Part shown: piece after piece, positions 1 to 64,000 of the stretch
How the letters are laid out: the number at the start of each line of letters is the position of its first letter
Numbering within the stretch: the stretch's first letter is position 1
NCBI GenBank assembly: GCA_007376385.1
Contig: VMGC01000004.1
Location: 1 to 64,000, forward strand
DNA length: 64,000 bases
From: Parcubacteria group bacterium Gr01-1014_8
GTDB taxonomy: Bacteria; Patescibacteriota; Minisyncoccia; Phycocordibacterales; UBA2100
Direction: 5' to 3'
Notes under the pieces: generated by a model
Seen by the model: the letters and a program-made list of their open reading frames with translations, nothing else
What the model was told of the DNA's origin: nothing
Databases searched by the model: none
Translations under genes and position numbers: made by a program

Positions 1-312
1 CGCCATGCCCGAGCGGATAGAATTGTCGCCCCGCCACCTGCCCGAATACTTGGAGGGCAGAACACCAAAGAAAAATGTCCTTTCCTTTTTAGAAGAAATC
101 GGTCGCGCGCAAATCCGAAAAGCAAGGAACATTTTTCTTTGGTGTCCGCCGAGTCCGCGAGGCGGTGGCGGGGCGTCATCATTCGTGGGGGTTCTCCGCA
201 AAATGGGTTCTAACTTTTTTAAACAAACACCACAAAATTTGATTTGACCATTCGCGCGCTCGAGGCGGGTGATCTGTTTACTCTTTTTTACAGAACGTTG
301 TAAACTTGGCAT

Positions 313-1134
313 ATGTCAGATAGTTTAAAGCCATCACGCAGAGACGTACTTCGATTAGGGGGTGCTGCAGCAGGCGCGGCCGCACTCGGGATTCGTCTCG
401 AAAATGTTTTAGCGCAAGAAAGCGTAAAACCTGAGTTTGAAAAAAGATTGCTCGAAAGGTTGCCGAAGGCAGTTGCCCAAATTGACGCTTCGTATGCTGC
501 AGTCGCAAAATCGGGCAGTAGGGATGCTTTGACTGCGGGTATTTCAAATAGTGAACAAGATCGACTCGAAAAACTTATTATTCCTGACGATGAAAAATTC
601 GCCTACGAAAGACCATTGCCGCACGGATATGGTGGAGATGGGCGACTTCCAGTAGGTGGTAGAAAGTCATTTGAAGATAGGTCTAGGGCACTCCTTTCAT
701 ACTTGAGCACTACGGAGCGTGATGCGTCAACCTCAGACATTCAGCATGATTTGGTAGTCAAATTGCGAGAAAAAGTTGTGGAAATCGTATCAAAACAAAA
801 AGAGAATCAAACTACCGGCTGGGGTATTTATTTGGATTACAAAAAATCTGTAGAGAAATACTTTCAAGATAGAAATGGAGAAGTTTCCTTGCGTGCAGCT
901 CGTGCATTTCAAGACAGGGTTAGTGGAGCGGGGGAAACAGTGAAGCCCTCGTCTCAAGTTGCCGTTCAAGCATCATTCGAACAGGTGAGCGCAAACGCTA
1001 TAAGACTCGCAAAACACAATGATACTGTGGTGAATTGGCTGCCCTCTGCATTTCCTCCGATTGAAGAAGCCATCTTGAAACTGGTCGGTTTCGAAGGAAA
1101 ATACAGAGAAGGTCATTTTTTCAACGTGAGATAG
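313..1134 (+). CDS. secreted hypothetical protein with twin-arginine (Tat) signal peptide
   Basis: N-terminus SRRDVLRLGGAAAGAAAL fits the Tat motif (S/T-RR-x-F/L-L-K) followed by a hydrophobic h-region; no recognizable catalytic motif. Confidence 0.5.
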   Translation: MSDSLKPSRRDVLRLGGAAAGAAALGIRLENVLAQESVKPEFEKRLLERLPKAVAQIDASYAAVAKSGSRDALTAGISNSEQDRLEKLIIPDDEKFAYERPLPHGYGGDGRLPVGGRKSFEDRSRALLSYLSTTERDASTSDIQHDLVVKLREKVVEIVSKQKENQTTGWGIYLDYKKSVEKYFQDRNGEVSLRAARAFQDRVSGAGETVKPSSQVAVQASFEQVSANAIRLAKHNDTVVNWLPSAFPPIEEAILKLVGFEGKYREGHFFNVR

Positions 1135-1279
1135 TTGTTTCGCTCGAGATATAAAAAGTAATTGACTCAGAATACAGAAAATTTTTGTGAAAATAAGTTC
1201 CGAAGCCAAATCCGGCCAAGATAAAGGGTTATGATCACTTATGTTACGATTCAAATATATCTGAAGCTGAAACCCCGAT

Positions 1280-2434
1280 ATGTCTGAAGCGCTAACTACG
1301 GATATCTATAGGCAAAAAGCTACATTGTCTGATGCCGAAGTCGAGCAAATTTCCAGCGCATTGGCAGCAGAAATAGGAATTGAATCAGCCAAAGAAAAAA
1401 TGGCGGCGGCGCGCGATGCAATAGTACTGGTCAAGCGTGCAATTTCAGAGGGAAAAAAGATGAACACGACTGCCTTTGAGACGGCAAGCTTAGAGTCAAT
1501 GCATGAAAGCTGGAAACAGCGGCGAGCCGTAGATAGTACGGCAACCACCGAAGGTATTAAGGAACGCATGGTGTCTCTTAGGGACCTGCCAAAGGACCAA
1601 GAAGACGCATATCTTGCTCGACTAAGGAGTGCGATCAAGCATGTGGAGACACATATTCAGAAAATCCCTTGGCACGGAGATGCATTCAAAAAACCACTGA
1701 ACGAATTTTTAAAGGGATGGGAGGGACGCGAGGGATACCTTGGTGCAATGGTCTGTGGTAGTTATGGCGCCGGTCTGCAGAATAAATTTTCGGATATCGA
1801 TGTGTATGTCATATTGAGCGAGAAAACAGACTGGAAGGAGCGTGGAGACAAAAAGTTCGGTGATTTTCTGGTGGAATATAACGCACACCCCATACCGTAT
1901 ATTCGGGATCTGATCGAGCAGGACAAAAAAGCGGGCAAGCGGCATTGCTGCAGAAAAGTTGCAACAGGACTGATTCTCTCGGATCCGACCGGCCAAATTC
2001 GCGCCCTTCAAGATGACGCTAAAAAGCAGATGCTTGAATCGCTTCCACGGAATTCTGATCCTGAGTGGGTTGAAATGAGTAAATATTACATGTGGGACCA
2101 AATCGACAATCTTCGCGACATGGCGGAAAGACGCGACCCGGGATTTGCGTACGCTTATTTTGCGGGCGTCGTAAATATCGTTGATTACTTCAGCAAGTTT
2201 CTGGGTGCGGAAGTCCCGCGGCCGGTTCGGGCGTATCAATTCTTTTCCAGCGAAGATTTCCGGCGATCGTACAGTATTGATTCGTTTCCAGATCAGCCTT
2301 TTGCGGAGCTTGTGTTGGAATGCATGAAAGGCGCTGAGATTTCCCGAGTAAATACGTTGACCGAATATGTTACGGAGAAGATGGGCGGTCTCAATATCGA
2401 CGGATGGACGCTGCAAACCCCGTTAGCAAAATGA
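1280..2434 (+). CDS. Pol-beta superfamily nucleotidyltransferase (ANT/KNTase-like) with ~140-aa N-terminal extension
   Basis: Minimal NTase motif GSYGAGLQNKFSDIDVYVIL (GS-x9-13-DhDh); the C-terminal helical region resembles the KNTase/ANT C-domain; the N-terminal 140 aa is predicted helical. Confidence 0.6.
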   Translation: MSEALTTDIYRQKATLSDAEVEQISSALAAEIGIESAKEKMAAARDAIVLVKRAISEGKKMNTTAFETASLESMHESWKQRRAVDSTATTEGIKERMVSLRDLPKDQEDAYLARLRSAIKHVETHIQKIPWHGDAFKKPLNEFLKGWEGREGYLGAMVCGSYGAGLQNKFSDIDVYVILSEKTDWKERGDKKFGDFLVEYNAHPIPYIRDLIEQDKKAGKRHCCRKVATGLILSDPTGQIRALQDDAKKQMLESLPRNSDPEWVEMSKYYMWDQIDNLRDMAERRDPGFAYAYFAGVVNIVDYFSKFLGAEVPRPVRAYQFFSSEDFRRSYSIDSFPDQPFAELVLECMKGAEISRVNTLTEYVTEKMGGLNIDGWTLQTPLAK

Positions 2435-2438
2435 ATCG

Positions 2439-3077
2439 CTAGGGAAGGGGAGGCAGCTGATCCTTCCACTTCGCATAAAATTCTTCTTTGGAGATCTTGT
2501 ATACGTACTCATCGTACGCCACTCCATCTACCACGCGGGCTGCATTGTGTTTTTCGATCAGCGTATATCCGACGTGTTCAAGCAGTTTCTGACTCGCGAC
2601 GTTCGGGTCTATGGAATGTCCAAGAACCCAATTAATGCCCAATTTTGAGAACCCATAATGCAGTTGTAGGATCCGAGCTTCGGAGGCGATCCCTTTTTTC
2701 CAATACGCTTTGTCTCCGATAACGGCACCTCCGTTCGCACCGCCAGTCGCAGGGTCTATATCGCGGAAACTTACGACACCGATAAACTTGAATTTATCTC
2801 CGTTTTCTTTGGCGAAAACGCTAAAGACCTTCGCGGTCACGTCGTGTGCAGAACGCTGAAGCCAAGCTTTTTGATGTTCAAGTGTTACTGGCGGGCGCGT
2901 TCGCAAATAGCGGTTAACTTCTGGGTCATTCAAATATGTCACATGCGAAGGAAGGAGGCGTTCTTCCATTTCGCAAAGAGCTGTCCGCTGGCCTTCAGCC
3001 AGGATGTTCAATCCAGAGCGACTTTCAAAAGTGCTTTCCTGCGGCGTATTTTCGGGTTCTGGATTTTCAGCTGACAT
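2439..3077 (-). CDS. GNAT family N-acetyltransferase (RimJ/RimL-like)
   Basis: YLNDPEVNRYL...PVTLEHQKAWL matches the N-terminal signature of the RimL/Acetyltransf_3 class; 212 aa. Confidence 0.6.
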   Translation of the reverse strand: MSAENPEPENTPQESTFESRSGLNILAEGQRTALCEMEERLLPSHVTYLNDPEVNRYLRTRPPVTLEHQKAWLQRSAHDVTAKVFSVFAKENGDKFKFIGVVSFRDIDPATGGANGGAVIGDKAYWKKGIASEARILQLHYGFSKLGINWVLGHSIDPNVASQKLLEHVGYTLIEKHNAARVVDGVAYDEYVYKISKEEFYAKWKDQLPPLP

Positions 3078-3090
3078 ATACTTCGAGAAT

Positions 3091-3312
3091 TTAGGCTAGA
3101 AATTTCGCGATGGGTTTCGACCGGGACGCATCCGCCAGCTCAATTTCGTCGGTTTTGTGCTCTTTGAGAATAAGCCGTGAACATTCCAGAAATGCTGGCT
3201 GTTGATCCAGCGTGAGGAACCAGTGCTTATACGCTTTCCCGAAGTTCGCCTTTCGGTCCACGGATCTATCCAAGTGGCCGCAGGGAGCATGGGAGTGATA
3301 TATGCTGGACAT
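3091..3312 (-). CDS. small hypothetical protein (73 aa)
   Basis: ORF only; contains HSHAPCGH, a possible metal-binding motif; lies between two convergent or divergent genes. Confidence 0.3.
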   Translation of the reverse strand: MSSIYHSHAPCGHLDRSVDRKANFGKAYKHWFLTLDQQPAFLECSRLILKEHKTDEIELADASRSKPIAKFLA

Positions 3313-3489
3313 GACATGATTATACTAAATCAAAGTAGATTTTCTCCTGCATCCCCATGGCGAAGCGATGGTAAATAGCTCAGCCGATTTGCGGATGATA
3401 ATCCCGCAAACGAGTTTTAAGACGTTATAAATTGTGCCCGCACAGAAAGCATGCGATAGTTTTAGTACTTAGGAAAATCATTTTTTCTC

Positions 3490-5049
3490 ATGTCCATCAC
3501 AATTGCTGCATCGTTGTTACAAGCCGCACTCATGTTGCTGACTCTCGTTCAGTCGACGCCTGATCTGCCGCAATCCGCGAGGGATAATGCCATACAAGTT
3601 ACCGAACACGCGATTCGGGAGGCGACCATCGCGCTTACCCGGCTTGGTGCCGCACGGCCAGCCACTGCTGGAGCGGCAACGCTTTCTATAACGAACATGG
3701 CTCTTGCTACACCGCCGGGGATGACCATGACCCTGCAATACAGCAACATGCCGCGGGCAGGAGTCCGCATCATTAATACCGCTGGCGTTGTCGTATGGAC
3801 CCAGGAATTGACCCAGACGGGCGCAGGCACGTTGAATATGCCGCTCCCTATCACGTTGCCGGAGGGGAGCTACACGGCGCAAGCGTTTGGAACAGACAAC
3901 TCTATATACACGACGAGTCAGCCGTATTATTTTGCCGGTAACGTGCCAGCAAGCATAGCGTATAACAATCAATCGCAGTCGTCTGTCGTTGCGGTCTACA
4001 CAAACCTTCCGGCTGGAGTCCACGTCAATCTCCTCTGGAAAAATCCTCAAGGGCAATGGCTCCAAGTAGGAGAGTCCAACATTGCTCCAAACGGAGGCAG
4101 TGGTACGGTCAGCGTGCAAATTACCTTGGTTGACCCTCTTACCGGAAAAGTTCCCCTTGGTTCCTATAAATTTCGAATTCAAAAAACGAGCGACATAACC
4201 TGGTCTCTCGAAAGTGCGCCTTTTGCCTTCATCGGCGGACCGAGGACGGGACTCTGGTGTGATATCACATCGAATAAAGCGAATGTAGTTGCAGGAGAAC
4301 AGTTCATTCTGACATGGACCGGAAGCCAGGAGATCAAGGAACCGGTCATGCATCGGCATATAACCGGAGGCGGCAAGGTACTCGTCTCGCAAAACGGTTC
4401 GATGAGTATGACAGCAGAAAGCGGACCTAAAATAATCTGGTTCACGATTGGTAGTGGCGGACTGACAGGTACGCCCAACGAGATCTGCTCCGTAAAGATG
4501 AATATTGTTTCCTCAACAATGGCTGCTCCGACAGTTTCCATGGAAGCATCTCCTTCAACGCTTGGCGCGGCCCAAACTGCCATGCTGACCTGGAGTTCAA
4601 CCTACGCGAATCGCTGCACTCTTCAATACGATGGTAAAGAAGATATCGTCTCATTGAGCGGCTCAAGGACGGTGACGCCGACACATACAACGGCGTACCG
4701 TTTCGTCTGCACGAATGATCCTGGCTCTGGGAGAGACGGACCTTCTGCAGAAACAACGGCAGTGATAACCATTGCCGCGCCGACGTGTACGCTCACCACA
4801 GACAAAAGTTCGTATAAACTCGGCGAAGCCATCGTGCTTCAGTGGGCAAGCCAAAATGCGACATACGCATCGTTCTGGCAGGACACATCCGGCAGGGATC
4901 ATCTGCTGCTCCCTGGCGACAAATTATCGGCAAGCGGCATGCATACCATCACGGCGAGTGTCCTTGGCAATCCGCCAGTCACTCTCCTTATCTACAATTA
5001 CTTCAACAATAACGCCTGCAGTGTAGTCATCCCGGTCACTCAAAACTAG
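3490..5049 (+). CDS. secreted hypothetical protein (519 aa), beta-rich, Ig-like-repeat appearance
   Basis: N-terminal signal peptide MSITIAASLLQAALMLLTLVQS; Thr/Ser/Gly-rich repeated segments; no catalytic motif recognized. Confidence 0.5.
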   Translation: MSITIAASLLQAALMLLTLVQSTPDLPQSARDNAIQVTEHAIREATIALTRLGAARPATAGAATLSITNMALATPPGMTMTLQYSNMPRAGVRIINTAGVVVWTQELTQTGAGTLNMPLPITLPEGSYTAQAFGTDNSIYTTSQPYYFAGNVPASIAYNNQSQSSVVAVYTNLPAGVHVNLLWKNPQGQWLQVGESNIAPNGGSGTVSVQITLVDPLTGKVPLGSYKFRIQKTSDITWSLESAPFAFIGGPRTGLWCDITSNKANVVAGEQFILTWTGSQEIKEPVMHRHITGGGKVLVSQNGSMSMTAESGPKIIWFTIGSGGLTGTPNEICSVKMNIVSSTMAAPTVSMEASPSTLGAAQTAMLTWSSTYANRCTLQYDGKEDIVSLSGSRTVTPTHTTAYRFVCTNDPGSGRDGPSAETTAVITIAAPTCTLTTDKSSYKLGEAIVLQWASQNATYASFWQDTSGRDHLLLPGDKLSASGMHTITASVLGNPPVTLLIYNYFNNNACSVVIPVTQN

Positions 5050-5210
5050 AGCATGTTTGAAAACCTCCCCCTGCCTGGAAACCGTTCATTTTCTGCTCGA
5101 CATTTCGTCCCGCATTCGCCGTAACCGCTACGCTTCGTGCTCCGCCTCATGTCTCACGACGAAAATGAACGGTTTCGGCTCGGCTACCACGGGTTTTCAA
5201 ACATGCTCTA
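5047..5210. other. long imperfect hairpin (~165 nt) immediately downstream of the 3490..5049 CDS
   Basis: Outer arms tagagcatgtttgaaaac (5047-5064) and gttttcaaacatgctcta (5193-5210) are perfect reverse complements; inner arms ggaaaccgttcattttc (5079-5095) and gaaaatgaacggtttc (5163-5178) also pair. Confidence 0.45.
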
Positions 5211-5333
5211 GCTGCGGCGCGCCGGTCTATTGTGGTATAGTGGTACATTTGACGGTATGCGAAAGATGGCATTCATTTCCGTTGTTATAGGCCTCTCGTT
5301 TGTCGCATCTCCCGCACTGTACTAAAACCGGAT

Positions 5334-5537
5334 ATGCCGAATGATACCGTGCGGCTCGATGCGCTTGAGAAGAAAATCGACGCAATCTATGTGTCCGTCG
5401 AAAAGACGCGCAAATATTTGCTGGTAACCGCAGTTGTAACGCTGGCGCTCATCGTTCTTCCCGCACTCGGTCTTGTATTTGCTATCCCGTCATTTATGTC
5501 TACTTACGGCAGCATGATGGACGAACTTCAGATCTGA
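5334..5537 (+). CDS. small membrane protein (67 aa)
   Basis: Single predicted TM segment LLVTAVVTLALIVLPALGLVFAI; ORF only. Confidence 0.3.
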   Translation: MPNDTVRLDALEKKIDAIYVSVEKTRKYLLVTAVVTLALIVLPALGLVFAIPSFMSTYGSMMDELQI

Positions 5538-5542
5538 ATTGC

Positions 5543-6097
5543 ATGAGTTCTGCCCGCATCGTCCAAAAAGCCGAGGAGTACGCGACAGAAGCGCACGCCG
5601 GGCAATTTCTGAAAAATAAAAGCGCCGAGTCTTTTATCGAACATCCGAGGCGCGTCGTGAAGCTCGTCGAGATATCAGTCGCGACGGACGACGAACTCGC
5701 CGCAGCGTGGCTGCATGACATCGTAGAAGATACGCCGGTAACCCTTGAAGATATTGAAAGAGAATTTGGCGCAGTAATAACCGAGATGGTTGACGGCCTT
5801 ACCGACCCGCCGCATTTTGCGGGCAATCCCAACGACATCCGAAAAAAATGGCAGGCAGAGAGAGTGAAAGATAAGGGCAAGAGCGTAAAGCGCATCAAGG
5901 TCGCGGACCAGACGGTGAATTCCGCTATGATGGGTTTTGACCCCCCAATCGGATGGTCGCCGGAGCACAGGCGCATATACGTCGAAGGAGCGCGCTGGAT
6001 CGCAGAGGAATGCATCGGGGTTAGCGAGTACCTAGACCGCCTCTTCGCCGAAACATACGAAAAGGTCATTAAGGCGATTGAGGCCGACGAAGCCTAG
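5543..6097 (+). CDS. HD-domain protein, small (p)ppGpp hydrolase-like (RelA/SpoT N-terminal HD fold)
   Basis: EAHAGQ...IEHPRRV...AAWLHDIVEDT...IEREFGAVITEMVDGLTD reproduces the conserved HD_4 / SpoT hydrolase motif order (H...HD...D). Confidence 0.65.
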   Translation: MSSARIVQKAEEYATEAHAGQFLKNKSAESFIEHPRRVVKLVEISVATDDELAAAWLHDIVEDTPVTLEDIEREFGAVITEMVDGLTDPPHFAGNPNDIRKKWQAERVKDKGKSVKRIKVADQTVNSAMMGFDPPIGWSPEHRRIYVEGARWIAEECIGVSEYLDRLFAETYEKVIKAIEADEA

Positions 6098-6112
6098 TGC
6101 TATCCTTCGTAC

Positions 6113-6790
6113 ATGAACTTCGGAAAACCGCTCGATGTACGTCCGTCGCAAGACAACGCGCGGCCGTCCGTCGATGTAGATGGGATTAAATTTTTCAATC
6201 AAAAACAAGGCACCGTATCAGCGGAAGAGGCGAGTGCCATTCAAATAACGCCGGCGGCATTGCAGGCAAGCGCTCGGCTTTTCCGCAATCTCACACCGGA
6301 TACCAAGGTGCAAACGTTCAATGGCAGGCTGACAGACCCCCTCAAGGTGTTCGAGTTTGCAAAAAAGAAAATTCAAACTCTGATTGACAGCGGCAAAGAC
6401 GTTCCGTGGCTCGCTGTCGGACATGCGGGCGACGCTGTTGCGATGATACCCATGGTTGCATTTCCCGGCGACAAGCGAGCATTGGGCATAGAACATGAGA
6501 AATTGGGAACCTCGCGCATCGTAGAGATAACGGATGACAACAGAGAATTTCTTGCGGAAGAAGACACGGATAGCGGCAGGCCAAATGCATTCAAGGCGCT
6601 GGTCATGAAAATGGAGCCTCCGCAAACGGACCAGTTTGTAGCGATCCTAAGAAAGCGCGGAGGGGTCATTGAGCTCGCGCAAGTATTTTCTGGCATGCTG
6701 ACGCCGCCTATCCCAAATGCTACGCACGCCCCCGAAGTCTTCCGGTCCTACGCAGCTTGGTGGGAAAAACATGCTGTAGTGACCCAGTAA
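6113..6790 (+). CDS. hypothetical protein (225 aa)
   Basis: ORF with no recognized motif; sits in-line between the HD protein and the SemiSWEET gene. Confidence 0.4.
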   Translation: MNFGKPLDVRPSQDNARPSVDVDGIKFFNQKQGTVSAEEASAIQITPAALQASARLFRNLTPDTKVQTFNGRLTDPLKVFEFAKKKIQTLIDSGKDVPWLAVGHAGDAVAMIPMVAFPGDKRALGIEHEKLGTSRIVEITDDNREFLAEEDTDSGRPNAFKALVMKMEPPQTDQFVAILRKRGGVIELAQVFSGMLTPPIPNATHAPEVFRSYAAWWEKHAVVTQ

Positions 6791-6912
6791 TCTGGTACCA
6801 TAGGCATGCAATGCACGGAGGACTCCATCATCTCCACGCGCGTAAGAGGCTCTACAAGCACTTGAGCCCGTATCCGCATCCGACCCGTTGGAAGCGGCTG
6901 TTTGATTACGTA

Positions 6913-7146
6913 ATGTATGGAGTTGCCATTCTGTCTCCAGCTTCTCTCTTACCGCAGCTTCATATGCTGTATACGTTCCAAGATGCCGCAGGCCTCTCGC
7001 TTACGACATGGCTCCTCGGCAATATAATAAATTTGTTGTGGTTGGCGTATGGTTTGATCCATCGCGACATACCTCTCATGGTTTCGGGACTCATCCTTGC
7101 GATCCTCAACATACTAATGGTGTACGGAATAATAGCGTACAGCTAA
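6913..7146 (+). CDS. SemiSWEET / PQ-loop (MtN3-like) small sugar transporter
   Basis: 77 aa with three predicted TM helices and the PQ motif (SLLPQLHMLY) in TM1. The longer ORF 6757..7146 begins inside the previous gene, so the internal Met at 6913 is preferred. Confidence 0.55.
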   Translation: MYGVAILSPASLLPQLHMLYTFQDAAGLSLTTWLLGNIINLLWLAYGLIHRDIPLMVSGLILAILNILMVYGIIAYS

Positions 7147-7341
7147 GTAGTCTTTTAAGGAGTTTTTATTGGCGTGCAATACCCCGTGGAGTCGGTACTC
7201 CGACCCTCGGGGATGCACACCAAACCCGAATGGGCGGTGGCCCATTCCTATTCCAACACAAAATGCAAAAGTACTCTTTTGCGTTTCCGAGCCGAGGAGC
7301 AAACACAGGTTTAATACCTCGGAGCTTGTTCCGAGGAACCT

Positions 7342-9039
7342 TTATTCGGTTGCAGGTGCAGGTACGTTTGCTGGTGGCGGCGGAGAAGGTTCCGGTTCGG
7401 GTGGTGGTTCTACCGGCGTCTCTGGAGGTGGAGGTGGGACGTCTACAGGGGCGGGAGGTTCTGTTGCAGGAGCCGTCTCTGGCGTGACTTCTGGCACATC
7501 AGACGGCACCGGCGCGGATCCGTCATGTGCAGCATCCGATTGATCTGATTCTTCGGGGGAAGTCGAATCCGTCGCAGGATCGCTATCCTCCGCTGGTGCG
7601 TCTGGTTCGACTGTAGCGTCCAGCTCCGTCTGCTCGGACGTGTCGGCAGAATCCTCGTCTTCGGGGAGCGTGGAATCCTCATCTCTCGGTACATCGGCAG
7701 TTTCTTCTGGAGACGAATTTTCGGCTGGCTCTGCTGCACCGTTCTCTTCCGTGGCGGATCCCGACGCAGTCGCGGCAGGCGCTGCAGACGCGCTGCCTCC
7801 GCCACTGTTCGTTGGCGGTGCCGCATCAGTCGTTTCAGTCGTCGTTGCTTGTTCCGCTTCACTCTCCTCATCCGCGGCGCCCAATACTTCTGGCTGCGGC
7901 TCGCCGAAGGCTTCGGCGGAGGCGGCTTCTGGTTCCGGGTCAGGAATGTTGGGTGTGCCTGGCGTCGGTATCGGGTCCACCCACGTGCCTGTTCCATCTG
8001 GAATACGCGCGTACGACTTGTTTGGCGCGATCGCAGTCCCTGGGCAACTGCCCGCCGATGGAGTTGATGTTGCGTTTGTGCTTCCAGGTGTCAACTCATT
8101 CTCGCAAAAGTCACTGGGGTTGTCGTACGTGTGCGAGTCGACGAGGACGTTCGTATCGGTATAGAGAAAGATGCTATCACCGGTGTTATTGAGAACTGGC
8201 TTGTTGAAGTACACCACAAGCCATCCGTGTGCAGGGATGGTTGTCGTCGCGGGCTGTGTGTTTGTTGATCCTATAACTGCCTGCGTATTTCCAGCCCCGC
8301 CACTTTCATCCGCAAGATACCAATCGACAATATCTATAGCAACGTCGCCCTTGTTGTACAGTTCAACCCATTCGCCGTCCGGCATGTTTGAAGCATCATT
8401 TCCGAAGTCATATCCGTTCGCAGTATCGTCCGGATTCGGCAGGAATTCGTTCAGCACAATATCAAAGACGCTCGCGGTTGCTTGATAGGTGATGACAAGA
8501 TGCACGCGCTCTTCGTCTGTGTAGCCGGTGTTCTCTGGCGCTCCTTCATACCATCCGCGGTAAATGAGGTCAGCGTTGCAGATATCGCTGTTCGCGAAGC
8601 CCGTCGTCGTTGCAAGCGTGAGTCCGACGTTCCATACGCCCGTCGTTGTGGTTGGGGTCGTGTTAAGAGCTATGAGCCCTCCGGAATAAACAAATGGGGA
8701 AGTTGTCGCAACGACATTAAGTGCATTGCATAGCGCTGTTACTCCGCCTGTTTGTTCTGCAGTCACTCGATACTTTGTGGTGAAGCTCCCGGCTTCCGGC
8801 GTCATGACAGGAATGATGAGGGGAGTCGTTGTCGCTGTTATCGTTCGCGCGTATGTGTCATCTGCGACAAGAAAATCAAGAAGTCCCGCGCCAAAGAAGT
8901 TTCCGATCGAAATTTCTGTATCTCGCAAATATGAAAGCGTCTGTCCAATACCACCGTATGACATTCCGAAAGAAGATGCAAAGAGCATACATGAAAGCGC
9001 AAGAACTGTTGCCTTATGCGCAAAGGATGGCTTCCACAT
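7342..9039 (-). CDS. secreted lamin-tail-domain (LTD) protein with long acidic Pro/Ser/Thr/Glu-rich C-terminal tail
   Basis: Signal peptide MWKPSFAHKATVLALSCMLFASS at the internal Met (start 9039). LTD signature region DGEWVELYNKGDVAIDIVDWYLAD...GWLVVYF. The last ~200 aa are low-complexity (PEPEP, PPPPPETPVEPPPEPEPSPPPP). Confidence 0.7.
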   Translation of the reverse strand: MWKPSFAHKATVLALSCMLFASSFGMSYGGIGQTLSYLRDTEISIGNFFGAGLLDFLVADDTYARTITATTTPLIIPVMTPEAGSFTTKYRVTAEQTGGVTALCNALNVVATTSPFVYSGGLIALNTTPTTTTGVWNVGLTLATTTGFANSDICNADLIYRGWYEGAPENTGYTDEERVHLVITYQATASVFDIVLNEFLPNPDDTANGYDFGNDASNMPDGEWVELYNKGDVAIDIVDWYLADESGGAGNTQAVIGSTNTQPATTTIPAHGWLVVYFNKPVLNNTGDSIFLYTDTNVLVDSHTYDNPSDFCENELTPGSTNATSTPSAGSCPGTAIAPNKSYARIPDGTGTWVDPIPTPGTPNIPDPEPEAASAEAFGEPQPEVLGAADEESEAEQATTTETTDAAPPTNSGGGSASAAPAATASGSATEENGAAEPAENSSPEETADVPRDEDSTLPEDEDSADTSEQTELDATVEPDAPAEDSDPATDSTSPEESDQSDAAHDGSAPVPSDVPEVTPETAPATEPPAPVDVPPPPPETPVEPPPEPEPSPPPPANVPAPATE

Positions 9040-9155
9040 TTTTACTTTTTGTACCGGTTTGCCGAGAGCAGTAGGAAGCGCCAAGACGTGTCTCGACAAT
9101 GGAAACTTCTCGACGGTGCCGTCTACTGTCGGTATCCGTATATAGGTCATGTCGC

Positions 9156-9722
9156 TCATGGTTGTCGTAGGTCGAGCGTCGGAGTCGAACGGTTTGGCGG
9201 CGTGCCGGGATCCTTTCGTCTGCGAAGTGCAGTGACCTCGCGGCCGATGCGTATCACTTCGTCAACGATAATGATGGCAGCAGGAATTGCTATCATCAGC
9301 GTGAATCCGAGCGGTTTCTTTGCGAAATCAAGCACATATCCCGCATAGGGGATAGAGAACAGAACGCGTCCCTCGACATCCTGCGCAGCAATACGCACGC
9401 CATCCGCTTCCTCGTTCGCGTCGCCTTTGGTTTTATAAAACACTTGACTGCCCTCTGTTTGTATCTCGACAATTCGGTGCGTTGTAGGTATCTGCGCGCC
9501 CGTGCCTTCGCCGAACGTAATAACATCGCCAACGGCGTATGTTGATTGCGGTTTGAGGACGACGACGGAACCGGTCAATATCGCAGGCTCCATCGAACCG
9601 CTTTTAACTATCTTTATCTGCACGTTCCCCGGGATTGGGAGAAGTGATGCAAGGAAAAGGCCAGCAACCCCCAAGAGAAGGAGGACGAATACTGCATAGA
9701 AAAGTTTGCTAACGATCGTCAT
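9156..9722 (-). CDS. sipW: signal peptidase I, archaeal/eukaryal type (S26B, SipW-like)
   Basis: N-terminal TM anchor then SGSMEP catalytic-Ser box and GDVITF; 188 aa; SipW architecture. Directly downstream of four SipW-cognate-signal proteins. Confidence 0.75.
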   Translation of the reverse strand: MTIVSKLFYAVFVLLLLGVAGLFLASLLPIPGNVQIKIVKSGSMEPAILTGSVVVLKPQSTYAVGDVITFGEGTGAQIPTTHRIVEIQTEGSQVFYKTKGDANEEADGVRIAAQDVEGRVLFSIPYAGYVLDFAKKPLGFTLMIAIPAAIIIVDEVIRIGREVTALRRRKDPGTPPNRSTPTLDLRQP

Positions 9723-9725
9723 AGT

Positions 9726-10760
9726 TTATCGGAGTCGATTGAAAAGGTCTCTCAATAGATCACGAATGTCGTCACTGTCGCCGTTGATATTCGTTGTATT
9801 TGTCGTGTTGGTGGTCGTTGCGCTCGAAGACGCGTTGCCAGTCGTTACTGTGCCTCCCTGACCGGGCAGGCCGCCTCCTGCCGTATTGCCTCCTGTGTTT
9901 GAGCTCGATGTAGTTATCGAATTGACCGTGCCATTGTTTACGATGGTGATGTTAATGGGACCATTACAGCTTGGGCACGGCGGCTCAACTGGAGGATAGC
10001 CGCCGCAGATGAACTTTGGCTTAAGTTGCGCCATCTCTGCGCGGATAGAAACATCCACGCTAAAGGAATCTGTCTGCGCTTCGTTGCCGAGTGCGTTAGC
10101 GTCGCAGTTGAAGGAGCCGTTTTGTTGAACTGTCAGGTCTCCTGCGCACCAGCACATGCCGACATATCGCTTGGTATTGAGACGGCACATACTGCCGCGC
10201 GAATCCGCTATGGCGTACGTCGTTGATGCAAACACATACGAAGCCGCCTGCGTCGATGTGCCGAATATCGGCTTCTCGTTTGGCGGTTCATATTTACCAT
10301 CGCCATCATCCATCCAGCCAAAAAATTCTGTTCCATCCGCTAATTCTGCTCCTGCCGCGCCATCTTCATGTCCTTCCGGTTCGTTTACACCGTTCTCGTT
10401 TTCCTGAAGATTTTTGAAATCGAGACACATCCAGGCATTTGCATTCTTTACATGCATTGAGATCACGTTACAGCCAAAGTCGCCAGGCTTAATGTCGTCA
10501 AAATTGAAGAATTTATCTGCACCGGGGACGAGATTTTTCAGCGCCCACGTTGCAGAGGGGACAAGTACGCCGTTATAGAACGCTTGGCTGTCTATCTTTA
10601 AGTCTATTCCGTGCGTCGCGAAAGTTACGCCCGGCTCATTTCCGCGTACGACGTAAGCGACACCAACTACGGCAAACACCCCCGCCACGATGAGGGTGCG
10701 TGCCATTATCTTAGTTAGTGCCGCTGTTTGTGTCATACCATGCATTTCGTTCAACCACAC
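9726..10760 (-). CDS. TasA/camelysin-like SipW-dependent secreted protein, paralog 4 (divergent N-terminus)
   Basis: Shares the family motifs GIDLKID near the N-terminus and the C-terminal CDANALGNEAQTDSF...RAEMAQ...FICG with the three upstream paralogs. The start is uncertain; alternative Met codons are at 10736 and 10706. Confidence 0.6.
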   Translation of the reverse strand: MWLNEMHGMTQTAALTKIMARTLIVAGVFAVVGVAYVVRGNEPGVTFATHGIDLKIDSQAFYNGVLVPSATWALKNLVPGADKFFNFDDIKPGDFGCNVISMHVKNANAWMCLDFKNLQENENGVNEPEGHEDGAAGAELADGTEFFGWMDDGDGKYEPPNEKPIFGTSTQAASYVFASTTYAIADSRGSMCRLNTKRYVGMCWCAGDLTVQQNGSFNCDANALGNEAQTDSFSVDVSIRAEMAQLKPKFICGGYPPVEPPCPSCNGPINITIVNNGTVNSITTSSSNTGGNTAGGGLPGQGGTVTTGNASSSATTTNTTNTTNINGDSDDIRDLLRDLFNRLR

Positions 10761-10775
10761 TCCAGAGCGAATTTA

Positions 10776-10830
10776 TTCGCCCAGCTCCAGTTTCGTGCGC
10801 ACGTAACTGTCGAAACTGGAGCTGGGCAGG
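10776..10830. promoter_or_regulatory. intercistronic stem-loop (16-bp perfect stem, 15-nt loop) between paralog 3 and paralog 4
   Basis: cccagctccagtttcg ... cgaaactggagctggg are exact reverse complements; no obvious U-tract on the minus strand. Candidate transcript-processing or attenuation element. Confidence 0.5.
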
Positions 10831-10836
10831 CCGAAG

Positions 10837-12057
10837 TTAATCTTGGATGCCGTCACCAACCTCGTTGTTCAGAATGTTGCAGGTGAGATTGTCGCTCGGG
10901 TTCAAGGTGAATGGGGATGACGTACCGACGTTGACGCTGTTCGTGCAAGCGCCGCTGAATGTCACGGTGAAAGTCTTTCCGCCGACATTACCTGTTACCT
11001 GCTCATACGCGGTATACGAACCGCTCGGCAGGCCTGGCACCGGCACTTCGTCGGTCACTACCTGGTCGCCACCCGGGCCGACTATGTGCAGCGTGAAGTC
11101 GGCAACTTCGATACCTACTGTTGAAACGAGGAGTGCCTTGTTGACGGTAAGAGTACCGGTTGTCACCTCCGGTGGATTGCAGAGGAAGCCTTCATTGTGT
11201 CGCGCTTGTTCTGCTCTGAATGCAAGCGTGAGTTCAGCCATGTCAGTTTGCGTCTCGTTGCCAAGCGCGGTTCCGTCACAAAGTACGCTGTTAGGTCGTA
11301 CTTGCGGGCCTGTATCAGCGTCATCAGGCAAGCCAGGGGTCGTCAAGGTTCCAAAGCACCACGCTTTCGCGATATAGACGGTCTCATTTGCGGGAAGCGG
11401 CGAGTCTCCTCCCCACGCGTTTCCATTTGAGTCGGCAAGGGTGATGGAGAAGGCGCCGGTCGTCGTAGCAAGGTCAGTGAGTGTCTTTACGCCTCCCGAG
11501 AGGCCTTGTTCGCCAGTTTCGTACACGTTGTCACCGTCGTCAGCCCACCAGAAGAATTGGAGTGCATCTGCAAGCTCACCGTCCCACGCATCAAGCGGGT
11601 TTTCCTGCGCATCCACCTGGCCTTCAGGCTCAGTGGTCGAGACATCGTCATCCGATGTAAGCGTCAAGTCCATACATGCCCACGCATCGTTCTGAACGTG
11701 AATAGAGATGGTGTCCTCGCCCTCATCATCCGGCTTCAAGTCAGTGAAGTTGAAAAAGAGAAGACCGTCGTCGAGGTCCGAAAGAGGGAAGCTCGTGTCG
11801 CACGGCGAGCCTGGGAGTGGGAACGGAAACTGCCCCTGCCAATAGAATCCCGGCGTCGTCGTCGCTTGCTCGCCAAGGAATGTGCAGCGATTCCCATTGT
11901 AATAACTGTCATTATCAATCTTCAAATCAATCGCTCCCGCAGCAAACGTGTTGCCAGTGGACGTCTCTGTGTCGGAAAAGAACGCGCCGGTCATTCCCGC
12001 TCCTATCGCAGCCGCCGCTCCCGCGACAACGATGAGCCCAAATATGATTCGTGGCAT
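10837..12057 (-). CDS. TasA/camelysin-like SipW-dependent secreted protein, paralog 3 (406 aa)
   Basis: N-terminus MPRIIFGLIVVAGAAAAIGAGMTGAFFSDTETSTGNTFAAGAIDLKID matches the SipW-cognate class signal region (AFFSDTETSxGN). Conserved C-terminal CDGTALGNETQTD...FRAEQARHN...FLC. Confidence 0.7.
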   Translation of the reverse strand: MPRIIFGLIVVAGAAAAIGAGMTGAFFSDTETSTGNTFAAGAIDLKIDNDSYYNGNRCTFLGEQATTTPGFYWQGQFPFPLPGSPCDTSFPLSDLDDGLLFFNFTDLKPDDEGEDTISIHVQNDAWACMDLTLTSDDDVSTTEPEGQVDAQENPLDAWDGELADALQFFWWADDGDNVYETGEQGLSGGVKTLTDLATTTGAFSITLADSNGNAWGGDSPLPANETVYIAKAWCFGTLTTPGLPDDADTGPQVRPNSVLCDGTALGNETQTDMAELTLAFRAEQARHNEGFLCNPPEVTTGTLTVNKALLVSTVGIEVADFTLHIVGPGGDQVVTDEVPVPGLPSGSYTAYEQVTGNVGGKTFTVTFSGACTNSVNVGTSSPFTLNPSDNLTCNILNNEVGDGIQD

Positions 12058-12220
12058 ATTGTTTATTAATTAATCGCCAGTTTCCCACTGGTTAATAATG
12101 TTGCTAATAACGTAAAGAACTTTGCTGTGCCGTGCCCCGTGAGATGGCTTCGCCTATCTCATGGGGTTTCCCGTACAGCCTCCCGAGCACGACTTTCATG
12201 CTCGGAGTGGCTAGAAAGGA

Positions 12221-13513
12221 CTAAGTTGGATCTGGCGGCGGCGCATCTCCCGGATCGCACAGAAAATTCGGATTATGCCGCACTTGTTCCGCGCGGAACA
12301 CGATGTCGGCGGTCAACGAATCCGTCTGCGCTTCGTTACCCATCGTGCTGCCATCGCACGTGATAACGCCCGTCAGACCGTCAACAATTTGCACTCCTGC
12401 GCACCACGCAGAGCCGATGTACTCTGTCGTACTCGCAACGAGTGCGCCATTTCCTGTCGTAGAGTCGTGAAGCGGGAGCGTAATGCCGTTCCCGAAGAGT
12501 CCTGATGAGAGAGACGTCTCCGTCGGCGGTTCATACACGCCGTCTCCATCGTCATTCCACAGGAAGAGATTGAGATAGTTGCCAAGCTCTCCGAGCGGGC
12601 TGTTGTTCAAATCCACGAGACTCGCGGCGTTGCATTCCGCGTCCGGTACGAGCGCGTCTGATTCCGGTTCGGTGCAGGTGTTGTCGTCGTTCTCCACATT
12701 CGTGATGTCCATGCACGCCCAGCCGTCGTTGGTGCCGACATGCAAACTGAATACATCGCGCCCGTCGTCGCCCGGCTTTACGTCGGTGAAATTCCAGAAC
12801 GGCTCGCCCGTGAGATCAATGGGGTCAACAAAGATTCCATCGCCATCAACGACGAGTTTGAAGAGAAGCCCCGCGGGATTAAACGTTGGGTCGCCTCCGC
12901 CTCCACCAGGGTTCGTTACAACTGCGGTAAGTGTATTTGGGCCCTGCACGAAATCCGCCGCTGGTACGACGTACACGTCTTCTGCAGCAGAGGTGAAATT
13001 ACTTGCCGCAAATTCGCTACCGATCGCATTGCCGTTCAGAGAAACAGAATAGAAGTTATCCGCGGCAATGTAGAGCGTCGCGCCGACGATCGGCCCATTC
13101 ACGTTGAACGTCCGAGTGAACGTATTTGTCTGCGTAACGCTCGCGTCCGATGGGCCATCAGCAGCCCAGATCCAGAACGAGCCATCGTTCGCGCCATCAT
13201 TTGGTGGTCCCGCAACATGCCCGCCATCCAAATCCGCAGTCCACGACGGATGAATGAACGTAACCGCAACGGCATTTCCCGCGCCGTCGTCTCCTGTGAA
13301 TGTCGTTAGTGTGTCGCTCACGATGGTAAAGTCCTCGCCGTTTGGTTCGCCGTTGTACGTTGAAAGGGAATGGTCGATCTTGAGGTCAATCGAGCCGGCG
13401 GTGAAGATATTTCCCGCCGAAGTTTCGGTGTCAGAAAAGAAAGCACCCGTTGCTCCCGCTACTGCTCCGCCGATGAAGATGATCATACCGAGTCCCAGTA
13501 ATATTCGTCGCAT
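12221..13513 (-). CDS. TasA/camelysin-like SipW-dependent secreted protein, paralog 2 (430 aa)
   Basis: MRRILLGLGMIIFIGGAVAGATGAFFSDTETSAGNIFTAGSIDLKID; C-terminal CDGSTMGNEAQTD...FRAEQVRHN...FLC. Confidence 0.7.
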   Translation of the reverse strand: MRRILLGLGMIIFIGGAVAGATGAFFSDTETSAGNIFTAGSIDLKIDHSLSTYNGEPNGEDFTIVSDTLTTFTGDDGAGNAVAVTFIHPSWTADLDGGHVAGPPNDGANDGSFWIWAADGPSDASVTQTNTFTRTFNVNGPIVGATLYIAADNFYSVSLNGNAIGSEFAASNFTSAAEDVYVVPAADFVQGPNTLTAVVTNPGGGGGDPTFNPAGLLFKLVVDGDGIFVDPIDLTGEPFWNFTDVKPGDDGRDVFSLHVGTNDGWACMDITNVENDDNTCTEPESDALVPDAECNAASLVDLNNSPLGELGNYLNLFLWNDDGDGVYEPPTETSLSSGLFGNGITLPLHDSTTGNGALVASTTEYIGSAWCAGVQIVDGLTGVITCDGSTMGNEAQTDSLTADIVFRAEQVRHNPNFLCDPGDAPPPDPT

Positions 13514-13696
13514 AGTATCTATGCGCCGGTTTCCCTATATTAGTTAGCTGTTCTAAAAACGTTGCTGTTCACTGAACAGCCCCTCCAGTCGCAGGTTCGC
13601 CAAGGCGACTCCTTGAGATCCCCAAGGTGTCGCCTTGTGCATCGGCGAGCTGCGGCTGGATTCGGCTATCCACGAACCATCTAATTTCGTAGAGAA

Positions 13697-14596
13697 CTAG
13701 GAAGCTGGTACAGGTGTTACCCAAGATGGAACGTAGTCTGTCTCACACTGGAAGTCAGCGTTATTTCGAGATTGCTCCGCATAGAACTCGAGATCGCCAA
13801 TGACTCTGTCAGTTTGAGCTGCGTTATCAACTCCTGTTCCGTCGCAGTTCCAACCGGTTCCGAGGGTAGTCGGATTACCCGTGTTGACGCCATCTTGGAC
13901 GAGGGCATCGGGCGTCATTGCACCGAAGCACCAAGCCTTACCGATGTAGTTCGTTGATCCGCCAGGAACCCCGGCGCTACCGAAGGGACCTCCGGAAGCG
14001 TCAGAAAGAGCGATTTGACCTTGTGAGTCCAATCCGCTGATTGGACCGCTCAAAAAGACGGTTTCTGGTGATCCGCCTGTGCCTGCGACTGGCTCGAAGA
14101 CGTTGTCTCCGTCGTCCACCCAGAACGCGAAGTTGACTTGCTCGTCCAACTCACCGAGACCTGGACCCGGCTCTGCACAATTTGCGTCATCATCACCTTC
14201 CGGTTCCGTACAGGTATTATCTTCGTCTGTTGTTACTTGCGCCGCTGCGCACAGCCAAGCGTTGTTGCTACCGACGTGAATGGAGATTGTGTCCTCACCA
14301 AGGTCTCCCGGTTTCAGATCAATGAAATCGAAGAACTTCTCAATAGTTAGGTCAGTTAAATCCCACGAGGTGGCAGCCCACGCGACCATATTGTCGGGGC
14401 CTGATCCTTGTGTAGAAGTAGCGGTGATGTAGCTGTCATTATCGATCTGTAAATCAATATCTCCCGCCGCAAACGTGTTGCCAGTAGATGTTTCTGTGTC
14501 GTTGAAAAAAGCGCCCGTGGCTCCCGCCGCGACCGCCCCCACAAACACGATCATCCCCAAACTTATGAGAATTCTTTGTACTGATAGTAATTGCAT
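13697..14596 (-). CDS. TasA/camelysin-like SipW-dependent secreted protein, paralog 1 (299 aa; first gene of the cluster)
   Basis: MQLLSVQRILISLGMIVFVGAVAAGATGAFFNDTETSTGNTFAAGDIDLQID; C-terminal CDGTGVDNAAQTD...FYAEQSRNN...FQC. Confidence 0.7.
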   Translation of the reverse strand: MQLLSVQRILISLGMIVFVGAVAAGATGAFFNDTETSTGNTFAAGDIDLQIDNDSYITATSTQGSGPDNMVAWAATSWDLTDLTIEKFFDFIDLKPGDLGEDTISIHVGSNNAWLCAAAQVTTDEDNTCTEPEGDDDANCAEPGPGLGELDEQVNFAFWVDDGDNVFEPVAGTGGSPETVFLSGPISGLDSQGQIALSDASGGPFGSAGVPGGSTNYIGKAWCFGAMTPDALVQDGVNTGNPTTLGTGWNCDGTGVDNAAQTDRVIGDLEFYAEQSRNNADFQCETDYVPSWVTPVPAS

Positions 14597-14624
14597 ATTA
14601 TTTTTTTATTATTGATTTTTTATA

Positions 14625-14680
14625 TTTGGAGTTACGAACTCCAAACGTGCCAGATATTTGGACTTACGAACTCCAAACGT
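14625..14680. promoter_or_regulatory. two tandem palindromic boxes (24 nt each, 32-nt period) upstream of the TasA-like cluster
   Basis: tttggaGttacgaactccaaacgt (14625-14648) and tttggaCttacgaactccaaacgt (14657-14680); each has tttggag/ctccaaa inverted arms. They lie 30-85 nt upstream of the minus-strand start at 14596, beside an AT-rich stretch. Confidence 0.45.
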
Positions 14681-14825
14681 CTGTTTGGTAATTTCTTGCG
14701 TCGTTCGGAAGATCGACCACTCCGATCTCGCGATTGTTTGTACTGCTTCCTTCAGTCCACAAGCACCATGTTACCCAAGGACCTTCTCGTTTCCCGAAAG
14801 AAGAACGAAGCAGTAATTTGAATCG

Positions 14826-14945
14826 CGAGGACCTATCTGCGTGTTACCGCACAGGCAGACGCCTTTTTAACGGGGGTTACCCGGCTGGCTCCTCGGCTCG
14901 GAAATGAAAATGAATACACTTTCATTTCGCTCGCTCTATGTCGCC
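14826..14945 (+). repeat. copy A of a ~120-nt repeated structured element (candidate ncRNA)
   Basis: Shares tctgcgtg..cgcacaggcagac, a ttttaa box, gctcggaaatga.aa and tttcatttcgctcgct with copy B at 40611-40735. Contains hairpin gaaatgaaa/tttcatttc. Confidence 0.45.
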
Positions 14946-15243
14946 AGACAAGCGCAACGCGCTGGGCGAGTTAGGTCCGATGCGACAAGCGCATCAGACC
15001 TGCACGACCAACAGACAAACTGTAACGCCTTCATGATGTGGGTCTCATGAAGAAAAAATGGGTTTTCCGTGGATAACTCTTGTATAAGTGTGTGAATTGG
15101 CTCTGTATAACGATAGGGAAATCGTGTGGACAAACCTGTGGATTTATTTTCCATTGCAAACAATGCGCAGGGCGCTACGCGCCCTCTGCCCCTGTCAAGT
15201 CTTTTCTCTTTTCAGTATACCGTGGCACATCTGTCAACCGCCG

Positions 15244-15279
15244 ATACCATAATGGTGCCGACCGGCACCATTATGGTAT
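15244..15279. promoter_or_regulatory. perfect 17+2+17 bp palindrome
   Basis: ataccataatggtgccg-ac-cggcaccattatggtat. Its core tggtgccgaccggcac recurs at 15981-15996 on the other side of the PaaX-like gene. Confidence 0.45.
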
Positions 15280-15377
15280 GTTGCATATTTCACAAAAATA
15301 ACAAAAAAAGATGAAACAAGAAGAAAAAAAGAGGAGCAAGAAAGAAGCAGAGGGGATGGCAACCGAGATGACAACGA

Positions 15378-15959
15378 TTACGAGAGAGGCAATTTGAAAT
15401 GCACGCGGAATTTTCTGTCGTTCTCAATACTTTGAGCGATAAGATACACTACGCTTGGACCCAGCTTCAGCTCCGTGCGAATAAAGGATATGAATTCTTC
15501 GCATGGGTGGGGGAATATCCATACGCTTTCCTGCAATTTCACAAAACCGATTTTCTGCAGCATTTTTCGCAGTTGTACCCTTTGGCGGCGTCTCTTTTCC
15601 CAAATATCGAATATGACCACGCGCCACAAACCATCCCATTTTCGCGGGATTTGAGGTTGGATCGCTTCGGCCTGCTGGAGGCGTCCCATCTCTCGTTTTC
15701 CGCGCTCGGTAAGGGCGAATTTCCCATCGACTTTCCGCACAAAACCCTTGTCTTCTAGGCGCCCTAAGGCCTGTCGCATCCTGTGAGAAGCATTGCGCCG
15801 TCGGTTAAAATCAGGGTCGATGTGCTTCAACAATCTGGCTGCATTCGGTGCCATCAGGACGAACGTGAGTGCTGCCGCCCCAAATAGGGTCATCAGCATT
15901 GCATCCTGTATCTTTAGGCGCCTGTTATGTGCTTTCGCTTTTATTTCATGCTGTCCCAT
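15378..15959 (-). CDS. PaaX-like winged-helix transcriptional regulator
   Basis: N-terminal wHTH-like region plus a C-terminal WDGLWRVVIFDIWEKRRRQRVQLRKMLQKIGFVKLQESVWIFP segment resembling the PaaX C-terminal domain (W-G-W...R..LR..L...GF..L...VW..P). Confidence 0.5.
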   Translation of the reverse strand: MGQHEIKAKAHNRRLKIQDAMLMTLFGAAALTFVLMAPNAARLLKHIDPDFNRRRNASHRMRQALGRLEDKGFVRKVDGKFALTERGKREMGRLQQAEAIQPQIPRKWDGLWRVVIFDIWEKRRRQRVQLRKMLQKIGFVKLQESVWIFPHPCEEFISFIRTELKLGPSVVYLIAQSIENDRKFRVHFKLPLS

Positions 15960-15973
15960 ATCGAACTCAATTG

Positions 15974-16007
15974 TACCTTAGTGGTGCCGACCGGCACACG
16001 TAAGGTA
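15974..16007. promoter_or_regulatory. imperfect palindrome related to the 15244-15279 palindrome, in the divergent promoter region
   Basis: tacctta-gtggtgccgaccggcacacg-taaggta has outer 7-bp perfect arms and the shared core ggtgccgaccggcac. It lies between the PaaX-like start (15959) and the 16108 gene. Confidence 0.4.
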
Positions 16008-16107
16008 TGAGGAATATAGGATACTTACTATATGTATTGAGTGAAAAAACAAAGACACGCAATAAACAATAAACGCTGCCACGCTCAGGCTTCTTGGCGG
16101 ATAGTTC

Positions 16108-17463
16108 GTGCGTGATACGATTTCATATATGTCAGAGCCGAAGAAACCCGCAGCGTTAATACAGTCGCAATCAGGCCGACTGAATTGGGAGAGGATCGAA
16201 TCAGACGAGAATGTGCGCGCAGTTCTTATCCAAACATTCTCGCTCGGCGGAAATACGGATGACGCGGTGAATTTTCTGTCAAAAATCGGATGTACTGTGC
16301 CGGTCGAAAAATTGAAAGGGCGTTTGGATGTCGTGGGTGGCAAGCCAAAATATATCACTGCGTTACGAGCTACTCCGCCTTCGCCGGATGTAATGGAGCG
16401 GCGTCGGAACGAAGTTCAGACGCACTTGCTTCTTCTAGACCACGTGCGCTCCAGAGTGTGGTGTTTCGTCACGAATACGAGGGCTGCCGCGGTATACATG
16501 CTCAAAAAGGGCGAAATTGCGGGGGATATTGCGCGCGTCGTCTCGCGACAATTACAAATGACGCCGGAGATAGATGAGATCACGATAATACATCTGACGA
16601 AACGCGCGGGGGGCCCGGATGCGTTTGCGGCGCGCCTCCAACAAGGGAACCCTCCATTTACCGAGCCCCTCTCCGATGCAGAGCTCGCGCAGGGCAAAAA
16701 AGACGTGGAATATTATCTCCCAATAGCCAGGTCCAGAATGCGTGAAAGAGCCGAGTGGATGAAAACTGATGAGACTCGCGCATTCGTTCTTGCACTCGTC
16801 GCGGACCGCAATGTATCCGTGTTCATGATCGAATGGGCGCTGAAGAAAAAATTTGGGATGGAGCTCGGCTACAGCGGTCTATGGGACCGGATACAAAATG
16901 AGAAGGGCGATATTCTCGAAGAGAAGCGTGCGAACTTCGTCGAAGCACGCAAAGTCGGACTTGATGACGAAGAATTGAACGAACAGATGAGGGGACTCGC
17001 CGCCGAGGCTCAAAATGAATATTTCGGATATTTGCAGAACATGCATCGAAGAAAAGGCGAGCTCGCAAATATCTCAATAAACCGGAAGAAGGATATTGAT
17101 GCGCGGTCATCGTTTGAGCCGCTCCAGGCACTTGCAGAAGCGATCCGCATTCGCTCGACCCAGCTGGGGGCAACGGAGCCCCCGGCGAGCGTCACACTAC
17201 GTTATACAAATACGCCCGGAGATAAAAGGGCGGTTCCGACTCTATTTGTCGGCGTAAATGAGACTGACCCGGATGTTTCGCGGCTTTTACATTCGTACGT
17301 GCGTAAAGAGCTGCTTGAAATGCAGGCGGGATATGAAGGCATATTGCAAAGGGCGCTGACGTCAAATAAGGGCGAACCTTTTGGGCGAGCGATGCTCCGG
17401 GGCCCGAATCAGAATGATTTTGAAGTATTTTCGTTTAGCTCGAACGGACAGAACGGCCGCTGA
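16108..17463 (+). CDS. hypothetical protein (451 aa), cytoplasmic
   Basis: Long ORF with no recognized catalytic motif; divergent from the PaaX-like regulator. Confidence 0.45.
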   Translation: MRDTISYMSEPKKPAALIQSQSGRLNWERIESDENVRAVLIQTFSLGGNTDDAVNFLSKIGCTVPVEKLKGRLDVVGGKPKYITALRATPPSPDVMERRRNEVQTHLLLLDHVRSRVWCFVTNTRAAAVYMLKKGEIAGDIARVVSRQLQMTPEIDEITIIHLTKRAGGPDAFAARLQQGNPPFTEPLSDAELAQGKKDVEYYLPIARSRMRERAEWMKTDETRAFVLALVADRNVSVFMIEWALKKKFGMELGYSGLWDRIQNEKGDILEEKRANFVEARKVGLDDEELNEQMRGLAAEAQNEYFGYLQNMHRRKGELANISINRKKDIDARSSFEPLQALAEAIRIRSTQLGATEPPASVTLRYTNTPGDKRAVPTLFVGVNETDPDVSRLLHSYVRKELLEMQAGYEGILQRALTSNKGEPFGRAMLRGPNQNDFEVFSFSSNGQNGR

Positions 17464-17484
17464 CCTCATGATACGATTTCACCG

Positions 17485-18234
17485 ATGCCATTGAACCACG
17501 TTAGGCCGGATAATTCGGAAGGGAGAGATATTAAAGGGGCGCGCGTTGGAACGCTGACGCTGGGTGAGATAGCAGGAATTAAAGACAAAGCGGTCGACGA
17601 GCGGCTGGCGTCGTATGGACTCGACCCGGCAAAAATCGCCGCGGCTCCGGCAAGCTCGTACGCCTCCGACGAGGCACGAACATTGATGATAAAGAGGTTC
17701 GCGATCGCGCGTCTCGAAGGGCATCGGGAAGAAGAAATACAAGATTCCTTGCGCGTTGAAGTTCCTATGGGCTGGAAAGGAAGGGAAACCGGTTTTCCGA
17801 CCTATCATCTGCGCTCACTGTTTTCTGAAGACGTGAAGCACAAGATCAAAGAACACGAGGAGTTTTGCATTTCCGCTGCTGCTTTAAAGGGCGACGAGCA
17901 GATCCGGGAACTCATGGCAGTCATAAAAAAGATAACGTTCTCACACGGAAAAGCGGGGCTCGCGGCGGAACAATTCTTTAAAAGTATGGTTCGATTGCCT
18001 CCTTACGAGGGCCCCAAAGTGCATGCGAAAGAGGTCATAGACCTGCATAGTTTTCTTGTTGCGTACATACTTGCAATGGGTTCTCTGACGAATGTGAATA
18101 TTGCGTCGAAGCTAAATGCGCATAAGCCGCTCTCGGCAACGAATGTGAACAATGCGTTCCATCGGTACCTTTCAGATGAAGCGTGGGGGCGTCTTCCGAC
18201 GCGAGTCGGCGGGGACTATACGAGCGAGCAGTGA
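17485..18234 (+). CDS. hypothetical protein (249 aa)
   Basis: ORF 22 nt downstream of the previous gene, likely co-transcribed; no recognized motif. Confidence 0.45.
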   Translation: MPLNHVRPDNSEGRDIKGARVGTLTLGEIAGIKDKAVDERLASYGLDPAKIAAAPASSYASDEARTLMIKRFAIARLEGHREEEIQDSLRVEVPMGWKGRETGFPTYHLRSLFSEDVKHKIKEHEEFCISAAALKGDEQIRELMAVIKKITFSHGKAGLAAEQFFKSMVRLPPYEGPKVHAKEVIDLHSFLVAYILAMGSLTNVNIASKLNAHKPLSATNVNNAFHRYLSDEAWGRLPTRVGGDYTSEQ

Positions 18235-18239
18235 TACTA

Positions 18240-18545
18240 TCAGCCTTTCTTCTCCTCATCCTTCGGATTCTCGAACGTGAACGGTGTGGGCATCGGCTCG
18301 TGTGGCAAGCGGTCGTCAAATTTGACATTGTTTTTAGTCTCGATCTCTTCAACCTGCTGGAGCGTCGCTTTCGCGACTTTTTTGGCGAGCGGAAGTTGCA
18401 AGACATATGCTGTCGTCGTCGCGCCAGACTGCACAACGAGATTCAAGAGGCCGTGAATGATGCGCAAGTGCACCGTGTCTACGTATTTCTTTTCTGGAAC
18501 TGCATCGAAGTTGTATTGAGGCATAGTTATACTAGCGTACCTCAT
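18240..18545 (-). CDS. hypothetical small protein (101 aa)
   Basis: ORF only; convergent with the upstream pair. Confidence 0.35.
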   Translation of the reverse strand: MRYASITMPQYNFDAVPEKKYVDTVHLRIIHGLLNLVVQSGATTTAYVLQLPLAKKVAKATLQQVEEIETKNNVKFDDRLPHEPMPTPFTFENPKDEEKKG

Positions 18546-18579
18546 TGCAGGTATGTATTCAATGTTACGATGAGGCGCA

Positions 18580-20790
18580 ATGTTCGCATCCTTCGGACGA
18601 TTCCGACTATCCTCCGAAAGCTGGCAACTCTATTTATTGTACGCGGGCACGATCTTTCTAAGTGCGTTCCTACTTTTTCAAATTCAGCCGATAGCAGGGA
18701 AGCACATGCTGCCGTGGTTCGGCGGCTCATCGAGTGTGTGGGCGACAAGCCTGCTATTTTTTACCGGCATGCTTTTCCTAGGCTACTTGTACGTATATTT
18801 TCTCCAGCGATATCACGATGCGCTTCAAGCGAAGATACACCTCGTCGTTCTTATCGTATCTGCGGCGCTCGTTCTTCTTGCACTTCTCGTGTGGCATTCC
18901 GTATATCCGCCGCTTCAGTGGACGATAGGGAACGAACTCACCCCGTGGCTTGAGGTTCTTGCGGCTCTGTTCATCAGCGTCGGCATCCCGTATTTTCTGC
19001 TGGCAACGACGGGGCCTCTACTCCAGTATTGGTATGGAATATCGGCAGGCAAAGAACCGTATAAGCTCTACGCGCTTTCGAACATCGGTTCCTTGCTCGC
19101 GCTTGCGAGCTATCCGTTTGCCGTTGAACCGCACATGGTTCTGGCCGCGCAGAAGAGCGTCTGGATACTTGCGTTTTTGGTGTACGTCGCGCTTCTCTTT
19201 ATGGTATGTCGGCAATTTCTGAAAACGAAGGCAAGCCAGCCGCAGGAATCAGAGCCCGTGAGCCACGCATCCGTGCCAATGGAAGACAGAGTGATTTGGG
19301 TAACGCTTGCTGCGCTCCCATCGCTCATGCTTGTTGCGACGACGACGCAAATAACGCAGGTCATTGCTCCCATTCCTCTCCTATGGCTGCTGCCGCTGTG
19401 CGTGTATCTCATCACGTTCATCATTGCGTTCTGGGGTTTGGGAAGGGGATTCATCACCTGGTTTTTGCTCCTTGGCACCGCAGCGGCGACCTATTCATTC
19501 CTGGATTCGGGCTATCACGAGACTGCGTGGCGTGTCATCTCGGATATATTGCTTCTCTTTTTCATAGGACTTTTTTGCCATGGCCAGTTGTACGCCAGGC
19601 GTCCCGAGACAAAACATTCGCCGCTTTTCTATTTGAATATTTCGCTCGGCGGCATGATAGGGGCGCTCCTTGCCAGTTTGGTTGCCCCGCTTTTCTTTCC
19701 TGACCTGTGGGAATTTCCGCTCGGCATTTTGCTCTGCGCGCTGTTCGCCATCGCTCTTATTCCTAGGAGCATCACGGCTCGCGTGCATCCCGTGTACATA
19801 ACGATTGCGCGCGTCATGCTGCTTATTGCTATCTGTTCAGGCGTGGTGAGCTACGTAAATGACGAAAACGGAGTCGAAGACATCGTGCGATTCCGCAACT
19901 TTTACGGCACAGCAAAAGTGAACCAAGTGGGACAAATACGTACGCTTTTACACGGCGGCACAATTCACGGCATGCAATTCCTAGATCCTGAATTGGAATT
20001 TACGCCTTCGACGTACTACAGCGCGCAAAGCGGCGTCGCAAGAGCCATCATGGACCAATATTTGGCGAATAGAGATAAGACGCTCAACATTGGTATCATC
20101 GGGCTGGGAACGGGCGCAATTTCTACGTATTGCGGAAGCGGCGACAAATATGTGTTTTACGAGATAGACCCGCAGATAGTGAACATCGCCCACACGCAAT
20201 TTACGTATCTTACGCGCTGTCCGGGAGTAGAGATTCGGCTCGGCGATGCGAGAATTGTCTTGGAAGAGGAGCGCCGAGCGGGGGTGAAAAATAATTTCGA
20301 CGTGCTGGTGATGGACGCATTCAATGACGACACAATTCCTGTCCACCTTGTAACAAGAAATGCCCTGCAGACATTCCTTACGCACTTGCGCAGCGACGAA
20401 AGTATCCTCGCCGTTCACACGTCAAACAGGTATCTCGACCTTGCGCCAGCAATTATTAGTACTGCGGAAGACTTGGGGCTGTATTGGATGATAGTTGAGA
20501 ATCGCGGTGAGGAGAACGAAATTGCCTCGCCGTCGGAATGGGTGCTTCTTACGAGGAGCGAGAAAACATACAGGTCGGAAACATTCGAGAATCTTGACCT
20601 GTGGTACCCGGAAAAACGCGTGCCGGTCTGGACTGACGACTACAGCGACATGCTTGCCATAATCTCGATTCCGTTCGATTTCAACGACCTTGTTGATTCA
20701 TTCAGAGAAAAACTCGGCATAGAGAAAGAGGAAGTTGTTGAAGAAACTGTCCCCGAAGAAGAGGTCACGGAAGAAGTAACGGAAGAATAG
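18580..20790 (+). CDS. fused polytopic membrane domain / spermidine-synthase-like aminopropyltransferase (736 aa)
   Basis: About 10 predicted TM helices in the first 400 aa. C-terminal LHGGTIHGMQF, IGIIGLGTGAISTY, YEIDPQIVNIA, DVLVMDAFNDDTIPVHL match the spermidine synthase (SpeE) fold motifs. Confidence 0.7.
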   Translation: MFASFGRFRLSSESWQLYLLYAGTIFLSAFLLFQIQPIAGKHMLPWFGGSSSVWATSLLFFTGMLFLGYLYVYFLQRYHDALQAKIHLVVLIVSAALVLLALLVWHSVYPPLQWTIGNELTPWLEVLAALFISVGIPYFLLATTGPLLQYWYGISAGKEPYKLYALSNIGSLLALASYPFAVEPHMVLAAQKSVWILAFLVYVALLFMVCRQFLKTKASQPQESEPVSHASVPMEDRVIWVTLAALPSLMLVATTTQITQVIAPIPLLWLLPLCVYLITFIIAFWGLGRGFITWFLLLGTAAATYSFLDSGYHETAWRVISDILLLFFIGLFCHGQLYARRPETKHSPLFYLNISLGGMIGALLASLVAPLFFPDLWEFPLGILLCALFAIALIPRSITARVHPVYITIARVMLLIAICSGVVSYVNDENGVEDIVRFRNFYGTAKVNQVGQIRTLLHGGTIHGMQFLDPELEFTPSTYYSAQSGVARAIMDQYLANRDKTLNIGIIGLGTGAISTYCGSGDKYVFYEIDPQIVNIAHTQFTYLTRCPGVEIRLGDARIVLEEERRAGVKNNFDVLVMDAFNDDTIPVHLVTRNALQTFLTHLRSDESILAVHTSNRYLDLAPAIISTAEDLGLYWMIVENRGEENEIASPSEWVLLTRSEKTYRSETFENLDLWYPEKRVPVWTDDYSDMLAIISIPFDFNDLVDSFREKLGIEKEEVVEETVPEEEVTEEVTEE

Positions 20791-20810
20791 TAATGTCTTC
20801 GAGCATCTTT

Positions 20811-21278
20811 TCACCCTCCGTTCGAGAGTCTTGCGGCCTGAAGTTCGTCGTACAGTATGATGGCCGCAGCGAAGATCGTGTCCTTTGCTTCTCGAAGACT
20901 TGCGCTGTAGGTGTCCGGAGTTTTTCCTTCGCGCTGGAGTGATGCGGCAACCTTGGCGAATCCCTCGGCAAGATGCAACTCGCCGCCGATTTTCTCGAAC
21001 TGTTTGACGGGGATGCCTTCGTCGACAAATTCAGCGGCCTTGACTGAAATGGCATCCACAATGAGCTTTATCTCTGTTTCTACTTCCGTGGCGTTCGTCA
21101 TCCTGTCCACACGTGTGAGGTGAGTGCGTACAGTATTGAGAATTTCTTCTATTTCATTTGAGAATTCTTTCTTCACTCGTTCCGCAAGTATTTCTCGGCG
21201 ACGCTTTACATAGTCTATCGTGCCGTCTTCTCGCACATCACCTATTTTCGGCGGTCTATTGTCGTTCGCTTCTTTCAT
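20811..21278 (-). CDS. hypothetical protein (155 aa)
   Basis: ORF only; predicted helical. Confidence 0.35.
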   Translation of the reverse strand: MKEANDNRPPKIGDVREDGTIDYVKRRREILAERVKKEFSNEIEEILNTVRTHLTRVDRMTNATEVETEIKLIVDAISVKAAEFVDEGIPVKQFEKIGGELHLAEGFAKVAASLQREGKTPDTYSASLREAKDTIFAAAIILYDELQAARLSNGG

Positions 21279-21331
21279 ACATGTGCGCGGGCTATGCCGC
21301 TATTTTCCGATCGTATTACCGGGAGAGGATA

Positions 21332-22954
21332 TCACCCCCATTCAATCGTTGCTGGCGGTTTAGCCGACACGCGATAGACGACTGCGCCCACTTCCCGCAC
21401 CTCGTTCGTAATGCGGCGGGATACTTTGTCTAAGAAATCATAGGGGAGCTGCGCGAACCGGGCGGTAAAGCCGTTGACGCTCCAAATGGCCCAGAGCGCA
21501 ACGACGCATCCCATTCCCGCACCGTCGCCTTTTGATTCGGTGTGCTCGGAGCGCGTTACTACCGCTCCCGCTTGCCACACGGTGTCGTAGAGTTTTGACG
21601 TTCGCAGTTCATCTATATAAATGCCATCAATCGCGCGGGCGACTTTTAATGTTTCCGCGGTCACTTCGCCTTCGATGCGGACCACGAGTCCGGGACCGGG
21701 GAATGGGTGGCGGACAAGCATATCTTCCGGTACGCCAATGTCGCGCCCGATGTCGCGTGCGCTGTCTTTCACCATGTCTTCCAGCGGCCGCAGTTCCGCG
21801 ACGCTGAAATCAATGCCGGTGTTGTGATGCACTTTTATTTCCGCGATGCGTGCGCCTGTTGCATTCCCGAGGCCGCTTTCGCGAAGGTCCGTGTAGAGCG
21901 TCCCTTGCGCGATGAATTCCGCGCCGAATGATTCTATTTCCTTCTCTAACACTCCCTGGTAGACGCTTCGCATCGCTACGCGTTTGTCGCGCATCCGCGT
22001 TTTACCGCTCAAGGCCTGCAAGAATTCAATCGTTGCATCCACGACCTTCACCTGCAGCCATTTTTGCTTGCCGAAATGCTTTTTTACGTACGCTTCATCA
22101 TCTGGTCTGTCTATGCCGCGAATATACACTCCGAGGAGCTTGCCTCTTGAGCTTTTCATCGCGTGCTTGAGGAGATAAGCGACGACCGAGGAGTCAGAGC
22201 CGCCGGAGAGGGCGATAACCACATTCTTGTCTCCTATTTTCTCTTTTAATTCGGCGATTTTTAACTTTGCAACACTATGTGCCGGGAATGCGTTCGTGAT
22301 GCCACAGATGTCCACGCAAAAGTTCGAGTATATCTGCTCTCCGTATTTTGTATCGGTAACCTCTGGATGAAACTGAACGCCCCAGAGGTGTTTGTATCGC
22401 CCGGCGGCGATGGGTGAATTTTCCGTTGCGCCAAGTATGACGAGTTTCTTGAAAGGAAATATCTTGTCGCCGTGCGTTTGAAGGACGGGGGATTTAGCGG
22501 GGACGTTTTTAAATAGCGGGTCTTTCTTTTTGAGCCTCAACGTATGCACGCCGAACTCGCGTTTTTCATGCGGCGAGACGCGAGCGCCGATATGTTTTGC
22601 CCATTGCTGGTATCCAAGGCACACGCCTAGGAGGGGAATACCAAGGTCGAAAATTTTTACATCAAACGGCGGCGGCTCGTCGAACACAGACGCAGGACCG
22701 CCGGAAAGAATGATTCCCGCGGGTTTCGCTTTAAGCACATCGTCTGCTTTTACAGACGCTGGATCTGCGACGAGAGCGTAAATGCCGATTCGCGCGAGCC
22801 GCTGAACGATGAGGTGGTCGAATTGGCTCCCCATTGAAAAAAGGAGTATGTATTTTGTCGCTTTTCGGATACGCAGCTCTTCGGCAAGGGCTGACAAGGC
22901 TTCTGGAGTAGCGTTCTTAAATAGAGATAACAGTGCCATGTGAGAATATACCAC
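21332..22954 (-). CDS. guaA: GMP synthase (glutamine-hydrolysing)
   Basis: N-terminal class-I glutamine amidotransferase region (GVCLGYQ), PP-loop SGGSDSSV, and the C-terminal GMP synthase dimerization region ending ...PATIEWG. Confidence 0.85.
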   Translation of the reverse strand: MVYSHMALLSLFKNATPEALSALAEELRIRKATKYILLFSMGSQFDHLIVQRLARIGIYALVADPASVKADDVLKAKPAGIILSGGPASVFDEPPPFDVKIFDLGIPLLGVCLGYQQWAKHIGARVSPHEKREFGVHTLRLKKKDPLFKNVPAKSPVLQTHGDKIFPFKKLVILGATENSPIAAGRYKHLWGVQFHPEVTDTKYGEQIYSNFCVDICGITNAFPAHSVAKLKIAELKEKIGDKNVVIALSGGSDSSVVAYLLKHAMKSSRGKLLGVYIRGIDRPDDEAYVKKHFGKQKWLQVKVVDATIEFLQALSGKTRMRDKRVAMRSVYQGVLEKEIESFGAEFIAQGTLYTDLRESGLGNATGARIAEIKVHHNTGIDFSVAELRPLEDMVKDSARDIGRDIGVPEDMLVRHPFPGPGLVVRIEGEVTAETLKVARAIDGIYIDELRTSKLYDTVWQAGAVVTRSEHTESKGDGAGMGCVVALWAIWSVNGFTARFAQLPYDFLDKVSRRITNEVREVGAVVYRVSAKPPATIEWG

Positions 22955-23249
22955 TTTTTTTTATAACTTGTCAAAAAGATAAGGAGCTGCACTGTGCTCG
23001 CTTTTCTAACTTCCAGTGAGGTAGGGAATACCTCTGGAGGGGCTCTGCAGCGCGACAGCGCGAAGCCCGAGCAATCTTTTAGCAGAAAGATTGCGTACCC
23101 GGAAGAGGCATTCCCTGTGAGCGACCCCCTTGTGGATAAATGGCTTGCGGTGGTATATAGTGGTGTATATTTACATGCAGTGGGAGAAAGTGGGATGGCG
23201 GGCTGCACGACTCCCGCCATCCTTCCTCCCAAATAAAGAGTAAGAAATT

Positions 23250-23684
23250 ATGTTTATCGGGGAATACGAACACACGTTGGACGAAAAAAAGCGAGTGAGT
23301 CTCCCGAAAGCATTTAGGGCCGCACTGGGAAAAAAGATGGTAATGACGCGCGGCCTCGATAACTGTCTCTTTGTCTATCCGCAAAAGAGTTGGGAAAAGG
23401 TTGCCGGGAAGCTTAGCGAACTATCGTTCGCACAGGCTGACACGCGGGGGTTCAACCGATTCATTCTGTCGGGCGCAGCGGAAGTTGCACCAGATGGAGC
23501 AGGAAGAATTCTTATTCCGGAACATCAGAAGCAATTTGCGGGGTTGAAGAAAACAGTCGTATTTGCCGGAGTTTCAGACCGAGTCGAGGTTTGGGACCTG
23601 GATGCCTGGAAGAGCTACAAAGCCAAAATCGAAAGGCAGGCCGACTCCATGGCGGAGACATTAGGGAAGATAGGGGCTCTCTAA
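23250..23684 (+). CDS. mraZ: transcriptional regulator MraZ
   Basis: MFIGEYEHTLDEKKRVSLPKAFR... duplicated MraZ/SpoVT-AbrB-type halves; 144 aa; first gene of the dcw block. Confidence 0.85.
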   Translation: MFIGEYEHTLDEKKRVSLPKAFRAALGKKMVMTRGLDNCLFVYPQKSWEKVAGKLSELSFAQADTRGFNRFILSGAAEVAPDGAGRILIPEHQKQFAGLKKTVVFAGVSDRVEVWDLDAWKSYKAKIERQADSMAETLGKIGAL

Positions 23685-23729
23685 GGGACTTGGTGGAATT
23701 GGGTAGCTGGAGGAATTTGCAAAAATGTC

Positions 23730-24770
23730 ATGCGCACGCGACGTTCAGCATCATCCTCCAGCGACCCGGTGCCGTCAAGACGAGGCTCAAATTCCGACAC
23801 ACATGTGTTGGAAGGCAAGTCTCAGCGTCACCACAAGAGTACTTCCATTTTTCTAAGTCCGAGTACGGACAAGAAAAATTGGTCGCACCGAAGCGTTCTT
23901 TTACATGAAAGTATAGCTGCACTCAACGTGAAGCCGTCTCACGTCGTAGTAGACGCGACTCTCGGAGGGGCAGGACACGCAAAAGCGATCGTAGAGAAGC
24001 TGGACGCGAACGGTGTATTCATAGGATTGGATGCGGATGCGGCAGCAGTGGAACGAGCCCGTACGACGCTCTCTGCTGCCGCGTGCCGCATACACATCGC
24101 GACCGCAAATTTTCGTACGCTGGATGAAGTGCTCCATAACTGCGGCGTAACTGGTGTAAACTCGTGCCTTTTTGACCTTGGCTGGAGTGGATATCAGCTC
24201 GCCGCAGGGAGGGGGTTTTCTTTTCTTACAGACGAACCGCTACTCATGACCTACGCCCGCGACATTCTTCCGGACACTCTGACCGCCGAAAAGATAGTCA
24301 ATGACTGGGAGGAGGAGAGCATTGCAGATGTCTTGTACGGATGGGGAGAGGAGCGATATTCAAGGAGAATAGCGAAACGCATCGCCCTGTATCGAAAAAC
24401 CAAGCGGATACAAACGAGTAAGGAGCTTGGCGAGATAATTTCAAGCGCCGTTCCTCTCCACTATCGAAAAGGACGACTGCACCCCGCGACAAAAACGTTC
24501 CAAGCCCTCCGCATCGCGGTCAACGATGAACTCGGCGCCTTGAAGGAAGGATTGCAGGCGGCGTGGAAAACATTGCTGACAGGCGGACGACTCGTAGTCA
24601 TAAGCTTCCACTCGGTCGAAGATAGGGAAGTGAAGCGACTAATGATGGAGTGGTATCGGGCGGGAGAGGCAGAACGCATCACAAAATCTCCGATTCGGCC
24701 GAGCAGGGAAGAAATGACAGAGAATCCACGTTCTCGCAGCGCAAAACTTCGTGTAATTCAGAAAATCTAA
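23730..24770 (+). CDS. rsmH: 16S rRNA (cytosine1402-N4)-methyltransferase RsmH/MraW
   Basis: HRSVLLHESIAALNVKPSHVVVDATLGGAGHAKAI and the C-terminal FHSVEDREVK motifs. The ORF has a ~50-aa atypical N-terminal extension; the true start is unclear (no in-frame ATG near the conserved start). Confidence 0.8.
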   Translation: MRTRRSASSSSDPVPSRRGSNSDTHVLEGKSQRHHKSTSIFLSPSTDKKNWSHRSVLLHESIAALNVKPSHVVVDATLGGAGHAKAIVEKLDANGVFIGLDADAAAVERARTTLSAAACRIHIATANFRTLDEVLHNCGVTGVNSCLFDLGWSGYQLAAGRGFSFLTDEPLLMTYARDILPDTLTAEKIVNDWEEESIADVLYGWGEERYSRRIAKRIALYRKTKRIQTSKELGEIISSAVPLHYRKGRLHPATKTFQALRIAVNDELGALKEGLQAAWKTLLTGGRLVVISFHSVEDREVKRLMMEWYRAGEAERITKSPIRPSREEMTENPRSRSAKLRVIQKI

Positions 24771-24777
24771 ATTTTTC

Positions 24778-25143
24778 ATGACAAATCCAACATTGCCATT
24801 TCGACACAGGCGCATCTCCAAGACGTCTTTTTTTGTTACCGCGCTTCCGCGTGAAGAATCGGCGATCCGCATCCTCTGCGGCATGCTCGGTATTGTCGTA
24901 TTTGCATATATTACGCTCGTAAGCATTTCAATCGTGAACGTTATCGCGAGGAAAGAAGCAATGGACTCTGCAACCGCGCTCCGCGCAGTCGTGGGCCAGC
25001 TTGAGCGCGATTATTTCGCTACTTCCCATGGTGTCACGCTGCAGAGCGGCGATTCACTCGGCCTCTCGCCCGTCTCTGATACAGAGTTTGTCCATCGACC
25101 AGGAGCGGTTGGAACTGCAGGCGCAACACGAAATGAACTCTGA
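24778..25143 (+). CDS. FtsL-like cell division protein (single-TM)
   Basis: Sits between rsmH and ftsI as FtsL does in dcw clusters. One TM segment (ILCGMLGIVVFAYITLVSISIV) followed by a short periplasmic tail. Confidence 0.4.
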   Translation: MTNPTLPFRHRRISKTSFFVTALPREESAIRILCGMLGIVVFAYITLVSISIVNVIARKEAMDSATALRAVVGQLERDYFATSHGVTLQSGDSLGLSPVSDTEFVHRPGAVGTAGATRNEL

Positions 25144-25399
25144 AAAAGAGAAAAAAAGTCCGCTACAATTTCCTGTATGGGCGGACAAAAGGGAAGAGGT
25201 GCTAAAAGTTCAGTTTGTGTCTGGCGGCTCCACGCTGAATTATTTTCTTGTTGTCCGCCAACATGAGTCCAAAAAATCTTAGCGAGCACAGGTGTGTGCT
25301 CTCTGCCGCGTCTCGCAGGCTGACGAGCTGGCGGGCAGCGCTCCGCCAACAGGCAAAGACAGCGACGGCAGAGAGCGCGCACCAAGCGAGCGTCTTCCT

Positions 25400-27121
25400 A
25401 TGAGAGCTAAACTCGTTCTTCGGGTCAGACTGCTCTGTGGGCTTTTCATTCTTACCGCCATCCTGTTGATATTGCGTTTATACATCGTGCAAATAGTTCA
25501 CGGTGAGGAGCATCGAGCGACGGCGGTCAGGCAGTATACGGAATCGGTGGTTGCTAATGAACACAGAGGCGATATCTTTTTTACGCGCAAGGACGGTACG
25601 GAAGTCGCCGCTGCGGTCATGCAGACAGGCTGGCGAGTAGCGATCCAGCCGAAGGAACTAGGAGAAGCTTCCAGTGCATACGAACTCCTCAACGATATAG
25701 TGCCTATCGACAAGGAACGTTTCTTCAAGAGTGCAGAGAAGAGTGACGATCCCTACGAAGAGATAGCCGCTCGCGTCAATGATGAAGCGGCACAATTGAT
25801 ACGAGCAAAGGAAATTCCCGGCGTTATCACCGTTCGTGACGAATGGAGAATGTACCCAGCGCAGGATTTGGCGTCCCACGCAATAGGCTTTGTCGGGTTC
25901 AGCGGGGATGGAACGGGAAAGGCCGGTGTGTACGGACTCGAGCGATACTATGAGGATACTCTGAAGCGAGACGGCTCGAGTTTGTTCGTGAACCCCTTCG
26001 CAGAGATATTCACGAATGTTGCTGCTGTTCTTGCAAGCGACCCGAGTGAATTCGAAGGAAGCATCGTTACTTCCATTGAGCCTGACGTCGAGATAGAACT
26101 CGAGCGCGTACTCGCGGAAATAATGGATGCATATGACCCGCGGTTAGCCGGAGGAGTCATCATGGACCCAAAGACGGGTGCCATTCTGGGTCTTGCGGTA
26201 TTGCCAGATTTTGATCCGAATACATACAATACTGAACATGGTACGTCCGTCTTTGCGAACCCCATTGTAGAGAGCCGGTATGAGATGGGCTCCATCTTGA
26301 AGCCTCTCACGATGGCGGCAGGAATAGATGCAGGCGCTGTGACACCGAGTACAACCTATAACGACAAAGGCTTCATCATGAAAAGCGGTAAAAAGGTGTC
26401 GAACTACGATTTAAAAGGTCGCGGCGTGGTCTCGATGCAGGAAGTCCTTAGCCAATCCTTGAACACGGGCGCCTCGTTCGTCGTCGATAGGATGGGACAG
26501 CAAGAGTTCGCAGACTATTTCCGCAAGTATGGCTTTGGGGAAGAAACAGGCATAGACCTTCCTGGCGAGGTTGCGGGAGATATCTCCGCCATTGATCGCG
26601 GCGGCTCTGATGTTGACTTTGCATCGGCTTCGTTCGGACAGGGAATTGCGATAACGCCCATCGCGATGATACGGGCGCTCGGTGCGCTTGCGAATGCAGG
26701 CGTGTTGCCGGAGCCGCATGTTGCGACGGCCATTCGATATCCGAGCGGGATAAGCCGCGAGCTTTCGCAAATCCCGCCACGCAGCGTGTTAAAGCCAGAA
26801 ACAGCCGAGACGGTGACAAATATGCTTGTAAAAGTCTTTGACGATGCGCTCCTTTCAGGAGAGTTGAAACAGGCGCACTACTCGATCGCGGCGAAGACGG
26901 GAACGGCGCAAATGGCGCGTCCGGAATGCGGCGGATACTGCGAAGGTTTGTTCCTGCATTCATTCTTCGGGTATTTCCCCGCGCACGAACCTCGATTCAT
27001 TATTCTCTTGTATGCACTTGAGCCTCATAAACAGCAATATGCGTCTCAAACGCTTGCCCGCCCATTCATGTCGCTGACGAAGTTTCTTATAAACTATTAT
27101 AATATTCCGCCGGATAGGTGA
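25400..27121 (+). CDS. ftsI: penicillin-binding protein 2 / FtsI-type transpeptidase
   Basis: N-terminal TM anchor; transpeptidase motifs S-x-x-K (GSILKP), S-x-N (VSNYD), K-T-G (KTGTA). The internal Met at 25400 (MRAKLVLR...) is preferred over the ORF start at 25292. Confidence 0.8.
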   Translation: MRAKLVLRVRLLCGLFILTAILLILRLYIVQIVHGEEHRATAVRQYTESVVANEHRGDIFFTRKDGTEVAAAVMQTGWRVAIQPKELGEASSAYELLNDIVPIDKERFFKSAEKSDDPYEEIAARVNDEAAQLIRAKEIPGVITVRDEWRMYPAQDLASHAIGFVGFSGDGTGKAGVYGLERYYEDTLKRDGSSLFVNPFAEIFTNVAAVLASDPSEFEGSIVTSIEPDVEIELERVLAEIMDAYDPRLAGGVIMDPKTGAILGLAVLPDFDPNTYNTEHGTSVFANPIVESRYEMGSILKPLTMAAGIDAGAVTPSTTYNDKGFIMKSGKKVSNYDLKGRGVVSMQEVLSQSLNTGASFVVDRMGQQEFADYFRKYGFGEETGIDLPGEVAGDISAIDRGGSDVDFASASFGQGIAITPIAMIRALGALANAGVLPEPHVATAIRYPSGISRELSQIPPRSVLKPETAETVTNMLVKVFDDALLSGELKQAHYSIAAKTGTAQMARPECGGYCEGLFLHSFFGYFPAHEPRFIILLYALEPHKQQYASQTLARPFMSLTKFLINYYNIPPDR

Positions 27122-27195
27122 CCTGCACCTTTCTACGCAGGAACACTGCGTCTACGCCAGGGATGGCGGTTTCGAAATGATAAAGTTACCTCAAT

Positions 27196-28527
27196 ATGCG
27201 GGAATTATTTAAAATTATTCTCATTCAAGTGCTTACGCTCGAAGCGCGGATGATACTGTGGAAATATGATCCAAAGGTGATCGCCGTTACCGGGAGCATG
27301 GGAAAGACAACGACGAAGGACGCTATCTTTGCCGCGCTCCATGGACATGTGTCGATCAGAAAAAGCGAAAAGAGCTACAACAGCGAGATAGGCGTGCCGC
27401 TTGCTATCATCGGCTGCGAAAGCGCCTGGGGAAATGTGGTGGGATGGTTGCGGAATATCGCGCACGGTTTGCGGCTGCTTATTCTCAAGGAGGAGTACCC
27501 AGGCTGGCTTGTGGTCGAAGTCGGTGCGGATAGACCCGGCGATATACGGCGTATTGCCGTGTGGCTCCATCCTGACGTTGCAGTCATAACCGCAATTCCT
27601 GCTGTTCCGCCGCATGTGGAGTTCTTCACGTCAACGGACCACATTGCTCGCGAAAAACGTTCGCTCATTAACCACATGAAGCATGAGGGCCTGCCTGCGC
27701 CGGGCTCGTCGCGGCAGGCAGGCCGTGTCATCGTGAACGGCGATGATGAACGCACGCTAGCGATACAGCGCGACTATCGCGGTATTTCGCATACCTTCGG
27801 ATTCGGCGAGCACAATGAACTGAAAGCATCACACGATGAGATCACCTATGAAGGCGGGCATCCGGTTGGCGTGCAGTATCGAATAAATGTCGACGGCGCA
27901 TCAATTCCCGTTTTCATGCGCGGGGCGCTAGGAAAGCCTCGTATCTACGCTGGTCTTGCGGCGCTTGCGGTTGCCAAAGTCGTGGGGCTTGACCTCATAT
28001 CGGCTGCATCATCTCTTGCCGCATGGGACCCTCCGCCTGGCCGCATGCGTATACTCCCCGGGAAACATGGCTCTATTATTCTCGATGACACCTATAATTC
28101 ATCGCCGGACGCGGTTGTGGCTGCACTCGAAACCCTAAAATCTGTCGCACATGCAAAAAAACGGATAGCAGTTCTCGGAGATATGCTCGAACTTGGACGG
28201 TTTTCGACGGAGGCGCATCGCAGAATAGGCGAACTCGTTCCCAAATATGCTGGCGAGCTCATCACAATAGGCTTTCGCGCAAAGATGATGGCCAGTTCTG
28301 CGATGGAAAAGAAGATGAAAGGCGAAAAGATACAGAGTTATGATCAGGGCGAGTGTGAAAAGGTTGGGACAGAACTTGCTGCGCGTCTGAAGCCTGGCTA
28401 CATAGTCCTCGTAAAAGGCTCGCAGGCGATGCGAACGGAGAGGGTCGTCAAGGAACTTTTGGCAGATTCATTGCAACCGTCTGAAGTATTGGTTCGGCAG
28501 GATGCCGAATGGATGAAAGACCAATAA
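27196..28527 (+). CDS. murF: UDP-N-acetylmuramoyl-tripeptide--D-Ala-D-Ala ligase (MurF), N-terminally short form
   Basis: Mur ligase P-loop VIAVTGSMGKTTTKD (MurF-type) plus Mur ligase middle and C-terminal regions. Only ~35 aa precede the P-loop, so the usual N-terminal domain is absent. Confidence 0.75.
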   Translation: MRELFKIILIQVLTLEARMILWKYDPKVIAVTGSMGKTTTKDAIFAALHGHVSIRKSEKSYNSEIGVPLAIIGCESAWGNVVGWLRNIAHGLRLLILKEEYPGWLVVEVGADRPGDIRRIAVWLHPDVAVITAIPAVPPHVEFFTSTDHIAREKRSLINHMKHEGLPAPGSSRQAGRVIVNGDDERTLAIQRDYRGISHTFGFGEHNELKASHDEITYEGGHPVGVQYRINVDGASIPVFMRGALGKPRIYAGLAALAVAKVVGLDLISAASSLAAWDPPPGRMRILPGKHGSIILDDTYNSSPDAVVAALETLKSVAHAKKRIAVLGDMLELGRFSTEAHRRIGELVPKYAGELITIGFRAKMMASSAMEKKMKGEKIQSYDQGECEKVGTELAARLKPGYIVLVKGSQAMRTERVVKELLADSLQPSEVLVRQDAEWMKDQ

Positions 28528-28528
28528 T

Positions 28529-29221
28529 ATGGAATATCTCGCAGTCACAGTGCTCATAGGATCCATTTGGTCACTTTTATACTATGCGAGGCCGGACCTT
28601 AGAAAAATGCAGCTCTGGAGCAGCTGGTATTTCACGACTGTTATGACCATCGGTTTCGTGGCGTTAAAAGTAACGCTCGACCTTCCAGTAGAACAATCGA
28701 TAAACCCAGGATATTGGCATCCCAATACGCTCTTTAATTTGAATGCCCTGACAGGCGGTTACGCCATCGAAGATGCGTTCTTTATATTTTTTATGGGCGG
28801 GGTAGGTGCAGTAGTATACGAAGAGTTGTTTAGAAAACATGTTGCCCGCATACATGCGAAGCATAGACCGCATTTTGCAGTGAAAATAGGTGTTGCTGCC
28901 GCAGCATTAGTTGCCCTGTTACACGTTAATCTTATCTACGCGTTGATAGCGTTCGGGTTTGCGGGCGCATTCGTCATCTGGTGGCAAAGACATGACCTTA
29001 TCCGCCATTCGCTCGTAGGAGGCGCAGCTTTTTTAAGTATCTATGCGGTCTCATATTGGCTGGTTCTTTTCATGTTTCCGGAATTCGTGGCGCATCACTA
29101 TAATTTTTCTAACGTGTCTGGTTTGACCTTTGTGCAGTTGCCCATTGAAGAGTATCTGTTTGCGTTCAGTTTCGGACTCATGTGGTCGCCCTTATACGAA
29201 TATATGAGGGATGTGAGATGA
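28529..29221 (+). CDS. polytopic membrane protein, lycopene-cyclase-domain-like
   Basis: Six or more TM helices; the IEDAFFIFFMGGVGAVVYEE motif resembles the conserved PxEE/acidic box of CrtYcd-type lycopene cyclase domains. Low confidence. Confidence 0.4.
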   Translation: MEYLAVTVLIGSIWSLLYYARPDLRKMQLWSSWYFTTVMTIGFVALKVTLDLPVEQSINPGYWHPNTLFNLNALTGGYAIEDAFFIFFMGGVGAVVYEELFRKHVARIHAKHRPHFAVKIGVAAAALVALLHVNLIYALIAFGFAGAFVIWWQRHDLIRHSLVGGAAFLSIYAVSYWLVLFMFPEFVAHHYNFSNVSGLTFVQLPIEEYLFAFSFGLMWSPLYEYMRDVR

Positions 29222-29240
29222 TATTATTTGGAGAACGCAT

Positions 29241-30374
29241 ATGAGAATTCTTATCGTCGGAGCAGGAATTTCAGGTCTCGCTTTTGCGTCGTTCATCAAA
29301 CGCGACGGTACCGTGATTGACATTGTCGATAAAGCGCCGGCGTGGCCGAATCGCGGTTTTTCTATAGGTTTTTGGAGCAATGCAAGGGCTGTTCTGCAAA
29401 AATTAGGGCTTGGAGAGAAATTTGATGAACATGCGGTGCCATTCCATCGGCTCATCATTCGCAACGGCGACGGCAAACTTCTGCGTCAATTCAATTTGCA
29501 CAAATTTAATACGGAGGTTGGTCTCGCTCTCGTTGATTTAAAACGCTCTCTTCTCCATGATTGGCTGTACGAGACGGCGGGTAAACCTGCAGTTCGGCTG
29601 GGAAAGAGCCTGCTTACTCTGCGCGAAGAGGGGAACAAGGTACATGTGGTATTCAGCGATGGAGAACAGCAAAATTATGACCTTGTCGTTGGAGCGGACG
29701 GAATTCACTCTCAAGTGCGCACGTTATCTCTGAATTTTCACGAGAGATACAAAAATTGGCGCGCGTGGTGGATGTGGGTTAACGGTTCTTTTGGCGAATC
29801 CCGCACACTTAGTTCTTACGTGGAGCCAGGCGTCATTATAAATTTCTTCAATGAAGGTGAACGTACTCTCGTTAATCTTGCTGCGCATGCGAATCATGCT
29901 GTATGGGATACAGAGGCAGGGAGAATGGAGAGGCTGACACGGTTGTTTAAGAGCGAATCATCCCTGGTTCCTTTGCTTTTCGAAGGCCACAAAGATGTAG
30001 ACGCAATGCCAACTGACTTGGTGCGCATAAAACTGAAACATTGGCACACAAATCGCATCGTTCTTATCGGGGATGCGGCTCACGGGTTTGAACCATCGGC
30101 AGGCCTCGGGGGCTCAATGGCGCTTGAAGATGCATATGTACTTGCTGCCGAACTGCTTAAAGTCGAGGAAGAACATATCACTGCCGCACTCGAAGCATAC
30201 GAGAAGAAGAGAAAACCGCGTGTCGCGCTCGCGCGCAGTCTGACATCGAAAATGGGATCGTGGGGAATGGTTGACTCTGTCCTTCTTCGAAAATCGATCG
30301 ATCTCATCTTTCCGTACTTGCCGGAGAGCATGCTCACTAGGGATTTTTTCAAATTATTGAAGGAAGAAATTTAG
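29241..30374 (+). CDS. FAD-dependent monooxygenase / oxidoreductase (PF01494-like)
   Basis: N-terminal dinucleotide fold ILIVGAGISGLAFA, DLVVGADGIHSQVR (DG-x-x-S-x-x-R) and the LIGDAAHGFEPSAGLGGSMALEDA (GDAAH) motif. Confidence 0.7.
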   Translation: MRILIVGAGISGLAFASFIKRDGTVIDIVDKAPAWPNRGFSIGFWSNARAVLQKLGLGEKFDEHAVPFHRLIIRNGDGKLLRQFNLHKFNTEVGLALVDLKRSLLHDWLYETAGKPAVRLGKSLLTLREEGNKVHVVFSDGEQQNYDLVVGADGIHSQVRTLSLNFHERYKNWRAWWMWVNGSFGESRTLSSYVEPGVIINFFNEGERTLVNLAAHANHAVWDTEAGRMERLTRLFKSESSLVPLLFEGHKDVDAMPTDLVRIKLKHWHTNRIVLIGDAAHGFEPSAGLGGSMALEDAYVLAAELLKVEEEHITAALEAYEKKRKPRVALARSLTSKMGSWGMVDSVLLRKSIDLIFPYLPESMLTRDFFKLLKEEI

Positions 30375-30708
30375 CGCTGAGACTGATGGTCAGCGATGCA
30401 ACTATAAAAAAAGTGCCTGCAACTTGTACGAATTTTGTCGAAAGACGCTTGTGCGTGAGCTTGTACGTGTAATAGGTCGTGAAATTGTATTGATATCGAA
30501 GTTTGGGATTTAGCATTCTGCGAAGCGAGAACTCCCAGCGGCTCAGAATACAATAGCCGAGTATCAAATTCTGAAAAAGAACGTAGACGAGGAGTCCAAT
30601 ATAGATGGGCCAAATCGAGGGCCACAGCCATCCGAAGAAGATGATAACCCCCACAACGCAGTGTACGAGGAAGATACTGACAGCGCCTATGTGTTCTACA
30701 ATTCTCAC
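30349..30708 (-). CDS. hypothetical membrane protein (119 aa)
   Basis: Three predicted TM helices; ORF only. Confidence 0.35.
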   Translation of the reverse strand: MRIVEHIGAVSIFLVHCVVGVIIFFGWLWPSIWPIYIGLLVYVLFQNLILGYCILSRWEFSLRRMLNPKLRYQYNFTTYYTYKLTHKRLSTKFVQVAGTFFIVASLTISLSAKFLPSII

Positions 30709-30982
30709 AGGGGAATTGTAACCTATGATGATACCGCTATCGGTTTTATGTCTTTTCTAAGTTCTGCTCTCACCACAAAGTCGAGGACGTCCAGATCTCC
30801 CCAGTTCACTTTTAATACCTGAAATTCCGATACTTTGTGTTCAATTCCATTCGAGTCAAACTCTACGTCAGGGCTAAGGATGGACGGTAAGCCCTGTTCT
30901 TTCCGGCGCTCCTCAAATTGTTCAAGTTTACCCCGGTTAAGCAGTGCAGGATCCTGCGTTGCGCCGCCTCGTATGACGACTT

Positions 30983-31600
30983 TTACAATGAGAAAAGAGG
31001 GGAGTTCTCCTCGTTTTGTGTATGCTCGCTTTCTCTATGCGCTTTCCATTCGTCCAGATATTCATCAAATACCTTCTTGTGAGCGGTCGACACAAACTCG
31101 TAACCATTTTTGTGCGCGAATTGGATCACACTTGGCCGAGAGGACGAAAATTCAATGACAGTGGGCGTACGCGGGTCGTGTATGCACAAAGCGGCAATAA
31201 AGTCCTCCGCAGTCCGCAACGCGTAGGAGCCTATGCCTTGACCGCGAATGCTCTCATTGCTGCCCCTCTTCTTCTCCCTTACAAAACTGTGTTCTCTCCT
31301 CCATATTCTGCCCGAGCGCTGGTCGGGACCGGCGATAAACTGGAATGCCGCGATATTTTGTTTCTCATGGTCAAGCAAAACAGTTATTTCCGAGGGCTCC
31401 TTGCTATGCATGTAGCTGTACATCCAGGTACATGTCACCGTCTGCTTAGGAAATCCAGGCGCATCAATTCTCTTATCGATAGATACAAGACCAAATTTCT
31501 TTCTGTTTGCTTGCGCCATTAGTTGCAAGAATTCCCCATGAGAGAGGCTCGCGGATAGCTCAGGCGGATGTTCAGGAAGGATACCTCGCGGCTCGCTCAT
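30983..31600 (-). CDS. GNAT-like acetyltransferase domain protein
   Basis: IRGQGIGSYALRTAEDFIAA resembles GNAT motif A (Q/R-x-x-G-x-G/A). Low confidence on function. Confidence 0.4.
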   Translation of the reverse strand: MSEPRGILPEHPPELSASLSHGEFLQLMAQANRKKFGLVSIDKRIDAPGFPKQTVTCTWMYSYMHSKEPSEITVLLDHEKQNIAAFQFIAGPDQRSGRIWRREHSFVREKKRGSNESIRGQGIGSYALRTAEDFIAALCIHDPRTPTVIEFSSSRPSVIQFAHKNGYEFVSTAHKKVFDEYLDEWKAHRESEHTQNEENSPLFSL

Positions 31601-31898
31601 GACAAAAGTCTACCATTTGGAACATTACACGTGGGACTTAGTTTATTGGTTGAAATCGAAAATCAATGACCCTACGGGGACCGCGAGTACACTATCGGTC
31701 ACAAGTAATTTGCTTCGCAAACTCTCGCGACTCCGACTTGGCGGCCCAAAGGGTCCCCGCCTCCGTCTTTCGATTCCCGCTCGGGGCCCGACTAACGCCT
31801 AAAAACCCGACGGCATGCGGCGCGTGCGCTGTCAGTCAGGATTCTGGCTGAAATGAGTTCGAGCAATGTCGTACAGAGTCAAGAGTTTAGAACTTAAA

Positions 31899-31997
31899 TC
31901 GAAATCCCCGTGGGATTCTTTGTTGGCGGGCAAAGAAAACCACGGGGATTTCGGGGTGCCGCACGCCAAGCGCGCGTCCAAATGCAGGTTCGAGCCG
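31899..31997. repeat. inverted repeat, left copy (IR-L)
   Basis: See the mobile-element call. Also forms a local hairpin cgaaatccccgtgg...ccacggggatttcg. Confidence 0.55.
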
Positions 31998-32099
31998 AAG
32001 ATTTTTTGGAGGGGAATGCAAATGCAAAATCCACTAAGGAGTGCATTGCCCCGCCCGCCCTTGCGCGCACAGGATTATTCTTCGCTTTGCGAAGCTCCC

Positions 32100-32810
32100 T
32101 TAAACTCCCAAATCCTTTTTCTTTTCTTCAAATTCGCTCTTATCAATTTCGCCTTTGGCGTATCGCTCCTTCAATATATCGAATGCTGATTTTCCTTGCA
32201 CATCATTACCGTGACTGTGCCCTCCCATATGACCTGCTCCAAAATTCCCCCTTATCATGGAGACAATCATCCAGATTACGAAACCCCAAAAGAGAACCAT
32301 AAAGATCCAGCCAAACCCACCAAAAGGCATTAATCCAAAATTCATCATAGAATTATTTGATTGATTAGTATTAAGAGGAGACGACCATCCTCCCCACATC
32401 ATGTTCATCATCGGCATCCAGCCGCCGCTGATTGCGGGGAACGCCGCCGAGGTGTCGCAACCGGAAAGCCGTTTACCCATGACAATATGGATCTGCTCCT
32501 CACCATCCGCGCCGTGCGCTTGAATCATCATGGCGTTCATGGCGGCGTGAGAATCACCAGCCATTTGACCCATAAAGTATTCACCAAGCACTCCATACTG
32601 CTCATTGTTTAGATCAGCACAGGCGACCTCTTTTGCTTGCAGCTTACTCCGTAGCTCTTTTCCTTCCTGCTCTTCACGGGCAGTGTGCTCGACGACGGCG
32701 TTCCAATCCGCAGCAGAATTGGAAAACCCACCCATCATTTGAGCATGTGCACTTTGAGCAAACGAACCGACGACAACTATAGAAAGAAAAGTTAAAATGA
32801 GTTTTTTCAT
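32100..32810 (-). CDS. secreted/membrane Met- and His-rich protein with C-terminal SHOCT domain
   Basis: Signal peptide MKKLILTFLSIVVVGSFAQSAHA. Met-rich tracts (MMNMMWGGW, MPMMNMM) and HMGGHSHG. Two TM helices, then SAFDILKERYAKGEIDKSEFEEKKKDL, a typical SHOCT motif. Confidence 0.55.
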   Translation of the reverse strand: MKKLILTFLSIVVVGSFAQSAHAQMMGGFSNSAADWNAVVEHTAREEQEGKELRSKLQAKEVACADLNNEQYGVLGEYFMGQMAGDSHAAMNAMMIQAHGADGEEQIHIVMGKRLSGCDTSAAFPAISGGWMPMMNMMWGGWSSPLNTNQSNNSMMNFGLMPFGGFGWIFMVLFWGFVIWMIVSMIRGNFGAGHMGGHSHGNDVQGKSAFDILKERYAKGEIDKSEFEEKKKDLGV

Positions 32811-32822
32811 AGTTTTTTTAAT

Positions 32823-33170
32823 TTAACCAAATACTAACACCTTGTCCGAACTCTCGACCATATTGAGTAAGTCGGACATGGTGGAAATAGGACACATGGC
32901 GGTCTCTTTTTTGCCGCGAATTTCCAAGCAAGTACCGCATGCAAAGATTGTTCCTTTCAGTTCTTTATATTCTGCAATTCTCTTTGAAATATCAAAATGT
33001 TCGCCATCAGGAATAGAATCCAATTCCGAACCCTCATTCATCAAGAAAATCTCAACGTGGTGATTAGCTTTGAGTGCGGCGATACCGAGGCGGAACGTGT
33101 TCCATACGTGTTCGGGTTTATTGGATTGTAGGATGATGCCGAGCTTCATAGAGAGTATCTTCGTATCCAT
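32823..33170 (-). CDS. DsrE/DsrF-like family protein
   Basis: 115 aa with KLGIILQSNKPEHVWNTFRLGIAALKANHHVEIFLMNEG and a conserved Cys (FACGTC), consistent with the DsrE/DsrF/YchN-like fold. Confidence 0.5.
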   Translation of the reverse strand: MDTKILSMKLGIILQSNKPEHVWNTFRLGIAALKANHHVEIFLMNEGSELDSIPDGEHFDISKRIAEYKELKGTIFACGTCLEIRGKKETAMCPISTMSDLLNMVESSDKVLVFG

Positions 33171-33186
33171 TGATATAATACTTCAT

Positions 33187-34740
33187 ATGCGCTATTTCCT
33201 CTACGCCCGCAAAAGTACGGATGTCGAAGACAAACAGGTGATGTCCATCGAAGGACAGCTCGTTGAACTGCGGGCATTGGCTAAACGTGATGGATTAGAA
33301 ATTGCAGAAGAATTCATTGAAAAGCGAAGCGCGAAGATTCCAGGCCGCCCTGTATTTGAGGACATGTTAAAGCGGATCGAGAAAGACGAAGCGCACGGAA
33401 TTATCTGCTGGAAAATTGATCGTCTTTCACGCAATCCGGTTGATAGCGGGAGAATTAGTTGGCTACTTCAACAGAACATAATCCAGAAGATCGTAACGCA
33501 TGACAAGATATATCTTCCTCACGACAACGTACTCCTCATGTCTGTGGAATTCGGCATGGCGAATCAGTACATCCGAGACTTGAGTGTCAACGTGAAGCGC
33601 GGCCTCCGGCAAAAGGCACGACAAGGCGTATATCCAAGTACCGCGCCCTTGGGCTACCGCAACGACCCGTACACCAAGACCATCGTCGTGGATCGGCGCA
33701 AAGCGCCGCTCGTGCGTAAGGCATTTGAACTCTACGCAAAGAACGGCTCGCGGCTCGAAGACATTGCGCAGTTTCTTTTCGAGCACGGCATCAAGACGGG
33801 AGCGACGCGCGGATGGAGCAAGGGCGGCGGCAGGCCGCTCAAAAAAGACCAGATAACATTCCTGCTCTCTAATCCGTTTTACTTCGGCCACTTCGCCTAC
33901 AGCGGCGAGATGTACGAGGGCACGCATACGCCCATCGTGAGCAAGGAGCTTTTTGACGCGGTGCAAAAAGTCCTCGCGCTTCGCAGTCGTGCGCACCACA
34001 AAGTGGCGAACGAGCCGCAAGCGTATTGCGGCCTTTTGCATTGTGGCGAGTGCGGCTTTTCCATCACCGCCGAGGAGAAATCGAAGCGACAGAAGAACGG
34101 CAACGTACATCGCTACATTTACTATCGCTGTACGAAAAAGAAAGCCGCCGTTCATTGCTCACAGCCGTATGTGCGGGAAGAAGCGCTCGACTCGCAACTC
34201 TCCGGCTTGCTCGCAAAGTTTGTCATGCCCGCGCATTGGGCGAAGGAATTAGACGCAATGGCCGAGCGAGATGCGGCAAGCGCCTCTCAAACCACGGCGG
34301 CGTCCGTCCAAGCGATGCGGGCAAAGATTGCCGAGTTAGACGGCAAAATCGCCCGCATCACCGACCTCTTTGTCGAACAGGATATCGAGCGCGGCGACTA
34401 TCTCGAAAGGAAGCGCGCACTTATGTCCGAAAAGAAGTCGGTGCAGGAGCGAATCCTCCTGCTTGAACGGGACGCCGCCGTGTGGCTCGAACCGATGCAG
34501 AAGTGGATACAAGAGGCGCAAATGCTTGAAGAAATTGCGAAATCCAAAGACTACCCCTCCAAAAAATCCTCCCTCCAAAAAATCTTCGGCTCGAACCTCA
34601 CTCTCCACGCGCGCGAAGCGCGCGGCGTGCCGCAAAATCAGTGGTTTTCTTTGCTCACTGCCAAAGAAAACCACTCCGAAAATAACCTCGTTCCGATACT
34701 TGTGACCTCACGGGGAATCGAACCCCGGTTCCATCCTTGA
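33187..34740 (+). CDS. large serine recombinase (resolvase/invertase-type catalytic domain plus recombinase and zinc-ribbon domains)
   Basis: MRYFLYARKSTDVEDKQVMSIEGQ (catalytic Ser region), GIICWKIDRLSRN, recombinase-domain motifs, the CGLLHCGECG zinc ribbon and a C-terminal coiled coil. The 3' end is encoded by IR-R and runs into the antisense of tRNA-Glu. Confidence 0.8.
   Translation: MRYFLYARKSTDVEDKQVMSIEGQLVELRALAKRDGLEIAEEFIEKRSAKIPGRPVFEDMLKRIEKDEAHGIICWKIDRLSRNPVDSGRISWLLQQNIIQKIVTHDKIYLPHDNVLLMSVEFGMANQYIRDLSVNVKRGLRQKARQGVYPSTAPLGYRNDPYTKTIVVDRRKAPLVRKAFELYAKNGSRLEDIAQFLFEHGIKTGATRGWSKGGGRPLKKDQITFLLSNPFYFGHFAYSGEMYEGTHTPIVSKELFDAVQKVLALRSRAHHKVANEPQAYCGLLHCGECGFSITAEEKSKRQKNGNVHRYIYYRCTKKKAAVHCSQPYVREEALDSQLSGLLAKFVMPAHWAKELDAMAERDAASASQTTAASVQAMRAKIAELDGKIARITDLFVEQDIERGDYLERKRALMSEKKSVQERILLLERDAAVWLEPMQKWIQEAQMLEEIAKSKDYPSKKSSLQKIFGSNLTLHAREARGVPQNQWFSLLTAKENHSENNLVPILVTSRGIEPRFHP
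34571..34685. repeat. inverted repeat, right copy (IR-R), inside the recombinase 3' coding region
   Basis: See the mobile-element call. Local hairpin agtggttttctttg...caaagaaaaccact. Confidence 0.55.
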
Positions 34741-34774
34741 GAAGGATGTGTCCTAGCCGCTAGACGATGAGGCC
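34703..34774 (-). tRNA. tRNA-Glu (anticodon CUC), 72 nt, no encoded CCA
   Basis: The reverse complement folds as acceptor GGCCTCA/TGAGGTC, D-arm GTCT-AGCGGCTA-GGAC, anticodon stem CATCC/GGATG with loop TTCTCAA (anticodon CTC), 4-nt variable loop, T-arm CGGGG-TTCGATT-CCCCG, discriminator A. Confidence 0.8.
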
Positions 34775-34944
34775 GTCACGGCGAGTATAGAATATACTTG
34801 GTTCGATTCCAAGGGACTTACAGCTTCAAACATCATACGGGGAATCGGTCACGCATAATTTTCGAGTGAAAATTTGCGCGACCCCACCTCACTCGCCCTC
34901 GCTCGTTCCGGTCTTGCGGCGCTACGCTCACTCGCGCCTCACCC

Positions 34945-35010
34945 CGCTCCATCCTTGAGATACTGGTATAAAGATGTGAATCAGTTTGTCCTAGCCGATA
35001 GCCTGCCCGG
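34945..35010 (-). pseudogene. degenerate tRNA-Glu-derived fragment (D-arm and anticodon-arm region with two insertions)
   Basis: ccatccttgaga and gatgtg...gtcctagccgatag match the tRNA-Glu gene at 34729-34765 but are interrupted by 11-nt and 9-nt insertions; no acceptor or T arm. Confidence 0.35.
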
Positions 35011-35101
35011 CCAGGGACGATAGGGCGTTCGAATGTCAAAAATAGCGATTTCGGCAACGACAAGCATGAGATGTTTCTCATTAACGTGCTACAGTTTTTG
35101 T

Positions 35102-35773
35102 ATGACGGATGACCGTAGCGGCTCCAGGCTCGACCAGATGACGAGAGCGCAACAGATAACTGCACTTTTTCCGAAGCTTACAGCGCTGGATGGGCAGTAC
35201 ACTGCGCTCTGGGATGAGATGCAGGGACTTTTTCTCGAGAAAAAGATAGGCGGCGCGTTTGCTCCCATTATCGAGCATCGCAGGCGGCAGTTGAAGACTC
35301 CTCGAAAAATGATACGGGAAAATATTCTTGGCGCTCGCACGACTCTCTTAAGCGGCGGCACGGCACCGCTTGCCCCGCTCTATCTTTCGGACCTGCAGCA
35401 CCGATTTGCAGGGATTGAAAGTATGATCCAGCGCGCACGTACGATCGCGCGGGACCTAACAGAACTTCTTGGTCTCGTGCGAAGTCAGGGTGACATCGGG
35501 CAGCTTATGCGGCATGCGGAGGCTTTTTGGACGGAGCATCAGCGCGCACAAGAGCATTTACTCGAAGACATACCGCATCGTGACACTATTTCGAGTGTTG
35601 TTGTTCTTGAACAGCGATTGAGGCACGCCACAAGAGAAATCCCGCTTGTTCGCTCATTTGCAGGAAGCGGGGCGCCGCGTGCCGAGATAGAAGCTGAAGT
35701 TACCAAGCTCACTAAAGCGATAGACTACACCGGCCGCCGGATACAGCGAGTAAAAAAAGAATTGGGATACTGA
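35102..35773 (+). CDS. hypothetical protein (223 aa from the internal Met)
   Basis: ORF 35033..35773. The first 23 codons look non-protein-like, so the Met at 35102 is preferred. Confidence 0.35.
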   Translation: MTDDRSGSRLDQMTRAQQITALFPKLTALDGQYTALWDEMQGLFLEKKIGGAFAPIIEHRRRQLKTPRKMIRENILGARTTLLSGGTAPLAPLYLSDLQHRFAGIESMIQRARTIARDLTELLGLVRSQGDIGQLMRHAEAFWTEHQRAQEHLLEDIPHRDTISSVVVLEQRLRHATREIPLVRSFAGSGAPRAEIEAEVTKLTKAIDYTGRRIQRVKKELGY

Positions 35774-35820
35774 CGTGTTTAAAAGTCGAGAATATAAGCG
35801 CCTCTCGCTCGGGCGGCCCG

Positions 35821-36993
35821 TCATTCTTCGGATTGTTTTCCCAATCGTTTTCCTGTCCTTTCGCGATTAACTGTTCTGCTATGGATCTTTTCATACGCGA
35901 GCCAAGCTTCCTCCAGGTCGTGCGAAGTAGCTGCAAGTTTAAAAGAGATGGGACGTCCCTGCTCGTCGGTCATTTCATTGAATGCCCGTATGACTTCCGT
36001 ATAGCCGCTAACATCTTTGCGATCACGCGGGTTCTCGTGCCAATGAGCTGCAAATATATCCGAATAGAATCGATTCTGCAGGTCGTGTATCTCATGCCAA
36101 TTGCTTTCCGGTTTATACGTAAAGCCGACATCAAGCATGGAAGCGGTGTAGTCTATTGGACTTTTTGATCCCTTGAGCAGAGAAATATCGGTTGCGCCCT
36201 GTGTTGACAGGCCTTTTGCGGAATCAAACCCAAGATCATGCCCCATTTGAAGAGCCAAAAAAAGCAGTAGCCGCTGGGGCGATACTTTGTACTTGTCTAA
36301 AAAATCATCGCGGATAGTTTTCAGCTCCTTCAGCCGCTCTTCTTTGCCATGACTCTTGTGACCGCTGCCGGTGCGGACTATCCGGAAGACGCGCTCGCCG
36401 GATGGTGTGATTTCCATATCAACGCCAACGCGCCACATCTCTCCGTGGGTGCTCTGGCTGACATTTCGCGGGTCATATCCGATGGCAAGATCGATGGAAA
36501 ATGTTCCTGACCCGCTTTGACCTTTTACAGAAAAATAGTACCCAGGCAGCGAAAGCTGGTTCTTTAATATGCGTCCACGCCATGATGGCTCATCACTCGT
36601 TGCGAACATGTCTTTTCCAAAAAGACCGGACCAAAAATTATAGTTCGCCTTCATGTTCGAGAACATCCTTTCAACAGGTGTGTCCTGGTCAGCCAGATAA
36701 ACCAAATTCCCCCGTCCGAAAAAATTATCCGGCAATTTGTCTTTTAGCCACGCGGCAAACGTCAATGCCTCCTCGAGGTCAGCACGTTTATTAGCCCAAC
36801 CGGCTCTGTTCATGAATAGGTTCAGACCATTCGCAGTAGCAGAATCAATATTTTGTCGTTCGCAGAATGTGCGAATGACGCGCCATCTTTCCTGCGGCGA
36901 TACATCCTGATCCCGCGACTGGAGCTCCGTACTCACGAACGTCCGTACTTGGAGAAGGGTAGCCTCCAATTGCCGTTGTTCCTCAAAAACCAT
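35821..36993 (-). CDS. hypothetical protein (390 aa)
   Basis: Long ORF with no recognized motif. Confidence 0.4.
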   Translation of the reverse strand: MVFEEQRQLEATLLQVRTFVSTELQSRDQDVSPQERWRVIRTFCERQNIDSATANGLNLFMNRAGWANKRADLEEALTFAAWLKDKLPDNFFGRGNLVYLADQDTPVERMFSNMKANYNFWSGLFGKDMFATSDEPSWRGRILKNQLSLPGYYFSVKGQSGSGTFSIDLAIGYDPRNVSQSTHGEMWRVGVDMEITPSGERVFRIVRTGSGHKSHGKEERLKELKTIRDDFLDKYKVSPQRLLLFLALQMGHDLGFDSAKGLSTQGATDISLLKGSKSPIDYTASMLDVGFTYKPESNWHEIHDLQNRFYSDIFAAHWHENPRDRKDVSGYTEVIRAFNEMTDEQGRPISFKLAATSHDLEEAWLAYEKIHSRTVNRERTGKRLGKQSEE

Positions 36994-37043
36994 ATGAAAA
37001 GTCTAGCAGGAAAAGAAGGCGCGAACCATGATACTCTGAGCGA

Positions 37044-39262
<2,219 letters not shown>

Positions 39263-39279
39263 TTCTCATATTTACTTAC

Positions 39280-40170
39280 ATGCGTCCGGCTTTTGTCGTT
39301 GAGTTTGCAACTCCAAAAAAATATCAGCTGAGAGGGTTGTGGTTTGGTCCAAGAAAACCGAAGTGTGCCATCGTGTGGATACATGGTCTCGGTGGTTCAG
39401 CGTTCAGTATGGGCTCGGTTGTTGAGAAATTAGTTAACAAAGACACGGCAGTTCTCACTTTTAATAACCGCGGATTTGAACGGGTTGCTGAAATAAAAAG
39501 AAAAATCGGCAAGAAAACAACATGGACGCGAGCGGGAGCCGCGCACGAGGTTTTTACGGATTGCCTCGATGATGTGCAAGGGGCCGTGAATGTTGCACGA
39601 AAGAGCGGCGCAAAAAATATCTATGTAGGCGGGCAATCTACAGGCTGCCAAAAATCAATCTATTGGGCGAGTACGGCAAAAGGCGGACAACGAATAAAGG
39701 GAATAATTCTCCTTGCACCAGTATCTGACTATGCCGGTGCGGCAAAGCGGCACGGAAAGAAAAAAATAGAGCGCGGTATCGCGTATGCTCGCCGGTTGAT
39801 CAAACAAGGCCGGAATCACGATTTGCTGCCACCATCTGTATGGTCTGAAGAATTGGATGATGCGCAGCGATTTTTGTCTCTCTATACGCCTGATAGCGTC
39901 GAAGAGATTTTTAGTTATGCGCTTCCCATGAAAGCCCCAAAAGTTCTGAAGTCCGTGAAAGTCCCAATTCTGACGCTGTGGGCGGGAAAAGATGAATATA
40001 CAGACAGGCCAGCGAAAAAAATTGAAGAATGGTTCAAAAAACATGTGAACGGCAACATTCTTACGTTTGCGACCATACAGGGCGCAACGCATGGATTCCG
40101 GAACAAAGAGAAGATAGTTGCACGAATGGTGCAACGATGGATGGCGCACAAGAGCGGGGCCAATTATTAA
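39280..40170 (+). CDS. alpha/beta-fold hydrolase
   Basis: Oxyanion-hole-like WIHGLGGSAF and nucleophile elbow GGQSTGCQ (G-x-S-x-G). The internal Met at 39280 avoids overlap with ahcY. Confidence 0.6.
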   Translation: MRPAFVVEFATPKKYQLRGLWFGPRKPKCAIVWIHGLGGSAFSMGSVVEKLVNKDTAVLTFNNRGFERVAEIKRKIGKKTTWTRAGAAHEVFTDCLDDVQGAVNVARKSGAKNIYVGGQSTGCQKSIYWASTAKGGQRIKGIILLAPVSDYAGAAKRHGKKKIERGIAYARRLIKQGRNHDLLPPSVWSEELDDAQRFLSLYTPDSVEEIFSYALPMKAPKVLKSVKVPILTLWAGKDEYTDRPAKKIEEWFKKHVNGNILTFATIQGATHGFRNKEKIVARMVQRWMAHKSGANY

Positions 40171-40175
40171 TTGCT

Positions 40176-40544
40176 ATGAGTGAAATAGGTGAAAAGAACG
40201 GTGATAAGAACAATGATAAGAACGTTGACAAAGGGCCTGAAGATATCAAGGAAAGTTCACTCGTCGAGATTTTTATAGATGGCAAGGATGAAACTGGCGG
40301 AAAGCAGCCTTCCTTTGTGTACGGAATTGTGACAAACACGGCGGATAAAACACTAGAGGGTCGGCCTATCAGGGTCTGGGTTGCAGGACACAAAAGCAAA
40401 GATTACGCGTGCGCTCCATCAAGTATCAGACCGTGCCTGCCCGCGCGAAGGCGCATTGTTATCGATATGCTCCGACTGCGGCTTTCTGCAGAACCTAATG
40501 AATATGTACAGCAACTCTTAGATAGAGCTGAGGCACGAATGTGA
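40176..40544 (+). CDS. hypothetical small acidic protein
   Basis: ORF 40029..40544, with the internal Met after the hydrolase stop preferred; low complexity (KNGDKNNDKNVDK). Confidence 0.3.
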   Translation: MSEIGEKNGDKNNDKNVDKGPEDIKESSLVEIFIDGKDETGGKQPSFVYGIVTNTADKTLEGRPIRVWVAGHKSKDYACAPSSIRPCLPARRRIVIDMLRLRLSAEPNEYVQQLLDRAEARM

Positions 40545-40610
40545 GTCTCTACAAGGCATGAAAGGTTTCAAACCCCTGGGCTAGCCCAGGACCCTCGCGA
40601 AAGAGCAGCG

Positions 40611-40735
40611 CTCTTTCGCGAACTTCCGCGGCCTGTCTGCGTGCATCGCACAGGCAGACAAGCCGCAGGGTTTTAAACCTTTGCTGTCTGCGTCGCTCGG
40701 AAATGAGAAATCTACGCTTTTTCATTTCGCTCGCT
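40611..40735 (+). repeat. copy B of the ~120-nt repeated structured element, immediately upstream of atpB
   Basis: tctgcgtgcatcgcacaggcagac hairpin, ttttaaacc, gctcggaaatgagaaa...tttttcatttcgctcgct. Relative to copy A, the second hairpin keeps pairing through a G-U wobble where A has an A-U pair. Confidence 0.45.
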
Positions 40736-40774
40736 ATCCTCGACAGATAAATATGTGCTAGAATCGCGTTTAAT

Positions 40775-41602
40775 ATGGCCATGGAATCGGCAGTGGAGCG
40801 TGCTGGCGAAGCGGCGGGCGCAGCTCACCTGCCTGCCGAAGCCTCGGCGCAGGCAGGCGAAACAGGTATTCACGTCGCTCTTGCCGCTGAACGGCTTGGC
40901 CACTTTCTCGGCATTCCGATAACGAATACGCTTGTTACAAGCCTTGCTGCGATGGGTATTCTCGTCATTCTATCATTTGTGATGCGAGGCCGTTTAAAAC
41001 TCATTCCTGGTAAATTCCAGACATTGCTCGAATACGCGTTCGAATTTGTGTACGACTACGTCGCCGAAACTCTTGAGAGCACCGAAATGGCGAGAAAATT
41101 CTTCCCGCTCCTTATGACAATATTCCTTTTCGTATTTACCGCAAATATTCTTGAATTTATCCCGGGCGTCGGCAGTCTCACGTTTGACCATCACCCGCTT
41201 TTCCGTGGCGCGAATACTGACCTCACAACCCCGCTTGTGCTCGCGTTGGTGTCTTTTTTCGTCATCGAGATAACCGGAATCTTGACGATTGGCATCTGGA
41301 AATACGGAAGTAAGTTCCTTCAGAATCCGCTTACAAATCCAGTCGGATTTGCGGTCGGGCTCATTGAGCTCATCGGCGAACTGGTGAGAGTCGTCTCGCT
41401 ATCGTTCCGGCTTTTCGGCAACATATTTGCCGGTGCGGTTGTTATCAGTGTCGCGACTTATTTCGCGCCGTATGGAGTTCCGGTATTGTTGATGCTGTTC
41501 GAGATATTCATCGGCTTTTTGCAGGCAGCCGTATTTGCGCTTCTCACGCTCTTTTTCATCAAACTCGCTATCGAGGAACCGCACCGCGAAGAAGCGCACT
41601 AA
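40775..41602 (+). CDS. atpB: F0F1 ATP synthase subunit a
   Basis: Five or more TM helices with conserved LSFRLFGNIFAG (the essential Arg) and the FIGFLQAAVFALLTL C-terminal helix. Confidence 0.8.
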   Translation: MAMESAVERAGEAAGAAHLPAEASAQAGETGIHVALAAERLGHFLGIPITNTLVTSLAAMGILVILSFVMRGRLKLIPGKFQTLLEYAFEFVYDYVAETLESTEMARKFFPLLMTIFLFVFTANILEFIPGVGSLTFDHHPLFRGANTDLTTPLVLALVSFFVIEITGILTIGIWKYGSKFLQNPLTNPVGFAVGLIELIGELVRVVSLSFRLFGNIFAGAVVISVATYFAPYGVPVLLMLFEIFIGFLQAAVFALLTLFFIKLAIEEPHREEAH

Positions 41603-41608
41603 GCCGAG

Positions 41609-42079
41609 CTACGGCTTGATAGGAATTTCTTGAAATATGTGTTCTGTACCGCTTGGCGCGAATGCGTAGTCTGCGAAGCGTATCCACGTGGGTCGTATCC
41701 AGATAACAGCAGTCTTTTCAGGGTTCAGTTTGGACACGGGCGCAAAGAAATATGGATTGGCGTTGTATACATCCAAGATCTTGCTCCGTGTGCTTTGCAT
41801 GTCAGCGTCAAGAGAGACGTCTTTTGCCATGCCCTCTATTTGTATTGTTTGCGGTACATCTTCTCGCATGACGGTGAAAGCGACCTGCGGGTGCGCCGAT
41901 AGCGATGCATACTTTCGGCTCGAGGGGAGTGTTAGGAAATACACGTTGAATTCATCGTCGGCATAGTAATGAATGGCACTTGCATGCGGAATGTTGTCGT
42001 GTCCTGCGGTAGCAAGCACGCCCGTTTTGTTACGCTTTAGGAATGCAAGGGCATCGGCTCGTGCCGCCTGGTCGCTCAT
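41609..42079 (-). CDS. pyridoxamine 5'-phosphate oxidase-like FMN-binding protein
   Basis: ALAFLKRNKTGVLATAGHDNIPHASAIHYYADDEFNVYFLT matches the PNPOx-like split-barrel N-terminal pattern. Encoded antisense between atpB and atpE. Confidence 0.55.
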   Translation of the reverse strand: MSDQAARADALAFLKRNKTGVLATAGHDNIPHASAIHYYADDEFNVYFLTLPSSRKYASLSAHPQVAFTVMREDVPQTIQIEGMAKDVSLDADMQSTRSKILDVYNANPYFFAPVSKLNPEKTAVIWIRPTWIRFADYAFAPSGTEHIFQEIPIKP

Positions 42080-42282
42080 GGTGCCTATACTACCATTTAA
42101 TACTCTATTCAAAGGGATTGAGACGTTGAAATACTGTGCTATTATGCCGGCATTCGCATTTTATTGGCGGCGTAGAGCGAGGAAGGGAAAAGCATTCATT
42201 TTCATTTCCGAGCCGATGAGCCAAGATAGGATCGAATACCCCGCGGCTTGCCGCGGCATGAGTATCCTTTATTAATTACTAG

Positions 42283-42525
<243 letters not shown>

Positions 42526-42561
42526 ATCGGCGCACCATAGCGCCGAACGCTTTTTTGGCTC

Positions 42562-43011
42562 ATGTCTGAATTATTCGCAGCTTTTGGCATTAACTGGAAA
42601 CTCCTCTTGATCCAGGCGTTCAATTTCGGCATTTTGCTATTGGTGTTGTGGAAATACCTCTATACGCCTGTTCTGCGAATAATCGATGAACGACGGCAAA
42701 AAATGGCAGAAGGTGTAAAAAACGCAGAAGAGGCCGAAAAAAAACTAGCGTCAGCAGAAAGCGAAGGAAAAGATATAGTATCGAACGCTTCTCGCGAAGC
42801 AGAAGGAATGGTCGTTGCGGCACGAACTCGGGCGGGAGAAAAAGAAGATGAAATTATCAAGGAGGCTGAAAGCAGAGCGGACGTCATACTTCGGGAGGCA
42901 GCCGCGAGGGCGGAAGAAGTGAACCGTCAAATGCTTGCGACAAGCGCTCGTGACATTGCAAAGGCGGCGGTACTCGCCGCGGAGAAAATACTTCGACAAA
43001 AAAACGCATGA
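42562..43011 (+). CDS. atpF: F0F1 ATP synthase subunit b
   Basis: N-terminal TM helix then a long charged Ala/Glu/Arg-rich helix; position in the operon. Confidence 0.7.
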   Translation: MSELFAAFGINWKLLLIQAFNFGILLLVLWKYLYTPVLRIIDERRQKMAEGVKNAEEAEKKLASAESEGKDIVSNASREAEGMVVAARTRAGEKEDEIIKEAESRADVILREAAARAEEVNRQMLATSARDIAKAAVLAAEKILRQKNA

Positions 43012-43134
43012 TGCTGCTTCCTCGAACTATGAAAACCTTTCATCAAACCAATACGTATGCATCGGGTGGTACCATGAGGTCAAACGCTGTTTTATATTAC
43101 GCGCAAGAATAATTCGTCATTATACAAACCTGGT

Positions 43135-43521
43135 ATGGAAAAATCGTACGCGCAAGCTCTGTGGAATTGTGTCGAGAGGGGAATGGAGCCTGCGCATGCC
43201 GTGCGCTCGCTTCACCAAGGGCTTGAAAGACGAGGACGCGCTTCCCTGTGGCCGCAAATTGCGCGCGCATTTGAACGGCTCGCGTCGAGAGAGTCGCAAA
43301 AGAATCGCTCGGTCTTGATCGTCGCCGATAAAAGTCATGAGAAAGAAGCGCGTAAAGAGTCGGACGCGGAAGATGCCCGTCTCGTCGTTGATACAGGTTT
43401 GATCGGTGGATGGCGCTTTGAAAATAACGAGCAGTTGATTGATGCGAGTTTTAAGAAAAATCTTCTTGAATTGTATCAGCGGTCGACAAATGGTATGCAT
43501 TCGGCGGGCTACCAGCAGTAA
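43135..43521 (+). CDS. atpH: F0F1 ATP synthase subunit delta (short, 128 aa)
   Basis: Operon position between b and alpha; C-terminal [25 protein letters not shown] resembles the OSCP/delta C-terminal motif. Shorter than the typical ~180 aa. Confidence 0.6.
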
Positions 43522-43538
43522 GTTGCGAGCTACCCACT

Positions 43539-45110
43539 ATGGATTCAAAAGTTGTTCAAAAAATAGTAAATGAGATAGAAAAGTATCAACCGAAGGTTGA
43601 GAGCACACACGTCGGGCATGTGACGGCTGTGGGGGATGGAGTCGTCGCAATTGACGGACTATCGAAAGCGGTCATGAGCGAGATCGTGGAATTCGAGGAG
43701 ACGGGAGGAAAATCTTTGAAGGATTCAATGGAGACAGGCGGCACATTGTATGGCCTTGTGCTCAACTTGGAAGAAGACAGTGTGCGTGCGACGATCCTCG
43801 GTGATTCTGCAAGGGTTAGCGAGGGCATGACCGTAAAGTCAACCGGCCGGATCTTGTCGGTACCATCCGGGGATGAGCTACTTGGCCGCGTTGTGAACGC
43901 GCTCGGCGAACCAATTGATGGCAAAGGCCCTTTCAAGAATCCGACCATGATGCCCGTTGAGCGCGAAGCGTATGGCGTTATCTTTCGAAAATCAGTTTCG
44001 GTGCCTCTGCAGACCGGTGTAAAAGCAATCGACGCGACGATCCCGATAGGCCGCGGACAGCGAGAACTCATCATCGGCGACCGCTCGACTGGAAAAACAA
44101 CTATTGCCATCGATACTATCATCAATCAGAAGAATGAACCTGCCGAAAAAAGGCCCATTTGCATCTATGTCGCCATCGGTCAAAAGGAATCAAAAACAGC
44201 GCGTATCGTTGCGCAGCTGAGCGGGGAGGGGGCAATGGGGTACACAATTATCGTGGATGCACCTGCGTCTGCTCCCGCGGCGCTGCAATTTCTTGCACCA
44301 TTCGCTGGAGCTGCTATTGGCGAATACTTCATGGACCGAGGGAAGGACGTCTTGATAATTTATGACGACCTTTCAAAGCAGGCCGTCGCATACCGCCAGC
44401 TCTCACTTCTCCTCCGCCGACCGCCTGGTCGCGAGGCATATCCGGGGGACATCTTTTACCTGCATTCGCGCCTTTTGGAGAGGGCAGCGCGGCTCTCTGA
44501 TGAAAAAGGAGGCGGTTCGCTTACCGCGCTTCCGATCATTGAAACTCTGGACGGCGACATTTCTGCCTACATTCCAACAAACGTCATTTCCATCACCGAC
44601 GGTCAGATATTCCTAACAGCAGATCTCTTCAACAAAGGAGTGCGTCCGGCAGTGGATGTTGGTACCTCCGTATCCCGTGTCGGTTCTGCGGCTCAGACGA
44701 AAGCGATGAAAAGCGTAGCAGGAACACTTCGATTGGAACTGGCTCAATTCCGCGAACTCGAAGCGTTCATGCAATTTGCGCAGGACCTGGACAAAGCAAC
44801 TGCGGAGAAGATCGAAACCGGCCGCCGTATGGTGGAAGTGTTGAAGCAAAAGAACGGCGAACCGATGCCTCTTGAGCGGCAAGTTGTTGCCATTTACGCG
44901 GCAGGACAGAGGTTTTTTGCGGATGCTCCGGCAGCAAAAGTGACGGCAGTAGAGAAGAGACTTCTTGAATTCTTTGATAATAGATATTCTGAAGTTTTTA
45001 AAGCTATTAAAGAAAGAGGCATTATCGGCGATGACACGAAGAAGTTGCTCGATAAGGGGCTTCAAGAATTCAAGCAAGCTCAAAAAGAACTCTTCTCCCT
45101 TGCGAAATAG
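43539..45110 (+). CDS. atpA: F0F1 ATP synthase subunit alpha
   Basis: Walker [16 protein letters not shown], ...[43 protein letters not shown]..., 523 aa. Confidence 0.95.
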
Positions 45111-45113
45111 AGT

Positions 45114-46028
45114 ATGGCGGGATTGAAGAACATCAAGTTGAAGATTCAATCCGTAAAGAAGACCTCCACGGTAACCCGTGCGATGGAGGCGGTTTCTGCC
45201 GTAAAGATGCGAAAGGCGCAGCAGCGCGCTTTGACGGCAAGGCCGTACGCACTTTCTGCTTTCCGCGTTCTTCGCGGACTTTCAGGGAGCGTTGACCTCT
45301 TGAGCCATCCCTTAATGACTGAAAGAAAGGAGGGGAGAATTGCGGTCTTGTTGATAACGAGCGACAAAGGCCTCGCGGGCAGTTTGAATAGCGCAGTCCT
45401 TAAGAAAGTGGAGAATTTCATTAAAGGCAGAAATCTTAAACGAGACGACCTTATTTTTCTCTGTCTCGGAAAGCGCGGCTACGAATTCGCGCAGGCGCGC
45501 GGGTACAAAGTCGCGCATCGCCATATAAATATTTCGGACGATATCGACCTTGAAGAATTCGAGCAGATAACGAAACAAATAACGACACTGTATAACGACG
45601 GGATCGTGCGCGATGTGCATGCTGCATATACGAACTATGTTTCAACCTTCGAACAGCGCGCCGCGATGCACAAGATCCTTCCACTTTCGAGACTCATCGT
45701 TGAGCACATAGTTGCAGATATTGCGACGCCACGAGGAAAACTGTTAGACAAATTTGAGGCTGACGCCGTCCCAACATACATGGTAGAGCCCGATGCATCG
45801 GAAGTATTCACAATGCTTTTGCCGTTGCTCGTGAATGTGGCCATCTTTCACAAGCTATTGGAATCGAAAGCATCAGAACACTCGGCACGCATGGTTGCCA
45901 TGAAGAGCGCAACCGATAAGGCAAAGGAAATGTCACAAATTCTTACTCGCAAATTCAACAAGATCCGCCAAGCGGCGATCACGCGTGAAGTTTCAGAAAT
46001 TACAAGCGGTATCGAGGCGATGAAATAG
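45114..46028 (+). CDS. atpG: F0F1 ATP synthase subunit gamma
   Basis: N-terminal MAGLKNIKLKIQSVKKTSTVTRAMEAVSAVKMRKAQ and C-terminal ...ITREVSEITSGIEAMK helices typical of gamma. Confidence 0.85.
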   Translation: MAGLKNIKLKIQSVKKTSTVTRAMEAVSAVKMRKAQQRALTARPYALSAFRVLRGLSGSVDLLSHPLMTERKEGRIAVLLITSDKGLAGSLNSAVLKKVENFIKGRNLKRDDLIFLCLGKRGYEFAQARGYKVAHRHINISDDIDLEEFEQITKQITTLYNDGIVRDVHAAYTNYVSTFEQRAAMHKILPLSRLIVEHIVADIATPRGKLLDKFEADAVPTYMVEPDASEVFTMLLPLLVNVAIFHKLLESKASEHSARMVAMKSATDKAKEMSQILTRKFNKIRQAAITREVSEITSGIEAMK

Positions 46029-46030
46029 AT

Positions 46031-46468
46031 ATGTCAGACTCCCCTGATTGGTTAGGCAAGCTGAAACATATCGGAAGCGATAGTCCGCTCGTGAAAGAGG
46101 GATTGAGCCGAATGCAAGGTACAATGAACACATTTACCGCACGTTTTTCGCCGATTTCTTCTGAGGTTAATCGAATCACCGCAACGAAACTTTGGAAAGA
46201 GCAAGTTATACCGATATTTGCTCGCGCGATCCACGAAATAAACTACCTCGACATCGTTAAAAACCGCGGTCTTGCCAATCCACTCCGGCATCAGGCATTG
46301 TCTGCCGCCGACGATAAGTTGAGGCAAGCGGAAGCCGAGTGTCGAAATATGAACACACAAAGCAGACTCGCGGCGCTTGTAGGTCCAGAGGATGAAATTC
46401 GGCGTTTGAGAATTGAACTCTGGGGATTCCTCCTAGCGTGGGACAAGGCTGAGCTTTCAAGTGATTAG
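46031..46468 (+). CDS. hypothetical protein (145 aa) inserted between atpG and atpD
   Basis: ORF starting 3 nt after the atpG stop; helical; no match to a known ATP synthase subunit recognized. Confidence 0.4.
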   Translation: MSDSPDWLGKLKHIGSDSPLVKEGLSRMQGTMNTFTARFSPISSEVNRITATKLWKEQVIPIFARAIHEINYLDIVKNRGLANPLRHQALSAADDKLRQAEAECRNMNTQSRLAALVGPEDEIRRLRIELWGFLLAWDKAELSSD

Positions 46469-46500
46469 GATTGAATTTATTTATAAAACCTGTAATCTAG

Positions 46501-47886
<1,386 letters not shown>

Positions 47887-47887
47887 T

Positions 47888-48136
47888 ATGGTTGCTGTGA
47901 GAACGTTTCGGCTCGTCATAACATCTGTTACGGGAGCACAATTCGATGGCGATGCTATTTCCGCGACGCTACCTGGTTCTGCCGGCGAAATGACGATCCT
48001 TGCGCATCACGAACCCCTCGTTAGCACGCTTCGAAAAGGTTCGATAAAAGTGAGGACAGAACAAGGCTCACAGGAGATAAAAGTGGAAAAGGGGGTTGTG
48101 GAGTGCTCAAGCAACCGCGTCACCATCTTAGTCTAG
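47888..48136 (+). CDS. atpC: F0F1 ATP synthase subunit epsilon (N-terminal beta-sandwich only, 82 aa)
   Basis: Starts 2 nt after the atpD stop; LVITSVTGAQFDGDAISATLPGSAGEMTILAHHEPLVSTL matches the epsilon beta-sandwich; lacks the C-terminal helical hairpin. Confidence 0.7.
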   Translation: MVAVRTFRLVITSVTGAQFDGDAISATLPGSAGEMTILAHHEPLVSTLRKGSIKVRTEQGSQEIKVEKGVVECSSNRVTILV

Positions 48137-48195
48137 TGCAGTTTTCAACATTAGAAAGCAGATGGGCGTCAAAGTAAAGGTACAATTGCCATATC

Positions 48196-49293
48196 ATGCG
48201 CGTACATGCGGTGTATACCGTTGGTTTTCTCGCCAGTGTGGTGATGATTCTTTTGATTCCCGGGTGGATCCTTGCAGCTCTGCCTACCGGTTTGACGCCG
48301 AAAGTAACATTTAGCGGAGCCGCTTCGACCTACAATCCGCAGTGCGAAGCTGAACAGTGGAATACATCAACAGGACAGAGATACAATCCGAATGAATGGG
48401 CCGCAGCGTTGCAACAAGGCTATGCGCAAAAATATCGATGCGGGTACGGCACGGGCAGAGTATGTTGTGCTGTTGTACAAGAACCCGGGGGTCGAGCTCT
48501 TATACTTAAGATAAATGATAATGGTCCTCTCAAACCGGGGAGGGTCATCGATTTGAATGAAAAATCAATGCGGTACCTTAGCTACGAAAAGTTCGGCAAT
48601 TGTAACGGATTGATCCCCCGTGTGAGCGTGGCGCTCCTAGACGGGTCGAGCTGTCCAATGGGTCCGGTCGAAGAAGCCGACAAGAAAGCTTGGAACGATA
48701 AAGTTGTAAGCGCACCTGCAGACACAGGACCGGTAGGTCCAAGCGCGGCTACCGGAGTCCCAGCACCGAGCGGTTTTCCAACAACCATCGGCCAGGCCTA
48801 TCAGGGGAATCAACCAACACAGGCGCAGCAGTATATGCCTTCACAGCCGGCGGTAGCGCAGAACCAGCCGGGGGGAATGCAACCGACGTCATACTTCAAC
48901 CCGCAACAGCCTGCGCAAAATCCATCAATGCCTTTGCCTTCCATGTCCCAACCCGCAGCGCAAGACAGTACGCAGATCGAGTCGGTCACAGAACGGATCT
49001 CGAATTTTCTAAAAGGTGGTACAACGGAAAAACCCATTGATACGAAGTCGCTCACGTTTGATTCACGTGTAAGTTCGAAAGTGATACTTTCTCCGGAGCA
49101 CCCAGCGTCCGGCAGTTCGGCAAGTACGAGCTCAAGCACGCCGCTGGCGCCGTCGCAAACCTTCGTTTCGCCCGACATGGCTTTCTCTGAGCCGAGTGAG
49201 CCCGTGAATCAGCGGCTGATCGCTATTCTCGAGACAATTCGCTTAGCCGCGCTCAAACTGTTGGCGAGGTTGAGACAACTAGTACCGCTCTGA
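48196..49293 (+). CDS. secreted RlpA-like double-psi beta-barrel (DPBB) protein with Pro/Gln-rich C-terminal region
   Basis: Signal anchor, then GAASTYNP...GQRYNPNEWAAA...ALILKINDNGPLKPGRVIDLNEKSMRYL, matching the RlpA DPBB pattern (G-AS-Y...G..Y.......AAH......V.NDRGP...GR.IDLS). Confidence 0.6.
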   Translation: MRVHAVYTVGFLASVVMILLIPGWILAALPTGLTPKVTFSGAASTYNPQCEAEQWNTSTGQRYNPNEWAAALQQGYAQKYRCGYGTGRVCCAVVQEPGGRALILKINDNGPLKPGRVIDLNEKSMRYLSYEKFGNCNGLIPRVSVALLDGSSCPMGPVEEADKKAWNDKVVSAPADTGPVGPSAATGVPAPSGFPTTIGQAYQGNQPTQAQQYMPSQPAVAQNQPGGMQPTSYFNPQQPAQNPSMPLPSMSQPAAQDSTQIESVTERISNFLKGGTTEKPIDTKSLTFDSRVSSKVILSPEHPASGSSASTSSSTPLAPSQTFVSPDMAFSEPSEPVNQRLIAILETIRLAALKLLARLRQLVPL

Positions 49294-49362
49294 AGAACAG
49301 GAGAGCGTGTTTTCAACACCTTGGCGTCATGACAGGCATCTAAACGTTACAATGGAGCGAAT

Positions 49363-51276
49363 ATGCGGGCTATCCTAGGCCTTTGTTTTGTGTTGCTAGC
49401 GGCTTTACCGGTGTTCGCCATCACAGTGCCTGCAAATCCAACGACTGACGCAGAGCAGGCGGAAAGATCCTGCGCGGGCGAACAAACCGCAAAAACCGGT
49501 GAAGACGCAAAAGGAAAAATCGATTGTTCTCTAAAGTGCGGATCGAGAGTGATGAAGGTTGAGAAGGGAAAAGTTGTCATAACAAAAGACGAAAAAGGAA
49601 AGCAGTGCAGCGACCTTCAAAAAAATGTAATTTGCAAAACGTTGCCCAATAGTCCCGATTGCTGCACAGGCACCATCAGGTTTGTTTCGCCTGACATTCG
49701 AACGCCGGATAGGGTATTTTCTCGGTGCTCTCGCGATGATAAAGAGATCGAAAAGCAGGCTGAGCTGTTTGAAAATCTTGCAGGGAGGCAGCAGACTGCA
49801 ACAAATCTCAATGACCTTATTCAGTCAGTCGATCCGGATCTGCCATTGCCTGAAGGCATCCATCAAGAACTCAAGAACGGTCTTATGGAGCTCGGTTTTA
49901 CGCCCGGCCAGGCGGATGAGCTCATTCCTAAACTTGTCGGAAATCAGCAGAGTGCGGAAGATGCGCTCGATAAGATAGCGACGGGCAGAGCAGGATCTAT
50001 TACTGCAGACGAGCATGGTTTCAGCCTTTCTGACGCTGAGCGCTCGAATTTGCAGGCGCATATGGAAGCTTTGCAACCCGGTGAGCGTCCGCTCGACGAA
50101 GAACAGACTGACCCCGCCGTCGCGAGATGCAACGCTGGCGAAGAGTGTCCGGATAATACGTTCAAAGATGACGAAAAGGATGCATTGCTTCATCAGGCGG
50201 CGCTAAAAGATGATGTTGCAGACATGTGCGGGAAGCTCGACGGATGTTCCGTGGAATGCAGTGCAAGAAATCCGCTCGTATGCGTGACTCAGAATCCCGG
50301 TGCCGTCGTGTGCAGTCCTATTGCTAGAAGATTCGGTTGCAGTACGTGCGATCCCAACAATAACACTGCAATATGTCCGTCCATGGAAGCAGGAATTGCA
50401 TTGCAGGCTGTGCTCCTCCGTGAGAATGGTCGTTACTTCGGCTCCGGACAGAAATCAATACTTCAGGCATTTTGCAGCGGTTATTCGGCATCAAATTGCG
50501 GTCCGTATGCGCAATTCGTCGCCAGTCGAACGAGTATACCCATCAATCAAACTATTGACCCAAACAATACGGAACAGTTGGCGCGCATCATGATGGCGAG
50601 TTCTCGTTTTGAAAGCGGCCGGGGCGTGCTGTATTCGCCTGAACAGTTGCAACACGGTCTGGAGATCGCGTACGGTACGAGGGAACTCCCGCCCGCGACG
50701 CCAGGGTATGTCCCAAATTTCACTGCCGGCGGCTTGCCTAACGCTACGTCGCCATTCAACATTGGCTATGGAAATGATCCGTTCAGCACCGGCTTCGGGT
50801 CTCCCTTCGGCACGGGGACAAATGTGGGAACTCCGACAAATGTCGGGTACCCCACGAACACCGGGTATCCGGCCCAAAGTGGCTACGGCAGCGGGGGGAT
50901 CCCAGGGGGAACGGGGCCATCGCAAATCCCTGTTTCCCCGATCCCAATATCTCAGATCATTGATCCTCAAGGTCAGATGATGACCGTCGTGTCGATGCAG
51001 CCTGTGATAACGCTCATCGCAGAGCCAAATGAGATAGTACGAGGAAAAGGGGCTATCGTCTCATGGTCAGCGGTTGGTGTGAAGACGGAACCGAAATGTT
51101 CAATAACGAAAAGCGGTGTCGCAGGTTCGGGTACGTTTGCGGGGGGCAACGACGGCGCCAAACGTCTGAAAACGACGAAACAAATGTCGCCCGGCGTTGT
51201 TACACTTACAATGAAGTGTGTTTCAAGCGCAACAGGCCAAGTGCTCGAAAAAGGACAGCAAATCACCGTACGATGA
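49363..51276 (+). CDS. large secreted Cys-rich / Gly-rich hypothetical protein (637 aa)
   Basis: Signal peptide MRAILGLCFVLLAALPVFA; more than 30 Cys in clustered patterns; C-terminal Gly/Pro/Thr repeats (GTPTNVGYPTNTGYP). Confidence 0.5.
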   Translation: MRAILGLCFVLLAALPVFAITVPANPTTDAEQAERSCAGEQTAKTGEDAKGKIDCSLKCGSRVMKVEKGKVVITKDEKGKQCSDLQKNVICKTLPNSPDCCTGTIRFVSPDIRTPDRVFSRCSRDDKEIEKQAELFENLAGRQQTATNLNDLIQSVDPDLPLPEGIHQELKNGLMELGFTPGQADELIPKLVGNQQSAEDALDKIATGRAGSITADEHGFSLSDAERSNLQAHMEALQPGERPLDEEQTDPAVARCNAGEECPDNTFKDDEKDALLHQAALKDDVADMCGKLDGCSVECSARNPLVCVTQNPGAVVCSPIARRFGCSTCDPNNNTAICPSMEAGIALQAVLLRENGRYFGSGQKSILQAFCSGYSASNCGPYAQFVASRTSIPINQTIDPNNTEQLARIMMASSRFESGRGVLYSPEQLQHGLEIAYGTRELPPATPGYVPNFTAGGLPNATSPFNIGYGNDPFSTGFGSPFGTGTNVGTPTNVGYPTNTGYPAQSGYGSGGIPGGTGPSQIPVSPIPISQIIDPQGQMMTVVSMQPVITLIAEPNEIVRGKGAIVSWSAVGVKTEPKCSITKSGVAGSGTFAGGNDGAKRLKTTKQMSPGVVTLTMKCVSSATGQVLEKGQQITVR

Positions 51277-51584
51277 CACAAACACCTGCATTTCAGAAAA
51301 ACGTCGAGGACTTTACGTGCGAACACTGCGGCGCACTCGTGAGGGGTGATGGATATACGAATCATTGTCCAAAATGCCTATGGAGCAAGCATGTCGATAT
51401 GCATCCGGGCGATCGCTCAAACCCATGCCACGGCATGATGGAACCCGTTTCTATCGAGGGCGGTCCGCACGAATATAGGGTGGTTCACCGCTGTCAGAAA
51501 TGCTCCGCCAAAAAGCGCAATATTATCGGCCCTGAAGACGATATGAATATCGTGATAGCACTTGCCGGCAAGCAACATTCCTAA
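51273..51584 (+). CDS. RNHCP-domain zinc-ribbon protein
   Basis: FTCEHCGALVRGDGYTNHCPKCLWSKHVD contains the RNHCP signature (..N-H-C-P..) with CxxC pairs. The start overlaps the upstream stop (ATGA). Confidence 0.5.
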   Translation: MTQTPAFQKNVEDFTCEHCGALVRGDGYTNHCPKCLWSKHVDMHPGDRSNPCHGMMEPVSIEGGPHEYRVVHRCQKCSAKKRNIIGPEDDMNIVIALAGKQHS

Positions 51585-51625
51585 GTGAACAGGACAGGAA
51601 AAGTTGAAGGTGGTATTATTTAAAC

Positions 51626-52144
51626 ATGACGAAAATAAAACAAGAGCCCGAATCTGAGCTGGAACCGCCAGCTAATCTCTACTTTCCAAGGTTGAGTTTG
51701 GGTCCATCTCTCGCGCACTATCATGGCGACCACGTTCGGAGGCTCTTCATTGCCGCGGCAGGCGCGATGCTCGTCCTGGCTCCATTTCTTAGCAGTTACA
51801 TGCCGTATACACTCCCTTTCGAAATACTTGGTGCTGTCGTTATCGTTGTTCTCGCGGCTCTTACGAATCCGAAGAAGGAAATGGTAATGATGGCCAATGC
51901 GTTTGCTGCGGGTATAGGGGTCGTTGCAAATGAGACCATCGCACTCTTTGCATATTTTGACGGCTCTATATTTATTTTTTTCGGAAGGGAAGTTATCGCG
52001 TTCCTATTTATATTTGCTCTGTACTTTAGTTTAAAGACCGTTCGTGCGATGGAATTGGGGCAGATAGGGAAGCGCGAACCACCCGGAGAATTTCGCGAAC
52101 CGACGCTCGAAGAGATGTGGGAAGAAACACATCATCAGAAATAG
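51626..52144 (+). CDS. hypothetical membrane protein (172 aa)
   Basis: Four predicted TM helices; ORF only. Confidence 0.4.
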   Translation: MTKIKQEPESELEPPANLYFPRLSLGPSLAHYHGDHVRRLFIAAAGAMLVLAPFLSSYMPYTLPFEILGAVVIVVLAALTNPKKEMVMMANAFAAGIGVVANETIALFAYFDGSIFIFFGREVIAFLFIFALYFSLKTVRAMELGQIGKREPPGEFREPTLEEMWEETHHQK

Positions 52145-52161
52145 TCTTTCATCGCAGCGGC

Positions 52162-55100
52162 CTATCGCACGGGGGAGGATCGCTGCACAACAGTGCTGTC
52201 TTGCCGCGCGATTTTCCACGAACCCGGCCATCGGTAGGTCAAAATCGGTATCATCACTAAGGTCAATATCATAGAGAATGCAAGCCCGAACATGATAGCG
52301 AACGCCAGCGGTCCCCATAGCGCTGAAGCGCCAGCAAGCGGCGCCATGCCGATAACGGTTGTCAGCGTCGTAAGGAATATCGGACGAAGGCGTGAGACGG
52401 CGGCCTCGACGATGATATCTCTATGGCTAAGGTCGTGCCGCGTCTGCAAAAGCCGATGTATTGAGTCAGTAAGAATAATTGCGTGATTAATGATAACCCC
52501 GGCGAGCGCAATGATGCCGATGACGGACGAGAACGACAGCGTTTGCGCCGTTAAGAACAATCCTCCGAAGACGCCGATCAAGGATAGGATGACCATCAAG
52601 ATGAGGTAGAGTGCGTGGCGCAGAGAATTGAATTGAAGGACCATGATGGCTATCATCAAAAGGAGGCCCGCAATGAACGCGATACCCATTTCCGCGAATG
52701 ACTTATTTACATCTTCAGTCTCACCGCCCGCTTTCCACGTGACGCCCTCTGGCAATTCGAGTTCATCTATACGCGCTTCGAATTCGTTTGTAACTTCAAC
52801 TGCTGTTTTACCGCCAGAAACCTGGCTAGAGACAGTCTCAATGCGCTTGCGATCGTCATGGCTGATGGAAGATTTTCCGCGATGAATTGATGTATCGAGA
52901 ACTGAACCGAGGAGTACCGGTCCACGGGGCGTTGGAATAGATATCGCGCGCAAAGCGTCTGGGCTAATGATAGTCGTTTCAGATGGGTCATCATAGAGGG
53001 GATTGAGGTCGAGTTTAACAACGACGTCTATATCGTCTTTAGCATTTCGTATCGTCGTAGCCGTTTGACCTTGTACAGCCGTGCGCAGTGTTTGCGCTAT
53101 CATCACCGGCGATAATCCTAAGGAAGCTGCTTTTGCCCTGTCGATAGAAAGTGAGAATTCGAGCCCGTTATCTTTCACGCTCGACTGAATGTCTGAGACT
53201 CCTTCAATGGAGGAAAGAATGTTTTCTGCCTTTAACGCGGCACTTTCCAGTTGGTCGAGGTCATCGCCGGAAAATGTGATGAGTACCGGCGAGCCCGACG
53301 GCGGGCCGTTATTCGGCTCCTGTATGCGAACATCCGTTCCCGGGATCGTGCCAACGCTTTTCCGAATATCCTCAACTACCTCGGACGAGGTCTTAGTCCT
53401 GTTTTTTTTGAGAAGTATAGTGATGTTCGCAAGATGGCCACCAGACGTTGGAGCGTCTCCAGTAAGAGCGCTCGAACCTCCCGTTGTCGTGGTGAATGCT
53501 TCAATATCAGGATTTCCATACAGCGATTCCTCAACGATGCGTACCGCAAGGTCGGTCTCTTCGAGAGCAGTGCCGCGCGGTTTCTCGATCTCAGCAAAAA
53601 TAAAATCTATGTCTTCCTGCGGGAAGAACGTTGTCCTCAAGAGGCCTGTAATAGGTAAGAGCATGGAGAGGATGAATGCGCCTGCTATTGACCACAGGAA
53701 AATATTCTGCGCCCGTCTGCTATCTAAGAGCCCGGATAGCTTCATCCGGTACCACTCTTGGAATCGATGCGTATACTCCTCTTGTTTTTGTTCGAGCCTG
53801 TTAGACTCTTTTGTCGTTAAAGCGATAGCTATGAGAGGAACAATGCCGAGAGCAACAAAAATTGACGCTACAAGAACGAAGATAAGCGTGAAAGGAATCG
53901 ATGCTATGAATTCGCCGACAATGCCGGATATGAAAAAAAGTGGAGCAAATACGGCGACGCTCGCCATCGTGCCGCTCATAAGCGGCCACGCATATTCCCG
54001 AAGCGACACGGCAGCTGCTTCATCCTTCGTAGGATAGCGGCGCATGCGGGTATGTATGGCCTCGGTGACAACGATGCCGGAATCAACCAGGATACCAATT
54101 GCAAGAATGAGCGCAAAAAGCGATACGAAGTTTATCGTATTGCCGGACGCTTGCAGGCCTATGAATGCTATAAGGAACGAAAGCGGAATAGAAGCTGCTG
54201 CAACGAGCGATTCACGCCAACCTATCGTTATAAAGAGAGTAAGCATCACCAATATCATGGTCTCGAATCCGACGCTGGTGAGCTCCGTTAAGTCTTTATT
54301 GACCTCTTCCCCTAAGTCGAGCGCAACGACAACCGTACTCCCCGCAAGCATGCCCGACTGCAATTCATCAAGCCGTTCTTTTATAGCGTCGGCAGTCGCG
54401 ACGATATTGCCGCCGGAACTTTTGAAGACGGAGAGCGTAAGGGAAGATTGCGACGGCTCACCCGCCTTCGACGCTCGGGAGATGCTCGTCGGTTTTTGTA
54501 ATCCATCCACAATGTCTGCGATATCGCGGATGTACACGATCGAGCCGCTTTGAGTCAATATCGCAACATCACGCACTTGGTCCGCTTTTGTAAGGTCTCC
54601 CTCAAAGTTCAGCGCGTATTCGACAGAATTGACGGTTATTGAACCTACCGGCAGCGAAGCATTTGATGCTTGTATGGCTCCCGTTACATCTCCTAGTCGG
54701 AGTCCATACTGCTCGAGTTTGTCTTTTTGAACTATGACGTGTATCTGGCGTTTCCGCACGCCTGACACTTCTACTCGGGAAACACCGTCCACATTTTGAA
54801 GCTCTTCTTTTATATCGTCGCCTAGTTTTGTGAGGATAGAAGGCGGATATTCACCGGTCACGGAAATAATAAGTACTGGTTGTTCGGAGAAATTTATCTC
54901 GCTCACGACCGGGTCATTTGCTTCTTCCGGCAGATTTGGTTTTACCTGGTCTATCGCGTCCTTCAAGTCCTGGATAGATTTGTCGAGGTCGGCACTCGCG
55001 TCGAATTGCACAGTAACGATCGAAATGCTCTCGCGAGAACTCGACGTGAGTGTGTCCAGGTTTTCAAGATTCGCGACAGCTGTTTCTATCTCATTCGTTA

Positions 55101-55290
55101 TGAGCTGCTCCACATCTTCAGCTGAACCGCCCGGCAGAACGACCGAGACGATGCCGACTGGGATACGAACCTCGGGCGCTGATTCCTTGGGGATCGAGAG
55201 AAGCGCGTAAGTACCAGCAGCAATGAGAGACACTACGAGAAGAACCGTGAATTGGCGCTTTTTAAGAAAAAATGTCCAGAGCGGTAACAT
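52162..55290 (-). CDS. RND-family efflux transporter permease (AcrB/HAE-type)
   Basis: 1042 aa, 12-TM architecture with two large periplasmic loops; typical N-terminus MLPLWTFFLKKRQFTVLLVVSLIAAGTYALLSIPKESAPEV. Confidence 0.85.
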   Translation of the reverse strand: MLPLWTFFLKKRQFTVLLVVSLIAAGTYALLSIPKESAPEVRIPVGIVSVVLPGGSAEDVEQLITNEIETAVANLENLDTLTSSSRESISIVTVQFDASADLDKSIQDLKDAIDQVKPNLPEEANDPVVSEINFSEQPVLIISVTGEYPPSILTKLGDDIKEELQNVDGVSRVEVSGVRKRQIHVIVQKDKLEQYGLRLGDVTGAIQASNASLPVGSITVNSVEYALNFEGDLTKADQVRDVAILTQSGSIVYIRDIADIVDGLQKPTSISRASKAGEPSQSSLTLSVFKSSGGNIVATADAIKERLDELQSGMLAGSTVVVALDLGEEVNKDLTELTSVGFETMILVMLTLFITIGWRESLVAAASIPLSFLIAFIGLQASGNTINFVSLFALILAIGILVDSGIVVTEAIHTRMRRYPTKDEAAAVSLREYAWPLMSGTMASVAVFAPLFFISGIVGEFIASIPFTLIFVLVASIFVALGIVPLIAIALTTKESNRLEQKQEEYTHRFQEWYRMKLSGLLDSRRAQNIFLWSIAGAFILSMLLPITGLLRTTFFPQEDIDFIFAEIEKPRGTALEETDLAVRIVEESLYGNPDIEAFTTTTGGSSALTGDAPTSGGHLANITILLKKNRTKTSSEVVEDIRKSVGTIPGTDVRIQEPNNGPPSGSPVLITFSGDDLDQLESAALKAENILSSIEGVSDIQSSVKDNGLEFSLSIDRAKAASLGLSPVMIAQTLRTAVQGQTATTIRNAKDDIDVVVKLDLNPLYDDPSETTIISPDALRAISIPTPRGPVLLGSVLDTSIHRGKSSISHDDRKRIETVSSQVSGGKTAVEVTNEFEARIDELELPEGVTWKAGGETEDVNKSFAEMGIAFIAGLLLMIAIMVLQFNSLRHALYLILMVILSLIGVFGGLFLTAQTLSFSSVIGIIALAGVIINHAIILTDSIHRLLQTRHDLSHRDIIVEAAVSRLRPIFLTTLTTVIGMAPLAGASALWGPLAFAIMFGLAFSMILTLVMIPILTYRWPGSWKIARQDSTVVQRSSPVR

Positions 55291-55310
55291 ACGCTACGTC
55301 GAGTTCAAAT

Positions 55311-56921
55311 TTACTGCGCGATTTCCACCTCTTGCCCTTCCTTTAAGCCGCGAACATCCACAACGATCTTAGTATCTGCATCGAGCCCGGAAGTTACTTG
55401 CACGTACTCGCCGGACAATTTGCCGATCGTAATTTCATGCGATACTGATTTATTTTCAACAACGGAAAAAATAATGGTACGACTAGCCTCGATCTTGAGG
55501 GCAGTTATAGGAATCGAAAGAGGGCCTTTTACTTCGGGTTTTGGTTTCTCGCCATTCGCGGTAAATTCTACTCTCAGCGATTGACCGTTCGTCAGCGTGT
55601 TTATCGCAGTTACAGGAAGCCCAATACGTACCTCTATCTTACGGGTCACAGGGTCAAGCGCAGGCGCTATTTTGGTAACGACGCCGGTGATGCCTCCCTC
55701 CAGCGCTACCTTCTGCCCGACTGATACGCGAGATTTATCCTCTTCTGTAAGAAATGCGATCGCTTCAAGTGCATTGTTGTTTGAAACAATAGCTATCTCT
55801 TGGGAAGGCGCAACCGTGTCGCCGAGCTTGATGGTGAAGTTATTCAACGTTCCTGAAATAGGGGAACGAATGATGGTTTTTTCAAGGTTTGCAAGTGCGG
55901 CGTTGTATGCTCCTTCGGCCTGCTTTACTACCGCTGCTGCAGCCGCGACGTCTTCCGACTGTGCGCCTGTCTCGCCTTGTTCGAGATTCTTTTCTGTAGT
56001 TTCAATTCCGCTTTTTGCTGAAGTGATCGCGGAAAGGGCGGTAGTGAGAGCAGTTCGAGAAGCAGTTGCATCGGAGCGGAATGCGGCAATGTCCGCCGAA
56101 TCAACGCCCGGTGAGTCGATGGCATCTGAGAGAGCGGCGAGAATGGTGTCGATAAATGTGCGTATATCACGCACCTCTGCTTCAGTAACTTGCAATTCGG
56201 TCTTCAGGTCGGAAGATGTAGAAATTGCATGGGATGCTGATTCTTGTCTTTTTAGAACAATAGCGAGTTCGCCACGTGTATATTCGAGAGCCACCTCTCG
56301 CTGCTGATTTGACGTTACCGGGGTGAATTGTATCTGGCCTATCTCAACGCCAGTGAACATTTGGTCCGCTGTATCGTTTACAGCGCTGTCCACTGTCCCG
56401 TATGCCGTAAGAAGTGAATTTACGGCAGTACCCTTCGCGGATGCGAGGACCGACTGGAGTATGGACAATTGTTCAGCCCGTGTACCGCCCTGGATCTTGT
56501 GGAGCGACGCTTTGGCGGCATCATATGCACCCTCAACTTGTAAGACTGTCGCGCGCTGCGAGCTATTCTCCAGTTCGGCAAGGACCTGGCCAGCCCCGAC
56601 GTGGTCTCCAAGAGATGCCTTTACGCGAACAACTCTGCCCCCGTTTTCGGGTGATATCTTCGCCTCGTTCACCGATTGGACTTCAGCGATAACTGAAAGG
56701 GTAGTACCCCCGTTCATGAGGTCGGCAACCCGTTTTACCACAACTGTTCGTATTTGTTTCTCTGCGAGCTCTGTTGAGCCGCCAGAGAGCGATATATAAG
56801 CAACAACAGCTATGAGGGCAATGACGAGCAGGAGAATGATGGATAGAGTTCTTCGAGAACGCCAGCTCACTCCGCGAAGAAGTCTTAGGAAAGGCACATT
56901 CTGAATGTTGAATGATGGCAT
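55311..56921 (-). CDS. efflux RND transporter periplasmic adaptor (HlyD/MFP family), long form
   Basis: N-terminal TM anchor, a biotin-lipoyl-like hairpin (VVVKRVADL...GQVLAELE), an extended coiled-coil and C-terminal beta-barrel/MP domains; directly upstream of the RND gene. Confidence 0.7.
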   Translation of the reverse strand: MPSFNIQNVPFLRLLRGVSWRSRRTLSIILLLVIALIAVVAYISLSGGSTELAEKQIRTVVVKRVADLMNGGTTLSVIAEVQSVNEAKISPENGGRVVRVKASLGDHVGAGQVLAELENSSQRATVLQVEGAYDAAKASLHKIQGGTRAEQLSILQSVLASAKGTAVNSLLTAYGTVDSAVNDTADQMFTGVEIGQIQFTPVTSNQQREVALEYTRGELAIVLKRQESASHAISTSSDLKTELQVTEAEVRDIRTFIDTILAALSDAIDSPGVDSADIAAFRSDATASRTALTTALSAITSAKSGIETTEKNLEQGETGAQSEDVAAAAAVVKQAEGAYNAALANLEKTIIRSPISGTLNNFTIKLGDTVAPSQEIAIVSNNNALEAIAFLTEEDKSRVSVGQKVALEGGITGVVTKIAPALDPVTRKIEVRIGLPVTAINTLTNGQSLRVEFTANGEKPKPEVKGPLSIPITALKIEASRTIIFSVVENKSVSHEITIGKLSGEYVQVTSGLDADTKIVVDVRGLKEGQEVEIAQ

Positions 56922-57070
56922 AGGCTAAGCACTATAAATGATAATGTATTTGAGGCATGAGACGTACTCAGGGGGTTGACACTATCAAGAATTAATTGTC
57001 TGGTCAACTTTTAGCATTGTATAGAGAGCCAGTCGTCGCGACATCCTAGCATGTTACAATTCCACATTCC

Positions 57071-57661
57071 ATGACTAAAAAAATATTTCTCCTCCTCGGT
57101 CATCCGGACAAGATGGGATTATGCGGCGAACTTGCCGACGCATATGAGAAGGCGGCGCGAGATGCGGGACACACCATAGAGCGCATGAATTTAGGGGAAA
57201 TTAAATTTGACCCTATTCTTCACAAAGGATATCGCGAGAAACAAGAATTGGAGCCAGACCTGGTGCGCTTTCAGCAGCTCGTAACCGCGTCAGATCACTT
57301 TGTCGTTCTATACCCGGTCTGGTGGGTGGGCATGCCGGCGCTTCTCAAAGGTCTTTTTGATCGTGCGTGGCTTCCCGGTTCTGCGTTTCGCTATATAAAG
57401 ACAAAGGGCGGGCAGCGCACGGTGTTTTGGCACCGGCTATTTCGAGGGAAAACTGCCCGGATAATAATGACCAGCGGTACGGCGCCGTGGATTGTCCGCT
57501 TTTTGCCTGGCAACGTTAATGCGCAGTTGCGATGGGGAATCTTGTGGTTTGCAGGTTTCTCTGTCTGCACAACGTGGTTCGGTCCCGCAGAAAACCCGGA
57601 GCCCGCGACAAAGAAGCATTGGCTTGCGAAGATCAGCGCTTTAGGTAGAGGGGCGAGGTGA
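57071..57661 (+). CDS. flavodoxin-like NAD(P)H:quinone oxidoreductase (Flavodoxin_2 family)
   Basis: MTKKIFLLLGHPDKMGLCGELADAY...FVVLYPVWWVGMPALLKGLFDRAW matches the NQO/MdaB/KefF-like FMN-binding fold. Confidence 0.7.
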   Translation: MTKKIFLLLGHPDKMGLCGELADAYEKAARDAGHTIERMNLGEIKFDPILHKGYREKQELEPDLVRFQQLVTASDHFVVLYPVWWVGMPALLKGLFDRAWLPGSAFRYIKTKGGQRTVFWHRLFRGKTARIIMTSGTAPWIVRFLPGNVNAQLRWGILWFAGFSVCTTWFGPAENPEPATKKHWLAKISALGRGAR

Positions 57662-57664
57662 CAT

Positions 57665-57904
57665 TTATTCAGCGTCGTATAAGTCCTTTCGCCACTTTTC
57701 AACCGAACCTGGCCCGTCCTTACCCTGAGGAGTATCCGATGGCGCGGGGGCCTTTTTTTTGAGTTCTTCATCAATAATGAACGGCTTATGTCTCGCCTTC
57801 TTACTCTCTTCCTCTTGGCGGTCACTCGGAGGTCCTTTCAACATGCTGCCGATTATAGCAAATTGCATGTAAAGGGCCGAGCGCCTAGAACAGTTTACAG
57901 TCAT
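57665..57904 (-). CDS. small hypothetical protein (79 aa)
   Basis: ORF only, basic and low complexity; may be spurious. Confidence 0.25.
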   Translation of the reverse strand: MTVNCSRRSALYMQFAIIGSMLKGPPSDRQEEESKKARHKPFIIDEELKKKAPAPSDTPQGKDGPGSVEKWRKDLYDAE

Positions 57905-58092
57905 CTCACCGACCGCGCGGTTGGTGCCGCCTCTGGAGCGCGTCTTGTCTGTCCAGCATCGAGAGACAGGAGGTGTTCAGATGAATACTGTTGGTCGAGG
58001 TCAAGGAGTGGCATACTGTGCATAGGATGCTTTTAAAAAGCATGCAGAATGCGCCGAGCGCGCAAAAAAACAATCGTCTCACGTGACATATT

Positions 58093-58740
58093 TTGCCGGA
58101 TATGTTCAAAAATAGAAAAGAAGCGGGAAAAGAAATTGCGCAAAAACTCGCATCGTATCGAGGCATGAACGCTGTTGTTCTTGCGCTTCCGCGCGGCGGA
58201 GTTGTTGTCGGGCATGAGGTCGCAAAAGCGCTCTCGCTTCCTCTTGACATTGTTGCGGTGCGGAAAATTGGACATCCGTCATCGCCGGAATATGCAGTGT
58301 GCGCCCTCGATGAACACGGGACCCGTCTATGCAATGAAAGCGCTATTTGGGATATCGATCCAGCGTGGCTTGCTGCAGAGACAGAGCGGCAGACAATGGA
58401 GGCGTTGCGGCGGGCGCGTGTGTACCGGGGAAAACGGCTGCCGGTTGAGATAGCTGGCGCGACGGCTCTCTTGGTTGATGATGGAGCCGCGACTGGACTC
58501 ACGATGCGCGCCGCGATCGCGGCTGTTCGCGCGCGAGGAGTACAGAAAATAGTCGTTGCTGTTCCCGTCGCTTCCGTAGATGCCGTCAGAGATTTCACAA
58601 AGGAAGCGGACGAAGTGGTCATCCTCGAGCCCCCGGAGGAATTTAGGAGCGCAGTCGGAGCGCACTTTCGGCATTTCGACCAAGTCGAGGACAAGGAAGT
58701 TGTCCGTCTCCTTAAGGCATCTGTTCGGAACGCTTATTGA
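58093..58740 (+). CDS. type I phosphoribosyltransferase-domain protein
   Basis: PRPP-binding motif LLVDDGAATGLTMRAA (acidic-hydrophobic-DD-x-x-x-TG) and N-terminal hood region. Confidence 0.7.
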   Translation: MPDMFKNRKEAGKEIAQKLASYRGMNAVVLALPRGGVVVGHEVAKALSLPLDIVAVRKIGHPSSPEYAVCALDEHGTRLCNESAIWDIDPAWLAAETERQTMEALRRARVYRGKRLPVEIAGATALLVDDGAATGLTMRAAIAAVRARGVQKIVVAVPVASVDAVRDFTKEADEVVILEPPEEFRSAVGAHFRHFDQVEDKEVVRLLKASVRNAY

Positions 58741-58832
58741 TACGAGATTTGTGCGAACCATCGCGAAAAGCGGGGTGTTGAAAGGAAGAAGAGGGGAGAA
58801 TATGCGGCTAATAAACACGGCAGAGAAATGAT

Positions 58833-59774
58833 ATGCGAGAGCAAAAATTACCAAAATATTTACAGCCGATGCTCGCGACGCTCATCGACGCGCCGTTTGA
58901 CGATGCTGAGTGGGTGTACGAAACCAAGTGGGACGGTTTTCGCATTGTTGCCGAGATAAAGCCCGGCGCGGTTACATTATATTCGCGTAACGGTCAGGTC
59001 ATGAGCGAACGATACAAGCCTGTAGCGATGGCGCTTTCAAAAATTCATCACGACGCGGTCATAGACGGCGAGCTGGTCGCGCTCGACAGGCAAGGCGTAT
59101 CGCGTTTTCAGCTGTTGCAAAATGCGTTGAAAACAAAAGTTGACCTGCACTATTGTATTTTTGACGTGATGTTCCTAGATGGTAAAGACCTTCGCGGCCT
59201 CTCTCTCGTCGAACGCAAGGAACAACTAAAAAGGATTATTCCGAATGATACGTTGTTGCGATATAGCGAACATCGTTTTGAACACGGAACAAGATACTTT
59301 AATGAGGCAAAAAAGAAAAAGGAGGAAGGCATCATGGCAAAACGGGCAGAGAGTAAGTATCTTTCTGGCAAGCGCTCAATGGCGTGGCTGAAGATCAAGA
59401 CTGGCTCGAGGCAGGAGGTCGTCATCGTCGGCTTTACTGCCCCCAAACGTTCTCGTAAATATTTCGGCTCCTTGGCGCTCGCAGTTCACGAAACCGGCCG
59501 GTCGAGCGGGAAAAAATGGCGCTATGTCGGGCATGTCGGCACAGGATTTGATGCAGCTGCCTTGAATGAGATACATGGGAAATTAGAACATTTGAGGACA
59601 CGGCATTCGCCGTTCGATACGGCGGTGAAATATGAGTCAACGACAACATGGGTGAAGCCAAAGCTTGTTGGCGAAGTGAAATTCACTGAATGGACGGACA
59701 AAGGGGAGATGCGGCATCCTGCGTTCATGGGGCTTAGAGAGGACAAGAAGCCTGAGGAAGTAGTGCGCGAATAG
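58833..59774 (+). CDS. ligD: ATP-dependent DNA ligase (LigD ligase domain)
   Basis: LQPMLATL... and the adenylation motif I YETKWDGFR (K-x-DG-x-R); C-terminal OB fold; 313 aa. Confidence 0.8.
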   Translation: MREQKLPKYLQPMLATLIDAPFDDAEWVYETKWDGFRIVAEIKPGAVTLYSRNGQVMSERYKPVAMALSKIHHDAVIDGELVALDRQGVSRFQLLQNALKTKVDLHYCIFDVMFLDGKDLRGLSLVERKEQLKRIIPNDTLLRYSEHRFEHGTRYFNEAKKKKEEGIMAKRAESKYLSGKRSMAWLKIKTGSRQEVVIVGFTAPKRSRKYFGSLALAVHETGRSSGKKWRYVGHVGTGFDAAALNEIHGKLEHLRTRHSPFDTAVKYESTTTWVKPKLVGEVKFTEWTDKGEMRHPAFMGLREDKKPEEVVRE

Positions 59775-59780
59775 CATGAA

Positions 59781-60674
59781 ATGAATATGTTTGAACCGAC
59801 GCATCTGGACAAAATGTATTGGCCTGAAGCCGGATATACAAAGGGCGACATGCTCAAATATTATGAACGCATTTCCCCCTACCTATTGCCGTACCTTAAA
59901 GACAGACCAGTGGTATTGAAGCGTTTCCCCCACGGCATCTCAGGGCAGAGCTTTTTTCAGAAGAATGTCGAAGGCGATGTTCCAAAATTTGTGAAGCGCG
60001 TGACGATTCCTGCAGAAACCATCGAAAAGGATGTGCACTACATCGTCTGCAATAATGTGGAGACGCTCTCGTATCTGGCAAATTTAGGGACGATAGAGCT
60101 CCATCCATGGAATTCTCGCGTGAAAAAATTACATCACCCGGACTTCATGATATTCGATCTCGACCCAGGGGAGGGAACGACGTATAACGACGTTGTCGCT
60201 GCAGCGCTTCAGACGCGTGAATTATTGGATGAATTGGGCGTTTCGAGTTATCCCAAAACATCGGGGAAAAAAGGTATACACCTATACGTGCCGCTCGGAG
60301 CAAAATATTCGTATGACGAGGTGCGTGATTTTGCTCACCGAGTGTCGGGGACGCTCGCAACGCGTTATCCAAAGCTTCTCACGGCCAAGCGCGGTGAAGA
60401 ACACAGACACAAGAAGATATTTGTCGATTATCTGCGTAATTCTGTCGGGCAGACAGCAGTCGCTCCGTACTCCCTACGCGCATCGCCCGAGGCGACAGTC
60501 TCAACGCCGCTCAATTGGAGCGAAGTGAAAAAGGGTCTCAACCCGAAATTATTCACAATTGAGTCGGTGCTCAAGCGATTGAAGGTAAAAGGCGACTTGT
60601 GGGAGCCTGTTCTTAGCACTGGAGTCGAAATGAAAGCCGCGGCGAAGCAGCTTCGCGCATTGGCTTCAAAGTAG
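59781..60674 (+). CDS. LigD polymerase/primase domain (NHEJ PolDom)
   Basis: VLKRFPHGISGQSFFQKN, IFDLDPGEG, GKKGIHLYVPL are hallmark PolDom motifs; separate ORF 7 nt after the ligase gene. Confidence 0.8.
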   Translation: MNMFEPTHLDKMYWPEAGYTKGDMLKYYERISPYLLPYLKDRPVVLKRFPHGISGQSFFQKNVEGDVPKFVKRVTIPAETIEKDVHYIVCNNVETLSYLANLGTIELHPWNSRVKKLHHPDFMIFDLDPGEGTTYNDVVAAALQTRELLDELGVSSYPKTSGKKGIHLYVPLGAKYSYDEVRDFAHRVSGTLATRYPKLLTAKRGEEHRHKKIFVDYLRNSVGQTAVAPYSLRASPEATVSTPLNWSEVKKGLNPKLFTIESVLKRLKVKGDLWEPVLSTGVEMKAAAKQLRALASK

Positions 60675-60687
60675 TTTTTCAGCTAGG

Positions 60688-61800
60688 ATGATTCGTGTCA
60701 TGAGCCTTTCTATTGGGATAGTAGGTTTGCCGAACGTTGGTAAATCCACGCTTTTTAACGCGCTTACGCAAAAGGGTGTCTTAATAGCCAACTATCCGTT
60801 TGCGACCATTGACCCTTCTGTCGGCGTTGTTGCCGTGCCGGACATCAGGCTTACTCGATTGAGCGAAATGTCGCATTCGGAAAAGACGGTTCCGGCGGCG
60901 GTTGAATTTGTTGATATCGCCGGGTTAGTTAAGGGGGCATCGGAGGGCGAGGGTTTAGGAAATCAATTCCTAACAAATATACGGGAAACAGATGCCATCG
61001 CAGAAGTCGTGCGCCTTTTTGATGATGAAGATATCCATCACGTTCATGGCGATGTGGACCCTCTCAGAGACATCGAGGTCATCAATTTAGAACTTGTTCT
61101 CGCTGATGAGGAGACAGCAGAGAAAAGGTTGGAGCGCGTTGAGCGAGATTCTAAAAACGGCGAGAAGGAGCTTGTACTTGAACGAGATGCTCTCCGGAAA
61201 ATAGTTTCTGTTCTAAAAAAAGGTACAGCAGCTCGTGAAGCTGAGCTTACTGATAAAGAGAGGGACGTTGTGAAAGGATTTCATCTCCTCACCATGAAGC
61301 CAATTTTGTACGTCCTGAATCGAAAGAGCGGCGCGGTCAACATGGATGCAGAGGGCGGGAACAGGTGGCGGGAATTAAAGAACTTTTTTGATACTACAAA
61401 AGCACAATACGTATTCGTAGACGCCGGAGTTGAAAACGAACTTCATGATGTGGGCGATGCAGAAAGGAATGACTTCCGCCGCGAACTCGGCGTATCAAGC
61501 GACGGAATAGATGACCTCATCAAAGGCGGATACGAACTCCTTGATTTGATCTCGTTCTTCACGACAGGACCGGATGAATCTCGTGCGTGGACAATCAAGC
61601 GCGGCTCGACTGCGCCCCATGCTGGCGCCGCCATCCACTCCGATTTCCGCGATAAATTCATCCGAACAGACGTCATCCAATGGGACAAGCTCCTGGAAGC
61701 AGGCTCTTGGAGCTTGGCACGGGACAAAGGTATACTGAGGACCGAAGGGAAAGAATATATAGTTCAAGATGGAGATGTAATGGAATTTAAACACAGTTGA
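60688..61800 (+). CDS. ychF: ribosome-binding ATPase YchF (Obg-family)
   Basis: G1 IVGLPNVGKSTLFNALT, the YchF-specific coiled-coil insert, and a C-terminal TGS domain (...GKEYIVQDGDVMEFK). Confidence 0.9.
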   Translation: MIRVMSLSIGIVGLPNVGKSTLFNALTQKGVLIANYPFATIDPSVGVVAVPDIRLTRLSEMSHSEKTVPAAVEFVDIAGLVKGASEGEGLGNQFLTNIRETDAIAEVVRLFDDEDIHHVHGDVDPLRDIEVINLELVLADEETAEKRLERVERDSKNGEKELVLERDALRKIVSVLKKGTAAREAELTDKERDVVKGFHLLTMKPILYVLNRKSGAVNMDAEGGNRWRELKNFFDTTKAQYVFVDAGVENELHDVGDAERNDFRRELGVSSDGIDDLIKGGYELLDLISFFTTGPDESRAWTIKRGSTAPHAGAAIHSDFRDKFIRTDVIQWDKLLEAGSWSLARDKGILRTEGKEYIVQDGDVMEFKHS

Positions 61801-62276
61801 TACATATGGGTCGGAAAGAAAGCAGTTTGGATAAAGGTGCAGGCCTTGATTCAAAAAAACTCTCGCAGATGCTGGTCGCGATTGCTGCCGGTGATGTTCC
61901 CGCGATCAAGAGCATGCAAATCCCAAATATGGTGGACACTTTCTTCGGCTACGTTCGTAACCTGGAGGACTCTCACGCGAAATACCAGGATTTGAAGACA
62001 TCACAGAACCCGAAAGCAGTGAAACTCGGGGAACATTTCAACCAATACGTGAACGCGTGGCTTGATAGCGGTGATTGGCAGACGCCATTCGTTAAGTTTC
62101 TAATTGAAAGCGATTTCCCACCCGGCGAAATTTCAAGGGGACTTGGAATGCGCTCATGGAAGGACCTCGAGAAACTGAATGCGGCGCTAGAGAACAATAA
62201 ACAGTTCCGAGTATTCAACGAAATAAAATCGCCGAAAGACTTGGAAGGCGCAACTGACGAGACTGACGAGACGTAA
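61797..62276 (+). CDS. hypothetical protein (159 aa)
   Basis: ORF overlapping the ychF stop by 4 nt; no recognized motif. Confidence 0.4.
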   Translation: MIHMGRKESSLDKGAGLDSKKLSQMLVAIAAGDVPAIKSMQIPNMVDTFFGYVRNLEDSHAKYQDLKTSQNPKAVKLGEHFNQYVNAWLDSGDWQTPFVKFLIESDFPPGEISRGLGMRSWKDLEKLNAALENNKQFRVFNEIKSPKDLEGATDETDET

Positions 62277-62300
62277 AAAAATCGCGAAGTATCAATTTTG

Positions 62301-63353
62301 TTATTCAAGAGTTTTTATTGCGTTTGATTTCGCAGCCCACATCGCGAGATCCCATAAAACTCTCATTCCAACATTTTGATTCCACTCCGAATCTTCTGAC
62401 GGGCTTACTTCGTTGACATCAAAGCCGATAATGGTCTTCCCAGATCCGGCAACGGCTCGTATTAAATACGTGGCTTCTTGGAATTGAAGACCTCCCGGAA
62501 CAGGAGTGCCTGTGTGCGGGCAAAGCGCCGGATCGAGTCCATCTATATCGAGACTGATGTACACTTTTTCGGGCAATTTGCTCGCGATGTCGCTGACGAT
62601 ATTCACCCAGGTGTCGCCGCTGAATTGACGCTCCTTTATGTCCGCGTCGAAAAAAGTCACTATTCTGCCGTTCGAATTCTTTATGATCTCATTTTCGCCG
62701 ATGGAATAATCTCGGACGCCAACCTGTACTAATTTTTTGACTTGCGGCATTTTGAGCGCATTTGTCATTATTGACGCATGAGAATACGTGAATCCTTCGT
62801 ATGAATCTCGTAGGTCGCAATGAGCATCAATTTGGAGAATGCCGAAATCTCCGTGTTTTTTTGCAAGGGCACGCATAAGACCGAGCGGCGTAGAATGGTC
62901 GCCTCCGACGAGTCCCACGAGTTTTCCCCTCGCAAGCAATTCCGATGCCGTTTTCTCGATCCGCGCCATAAACAGCTCGCACCCCTCATTTATGACCGAC
63001 ATCGTATGTCCGTCATTTTTATCGATATCATGTTCGAGGTTTTCGATATGAGCCCTGGCTTTTTCGCGCAGCAAGAGGTTTTCCTTGTACGCGTCACCCC
63101 ACTCCTCGAGAGGGAGCATCGAGATGCCAAGTTTCCACGAATCGTTTCCGTAGCTTTCGTGAAAATAATCAATCTGGGGCGAGGCTTCGTATATTGCCTT
63201 CGGTCCATTATGCGTTCCGCCGCCGTACGAGACCGTGACGCCCCATGGGGCGGGGATAAGCACTACCTGCGAGTCGTCGGGCGAGAATGGGAGACCGAAG
63301 ATGCCTAAATCTTCTCGTCCGACTCCATTTGGATCGAAGTTCTCCCGTTTCAT
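62301..63353 (-). CDS. arginase-family ureohydrolase (agmatinase/formimidoylglutamase-like)
   Basis: Mn-binding motifs GGDHS, DAHCDL, SLDIDGLDP in canonical order. The internal Met at 63353 (MKRENFDP...) is preferred over the ORF start. Confidence 0.8.
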   Translation of the reverse strand: MKRENFDPNGVGREDLGIFGLPFSPDDSQVVLIPAPWGVTVSYGGGTHNGPKAIYEASPQIDYFHESYGNDSWKLGISMLPLEEWGDAYKENLLLREKARAHIENLEHDIDKNDGHTMSVINEGCELFMARIEKTASELLARGKLVGLVGGDHSTPLGLMRALAKKHGDFGILQIDAHCDLRDSYEGFTYSHASIMTNALKMPQVKKLVQVGVRDYSIGENEIIKNSNGRIVTFFDADIKERQFSGDTWVNIVSDIASKLPEKVYISLDIDGLDPALCPHTGTPVPGGLQFQEATYLIRAVAGSGKTIIGFDVNEVSPSEDSEWNQNVGMRVLWDLAMWAAKSNAIKTLE

Positions 63354-63784
63354 ATTCGCAGAATTATGTGCAGTGTAGCAGAATTTATAGAAGCACACAC
63401 TAGATTGCGGCATCAAAATCAACGCTATAATGGCAATCATGGTTGAACTAGAGCCGGAGCCAAGAGACCGAAGCAGCCTTTCTTGCTGGAAGGAAGAGTG
63501 CGGATAGTACCGATGCGATTGCTGATCAAGCGAGGATGATAACTTTCTTGAAAGGCCGAGCGGAACTTGATCAGAATGTCATTAACCGCCAAAAAGATAA
63601 AATTCAGAGATTGGAAGATAAGCAAATTGACCTTGAGCTAAAAATTAGAGAACTTGAGAGAAAAAATATTGATTAAGGGGTTGTCATTCGAAAATTAGAC
63701 GAAAAATTACGCCAGCTGCAACAATTCCCCCCGACGGCAAATCCTGAGAAATCGATATAATGTGGCGCGTTGCAAAGGGAATTT

Positions 63785-63997
63785 TTACCCCATTCTCGCC
63801 CTAAAGTCTTGGTAAGAGAATTCGCGTATGGGGATCGCCTGGCCGTCTTTCCATAAAACAATACTTGGGTGCTGGACACCATTGAACATGGTGCACTGAA
63901 CGAGGTTGTATTGAATTCCGTCTTCAATGACTATTTTATCGCCTGCCTTTAGAGGTTTTTTAAAGACGTGGTTAAAGGAAAGTCTGTCGCCCGTCAA
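63785..63997 (-). CDS. hypothetical protein; may be N-terminally truncated by the window edge
   Basis: ORF reaching within 3 nt of the window end; no motif recognized. Confidence 0.2.
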   Translation of the reverse strand: MTGDRLSFNHVFKKPLKAGDKIVIEDGIQYNLVQCTMFNGVQHPSIVLWKDGQAIPIREFSYQDFRARMG

Positions 63998-64000
63998 ACA

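What the first reader, a model, noticed from the sequence alone, without database searches (positions are those of the whole stretch)
7342..14700. Multi-paralog SipW/TasA-like secreted-protein locus with an LTD surface protein: candidate cell-surface fibre system
Six co-directional minus-strand genes form an apparent operon. Four are paralogs (299, 430, 406 and 344 aa) with the rare SipW-cognate signal region (GAFFSDTETSTGNTFAAG...IDLKID) and a shared C-terminal CDG..GNE.QTD...RAEQ.R.N..F.C module. They are followed by an archaeal-type SipW signal peptidase and an LTD-domain protein with a ~200-aa acidic Pro-rich tail. In Bacillus, SipW processes TasA (amyloid-like biofilm fibres) and CalY. 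Several divergent subunit paralogs behind one dedicated peptidase, plus an LTD protein, suggest a major and minor subunit fibre or sheath that has not been characterised in this configuration. The region also looks higher in GC than its flanks, which is a qualitative impression only.
Basis: partly seen in the sequence, partly recalled or inferred. Interest (0 to 1): 0.75.

Follow-up and report, generated by a model that had tools for sequence, protein, structure and literature searches.

The report
TasA-like surface fibre operon in CPR bacteria
This ultra-small groundwater bacterium (a member of the Candidate Phyla Radiation, CPR) has a six-gene operon that most likely builds a cell-surface protein fibre related to the Bacillus biofilm fibre TasA; the same module recurs across CPR bacteria and I found no published description of it.

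Summary
Window 7342-14596 (minus strand) encodes four paralogs (299, 430, 406 and 344 aa), an archaeal-type signal peptidase (TIGR02228, 111.7 bits) and an LTD protein with a 205-aa acidic, Pro-rich tail. The window comes from Parcubacteria bacterium Gr01-1014_8.

- Only three paralogs carry the full SipW-cognate motif. The fourth (D) keeps a transmembrane (TM) helix but lacks the segment that aligns with TasA's cleavage site and donor strand.
- The LTD protein also carries that motif, followed by an Ig-like domain.

In 67 of 67 related CPR loci with enough sequence, one to four paralogs precede SipW. In 30 loci the SipW ORF is at least 300 aa. In 20 of those, a hydrophobic segment and a donor-type motif follow the peptidase domain.

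Best reading: a donor-strand-exchange heteropolymer. The LTD protein would be a TapA-like initiator, A, B and C the polymerising subunits, and D a membrane-anchored terminator. Polymerisation and these roles are inferred, not shown. I rate it a new variant of a known kind, of moderate interest.

The parts
13697..14596 (-). Paralog A (299 aa). It is the minimal-core subunit and the first gene of the operon. It has a signal peptide, a predicted SipW cleavage site at A29|F30, a donor-strand-type motif (FFNDTETSTGNTFAAG) and a jelly-roll core.
14438..14512 (-). Residues 29-53 of A: the predicted cleavage site, the donor-strand motif and the start of the first strand (AFFNDTETSTGNTFAAGDIDLQIDN).
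   Evidence: These positions are nearly invariant in the family, yet residues 26-44 have pLDDT below 50 in the monomer model. Profile-profile match to the TasA family: 96.5% probability, E 9.2e-10.
12221..13513 (-). Paralog B (430 aa). It has the full motif and the same core, with an inserted beta-rich module.
   Evidence: TIGR04088 21.1 bits. 47% identical to A.
12755..13189 (-). The insert in B (residues 109-253). It resembles part of the non-catalytic N-terminal region of the Streptomyces avermitilis rhamnosidase SaRha78A and is a candidate sugar-binding module.
   Evidence: phmmer against PDB 3w5m_A residues 135-270, E 1.5e-8. NF041573 E 1.8e-8 and PF08531 E 0.021. SaRha78A contains a Ca-dependent rhamnose-binding CBM67 (PMC4690510). 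That the matched residues are the CBM67 itself is from memory and not verified.
10837..12057 (-). Paralog C (406 aa). It has the full motif and core, plus a C-terminal module of about 110 aa (residues about 296-406, nt 10840-11172) that belongs to no recognised family.
   Evidence: TIGR04088 19.9 bits. Orthologous 'C-type' genes follow A-type genes in many CPR loci. No Pfam hit for the extra module.
9726..10760 (-). Paralog D (344 aa). It has a TM helix (residues 20-38) and the family core, but no cleavage or donor-strand segment. Its C-terminal region is low-complexity and ends in a basic stretch. Candidate membrane-anchored, acceptor-only terminator.
   Evidence: No TIGR04088 hit. TM segment from hydropathy. 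All 22 D-type ORFs (21 related ones plus the window's) lack 'AFFSDTETSxGN', and wherever a SipW gene is present they lie directly upstream of it. [quoted passage not shown]
9156..9722 (-). SipW-type (archaeal/ER-type, S26B) signal peptidase I (188 aa). It has two TM segments (10-28 and 139-157) and the motifs SGSMEP (41-46), THR (81-83) and GDAN (100-103).
   Evidence: TIGR02228 111.7 bits against a cut-off of 51.85. NF046067 (Bacillus SipW equivalog) 117.4 bits, below its cut-off of 190. Motifs and TM segments.
7342..9159 (-). LTD protein (605 aa). In order: a conserved cytoplasmic N-extension, a signal peptide, a donor-type motif (residues about 73-95), an Ig-like domain (about 95-225), the LTD (233 to about 395) and an acidic Pro-rich tail (401-605). 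Candidate TapA-like initiator or tip.

Best explanation
The operon encodes a TasA-superfamily surface fibre of a CPR (Patescibacteria) bacterium.

Shown here: A, B and C are secreted paralogs whose N-termini match the TasA signal peptide and donor strand. A dedicated archaeal-type signal peptidase sits in the operon. The predicted core fold of A is closest to the TasA fibre subunit. The module is conserved across CPR lineages.

Inferred mechanism:
1. SipW cuts after T-x-A (A29|F30 in A), which exposes the N-terminal strand 'FFxDTETSxGNTF'.
2. That strand inserts into the beta-sandwich of the next subunit (donor-strand exchange), giving a linear heteropolymer of A, B and C. B and C add extra modules, and B's may bind sugar.
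3. The LTD protein has the donor-type strand but an Ig-like domain instead of the jelly roll. It would act like TapA by supplying the first strand, and would end up at one end of the fibre with its LTD and acidic tail.
4. D has the acceptor core and an uncleaved TM helix but no donor strand. It could only occupy the other end, terminating the fibre and tying it to the membrane.

The likely role is attachment to a host, a surface or other cells. That is a guess from analogy.
For: - HMM hits: TIGR04088 above its cut-off for A, B and C; TIGR02228 for the peptidase; LTD for the last gene.
- hhalign of the family against a TasA-family profile: 96.5% probability, E 9.2e-10. It aligns 'GATGA|FFNDTETSTGNTFAAGDIDL' with TasA 'GGTWA|AFNDIK-SKDATFASGTLDL'. 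TasA residues 28-38 are the donor strand, with F29, I32 and F39 making the contacts (PMC9674648). The family's F31 is nearly invariant and F42 invariant.
- These conserved residues are disordered in the monomer model (pLDDT below 50 for residues 26-44). That fits an intermolecular role.
- Donor and acceptor parts are split between partners. Donor-only: the LTD protein, with the motif and an Ig-like fold, and 20 of the 30 SipW ORFs of at least 300 aa, where a hydrophobic segment and a donor-type motif follow the peptidase domain. Acceptor-only: 22 D-type ORFs, with a TM helix, the core and no donor segment.
- Synteny: 67 of 67 CPR loci with downstream sequence have 1-4 paralogs followed by SipW. 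59 also have a downstream or fused partner. Flanking genes are not conserved.
- Precedents: tapA-sipW-tasA, where TapA's N-terminus resembles the TasA donor strand, and the haloarchaeal Tafi loci with pilin paralogs, a tip protein, a TM-plus-jelly-roll anchor and a peptidase.
Against: - No fibre has been seen, and no multimer prediction could be run.
- Significant sequence similarity to TasA stops after about 47 N-terminal columns. The core-only profile comparison is not significant (E 0.012, probability 3.6%).
- PF12389 is below its gathering score for the window proteins, and matches only profile positions 4-54 even in orthologs that pass.
- Whether D's TM helix stays uncleaved is judged from sequence only.
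- D-type genes were found in only 21 of the 79 related loci, none of them among those titled Microgenomates-type, so the anchor role cannot be general.
- Which paralog is the major subunit cannot be decided.
Confidence: 0.6

Rival explanations
1. The paralogs are SipW-processed but non-polymerising surface or secreted proteins (adhesins or lectins). The shared N-terminal cassette would be only an export and processing tag.
Against: About 12 residues after the cleavage site are nearly invariant yet unstructured in the monomer model, and they match the TasA donor strand. A simple export tag would not explain partners that keep only this strand (the LTD protein and the SipW fusions), or a partner that keeps only the core (D). 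The top structural match is a fibre subunit.
Confidence: 0.15
2. The same subunits build a two-dimensional lattice, sheath or S-layer-like coat rather than discrete fibres.
For: There are several co-expressed paralogs, and conservation is unusually high for extracellular proteins (55-70% identity among the listed hits). One TasA-superfamily member, AbpX, forms para-crystalline networks triggered by calcium (bioRxiv 10.64898/2026.01.04.697558). The family has an invariant acidic W-x-DDGD-x3-E motif that could bind a cation; that is speculation.
Against: Donor-strand exchange by itself gives linear polymers. The initiator and terminator logic fits a polar filament better than a sheet. No evidence for a lattice was obtained here.
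Confidence: 0.12
3. The proteins are camelysin-type (Peptidase_M73) secreted metalloproteases.
For: The only Pfam family hit by the paralogs is PF12389, 'Camelysin metallo-endopeptidase'.
Against: The match covers only the signal and donor-strand region (profile positions 4-54) and is below the gathering score here. None of the proteins has an HExxH motif.
Confidence: 0.03

Closest known systems
Bacillus subtilis tapA-sipW-tasA (TasA biofilm fibre)
   Same: Both have a dedicated archaeal/ER-type signal peptidase in the operon. The N-terminal signal and donor-strand cassette is homologous (hhalign 96.5%). The jelly-roll core has TasA as its best structural match. Both have an accessory protein that carries a donor-like N-terminus on a different beta-sandwich: TapA there, the LTD protein here.
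   Different: The cores show no significant sequence similarity. The CPR core carries four invariant cysteines (positions 116, 223, 251 and 284 in A) and a DDGD motif. There are three or four paralogous subunits instead of one. The accessory protein carries an LTD and a 205-aa acidic tail. An acceptor-only paralog with a TM helix (D) is present. The gene order differs (subunits, then peptidase, then initiator). In many relatives the peptidase is fused to the initiator.
Haloarchaeal Tat-fimbriae (Tafi): TafA/TafE pilins, TafC tip, TafF anchor, TafD/G peptidase
   Same: [quoted passage not shown] Assembly is by strand donation (PMC12337348).
   Different: Tafi are archaeal and exported by the Tat pathway. 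No sequence comparison with Taf proteins was made here. The CPR proteins have Sec-type signals with the TasA-type cassette.
Archaeal bundling pili and related matrix proteins (AbpA/AbpB, AbpX with an adjacent TIGR02228 peptidase)
   Same: They belong to the TasA superfamily and polymerise by donor-strand complementation. AbpX has a neighbouring TIGR02228 signal peptidase. AbpB is a TapA-like partner.
   Different: They form different sequence clades. The 2026 RefSeq-based cluster map, as described in the passages read, lists Bacillota, Actinomycetota, Chloroflexota and archaeal groups, and the text contains neither 'Patescibacteria' nor 'Candidate Phyla'. The AbpX-associated peptidase has ten TM helices, whereas this one has two.
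Bacillus cereus sipW-tasA-calY locus (TasA and CalY paralogs with the CapP chaperone)
   Same: It has more than one TasA-type paralog beside SipW, plus an accessory assembly factor (titles and abstracts).
   Different: It is restricted to the B. cereus group. It has no LTD protein and no TM-anchored paralog. I did not compare sequences.

Membership tests
TasA/CalY family (Pfam PF12389, Peptidase_M73) | Whole-protein score at or above the Pfam gathering score of 22.5 bits | tested here: not met
   A 20.9, B 19.5, C 20.1 bits, D no hit. Ten orthologs tested do pass (24.9-33.9 bits), but only over profile positions 4-54 of 196.
TasA superfamily (donor-strand matrix and pilus proteins) | N-terminal SipW-type signal followed by a donor-strand sequence homologous to that of TasA | tested here: met
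   TIGR04088 is above its cut-off for A, B and C. hhalign against the TasA family gives 96.5%, E 9.2e-10, over 47 columns. D does not meet this.
TasA superfamily (donor-strand matrix and pilus proteins) | Jelly-roll core resembling TasA | tested here: met
TasA superfamily (donor-strand matrix and pilus proteins) | Sequence homology of the core domain | tested here: inconclusive
   Core-only hhalign gives E 0.012 and probability 3.6%, but the alignment is collinear and pairs the KPGD and Q(T/G)D..F.(A/F)E.Q motifs. The profile found nothing in PDB sequences.
TasA superfamily (donor-strand matrix and pilus proteins) | Polymerisation by donor-strand exchange | not testable with these tools
   No multimer prediction or experiment was available. 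The inference rests on the donor-only and acceptor-only partners.
Archaeal/ER-type signal peptidase I (TIGR02228; MEROPS S26B) | Model score above its cut-off, and the Ser/His/Asp motifs present | tested here: met
   111.7 bits against 51.85. SGSMEP at 41-46, THR at 81-83 and GDAN at 100-103.
Bacillus SipW equivalog (NF046067) | Score at or above 190 bits | tested here: not met
   117.4 bits. It is a SipW-like enzyme, not an ortholog under NCBI's criterion.
Signal peptidase dedicated to the neighbouring subunits | Conserved operon linkage with its presumed substrates | tested here: met
   67 of 67 loci. 30 SipW ORFs are at least 300 aa. In 20 of them a hydrophobic segment and a donor-type motif follow the peptidase domain in the same ORF. 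Cleavage itself was not tested.
Lamin tail domain (PF00932) | Score at or above 34.3 bits | tested here: met
   52.6 bits, residues 233-345. Conserved in the family alignment.
TapA-like initiator | An N-terminus resembling the subunit donor strand, on a non-TasA beta-sandwich | tested here: met
Sortase-dependent or type IV pili | LPXTG sorting signal, or class III prepilin signal | tested here: not met
   Neither motif occurs in any of the five structural proteins. The loose LPXTG-like pattern matched only 'IPYAG' inside the SipW peptidase.

The most novel reading that the evidence does not exclude
This is a CPR-wide, cell-anchored heteropolymeric pilus, distinct from type IV pili, that these episymbionts use to reach or hold their hosts. 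It would be polar, with an LTD-bearing initiator at the tip, lectin-carrying subunits along the shaft, and a TM-anchored acceptor-only terminator at the base. In many lineages it would be primed by a signal peptidase fused to its own first substrate, a self-processing assembly starter not described for any TasA-type system.
Probability: 0.3. Interest if true: 0.8.

Novelty: new variant of a known kind. Interest (0 to 1): 0.55.

Why it matters
How ultra-small CPR bacteria attach to hosts and surfaces is poorly understood. To my knowledge, which I did not check here, the only appendages studied so far are type IV pili. This locus is a second, well-conserved candidate surface filament. The 50%-identity library holds 862 clusters at E 1e-30 or better, and at least 341 matching stretches turned up in the collection of species-representative genomes, a lower bound set by two exact peptide patterns.

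It would extend the TasA superfamily of donor-strand fibres into the CPR. It also offers a naturally dissected system, with donor-only, donor-plus-acceptor and acceptor-only proteins in one operon, for studying how such fibres start, stop and stay attached.

The peptidase-substrate fusions link a SipW-type enzyme to its substrate by gene fusion, and would be a new arrangement for this kind of peptidase.

Tried and rejected
- PF12389 as proof of core homology: rejected. All matches cover only the first ~54 profile positions (4-54).
- Family profile against PDB sequences: no hit even at E up to 10.
- Core-only hhalign against the TasA family: not significant.
- LTD protein N-domain as a TasA-like jelly roll: rejected. 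It is Ig-like.
- A terminator after gene A (13580-13564) as a way to set subunit ratios: the hairpin exists, but scan counts are at chance level (9 found, 8.0 expected), and only 3 of 58 related loci have one.
- Conserved flanking genes or a dedicated regulator: none. The PaaX-like gene recurs in only 2 other loci.
- Higher GC as a sign of a foreign island: the rise is 3.8 points. It is largest in the Pro/Ala-rich tail (0.619), and the module is found across CPR lineages, so the coding composition probably explains it.
- Camelysin-type protease: no HExxH.
- Sortase or type IV pilus: no LPXTG or prepilin motif.
- The JGI label 'ribosomally synthesized peptide with SipW-like signal peptide': not credible for folded proteins of 300-430 aa.
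- Pfam assignment for the C-terminal modules of C and D: none.
- Domain boundaries of CBM67 in SaRha78A: the paper is not held.
- Deciding the major subunit from ortholog scores: no consistent winner.
Full report
**Source and anatomy.**
Paralog A is 100% identical to a hypothetical protein of 'Parcubacteria group bacterium Gr01-1014_8', so the window comes from a CPR/Patescibacteria genome. The rest of the window looks like ordinary chromosome: mraW, a penicillin-binding protein, a Mur ligase, ATP synthase, GMP synthase and YchF.

Six minus-strand ORFs occupy 7342-14596:
- A, 13697-14596, 299 aa
- B, 12221-13513, 430 aa
- C, 10837-12057, 406 aa
- D, 9726-10760, 344 aa
- SipW, 9156-9722, 188 aa
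- LTD protein, 7342-9159, 605 aa

The gaps between successive genes are 183, 163, 76 and 3 nt, followed by a 4-nt overlap. That fits one operon whose last three genes may be translationally coupled.

**Checking the observation.**
- B, C and D are 47, 46 and 35% identical to A and share the C-terminal 'CDG..GNE.QTD..RAEQ..F.C' module.
- TIGR04088 (SipW-cognate signal) is above its cut-off for A, B and C. TIGR02228 scores 111.7 bits against 51.85 for the peptidase. PF00932 scores 52.6 against 34.3 for the LTD.
- The peptidase has two hydrophobic segments and the SGSMEP, THR and GDAN motifs.
- The LTD protein's tail is 205 aa, rich in Pro, Ala and Glu, with net charge -51.
- Region GC is 0.541 against 0.503 elsewhere. 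None of 227 sampled windows of the same length is higher. The rise is largest in the tail (0.619), so amino-acid composition probably explains it.

Two points differ from the finding:
- D has no TIGR04088 hit. After a TM helix (residues 20-38) it reads 'RGNEPGVTFATHGIDLKID', so the 'GAFFSDTETSTGN' segment is missing.
- The LTD protein has its own version of the motif, 'TLS|YLRDTEISIGNFFGAGLLDF'. In the window, this motif occurs only in A, B, C and the LTD protein.

**Relation to TasA.**
Its residues 28-261 are identical to PDB chain 8aur_A; residues 1-27, the signal peptide, were not verified that way.

- hhalign of the CPR family against TasA, and then against an alignment of 28 TasA/CalY proteins, gives 96.5% probability and E 9.2e-10, but only over 47 N-terminal columns.
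- The alignment puts TasA's known cleavage point (A27|A28) opposite A29|F30 of paralog A. It puts TasA's donor strand (residues 28-38; contacts F29, I32 and F39; PMC9674648) opposite 'FFNDTETSTGNTF'. F31 is nearly invariant and F42 invariant in the family.
- With Phe at P1' and P2', a dedicated SipW-type enzyme would make sense. The abstract of PMC10269814 states that E. coli LepB cleaves poorly when an aromatic residue is at P2', as in TasA.
- PF12389 matches, even those above the gathering score in orthologs, cover only profile positions 4-54. Earlier counts of 'TasA homologs in Patescibacteria' based on that Pfam model (PMC9245690) may therefore rest on this N-terminal cassette alone, if those hits behave like the 43 proteins tested here.

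For the core, the evidence is as follows:
- The profile finds nothing in PDB sequences.
- A core-only profile comparison is not significant (E 0.012). It is, however, collinear and pairs 'DLKPGD' with TasA 'NLKPGD', and 'NAAQTD..LEFYAEQ' with 'NKYQGN..FSFEATQ'.
- The AlphaFold model of A (pLDDT 80.5, pTM 0.75) has a signal helix, a disordered stretch at residues 26-44 and a beta-rich core.
- Its best match in Foldseek is the TasA fibre 8aur_A (E 9.3e-4, probability 0.98).
- No HExxH, LPXTG or prepilin motif is present.

I file the proteins under the TasA superfamily. The cassette is clearly homologous and the core is probably so, but they do not qualify as members of Pfam PF12389.

**The LTD protein.**
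Its relatives, among the names shown, are CPR proteins with the same layout: a short cytoplasmic extension, a hydrophobic segment, 'AYFxDxExSxxNxFxAGxLDF', a domain of about 130 aa with two conserved cysteines, the LTD, and an acidic Pro-rich tail.

This parallels TapA, which has a donor-like N-terminus on a macroglobulin-like sandwich.

**Conservation.**
- Two peptide patterns alone picked up 341 confirmed stretches in the collection of species-representative genomes. Of the 79 loci kept, the informative record titles all name CPR groups: Kaiser-, Zambryski-, Taylor-, Yonath-, Vogel-, Lloyd-, Nomura-, Portnoy-, Woese-, Levy- and Daviesbacteria, and Minisyncoccia. Some third-party assemblies carry placeholder names such as 'uncultured Gammaproteobacteria'.
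- The exhaustive profile search found 862 clusters (50% identity) at E 1e-30 or better, and 3368 at E 1e-3 or better. In nearly all of the 150 listed hits the core lies at the N-terminus, and total length ranges from about 220 to 990 aa.
- In my ORF and HMM survey, all 67 loci that extend far enough have 1-4 paralogs (mostly 2-3) followed on the same strand by SipW. The other 12 loci stop at or within about 600 nt of a contig end.
- 29 loci have a separate downstream protein of the LTD-protein type.
- 30 loci have a SipW ORF of at least 300 aa. In 20 of these, the peptidase domain is followed by a hydrophobic segment and a donor-type motif ('SYFxDxExSxGNxFxAGEW'), then usually a Pro-rich linker, and sometimes an LTD. 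Database proteins such as P0136 and P0159 are the same kind of fusion.
- The topology is consistent. SipW's C-terminus and the LTD protein's N-extension are both cytoplasmic, so an in-frame fusion simply adds a third TM helix that serves as the signal peptide.
- Flanking genes are not conserved, so the module consists of the paralogs, the peptidase and the initiator.

**Paralog types.**
Scoring each related ORF against A, B, C and D shows a recurring order of A-type, C-type, D-type and then SipW in many Parcubacteria-type loci. B-type is rare.

All 22 D-type ORFs (21 related ones plus the window's) lack the cleavage and donor segment but keep a hydrophobic segment and '(I/V)TFATxGIDLKIDS'. Wherever a SipW gene is present they lie directly upstream of it. 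None was found in loci titled Woese-, Levy-, Daviesbacteria or Microgenomates.

**Mechanism.**
- Shown: homology of the cassette, the peptidase family, the fold similarity, the operon conservation, and the existence of donor-only and acceptor-only partners.
- Inferred: SipW cleavage frees the donor strand, and A, B and C polymerise by strand exchange. The LTD protein, or the fused initiator, supplies the first strand as proposed for TapA. D can accept a strand but not pass one on, so it would end the chain and hold it at the membrane. This matches what is proposed for TafF in haloarchaeal Tafi (PMC12337348).
- In this model the LTD and the acidic tail sit at the distal end.
- B's insert (residues 109-253) resembles residues 135-270 of the rhamnosidase SaRha78A (E 1.5e-8). 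That enzyme contains a Ca-dependent rhamnose-binding CBM67. Whether the matched residues are that module is from memory only. If they are, the shaft could bind host wall sugars.
- The biological role (attachment or matrix) is a guess.

**Rivals.**
- Non-polymerising adhesins.
- A lattice or sheath.
- A camelysin-type protease.

These are weighed in the rival explanations. None of them explains the split of donor and acceptor parts among operon partners as well as the fibre model does.

**Novelty.**
- Full-text searches pairing SipW or TasA with CPR terms, a search for TIGR04088, and term look-ups in two recent CPR papers found no description of this system. In searches that also included camelysin or 'lamin tail domain', none of the listed papers contained those terms.
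- One paper notes in passing that PF12389 occurs in Patescibacteria.
- A 2026 RefSeq-based survey of the TasA superfamily, in the passages read, lists Bacillota, Actinomycetota, Chloroflexota and archaeal clades. Its text contains neither 'Patescibacteria' nor 'Candidate Phyla'.
- The library is not complete, so an earlier description cannot be excluded.

I rate it a new variant of a known kind. The assembly principle and peptidase type are the same. The differences are a distinct cysteine-bearing core clade, several subunit paralogs, an LTD-bearing initiator, an acceptor-only TM paralog, and peptidase-initiator fusions.

Noticed in passing
Related loci, e.g. L016 4621-6165, L014 13468-15198, L027 5043-6836, L011 12864-14312; protein P0136: In 30 of 67 loci the SipW ORF is at least 300 aa. 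In 20 of these a hydrophobic segment and a donor-type motif follow the peptidase domain, so the enzyme appears to be fused to a substrate that it would have to cut off itself.
   Followed up: partly
window 9726-10010 (C-terminus of D); also D-type ORFs in L003, L016, L018, L027, L045, L050: Several D-type proteins share a C-terminal 'NNNGxVxNxTTxxSNTGGNxAGGGGTVxTGNASS' stretch followed by a short basic or hydrophobic end. There is no Pfam match and the role is unknown.
   Followed up: partly
window 9040-9159 (first 40 residues of the LTD protein): The cytoplasmic N-extension 'IRIPTVDGTVEKFPLSRHVL' before the signal peptide is conserved in close homologs (P0121-P0128). That is unusual for a secreted protein and is unexplained.
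   Followed up: no
window 33070-34774: A large serine recombinase (Resolvase, Recombinase and Zn-ribbon domains) whose 3' end overlaps a tRNA-Glu(CTC) gene on the opposite strand. This may mark the edge of an integrated element.
   Followed up: no
window 15378-15959 (-): A PaaX-like winged-helix regulator (PaaX_M, 72 bits) lies about 780 nt upstream of gene A on the same strand. A relative sits near the cluster in only two other loci (L020, L022).
   Followed up: partly
window 3490-5049 (+): A 519-aa protein that looks secreted, with repeated beta-rich modules and only weak DUF4493 and MG2 hits. It may be another surface protein.
   Followed up: no
window 52162-56921 (-): An AcrB-type RND transporter (608 bits) next to a HlyD-like membrane-fusion protein. 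This is a tripartite-pump-like pair in a bacterium usually regarded as having a single membrane.
   Followed up: no
L009 3399-4199 (-) and L011 5388-6068 (-): Two Woesebacteria loci carry a second SipW-like gene on the opposite strand upstream of the cluster.
   Followed up: no

Follow-up and report, generated by a model that had tools for sequence, protein, structure and literature searches.

A pair of palindromic boxes ahead of a TasA-like operon in a Parcubacteria bacterium: a possible REP-like hairpin element of the mRNA leader

Two near-identical palindromes stand in front of the first TasA-like gene of a Parcubacteria genome, which raises the question of whether they are bound by a regulator in the DNA, whether they act as folded elements of the mRNA, or whether they have any function at all. 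To our knowledge, almost nothing is known about gene regulation in CPR/Patescibacteria, and literature searches turned up nothing specific to CPR on TasA, REP elements or promoters. TasA-like, SipW-dependent fibre operons are widespread in CPR, with thousands of homologues, and are probably highly expressed. We analysed a stretch of 64,000 nucleotides carrying such an operon (hereafter, the window) and compared it with the loci that encode the nearest homologues of the window proteins and of those of a second box-bearing lineage (L020), as well as with two genomes sharing a 23-nt word of the leader. Our preferred answer, to which we assign a probability of roughly 0.38, is that the boxes represent a low-copy, REP-like hairpin element that would be transcribed as two stem-loops of the leader; the term does not imply membership of the REP family. 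We rank this reading first and a pair of operators second, and the two are close. Common to both is the view, drawn from sequence comparison, that some protein probably recognises the palindrome specifically.

A repeat finder applied to the 64-kb window returned a 27-nt direct repeat (14622-14648 and 14654-14680; 26/27 identical, 96%; start-to-start distance of 32 nt), confirming the preliminary description of two tandem palindromic boxes 32 nt apart before the first TasA-like gene. The repeat unit is ATATTTGGA[G/C]TTACGAACTCCAAACGT. On the gene-sense (minus) strand both boxes have the form TTTGGAGTT-CGT-AA[C/G]TCCAAA, and the palindrome of box 1 is TTTGGAGTT-CGT-AACTCCAAA. The palindromic character described earlier was thus borne out, whereas the proposed division into two 7-nt arms and a 7-nt middle has to be replaced by 9-bp arms flanking an asymmetric centre of 3 nt. 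Box 2 carries a single G/G mismatch at ±4, and its stem is lengthened by four outer CAGA/TCTG pairs. The elements of the pair and of the adjoining gene are as follows:

14622 to 14648, minus strand: box 1 unit, with a perfect 21-bp palindrome at 14625-14645 whose centre lies 39 nt 5' of the ATG
14649 to 14683, minus strand: box 2, with its unit at 14654-14680 and its palindrome at 14657-14677, the centre lying 71 nt 5' of the ATG
14597 to 14624, minus strand: spacer of 28 nt from box 1 to the start codon, A/T at 27/28 positions, with no Shine-Dalgarno (SD) sequence
13697 to 14596, minus strand: first TasA/Peptidase_M73-like gene, 299 aa, ATG at 14596, assigned from Pfam and the names of homologues
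13564 to 13580, gene strand: canonical terminator with a U-tract after the first gene, from the terminator scan

Both boxes fall within the format of a dyad-symmetric site of ~14-22 bp, with 9-bp arms and a 3-bp centre and, in box 2, one mismatch. As RNA, box 1 is predicted to fold into a hairpin with a free energy of -10.6 kcal/mol (z = -3.8; covariance-model score of 44 bits) and box 2 into one of -13 kcal/mol; folded together, they form two independent stable stem-loops. The 21-mer was found only at the two box sites in 64 kb, and 0/100 dinucleotide shuffles contained a match. The window holds 6 distinct perfect palindromes with 9-bp arms (11 hits), compared with ~2.2 hits per mononucleotide shuffle. 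A lone perfect palindrome of this kind is therefore not rare, being only mildly enriched, whereas the same 27-mer occurring twice is far beyond chance. The identity at an offset of 32 nt covers the 27-mer only, and the 5-nt joints are wholly different; because the identity ends there and the joints are unrelated, the pair is not a simple fresh 32-nt tandem duplication. L001, an independent assembly from the same population, does not differ from the window in this region. Elsewhere in the window, other perfect palindromes with arms of 9-14 bp occur at 34640-34675, 40595-40621 and 23071-23094, the first of them ~27 nt from a tRNA-Glu gene (34702-34774).

The protein encoded by the gene that follows the boxes matches exactly a database entry from Parcubacteria group bacterium Gr01-1014_8, annotated there as hypothetical. 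Its Pfam hit is weak, and the TasA assignment comes mainly from homologues named as TasA family or SipW-dependent; public gene calls often begin such homologues at an internal methionine (MIVF...). The minus-strand cluster continues to a total of 3-4 TasA/Peptidase_M73-like paralogues, followed by a SipW-like S24/S26 peptidase and an LTD-domain protein, and the window also encodes mraW, PBP, Mur ligase and ATP synthase genes. SD-like sequences were seen at only ~3/21 of the gene starts checked in the window, and all of the TasA-like paralogues lack one, as do most genes in the window. Since SD-less starts are typical here, the A-rich 28 nt between box 1 and the ATG look like a normal start region rather than the adjoining AT-rich promoter suggested previously. 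A consensus scan of the gene strand from 13400 to 16200 returned no sigma-70-like promoter (non-consensus promoters fall outside such a scan), and a relaxed scan near the boxes, covering the upstream regions of the window, L020 and L009, likewise returned no sigma-70-like site. In the sigma-70-like scans of the window and L020, the boxes therefore neither adjoin nor overlap a core promoter.

On the gene strand, the terminator scan returned no terminator at either box palindrome, box 1 being followed by an A-run with no U-tract. The sole hit near the boxes lies on the opposite (plus) strand at 14673-14688 and takes in the edge of box 2; no plus-strand gene lies upstream of it. Because a U-tract is missing from the transcribed strand, we rejected the reading of the boxes as intrinsic (rho-independent) terminators. 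L020 has a canonical terminator at ~4876-4912, read off the sequence. Upstream of the boxes, a non-coding region of 780 nt extends to a same-strand gene for a 193-aa PaaX_M/winged-helix protein (15378-15959). About 100 nt 3' of that PaaX-like gene lies a perfect palindrome of 36 bp (15244-15279; ATACCATAATGGTGCCG-AC-CGGCACCATTATGGTAT, 17-bp arms), which has no U-tract on the gene strand and within which the independent Logan contig L001 breaks.

The 780-nt region contains two conserved elements:

14690 to 14832, minus strand: structured leader of ~140 nt directly 5' of the boxes, with equivalents at 5412-5545 in L020 and 2771-2900 in L009
15068 to 15145, minus strand: candidate distal regulatory/promoter region with DnaA-box-like TnTCCACn repeats at 15137-15145, 15125-15133 and 15068-15076

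The leader is near-identical in the window, L020 and L009, lineages whose TasA-like proteins are 53% (window and L020) and 68% (window and L009) identical, and it is predicted to fold very stably (z = -6.0). Among its 39 predicted pairs we counted 2 compensatory double changes and 5 one-sided changes, each one-sided change leaving a G.U or G-C pair intact on the sense strand; apart from two cells affected by alignment gaps and one U-U, no cell is unpaired, and the one-sided substitutions are G.U-compatible solely on the sense strand. A search with Rfam 15 yielded only the tRNA-Glu above threshold in the window, and by E-value nothing credible in 14400-15500 or in five related loci. The leader pattern of the window, GCTTCGTTCTTCTTTCGGGAAAC, matched two genomes among GTDB representatives. 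From these comparisons, the leader emerges as a candidate for a new cis-regulatory RNA in the TasA-like operons of Parcubacteria.

Further upstream, the TnTCCACn direct repeats (11-12 nt spacing, gene-sense, 160-550 nt 5' of the ATG) are conserved in nine lineages, namely the window, L003, L009, L010, L012, L020, L022, L023 and L025, and might be bound by a response regulator or by DnaA in a regulatory role. The final repeat often lies within a TTCCnnGGAA palindrome. Just 3' of the repeats, four lineages (L003, L010, L022 and L023) have sigma-70-like candidates, which would give leaders of ~220-400 nt, and all of the related loci have a long non-coding region (250-1330 nt) 5' of the first TasA-like gene. 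As the boxes of the window lie 3' of a structured leader with sense-only G.U-compatible changes, transcription probably starts far upstream of them, and the earlier placement of the boxes near the promoter is accordingly not upheld.

Two short motifs also recur in these upstream regions. GGTCGRT is found 50-190 nt 5' of the ATG in the window (~14712-14718), L002, L003, L009, L010, L012, L022, L023 and L025, mostly on the 3' side of a loop closed by a hairpin stem that varies in sequence from lineage to lineage; single-sequence folds were too inconsistent to support one common GGTCGRT hairpin structure. The heptamer GGGAAAC is present on the minus strand in every non-coding stretch 5' of TasA-like genes 1-3 (14795, 13535, 12172 and 12086); these sites account for 4/6 of its minus-strand hits in 64 kb, and at least 2 are in hairpin loops.

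Beyond the window, the family core TGGnnTTCGTAAnnCCA recurs in two further CPR lineages. L020 carries a pair at the equivalent position before its TasA-like gene, composed of TATGGATTTACGAAACCCATA (centre 51 nt from the ATG) and TATGGACTTCGTAAGTCCATA (centre 30 nt from the ATG); the two are 21 nt apart with oppositely oriented centres, and in both boxes a T→A change at ±9 is symmetric, affecting both arms. The other lineage has a single copy, CCtGATATtTTTGGACTTACGAACTCCAAAaTGTC, in L016, identical in L028-L034, which represent a single population. Its core is the same as that of box 2, including the G/G mismatch, and 8/9 left-flank bases are common to both; its flanks resemble box 2 more than the orthologous L020 boxes do. 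This copy lies behind a class-II aminoacyl-tRNA synthetase gene, 7 nt past its stop codon. It is followed by a second hairpin and is ~50 nt 5' of a promoter-like TTGACT-18-TATTGT for a 74-aa ORF, after which come scpA and scpB.

Alignment of the five copies from the three lineages revealed the invariant pattern T-TGG--TTCGTAA-TCCA-A, with variation at ±4, ±5 and ±9. The asymmetric centre (CGT/ACG) is invariant in all five, even though it is present in both orientations; because flipping the orientation by point mutation needs all three centre bases changed, it stems from inversion or independent insertion instead. The region from leader to ATG is unalignable among the window, L020 and L009, and the core has nonetheless been kept in the window and L020. 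Such conservation amid unalignable surroundings makes sequence-specific recognition by some protein plausible.

At the orthologous gene, the box pair was found in L020 only, being absent upstream in L002, L003, L009/L021, L010, L012, L022-L025 and L035; besides the window and L020, 11 distinct lineages that we read or scanned are boxless, and no box was present in any of the lineages obtained from the closest homologues of the window and L020 proteins. L009/L021, which have the same leader and of which L009 has the closest TasA-like protein among the leader-keepers, carry two other hairpins in place of the boxes. One hairpin 5' of gene 1 in L009 (~2935-2975), exactly at the place of the boxes in the window, corresponds to the GAGATAG hairpin found 5' of TasA-like gene 3 in the window (CCCC..GAGATAG-loop-ATCTCACGGGG; ~12150-12190, minus strand), a recurrence that suggests interchangeable hairpin modules in these leaders. 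L023 has a 23-bp palindrome of its own, TGATTGACCTC[C/G]GAGGTCAATCA, present twice (~1840-1862 and ~2559-2581), the copies flanking a 221-aa gene directly 5' of the L023 TasA leader. To judge by these sequences, low-copy, lineage-specific palindrome pairs may be a recurring feature of TasA-like loci.

Searches for further copies returned few. The exact 21-mer had 0 matches in 185,579 representative genomes, and the family-level pattern had 0 matches in viral contigs. In JGI metagenomes, the 21-mer gave 6 hits from three unrelated sequences, one of which (L016) is the genuine relative described above. We dismissed the others as coincidence: the hits in L014, L017 and L019 are inside the coding sequence of a RelB/DinJ-like antitoxin, in which the 21-mer encodes PLELRTPN (a match that would mislead motif-only searches), and those in L015 and L018 are in a microsatellite-rich, eukaryote-like contig. 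When the window and 21 loci were searched with a covariance model (R1) built from the five copies, no diverged copies were detected, and ~125 kb of related loci contained no copies beyond those known. Candidates for a small protein shared by the box-bearing loci were discarded: the 126-aa ORFs of the window and L020 are unrelated to each other, and the 74-aa zinc-ribbon ORF of L016 has itself as its only database match and no relative in the window.

How, then, are these observations best explained? Several speak for the REP-like reading. The copies are extragenic imperfect palindromes occurring in either orientation, as a direct pair in the window, an inverted pair in L020 and singly in L016/L028; they differ in presence and absence among close relatives; and their location in the leader is probably transcribed and has no adjoining promoter. 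The 26/27 identity of the window copies, reaching into non-palindromic flanks, would be expected of repeat copies more than of paired operators, and by sequence the invariant asymmetric centre and the copy in the spacer behind the aminoacyl-tRNA synthetase gene fit a hairpin repeat better than a classical operator. Against the REP-like reading stands the very low copy number: where REP/BIME elements number tens to hundreds per genome, we found one locus in 64 kb and none extra in related loci. No GTAG head is present beside any of the copies, and no transposase domain was detected in the few neighbouring ORFs scanned. The recurrence of pairs at the same gene in two lineages with spacings of 32 and 21 nt, equal to 3 and 2 helical turns, also counts against it, this being the pattern of cooperative operators. 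The case comprises five copies from three lineages together with a transcription of the boxes that we infer.

That same pattern leads to the closest competitor, in which a putative homodimeric regulator would bind both 21-bp palindromes cooperatively on one helix face and control the TasA-like operon. We regard this as a tentative second choice and its truth as doubtful. The dyad symmetry, perfect in box 1 and near-perfect in box 2, the symmetric T→A change in both arms of both L020 boxes, the location of both pairs at the same place, and the retention of the core where flanking DNA is unalignable are all to be expected of such sites, and the low copy number would suit a small regulon. Moreover, the L028 box lies near a promoter-like sequence, and the distantly related L035 shows a good promoter close to the gene, 81 nt 5' of the ATG, so proximal promoters do exist in this gene family. 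Against operators are the lack of a promoter-like site at or beside the boxes in the window and L020, their position 3' of a leader that is probably transcribed, the near-identity of the window copies with their flanks included, the non-palindromic flanks common to box 2 and the L016 copy despite unrelated contexts, and the lack of the site in L009 and all other lineages. The centre of a dimer's operator is usually its least constrained part, whereas the central 3 bp of the boxes are both invariant and asymmetric. The preliminary description had read the boxes as two sites for a dimeric regulator; the dyads, the L020 pair and the integral helical turns agree with that proposal, whereas the missing adjoining promoter, the leader upstream and the copy in the synthetase spacer do not. 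The PaaX-like regulator that it named is not supported, for the nearby gene does not co-occur with the boxes, being syntenic in the boxless L003 and absent from the 5.6 kb upstream in the box-bearing L020. What is left is a variant in which a bound protein would either block transcription within the leader or act on a proximal promoter that escaped recognition, with both PaaX and phase variation set aside. Taken together, the operator interpretation is possible on sequence grounds, and it is neither the best supported nor tied to the regulator that was proposed.

The remaining explanations are less probable. The boxes could be lineage-specific RNA stem-loops forming a variable "expression platform" of the leader, duplicated locally, in which pairing alone matters. 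This would agree with the presence of some hairpin or short repeat between leader and A-rich start in every lineage (L009, L020, L002, L010 and L024), with the resemblance of the L009 hairpin to the one before TasA-like gene 3, with the compensatory and G.U changes of the leader, and with the rarity of SD sequences in the genome. We nevertheless consider it unlikely, given that it leaves unexplained why the same 17-21 nt, loop included, occur in the window, L020 and an unrelated locus of a third organism, and why both orientations, which produce different RNA loops, are found; nor is there a U-tract or a sequestration of the start codon that would give an obvious switch. A functionless, recent tandem duplication is improbable: the near-identity of the two copies and the frequency of short tandem repeats in the equivalent spacer of relatives argue for it, whereas the end of the identity at 27 nt, the different joints and the retention of the core in L020 and L016 argue against it. 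Least probable by some distance is a part in a phase-variable (invertible or copy-number) switch or in a replication origin with DnaA boxes and an AT-rich unwinding element. To its credit are the DnaA-box-like repeats 440-550 nt away, the AT-rich stretch beside box 1 and the cumulative GC skew, which reaches a local minimum at about 16 kb. At fine scale, however, the skew dip tracks the minus-strand cluster at 7-16 kb, and the window-wide minimum is the start of the window; no dnaA gene is nearby, and the TCCACA repeats are kept 5' of TasA-like operons in nine lineages with differing neighbour genes. We rejected an origin on the basis of the skew and the missing dnaA. The phase-variable element of the preliminary description fared no better, and a fimS-type invertible switch was likewise rejected, there being no flanking inverted-repeat pair, no recombinase domain in the neighbouring ORFs scanned, and the same sequence and orientation in the two assemblies (window and L001).

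Under the favoured REP-like reading, transcription would start several hundred nucleotides upstream, near the TCCACA repeats, and would cross the leader and the boxes into the gene; with no terminator between leader and gene, the boxes would be read through. In the mRNA, each would then fold on itself, giving two stem-loops immediately ahead of the A-rich start, which is unstructured and SD-less. Since the genome is largely without SD sequences, an unstructured start region matters for translation, and the hairpins may lock neighbouring sequence locally, sparing the start region from long-range pairing with the leader. In addition or instead, they could shield the message from nucleases, by analogy with REP and 5' stabiliser hairpins elsewhere. 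Copies may have spread or been retained via a putative protein recognising the hairpin, including its invariant CGT centre. We also entertain a more specific scheme, which we hold to be slightly less probable than stem-loops in which pairing alone matters: that the boxes are the lineage-specific output module of the structured leader (14690-14832, with its GGTCGRT and GGGAAAC loops), read by a dedicated palindrome-recognising protein in a CPR-specific fibre circuit.

Taken alone, the boxes are ordinary, being conserved short palindromes of the repeat or binding-site type; more is to be expected of the leader and the TCCACA repeats. Should the boxes be operators, they would delimit a small regulon and offer a starting point in the search for a CPR regulator; should they be REP-like, reduced genomes too carry dispersed hairpin repeats that remodel mRNA leaders; and if the circuit with a dedicated protein were real, it would control cell-surface fibres that episymbionts may use for host contact. 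Either way, the locus constitutes a testable regulatory unit composed of TCCACA repeats, a near-identical leader and a variable hairpin module.

Comparison with known systems places the boxes in context. TIGR systems have box C/D motifs and a Tas protein with a Nop domain, and CRISPR arrays have cas genes. The alternating 8-12-nt repeats and 9-nt spacers of TIGR arrays (PMC12045711) are absent at the boxes. We discarded both array types, as there are only two units, the repeat is the whole unit, the joint is 5 nt, and no such genes are found among the neighbours. The operators of PaaX, the regulator of the phenylacetate regulon in E. coli and Pseudomonas, are similar in that a palindrome lies near a PaaX_M and winged-helix gene; they differ in that the local protein is a 193-aa short form, 40% identical to its syntenic L003 counterpart, whose presence does not track the boxes, and the boxes presumably do not match the PaaX motif.

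The tapA-sipW-tasA operon of Bacillus subtilis, with its SinR and AbrB sites, likewise has multiple repeats 5' of a TasA/SipW fibre operon, and by analogy the paired sites and helical phasing of the boxes would permit cooperative binding by a putative protein. The SinR consensus is GTTCTYT; the boxes, by contrast, lack GTTCTYT, no SinR- or AbrB-like gene was identified nearby, and no recognisable promoter lies beside them. Classical REPs are abundant, begin with a conserved GTAG tetranucleotide and occur in genomes that encode a RAYT; we know of no RAYT transposase for the genomes with boxes. The boxes differ from REP/BIME elements in being very low-copy, in lacking the GTAG head, in having a CPR host with a small genome, and in occupying a 5' leader as opposed to mainly 3' ends. 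The two are alike in being short imperfect palindromes of ~21-35 nt that lie in UTRs or intergenic DNA that is transcribed (for the boxes, probably), form mRNA stem-loops, occur singly or in adjacent direct or inverted pairs, and differ in presence between relatives. Finally, the leader stabilisers of ompA, aprE and the S-layer gene slpA, which differ from the boxes in belonging to no dispersed repeat family and presumably also in occupying the very 5' terminus of the transcript, share with them the combination of stable hairpins, a long leader and an abundant secreted structural protein, with the hairpins placed just before the start region.

Follow-up and report, generated by a model that had tools for sequence, protein, structure and literature searches.

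The window analyzed here, a 64-kb stretch of one Parcubacteria contig, derives from a relative of Kaiserbacteria, and its ATP synthase genes share 72 to 74% DNA identity with those of two loci fetched for comparison (L020 and L021; L numbers denote such loci below). Between atpB and atpE, a PNPOx-like gene of opposite orientation splits the ATP synthase cluster. Elsewhere the window carries three tandem paralogous genes which share a 107-nt repeat near their 5' ends, two having Peptidase_M73 (camelysin) signatures below the Pfam gathering score and the third having no Pfam hit. Just upstream of the last camelysin-like gene are two tandem 27-nt palindromes (ATATTTGGAGTTACGAACTCCAAACGT), found only at this site in the window, which share an ATAT-stem-TACGA-stem design with a REP at L119. 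A 44-nt palindrome-containing repeat (TACCATAATGGTGCCGACCGGCACCATTATGGTA...) flanks a PaaX/Cas2-like domain gene and may constitute an operator pair. A gene for a large serine recombinase (Resolvase, Recombinase and Zn_ribbon domains) extends into the 3' side of an opposite-strand tRNA-Glu(CTC) gene, and this overlap may mark the edge of an integrated element. Genes for an AcrB-type RND pump with an HlyD-type adaptor, and lycopene-cyclase-domain and FAD-monooxygenase genes, seemed unusual for a reduced Parcubacteria genome.

The subject of this study is a structured repeat of about 120 nt which the first-pass annotation had described as present in two copies, A and B. Both were found where they had been placed, but a repeat scan showed that the window carries four copies, A and B on the (+) strand and C and D on the (-) strand. 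An HMM built from the four recovered all of them with E values of 1e-23 to 1e-31 (nhmmer values for A and B, 1e-31 and 8e-31) and produced no further match in the window, and an unfiltered covariance model scan returned the same four (Table 1). Alignment of A and B confirmed long identical blocks in the order originally noted. Within the window, TCTGCGTGNNNNCGCACAGGCAGAC and the 16-mer TTTCATTTCGCTCGCT were confined to these two copies, as was the pattern of their first hairpin, for which the expected number of chance matches was zero. The window contig could be extended by only 4.5 kb, which contained no additional copies.

Table 1. Coordinates of the repeat copies, their parts and other features (window positions unless a locus is named)
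Feature	Position	Strand	Remarks
Copy A	14813-14947	+	135 nt; best preserved copy in the window; ends set by comparison with full-length copies
Copy A, ends			5' GTAATTTG... to ...GTCGCCAG; ACAA in place of the usual flanking TAA
Copy A, core	14878-14955	+	Covariance model R1, 82 bits, E = 6e-21
Copy A, variable GC-rich hairpin module (tctgcgtg-ttac-cgcacaggcaga)	14836-14859	+	Predicted hairpin
Copy A, P1 5' strand (CTGGC)	14885-14889	+	Pairs with GCCAG at 14943-14947; covariation in the family
Copy A, stem-loop P2 (GAAATGAAAATG-aata-CACTTTCATTTC)	14901-14928	+	
Copy A, invariant loop blocks around P2	TCGGCTCG, 14893-14900; gCTCGCtCTAtGTC, 14929-14942	+	
Copy B	about 40558-40750	+	Between a 171-aa ORF and the atpB -10-like box
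Copy B, core	40677-40746	+	Followed by ATAA at 40747-40750; covariance model, 51 bits, E = 4e-12
-10-like box (TGCTAGAAT)	40756-40764		10 nt before the atpB ATG at 40775; identified by eye
Copy C	7345-7249	-	Between convergent genes; covariance model, 41 bits
Copy D	42272-42161	-	ATAAAGG to GCCAATAA; stem P2 decayed; covariance model, 63 bits
Lamin-tail-domain gene	7342-9159		605 aa; TAA stop at 7344-7342
ATP synthase cluster, interrupted	40775-42525		PNPOx-like gene at about 41609-42079; copy D beside it
Three tandem paralogous genes	10837-14596		107-nt repeat at 11903, 13362 and 14430; last gene 13697-14596
Tandem 27-nt palindromes	14622-14680		
44-nt repeat pair	15245-15288; 15974-16017		PaaX/Cas2-like domain gene at 15378-15959
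Serine recombinase gene and tRNA-Glu(CTC)	33187-34774		tRNA at 34702-34774
RND pump and adaptor genes; lycopene-cyclase-domain and FAD-monooxygenase genes	52162-56921; 28529-30374		
RAYT-like Y1 genes with palindromes	L119 8840-9690; L008 7030-7890; L062 3510-4480; L166 4480-5235		e.g., ATATCGACCTACGAGGTCGATAT in L119
Fibrobacter related core (TCGGCTCGGAAATGAAAATGAGC..GCTCATTTTCGCTTCGCTCGCC)	L006 5572-5650; L019 98-179; L029 2882-2963; L047 7095-7175		38-53 bits with model R1

In what follows, the strand reading TTAC/TGGCGAC... (the slash marks the boundary) is called the top strand, and copy A is (+) on its complement. On the complementary strand the element has a 78-nt core, ttTCTGGCTCC-TCGGCTCG-(GAAATGMAAAWG-agta-CWTTTKCATTTC)-nCTCGCnCTAyGTC-GCCAG-TAA, which is an interrupted hairpin whose two stems, P1 and the 12-bp P2, are separated by a large invariant internal loop. 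Read along the top strand, a flanking TTAC or TTAT precedes the left end, which consists of P1, 18 invariant nt including CGAC-GTAG, P2, the invariant CGAGCCGA and the strand that closes P1. Next there may be a branched hairpin domain, and the right end is a short hairpin, AAACCGG-n4-CCGGTTT, closing with TTTAC or TTTAT. The element thus bounded, TTAC/TGGCGAC... to ...CCGGTTTAC, is composite and gene-less and measures about 77 to 190 nt, with a minimal unit of 77 to 83 nt.

The region upstream of the core on the complementary strand is modular. Its short form is GTAAACCGG-n4-CCGGTTT, and its long form is a branched two-hairpin domain closed by TTGGC...GCCAA, in which subfamilies differ by compensatory changes. 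A second type, to which copies C and D belong, is made up of ATAAAGG, a GC hairpin whose loop is CAAG, and GGTATTNAACC. The conserved blocks can also be separated by additional hairpins, as in L014, L017 and L020. The four blocks originally recognized in A and B correspond to a variable hairpin, the short hairpin, the loop with the 5' arm of P2, and the 3' arm of P2 with the loop. The resemblance of the two copies as a conserved folded repeat was not due to chance. The first hairpin is a variable module common to A and B only; no exact match to it (tctgcgtg..cgcacaggcaga) was found in the 175 fetched loci, and L017 has a related hairpin at a different place inside the element.

The four window copies are old and partly decayed. 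The 5' limit of copy B is uncertain (ATGAAAGG at 40558) and its conserved loop blocks are degenerate, and copy C has a deletion of about 9 nt in the 3' conserved loop. A public ENA contig (k139_15789) matches window positions 30 to 7263 at 100% identity and then diverges inside copy C (7263 corresponds to L174 position 11746), and a second public contig begins near window position 7083; the repeat breaks short-read metagenome assemblies.

A search for more copies, as the first-pass annotation had proposed, revealed at least about 170 beyond the window in genomes and metagenomes. An exact-pattern scan (TCGGCTCGGAAAYGMAAANGA) of one genome per species matched 52 loci, about 42 of them in Patescibacteria MAGs, mainly of Kaiser-, Yonath-, Lloyd- and Buchananbacteria and Paceibacteria, all of the Parcubacteria group, with up to 11 hits per genome. 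The same type of scan matched at least 120 loci in groundwater metagenomes, and nhmmer recognized 174 full cores among the genome and metagenome matches listed. No match was obtained in viral contigs by pattern scan or in plasmid and phage records by BLAST. Near-identical copies occurred at unrelated loci inside single genomes, and the core, unpaired bases included, was very strongly conserved between distant Parcubacteria lineages. Eight MAGs labeled Gammaproteobacteria or Saccharibacteria (L022, L010, L018, L027, L042, L045, L050 and L051) had typical Kaiserbacteria-type copies in Kaiserbacteria-like flanks, and these labels are probably binning or naming errors. Six hits outside Patescibacteria (L004, L011, L030, L043, L049 and L053) lacked the P2 partner arm and were discarded as chance matches. 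The hits in four Fibrobacter species shared the hairpin partner and lay at one syntenic locus (Table 1), within a hairpin-rich noncoding region of about 750 nt. Either an old copy became fixed there or this related core is a functional RNA in its own right.

The element is absent from Rfam 15 and from the literature searched by full text. At gathering score, the only Rfam match in the window was a tRNA, and in the window plus 18 loci the matches were tRNA, tmRNA and FMN riboswitch, all of them outside the element. With permissive settings, the region around copy A (window 14700-15100) yielded nothing beyond noise. Several other identities were considered and rejected. A sigma-54 promoter was dismissed by eye, the GG/GC spacing being wrong and copy B having no GG; hammerhead and other small ribozymes and group II intron ends were dismissed because their core motifs were absent and no Rfam match was obtained; and an integron attC site was dismissed for lack of RYYYAAC/GTTRRRY ends. 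A short coding exon ending in TAA was also rejected; although one frame has no stop across the core, variants in P2 are nonsynonymous and stem compensatory.

The second hairpin had been reported to covary between copies A and B. The change between these two copies is one-sided, either a G.T pair or a 1-nt insertion (GAAATGAgAAA), and hence not compensatory; real covariation appeared only across the wider family. RNAalifold predicted P2 only, and the outer stem P1 was added, after which both stems were tested. In an alignment of 42 sequences, 84% of the cells were paired, compared with 42 to 49% when the partners were slid, nine pairs were changed on both sides, and the covariation score was reached by none of 500 shuffles. 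In 110 model-aligned copies (82 distinct), an alignment which leans towards the structure because it was fitted to the model, 86% of the cells were paired (43 to 57% when slid), 15 of 20 pairs were changed on both sides, and the covariation score was 0.208 against 0.077 for shuffles. Within P1, one pair alternates between CG and UA and another between GC and AU, and the right-end domain shows a compensatory exchange of ATTCCGAC/GTCGGAAT for ATTGCGAG/CTCGCAAT. The family fold is kept by compensatory changes. As DNA, a young full copy gave a folding z score of -10.5; the decayed copy A gave -2.2 as top-strand DNA and -1.3 as complementary-strand RNA. Single substitutions in P2, read on the complementary strand, left A.C mismatches in 20 cases and G.U in 5, and therefore produce wobble pairs on the top strand. 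P1 was mixed in this respect. The P2 data suggest that the top strand is the one that folds.

A double-stranded site for a host factor, as the annotation had allowed, would neither show compensatory stem changes nor tolerate hairpins inserted between conserved blocks. We also considered whether the element is first of all a functional RNA module (a multicopy small RNA or 3'-UTR element serving as stabilizer, terminator substitute or processing signal, or a guide-RNA scaffold) whose spread is secondary. The compensatory changes, the conservation of unpaired core bases over distant Parcubacteria lineages and the retention of a related core at one syntenic locus in four Fibrobacter species all speak for this reading. 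However, the P2 substitutions favor folding of the top strand, whereas it is the complementary strand that is co-directional with upstream genes; no Rfam family matches; and copies decay freely, examples being B, C and D of the window and L169, which has lost 70 nt. Comparison of L169 with L085, L071 and L102 showed that this loss is a deletion of half of the core and 22 nt of flank and not a precise excision.

Evidence of movement came from syntenic sites. L045 and L034 are syntenic with about 88% identity. The L045 site is filled, reading ...GAGGTGTTTAC, then 177 nt (TGGCGAC...CACCGGTTTAC), then GCGCGAC..., and the empty site ...GAGGTGTTTACGCGCGAC... was present in the syntenic L034, L171, L081, L167 and L061, with about 90 nt of identical flank on each side; the empty state was thus also found in four metagenome contigs beyond L034. 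Aligned at the junction, the empty L034 reads ...GCCGAGGTGTTTAC/GCGCGACGG... and the filled L045 reads ...GCCGAGGTGTTTAC(TGGCGACATAGGGCGAG...CACCGGTTTAC)GCGCGACGG.... A second filled/empty site was located 2.8 kb from the L045 insertion. Presence and absence at a syntenic site with exact boundaries identify the element as mobile DNA. A comparison of the window with L021 at the end of atpC was also attempted for the boundaries, and the sequences were too diverged.

The 177-nt copy lies directly 3' of TTAC and itself ends in TTTAC on the top strand. Across the family, the corresponding RTAA flank on the complementary strand was present in about 90% of the 82 distinct copies, with conservation ending there, and the 5' boundary was sharp at GTAAAYYGG. 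In tandem arrangements, N units have N+1 TTACs; L079 carries two 83-nt units head to tail with three TTACs, and L026 is similar. The top strand was on the locally G-rich strand at 53 versus 33 of 86 sites with nonzero skew (P = 0.04), a preference which lost significance at |skew| of at least 0.03 (37 versus 25, P = 0.16).

Because the end motif of the element equals its target motif, the same tetranucleotide stands on both sides of an insertion, which is formally compatible with a 4-bp target duplication. The element could accordingly be a classical MITE, a deletion derivative of an insertion sequence with a DDE transposase, whose double-stranded TTAC/GTAA target was duplicated. We regard this as very unlikely. 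Comparison of the first 35 nt of a full copy with the reverse complement of its last 35 nt revealed no terminal inverted repeats (local score, 7; shuffle mean, 5.8; 24% of shuffles scoring at least 7), and the two ends are structurally unlike. In L015 and L021 the motifs at the two ends differ, a 5' ATAAA being combined with a 3' GTAG or GTAT, and no DDE transposase recurred near the copies.

All copies are intergenic, and their orientation is independent of the neighboring genes. Among 56 copies, 27 had a co-directional and 24 a convergent gene downstream; on the upstream side, 34 had a co-directional and 18 a divergent gene. In the window, copy A is antisense to both neighbors, and copy D lies inside the ATP synthase cluster with the PNPOx-like gene (-) on one side and atpE (+) on the other. 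Clustering of neighboring ORFs revealed no recurrent gene family near the copies, and the largest cluster of recurrent neighbor proteins proved to be an artifact, its members being spurious ORFs that span the element. The elements themselves contain neither a consensus promoter nor a consensus terminator. For the functional RNA module, the mild excess downstream of co-directional genes is a favorable sign, but roughly every second copy either faces a convergent gene or has both neighbors in antisense, and the elements supply no consensus signal to start or end a transcript. Taking these points together with those above, we consider that reading improbable.

With copy B ending 24 nt upstream of the atpB ATG and copy D inside the atp cluster, the element could be read as a cis-regulatory leader of the ATP synthase operon or as an operator there for a host factor, in line with the leader or host-factor site of the first-pass annotation. 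A TGnTAGAAT-like box is indeed present by eye just downstream of copy B, but the consensus promoter scan did not call it, and as a -10 element it would leave copy B outside the atpB transcript. In Kaiserbacteria relatives a copy follows atpC, where the window has none, and the loci examined lacked a conserved sense copy upstream of atpB. A leader or riboswitch would occupy a constant sense position before one class of gene, and the copies, which stand in either orientation between genes, do not. The other copies, at least about 170, lie by unrelated genes in both orientations. The proposal of a leader or processing motif tied to particular genes therefore did not hold, and neither a small noncoding RNA nor an operator serving the ATP synthase operon was supported; we find a leader or operator of that operon scarcely credible. 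The window copies are probably passengers without a dedicated role in ATP synthase expression.

The mild co-directional bias towards upstream genes has a simpler source, because the complement of TTAY, RTAA, holds the stop codon TAA, which is recreated by the element end RTAAA. The mimicry of the target by the element end (TTTAY, i.e., RTAAA) would explain both the recreation of stops and the head-to-tail tandems. Of 38 distinct copies, 10 had an ORF of at least 60 codons that stopped at the terminal TAA, compared with 3 and 2 in the other frames, and the stop-closing copies include the polymorphic L045 insertion. In the window, the 5' ATAAAGG of copy C provides the TAA stop of the Lamin-tail-domain gene. 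Insertion at the R-TAA stop of a gene would recreate that stop, and gene ends would then be neutral landing sites.

The features of the element were compared with those of known small repeats. PATEs are gene-less derivatives of IS200/IS605 with transposon-adjacent (TAM) and transposon-encoded (TEM) motifs (PMC10055086). The present element resembles them in being short, gene-less and without terminal inverted repeats, in its folded nonidentical ends, in inserting directly 3' of a 4- to 5-nt motif with a related motif at the other end (PMC10055086), and in its many copies per genome, for which mobilization would be in trans. It differs in that no TnpA or TnpB with its ends was found in the flanks searched, its TAM and TEM are the same motif, its left end takes the form of a long hairpin broken by a large invariant internal loop, its right-end hairpin nearly reaches the tip, and it is conserved over many Parcubacteria lineages rather than within one species. 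As in IS200/IS605 elements generally, terminal inverted repeats are lacking and subterminal imperfect hairpins are present at both ends (P1/P2 and AAACCGG..CCGGTTT) and backed by covariation; the strand preference is suggestive only. TTAC is also the target of IS608, and the spacing of 18 nt between TTAC and the foot of P2 is similar to that at the left end of IS608, while the right-end hairpin, within 2 nt of the end, is unlike that of IS608.

With REPs and REPINs the element shares its nature as an intergenic folded repeat, often just downstream of genes, an unpaired GTAG (in CGAC-GTAG) 5' of a palindrome on the top strand, and the occurrence of distant RAYT-like Y1 genes in some host genomes. 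REPs, however, are simple 20- to 40-bp palindromes with the tag at one palindrome end (PMC3733652), whereas this element is composite, and its tag, which is ATAG in 12 of 82 copies, lies 7 nt from P2 within the internal loop. The annotation had named a match to a REP/BIME-type repeat as grounds for abandoning its RNA reading; the present result comes near to such a match, the element being of that kind although not a catalogued family. Structured MITEs such as Correia/NEMIS, BOX, RUP and ERIC are likewise small, multicopy, intergenic and folding, and able to supply or alter gene ends. They have terminal inverted repeats and target duplications; in the present element the former were not found and the end motifs can be unequal. 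Omega RNAs and HEARO have in common with it a conserved multistem fold encoded at a transposon end, but neither these nor other Rfam RNAs matched it, and no TnpB or IscB gene was seen nearby. We conclude that the element is a new family in the class of small structured nonautonomous mobile repeats, closest to PATEs and REPs.

The lack of inverted repeats, the unlike folded ends, the tetranucleotide target mirrored at the other end, the tandems and the unpaired CGAC-GTAG by a palindrome are all features of peel-and-paste elements (PMC10055086; PMC3733652). The P2 substitution pattern and the position of the top strand on the locally G-rich strand agree with this to a modest degree, the active strand of IS200/IS605 elements being biased towards the lagging-strand template. 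On balance we favor the view that this is a nonautonomous transposon which moves as a single strand, akin to IS200/IS605 PATEs or REPs, and depends on a Y1 (HUH) transposase acting in trans. Like those elements, it would travel as single-stranded DNA by peel-and-paste, a mode which we infer from the features just listed. The tyrosine transposase would recognize the folded ends and cut after the TTAY motifs, and the invariant unpaired bases would form the recognition surface for the protein.

To find the enzyme, about 1.35 Mb of flanking sequence was searched. No transposase gene bounded by the ends of the element was found there, nor was a Y1 transposase detected by a regular-expression screen or by phmmer with TnpA of IS608 and IS200, queries which were confirmed as valid Y1_Tnp members. 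No cargo was seen in about 174 copies among the matches listed. Clustering of all ORFs combined with a Pfam scan revealed a divergent Y1 family at five distinct places (PF01797, 24.1 bits versus a gathering score of 23). These proteins carry NH(Y/F)HLL and YIHLNP motifs, and their best NCBIfam match is the REP-associated tyrosine transposase (E values of 2e-8 to 2e-13, not reaching the equivalog cut-off). No gene of this family is present in the window. The RAYT-like genes are flanked, and in frame interrupted, by short palindromes specific to each genome, and in L119, L008, L062 and L166 these palindromes differ from the present element, so that a cognate repeat relationship with it was not found; the loci have the appearance of REP-RAYT systems belonging to the candidate phyla radiation. 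In L119 the element is no more than a neighbor of the REP cluster next to the RAYT-like gene, at a distance of 18 nt. The likelier substrates of these proteins are their own flanking palindromes. An enzyme of the right class thus exists in the clade and may be a candidate for this element. In L062, about nine tandem copies of a 13-nt unit (TCACATCAAGGAC; 3577-3732), which derives from one arm of the local palindrome, abut, and by about 35 nt overlap, the 3' end of the open frame that contains the RAYT-like gene.

Transcription of REPs and PATEs is common, and many PATEs encode omega RNAs (PMC3733652; PMC10055086), a circumstance that favors some RNA-level function here as well. The element might be more than a passenger, namely, a transcribed folded RNA with its own job, mobilized by an enzyme outside those recognized so far; we give this a slim chance. 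Such an RNA could be a trans guide-RNA scaffold for a transposon nuclease, as proposed for PATEs, or a mobile 3'-end module that docks at stop codons and gives structure to transcript ends in genomes poor in regulatory DNA, and the conservation of the core well beyond the level of host genes and over many Parcubacteria lineages, together with the fixed Fibrobacter relative, could be read in this way. Within the single-strand transposon that we favor, an added RNA-level role may accompany mobility.

To our knowledge, the small genomes of the candidate phyla radiation are usually thought to hold little repetitive or mobile DNA. Here, one structured element occurs about once per 16 kb in the window and is common to many Parcubacteria lineages. 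It can pass for a regulatory RNA, as it did in the first-pass annotation. Its landing on and recreation of TAA stops offers a clear example of self-neutralizing insertion, and the element gives a defined DNA substrate with which to seek the transposase or a partner nuclease in unculturable hosts.

Follow-up and report, generated by a model that had tools for sequence, protein, structure and literature searches.

A PaaX-like regulator gene of Patescibacteria enclosed by two related palindromes: a probable autorepressor with twin operators

Background

Known examples of a repressor gene that lies between operators of its own, with DNA looping, are lambda cI, flanked by OL and OR, and lacI, which has O3 at its 3′ end. 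In these systems the operator at the 3′ end can be a looping partner or a roadblock and so feeds back on the expression of the repressor, and the systems govern large outward-facing operons. The E. coli PaaX operator is a 39-bp palindrome with widely spaced half-sites (TGATTC-N27-GAATCA), and E. coli PaaX represses its own promoter by steric hindrance to RNA polymerase (PMC9493321).

Much of bacterial diversity belongs to the Patescibacteria (CPR), which have tiny genomes and few regulators, almost none of them characterised. Here we analyse a 64-kb stretch of DNA, referred to as the window, from Parcubacteria group bacterium Gr01-1014_8, an uncultured groundwater bacterium, in which a gene for a PaaX-like protein lies between two related palindromes. 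The type of protein and the principle of autorepression are known already; what appears to be new is a one-gene unit with twin 38-bp bipartite putative operators that is kept across the superphylum. A search of full-text literature gave no description of the family, of the twin palindromes or of PaaX-like proteins in CPR bacteria, and Rfam gave no match at or near the palindromes.

Results

The regulator gene and its two palindromes in the window

The following features were identified, and are listed by their position in the window:

15244-15279, no strand: downstream palindrome (O_D), perfect, 36 bp, ATACCATAATGGTGCCG-AC-CGGCACCATTATGGTAT
15280-15377, minus strand: 3′ untranslated spacer of 98 nt, pyrimidine-rich, from the stop codon to O_D
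15378-15959, minus strand: regulator gene, 193 aa, the ORF between O_D and O_U
15970-15975, minus strand: candidate −10 hexamer TACAAT, overlapping the last 3 bp of O_U, 10 nt before the ATG
15973-16008, no strand: upstream palindrome (O_U), imperfect, 36 bp, promoter-proximal, with its register set by O_D

A sequence-only reading of this locus had described a palindrome at 15244-15279, perfect in its 17+2+17 layout, and a 193-aa regulator ORF starting at 15959. Reading of the sequence and an inverted-repeat search agreed on the former, whose 17-nt arms are 100% complementary with 2 nt (AC) between them, and the latter was recovered with the same start and length. The 16-nt core of O_D, TGGTGCCGACCGGCAC, was said to recur inside a second, imperfect palindrome; it does so, with exactly two copies in 64 kb, the second of which lies at 15982-15997 and not at 15981-15996. 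On the gene strand O_U reads ATACCTTACGTGTGCCG-GT-CGGCACCACTAAGGTAC and ends 13 nt before the ATG. Its inverted-repeat core (15974-16007) has 16-nt arms that are 81% complementary, while the joint palindrome test scored 13/17 complementary positions and 29/36 positions identical to O_D. Across 44 nt the two palindromes share 80% identity, and their centres are 729 bp apart. Both have outer arms of the form TACCWTA and the core CCGACCGG.

Allowing up to 3 mismatches, TGGTGCCGACCGGCAC had 4 matches in the 64 kb (0.57 expected). The half-site TACCWTARTGGTGCCG, at the same tolerance, also had 4 (0.82 expected), namely the four arms of O_D and O_U and no others, and this count was reached in 0 of 100 shuffles. 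O_D and O_U were likewise the sole matches to the outer-arm pattern in the 64 kb. A chance origin of the paired palindromes is excluded. An inverted-repeat scan over the full window left O_D unlisted, and no statement on rarity draws on it. No third copy was found across the 64-kb window, including the far end of the divergent two-gene module (ORFs of 444 and 249 aa).

O_U sits in a divergent intergenic region of 150-170 bp. By analogy with the related loci described below, TACAAT is a candidate −10 box of the regulator, at which transcription would start with a leader of 2-4 nt and give a near-leaderless mRNA. A strict sigma-70 scan made no call for TACAAT in the window, and no Shine-Dalgarno motif is visible before the ATG of the regulator. 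TAAGGT, within an arm of O_U, is an alternative −10 candidate. O_D has no −10 box at the position typical of the family.

The encoded protein

The window protein matched Pfam PF20803 (PaaX_M) at residues 106-180 (E 3.7e-20, 72.3 bits against a cut-off of 24), and the same domain was present in 46/46 close relatives. Weak winged-helix Pfam matches covered residues 60-98; the winged helix is N-terminal, with its recognition helix at about residues 57-71 and its wing at 74-83. No Pfam match to the PaaX_C effector domain was found in the protein, the chain of which ends about 13 residues past PaaX_M. The PaaX equivalog model of NCBIfam, TIGR02277, scored 37.7 bits and did not reach its cut-off of 264.55. 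The label "PaaX-like" given by the sequence-only reading is thus right at the domain level, through PF20803, and does not extend to the equivalog or to PaaX_C.

Similarity to Cas2 was confined to a short segment. TIGR01573 (cas2) gave a marginal match (26.6 bits against a cut-off of 24.5) at residues 113-147 only, the PADLOC Cas2 models matched the same 35 residues, and Pfam PF09827 (Cas2) remained below its cut-off (21.9 against 23.8). A 77-sequence profile searched against PDB retrieved E. coli PaaX (8a39, E 8e-4) and Rv0674 (3kfw). Foldseek with the predicted model placed 3kfw first and 8a39 next, followed by many Cas2 structures; the alignment-based AlphaFold model was of low confidence (pLDDT 60.6), and its fold matches were used at the domain level only, while a single-sequence structure prediction (pLDDT 44) was set aside. 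The predicted secondary structure is helix-wing-helix followed by beta-alpha-beta-beta-alpha-beta.

An aspartate, Asp118, is invariant in the relatives and sits in the Cas2-like beta1 strand within the motif (V/I)FDI. By the positions that the Cas2 models align, it may be equivalent to the catalytic Asp of Cas2; we keep this equivalence tentative because a phmmer search of PDB restricted to the Cas2-like domain had 3kfw as its sole hit.

The window protein is a shortened relative of PaaX, with a winged helix and a Cas2-like ferredoxin-fold domain and without the C-terminal effector domain, and it is neither a true PaaX nor a CRISPR Cas2. In NCBI it is named a PaaX-type regulator and several relatives are named "CRISPR-associated endonuclease Cas2"; neither public name is supported by the tests on the window protein. 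The family comprises 1,544 clusters (50% identity, E ≤ 1e-10), nearly all of its members are about 190 aa long, and its relatives are, as far as seen, confined to Patescibacteria. The gene is single-copy throughout, with no regulator paralogue in the window or in any of the related loci.

Paired palindromes at related loci

A scan listed more than 542 relatives, and 84 loci (4 from genomes and 80 from metagenomes) were used for comparison. In the first four loci, read by eye, a palindrome of about 36 bp was present just 5′ and just 3′ of each homologue, with a lineage-dependent sequence; the imperfect sites of two loci (L003 and L004) escaped a palindrome search run with default seeds and were recovered by direct reading. 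An automatic joint search detected paired palindromes of 34-38 bp, with at least 70% identity between the copies, flanking the gene in 72/84 loci. Among the 12 "weak" loci, the gapless test had missed related copies in L010, L013, L070, L072 and L063/L084. Seven further close relatives were added through exact protein look-up, and all of these (7/7), having enough flank, carried paired palindromes. The same layout of gene and twin palindromes was seen around relatives in about 80 other genomes. In the closest relative (L087), whose regulator is 61% identical to that of the window, TTACCTTA..GTGCGGTCGCAC..TAAGGTAA was found on both sides of the gene.

The best 30-mer identity between the 5′ and the 3′ flank was 26/30 at the median when both flanks came from one locus and 19/30 when they came from different loci, and an identity of at least 23/30 was reached by 64/70 regulator genes versus 4/247 control genes of the same loci. 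The palindromes vary in sequence by lineage yet stay paired within each locus. The edges of the repeat unit are sharp at ±19 nt, with an identity between copies of 74-100% inside and about 30% outside. Arm complementarity changed with the distance from the centre, being 95-100% at positions 2-4, 42-66% at positions 5-10 and 72-100% at positions 11-19, so that the site is bipartite, with a core of 6-8 bp and outer arms of 9 bp. The core was most often CGRYCG (about 39 loci) or CTATAG (about 20 loci), and more rarely CATATG, CCATGG, CTCGAG or others. This bipartite, sharply bounded and lineage-variable profile is that expected where a protein binds, and not that of a hairpin. Core type (CTATAG versus CGRYCG) was compared with the protein columns by mutual information, but no localised signal beyond phylogeny emerged, and this line was dropped.

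Copies of a pair were mostly in direct orientation (49 versus 16), and in some loci they were identical even at non-palindromic positions, which could be a trace of gene conversion or of duplication and not of selection that acted separately on either site. The central AC/GT showed no consistent orientation from one copy to the other. The distance from centre to centre ranged from 602 to 729 bp over the loci, the window being the longest.

Differences between the upstream and the downstream copy

The two copies differ in how often they carry the promoter element. Among 68 non-redundant loci, a −10-like TANNNT at +5/+6 from the centre was present in 29 upstream copies versus 7 downstream copies, and the upstream palindrome abuts or overlaps the ATG in 33 (in one family example GGTATACTTTTGAT is directly followed by the ATG). 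In the upstream copies of the relatives TANNNT lies 6-7 nt before the A of the ATG. Such a spacing is the geometry of a leaderless mRNA, in which the operator would cover the whole core promoter. We infer that the upstream operator overlaps the −10 box and the transcription start of its own gene.

The downstream copy is located no more than 10 nt past the stop codon in 33/72 loci. In the window this gap, the 98-nt spacer, is the largest of the 72 loci, for which the family median is about 12 nt. A shorter CT-rich counterpart of the spacer was observed in L087.

A rival explanation takes the palindromes for hairpins in RNA or DNA, such as bidirectional terminators or stem-loops that stabilise a transcript, and not for protein sites. 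A hairpin of high stability could form at O_D (−33.6 kcal/mol, z −5.2), in 42/68 loci the downstream copy is the one of the pair with the stabler hairpin, 37/59 downstream copies lie between convergent genes, and the third copies found in L023 and L050 are likewise between convergent genes. On the other hand, a U-tail (6 or more T within 10 nt) follows the downstream copy in only 4/68 loci, and in 6/68 on the other strand. The tail of O_D is CGGCGGTTGA, and its hairpin is followed by CGGCGG; the intrinsic-terminator test found a hairpin and no U-tract, and the terminator scan of the window did not call O_D. Pairing is poor in the middle of the stem, at positions 5-10, and the upstream copy is situated at or before the inferred transcription start, so that it would not be transcribed with the gene. 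In addition, a terminator needs neither to match a promoter-proximal site base for base nor to co-vary with it by lineage. We therefore hold the hairpin explanation to be quite improbable. For the downstream copy the sequence-only reading had left the choice between a second operator and a bidirectional terminator; the former is favoured, as the U-tail is missing and as the sequence, not just the pairing, is kept between the copies.

Gene neighbourhoods and additional copies

The neighbours of the regulator are not conserved. The 255 neighbour proteins fell into 176 clusters, the largest of which spans 7 loci, and the recurrent ones are housekeeping proteins (TopA, DprA, Obg, GatB, GyrB, IF3, an RNase J-like protein, MYG1 and malic enzyme). 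The downstream neighbour was convergent in 37 loci and co-directional in 22, and the upstream neighbour was divergent in 25 and co-directional in 31, which is near random. The only constant feature across the loci is the order palindrome, gene, palindrome. Synteny was kept within sub-lineages while the palindromes diverged, which indicates vertical inheritance. The annotated neighbours, in the window and among the representatives of the recurrent clusters at related loci, are SipW/TasA-like proteins, ORFans and housekeeping genes. Neither a paa nor a cas gene was found among them, and the 64 kb contains no CRISPR-like tandem array.

Each locus was also scanned with its own palindrome (459 kb in total), and 4 genuine extra copies were detected, all within 2.5 kb of the gene. 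The extra copies of L023 and L050 are placed where gatB and a small MerR-like gene converge, between their ends. That of L064 belongs to a 95-bp duplication that surrounds a 1.06-kb insertion, which sits exactly at the palindrome end. That of L041 is of the promoter type, lies ahead of an adjacent ORFan and shares added upstream sequence with the promoter copy of the regulator. We counted this promoter-type copy, which would drive the ORFan, in favour of an autorepressor.

Control of the divergent module (given as 451 and 249 aa) was the purpose that the sequence-only reading saw in the system, and linkage of the two proteins to the regulator in other genomes was a check that it named. Neither the purpose nor the linkage was supported. 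The 444-aa protein is an ORFan whose sole match among 5.8 billion proteins is itself, and 0/255 neighbour proteins at the 84 other loci are related to either ORF of the module, so that no linkage to the related regulators was seen. Even in L087, the nearest relative, the divergent ORF is unrelated to that of the window. We thus consider it unlikely that the divergent 444/249-aa pair is the main target of the regulator, controlled through the upstream palindrome, and autoregulation only a by-product, although some observations would agree with it: O_U is within the divergent intergenic region, in another lineage a divergent obg-gatB operon starts only 8-27 nt from the palindrome, and the promoter-type extra copy of L041 can drive its neighbour, which means that local co-option occurs. 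Nevertheless, the upstream neighbour is divergent in just 25/56 loci, and the far end of the module carries no further copy of the site. Control of the pair is possible as a local co-option and not as a conserved function.

On the downstream side, L087 shares a TasA-like gene with the window (60% identity). The TasA-like operon was rejected as a regulated target, the linkage being present only in this closest relative and gone at 49-54% regulator identity. A replication origin was also considered, from a switch in gene strand and GC skew at about 16 kb and two DnaA-box-like 9-mers. It was rejected because the excess of such 9-mers in the window is weak (14 versus 10 expected), the GC skew follows the coding strand, and no consistent strand switch was found at the related loci.

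The numbers of copies bear on a further possibility, that the palindrome is a generic dispersed repeat (REP- or MITE-like) which occurs twice here by accident. The occasional third copies near the gene, in 4 loci, would fit such a repeat, but the window has just two copies in 64 kb, both flanking the gene, the extra copies in the 459 kb of related loci all lie close to it, and the control genes are without flanking repeats. The generic genome-wide repeat, which the sequence-only reading had named as the finding that would speak against its proposal, is already largely refuted, and we give it next to no probability.

It is also conceivable that the locus is a mobile or recombining cassette in which the palindromes are recombination or cleavage sites (IS-like ends, or dif/attC-like sites) for the Cas2-like domain or for a host recombinase. 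Hardly any space is left between the repeats beside the gene, the repeats are mostly direct and are identical at all 38 positions in L022, L034 and L041, and their cores resemble 6-bp crossover or restriction-type palindromes. The very diverse contexts (176 neighbour clusters), the invariant Asp118 in the Cas2-like beta1 strand and the insertion exactly at a palindrome end in L064 would also be in line with mobility. However, no recombinase or transposase fold was found by Pfam or Foldseek, a second copy of the gene occurs neither in the window nor at any locus, and there is no target-site duplication, the identity being at background directly beyond ±19 nt. Moreover, synteny with diverged palindromes indicates vertical descent, the central AC/GT is inconsistently oriented between the copies, and the duplication in L064 is of about 95 bp and not of the 38-bp site. 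Such a cassette is, in our view, very unlikely.

Discussion

The gene and its two palindromes are probably a self-contained autorepressor cassette with twin PaaX-type operators, found across Patescibacteria. The autoregulated repressor with two related operators proposed by the sequence-only reading appears to be the best interpretation of the locus, given the twin palindromes that flank the gene in 72/84 loci. The sites exist, are paired and sharp-edged, and vary by lineage. That the protein would bind them is suggested by co-occurrence and co-variation, a pattern that shared ancestry alone would also give.

In the mechanism that we propose, the protein would sit as a symmetric dimer, or as a dimer of dimers, on the bipartite palindrome of 36-38 bp, with the two winged helices reading the 9-bp outer arms, the centres of which are about 30 bp apart, and the Cas2-like dimer body over the conserved core of 6-8 bp. 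Binding to the upstream site would exclude RNA polymerase from the leaderless or near-leaderless promoter and so repress it, giving negative autoregulation. The downstream site would be a second operator without a promoter, which most likely boosts autorepression by looping out the gene of about 600-730 bp. Alternatively or additionally, it may be a protein roadblock against read-through out of the gene and against convergent transcription into it, an idea that fits since the downstream copies are often between convergent genes and beside the stop codon. Where the downstream site touches the stop codon, it could perhaps truncate the gene's own transcripts, for which lac O3 at the 3′ end of lacI is a reported precedent. 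In the window, where 98 nt separate O_D from the stop codon, a roadblock of the truncating kind cannot apply.

A regulator with almost no target but itself is biologically odd, which suggests that the protein has another role, and the conserved core and invariant Asp118 are not explained by simple repression. One such role would be that of a site-specific DNA-acting enzyme, in which the winged-helix/Cas2-like protein acts as a dimer on the restriction-site-like core using the Cas2-type Asp, the gene and its repeats being an autonomous cassette. We see only a slim chance of this. Since the target is the locus itself, the core is restriction-site-like, Asp118 is invariant and the direct copies can be identical, a small probability is kept for an enzymatic or cassette role. 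If it were true, CPR bacteria would harbour at this locus a minimal element, selfish or excisable, that had so far escaped recognition, or else a stand-alone unit of a repeat plus a Cas2-like gene, and the latter would bear on how CRISPR repeats and Cas2 became associated.

With autorepression as the preferred reading, nearly every family member has its own pair of 38-bp sites (by the automatic test), and the approximately 80 natural protein-site pairs thus predicted would offer a ready-made recognition code for winged-helix/PaaX-type dimers. The loci also lend themselves as a model, open to testing, for autoregulation by a single gene with an operator at its 3′ end. If the downstream site is a roadblock or insulator, it would show how compact genomes with few canonical terminators delimit their transcription units. 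Finally, the database names "PaaX" and "Cas2" need correction for this family.

Comparison with known systems

PaaX (8a39; the PaaX-like Rv0674, 3kfw), known from E. coli and Pseudomonas and responsive to phenylacetyl-CoA, has the same N-terminal winged helix followed by PaaX_M. It is longer, with 305-316 aa versus 193 aa in the window protein, which has neither the PaaX_C effector domain nor paa genes nearby. The operators seem similar in geometry, being 39 bp long in E. coli and 36-38 bp here, with the outer arms about 30 bp apart. The CPR site differs in its conserved central core, in its second copy at the 3′ end of the gene and in a promoter that is probably leaderless.

With Cas2 the protein shares a predicted ferredoxin-like beta-alpha-beta-beta-alpha-beta fold and a beta1 strand, (V/I)FDI, with an invariant Asp. 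Here, however, the domain is fused to a winged helix, and the Pfam Cas2 model stays below its cut-off. Unlike in CRISPR loci, the repeats of 36-38 bp enclose the gene itself and not spacers, and the 64 kb has no array. IS elements, integron cassettes and dif-module cassettes also have one gene tightly between related repeats of 30-40 bp, and the upstream repeat overlaps the putative promoter as IRL does in many IS elements. In contrast to these, the CPR loci have no transposase or recombinase and no target-site duplication, the gene is single-copy and its synteny points to vertical inheritance.

As in lambda cI and lacI, the repressor gene lies between two operators, here candidate sites, that are several hundred bp apart. 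In contrast to those systems, most CPR loci are without a conserved regulated neighbour, each site is a single bipartite palindrome of 38 bp, and the layout is kept superphylum-wide as a one-gene unit.

Palindrome arrangements at related loci

Among the other Patescibacteria loci that carry a homologue of the regulator, arrangements of the palindrome were identified at the following positions:

L063/L084, 3966-4001 and 4582-4617: two palindrome copies
L064, 620-715 and 1778-1863: direct duplication of ~95 bp
L074, 450-487 and 497-534: tandem upstream palindrome copies, 47 bp apart

In L063/L084, both copies have the outer arms TACATTAAT...ATAGATGTA in common, while their cores differ (CCTATAG versus GCCGACCG), which points to a palindrome whose core can evolve or be exchanged independently of its arms. 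The ~95 bp duplicated in L064, which contain the end of an RNase J-like gene, the palindrome and an ATG, bracket a 1.06-kb insertion bearing a 270-aa ORFan, with the left junction of the insertion located exactly after the regulator ATG. As for L074, no downstream copy of the palindrome was detected at this locus.

Other features of the related loci

Further features of these loci were as follows:

L003, 3190-3460: ~300-nt GC-rich, stem-rich non-coding region
L004, 4450-4760: ~300-nt GC-rich, stem-rich non-coding region
L005, 320-550: ~300-nt GC-rich, stem-rich non-coding region
L050, 1051-2931: GatB of 626 aa with an extra PD-(D/E)XK nuclease domain

In these three Paceibacteria-type loci, the stem-rich region separates topA from the cassette and terminates with a hairpin and a T-run. 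It had no match in Rfam and has the appearance of a structured RNA that is not yet annotated. In the L050 GatB, the nuclease domain is inserted between the catalytic and C-terminal domains.

Surroundings of the cassette in the window

The genes on the upstream side of the regulator were as follows:

16129-17463: 444-aa protein, strict ORFan
17485-18234: 249-aa protein, neighbour of the ORFan
18580-20790: 736-aa polytopic membrane protein with a C-terminal spermidine-synthase-like domain

The only match of the 444-aa protein among 5.8 billion proteins was itself, and neither it nor the 249-aa protein matched any family in Pfam, NCBIfam or PADLOC. The 736-aa protein fits the fused MFS/SpdSyn family.

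Two DnaA-box-like 9-mers, with 1 mismatch and a spacing of 57 nt, were detected at 15068-15133, and the cumulative GC-skew minimum and the gene-strand switch both lie at ~15.5-16 kb. The evidence that these signals give for an origin of replication is weak, since DnaA boxes showed no enrichment across the window overall and the GC skew follows the coding strand.

On the TasA-like side, ~650 nt of non-coding sequence (14597-15243) separate the cassette from the TasA-like gene. This stretch is partially conserved with L087, the closest relative, including the inverted pair CTCGCGAT...ATCGCGAG around TCGGGAAAC, and could represent the TasA-like gene's 5′ leader in structured form. On the minus strand, a terminator-like hairpin was identified at 15165-15180.

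A gene cluster on the minus strand at 7342-14596 encodes a signal peptidase and secreted paralogues:

9156-9722, minus strand: SipW-type signal peptidase
10837-12057, minus strand: secreted protein, one of three paralogues
12221-13513, minus strand: secreted protein, one of three paralogues
13697-14596, minus strand: secreted protein, one of three paralogues

The SipW-cognate signal peptide model was run on two of the three paralogues (12221-13513 and 13697-14596) and matched both; the N-terminal motif of the third is, by eye, the same as theirs. The cluster appears to be a fibre or matrix locus of the TasA/camelysin-like type, here carried by a CPR bacterium.
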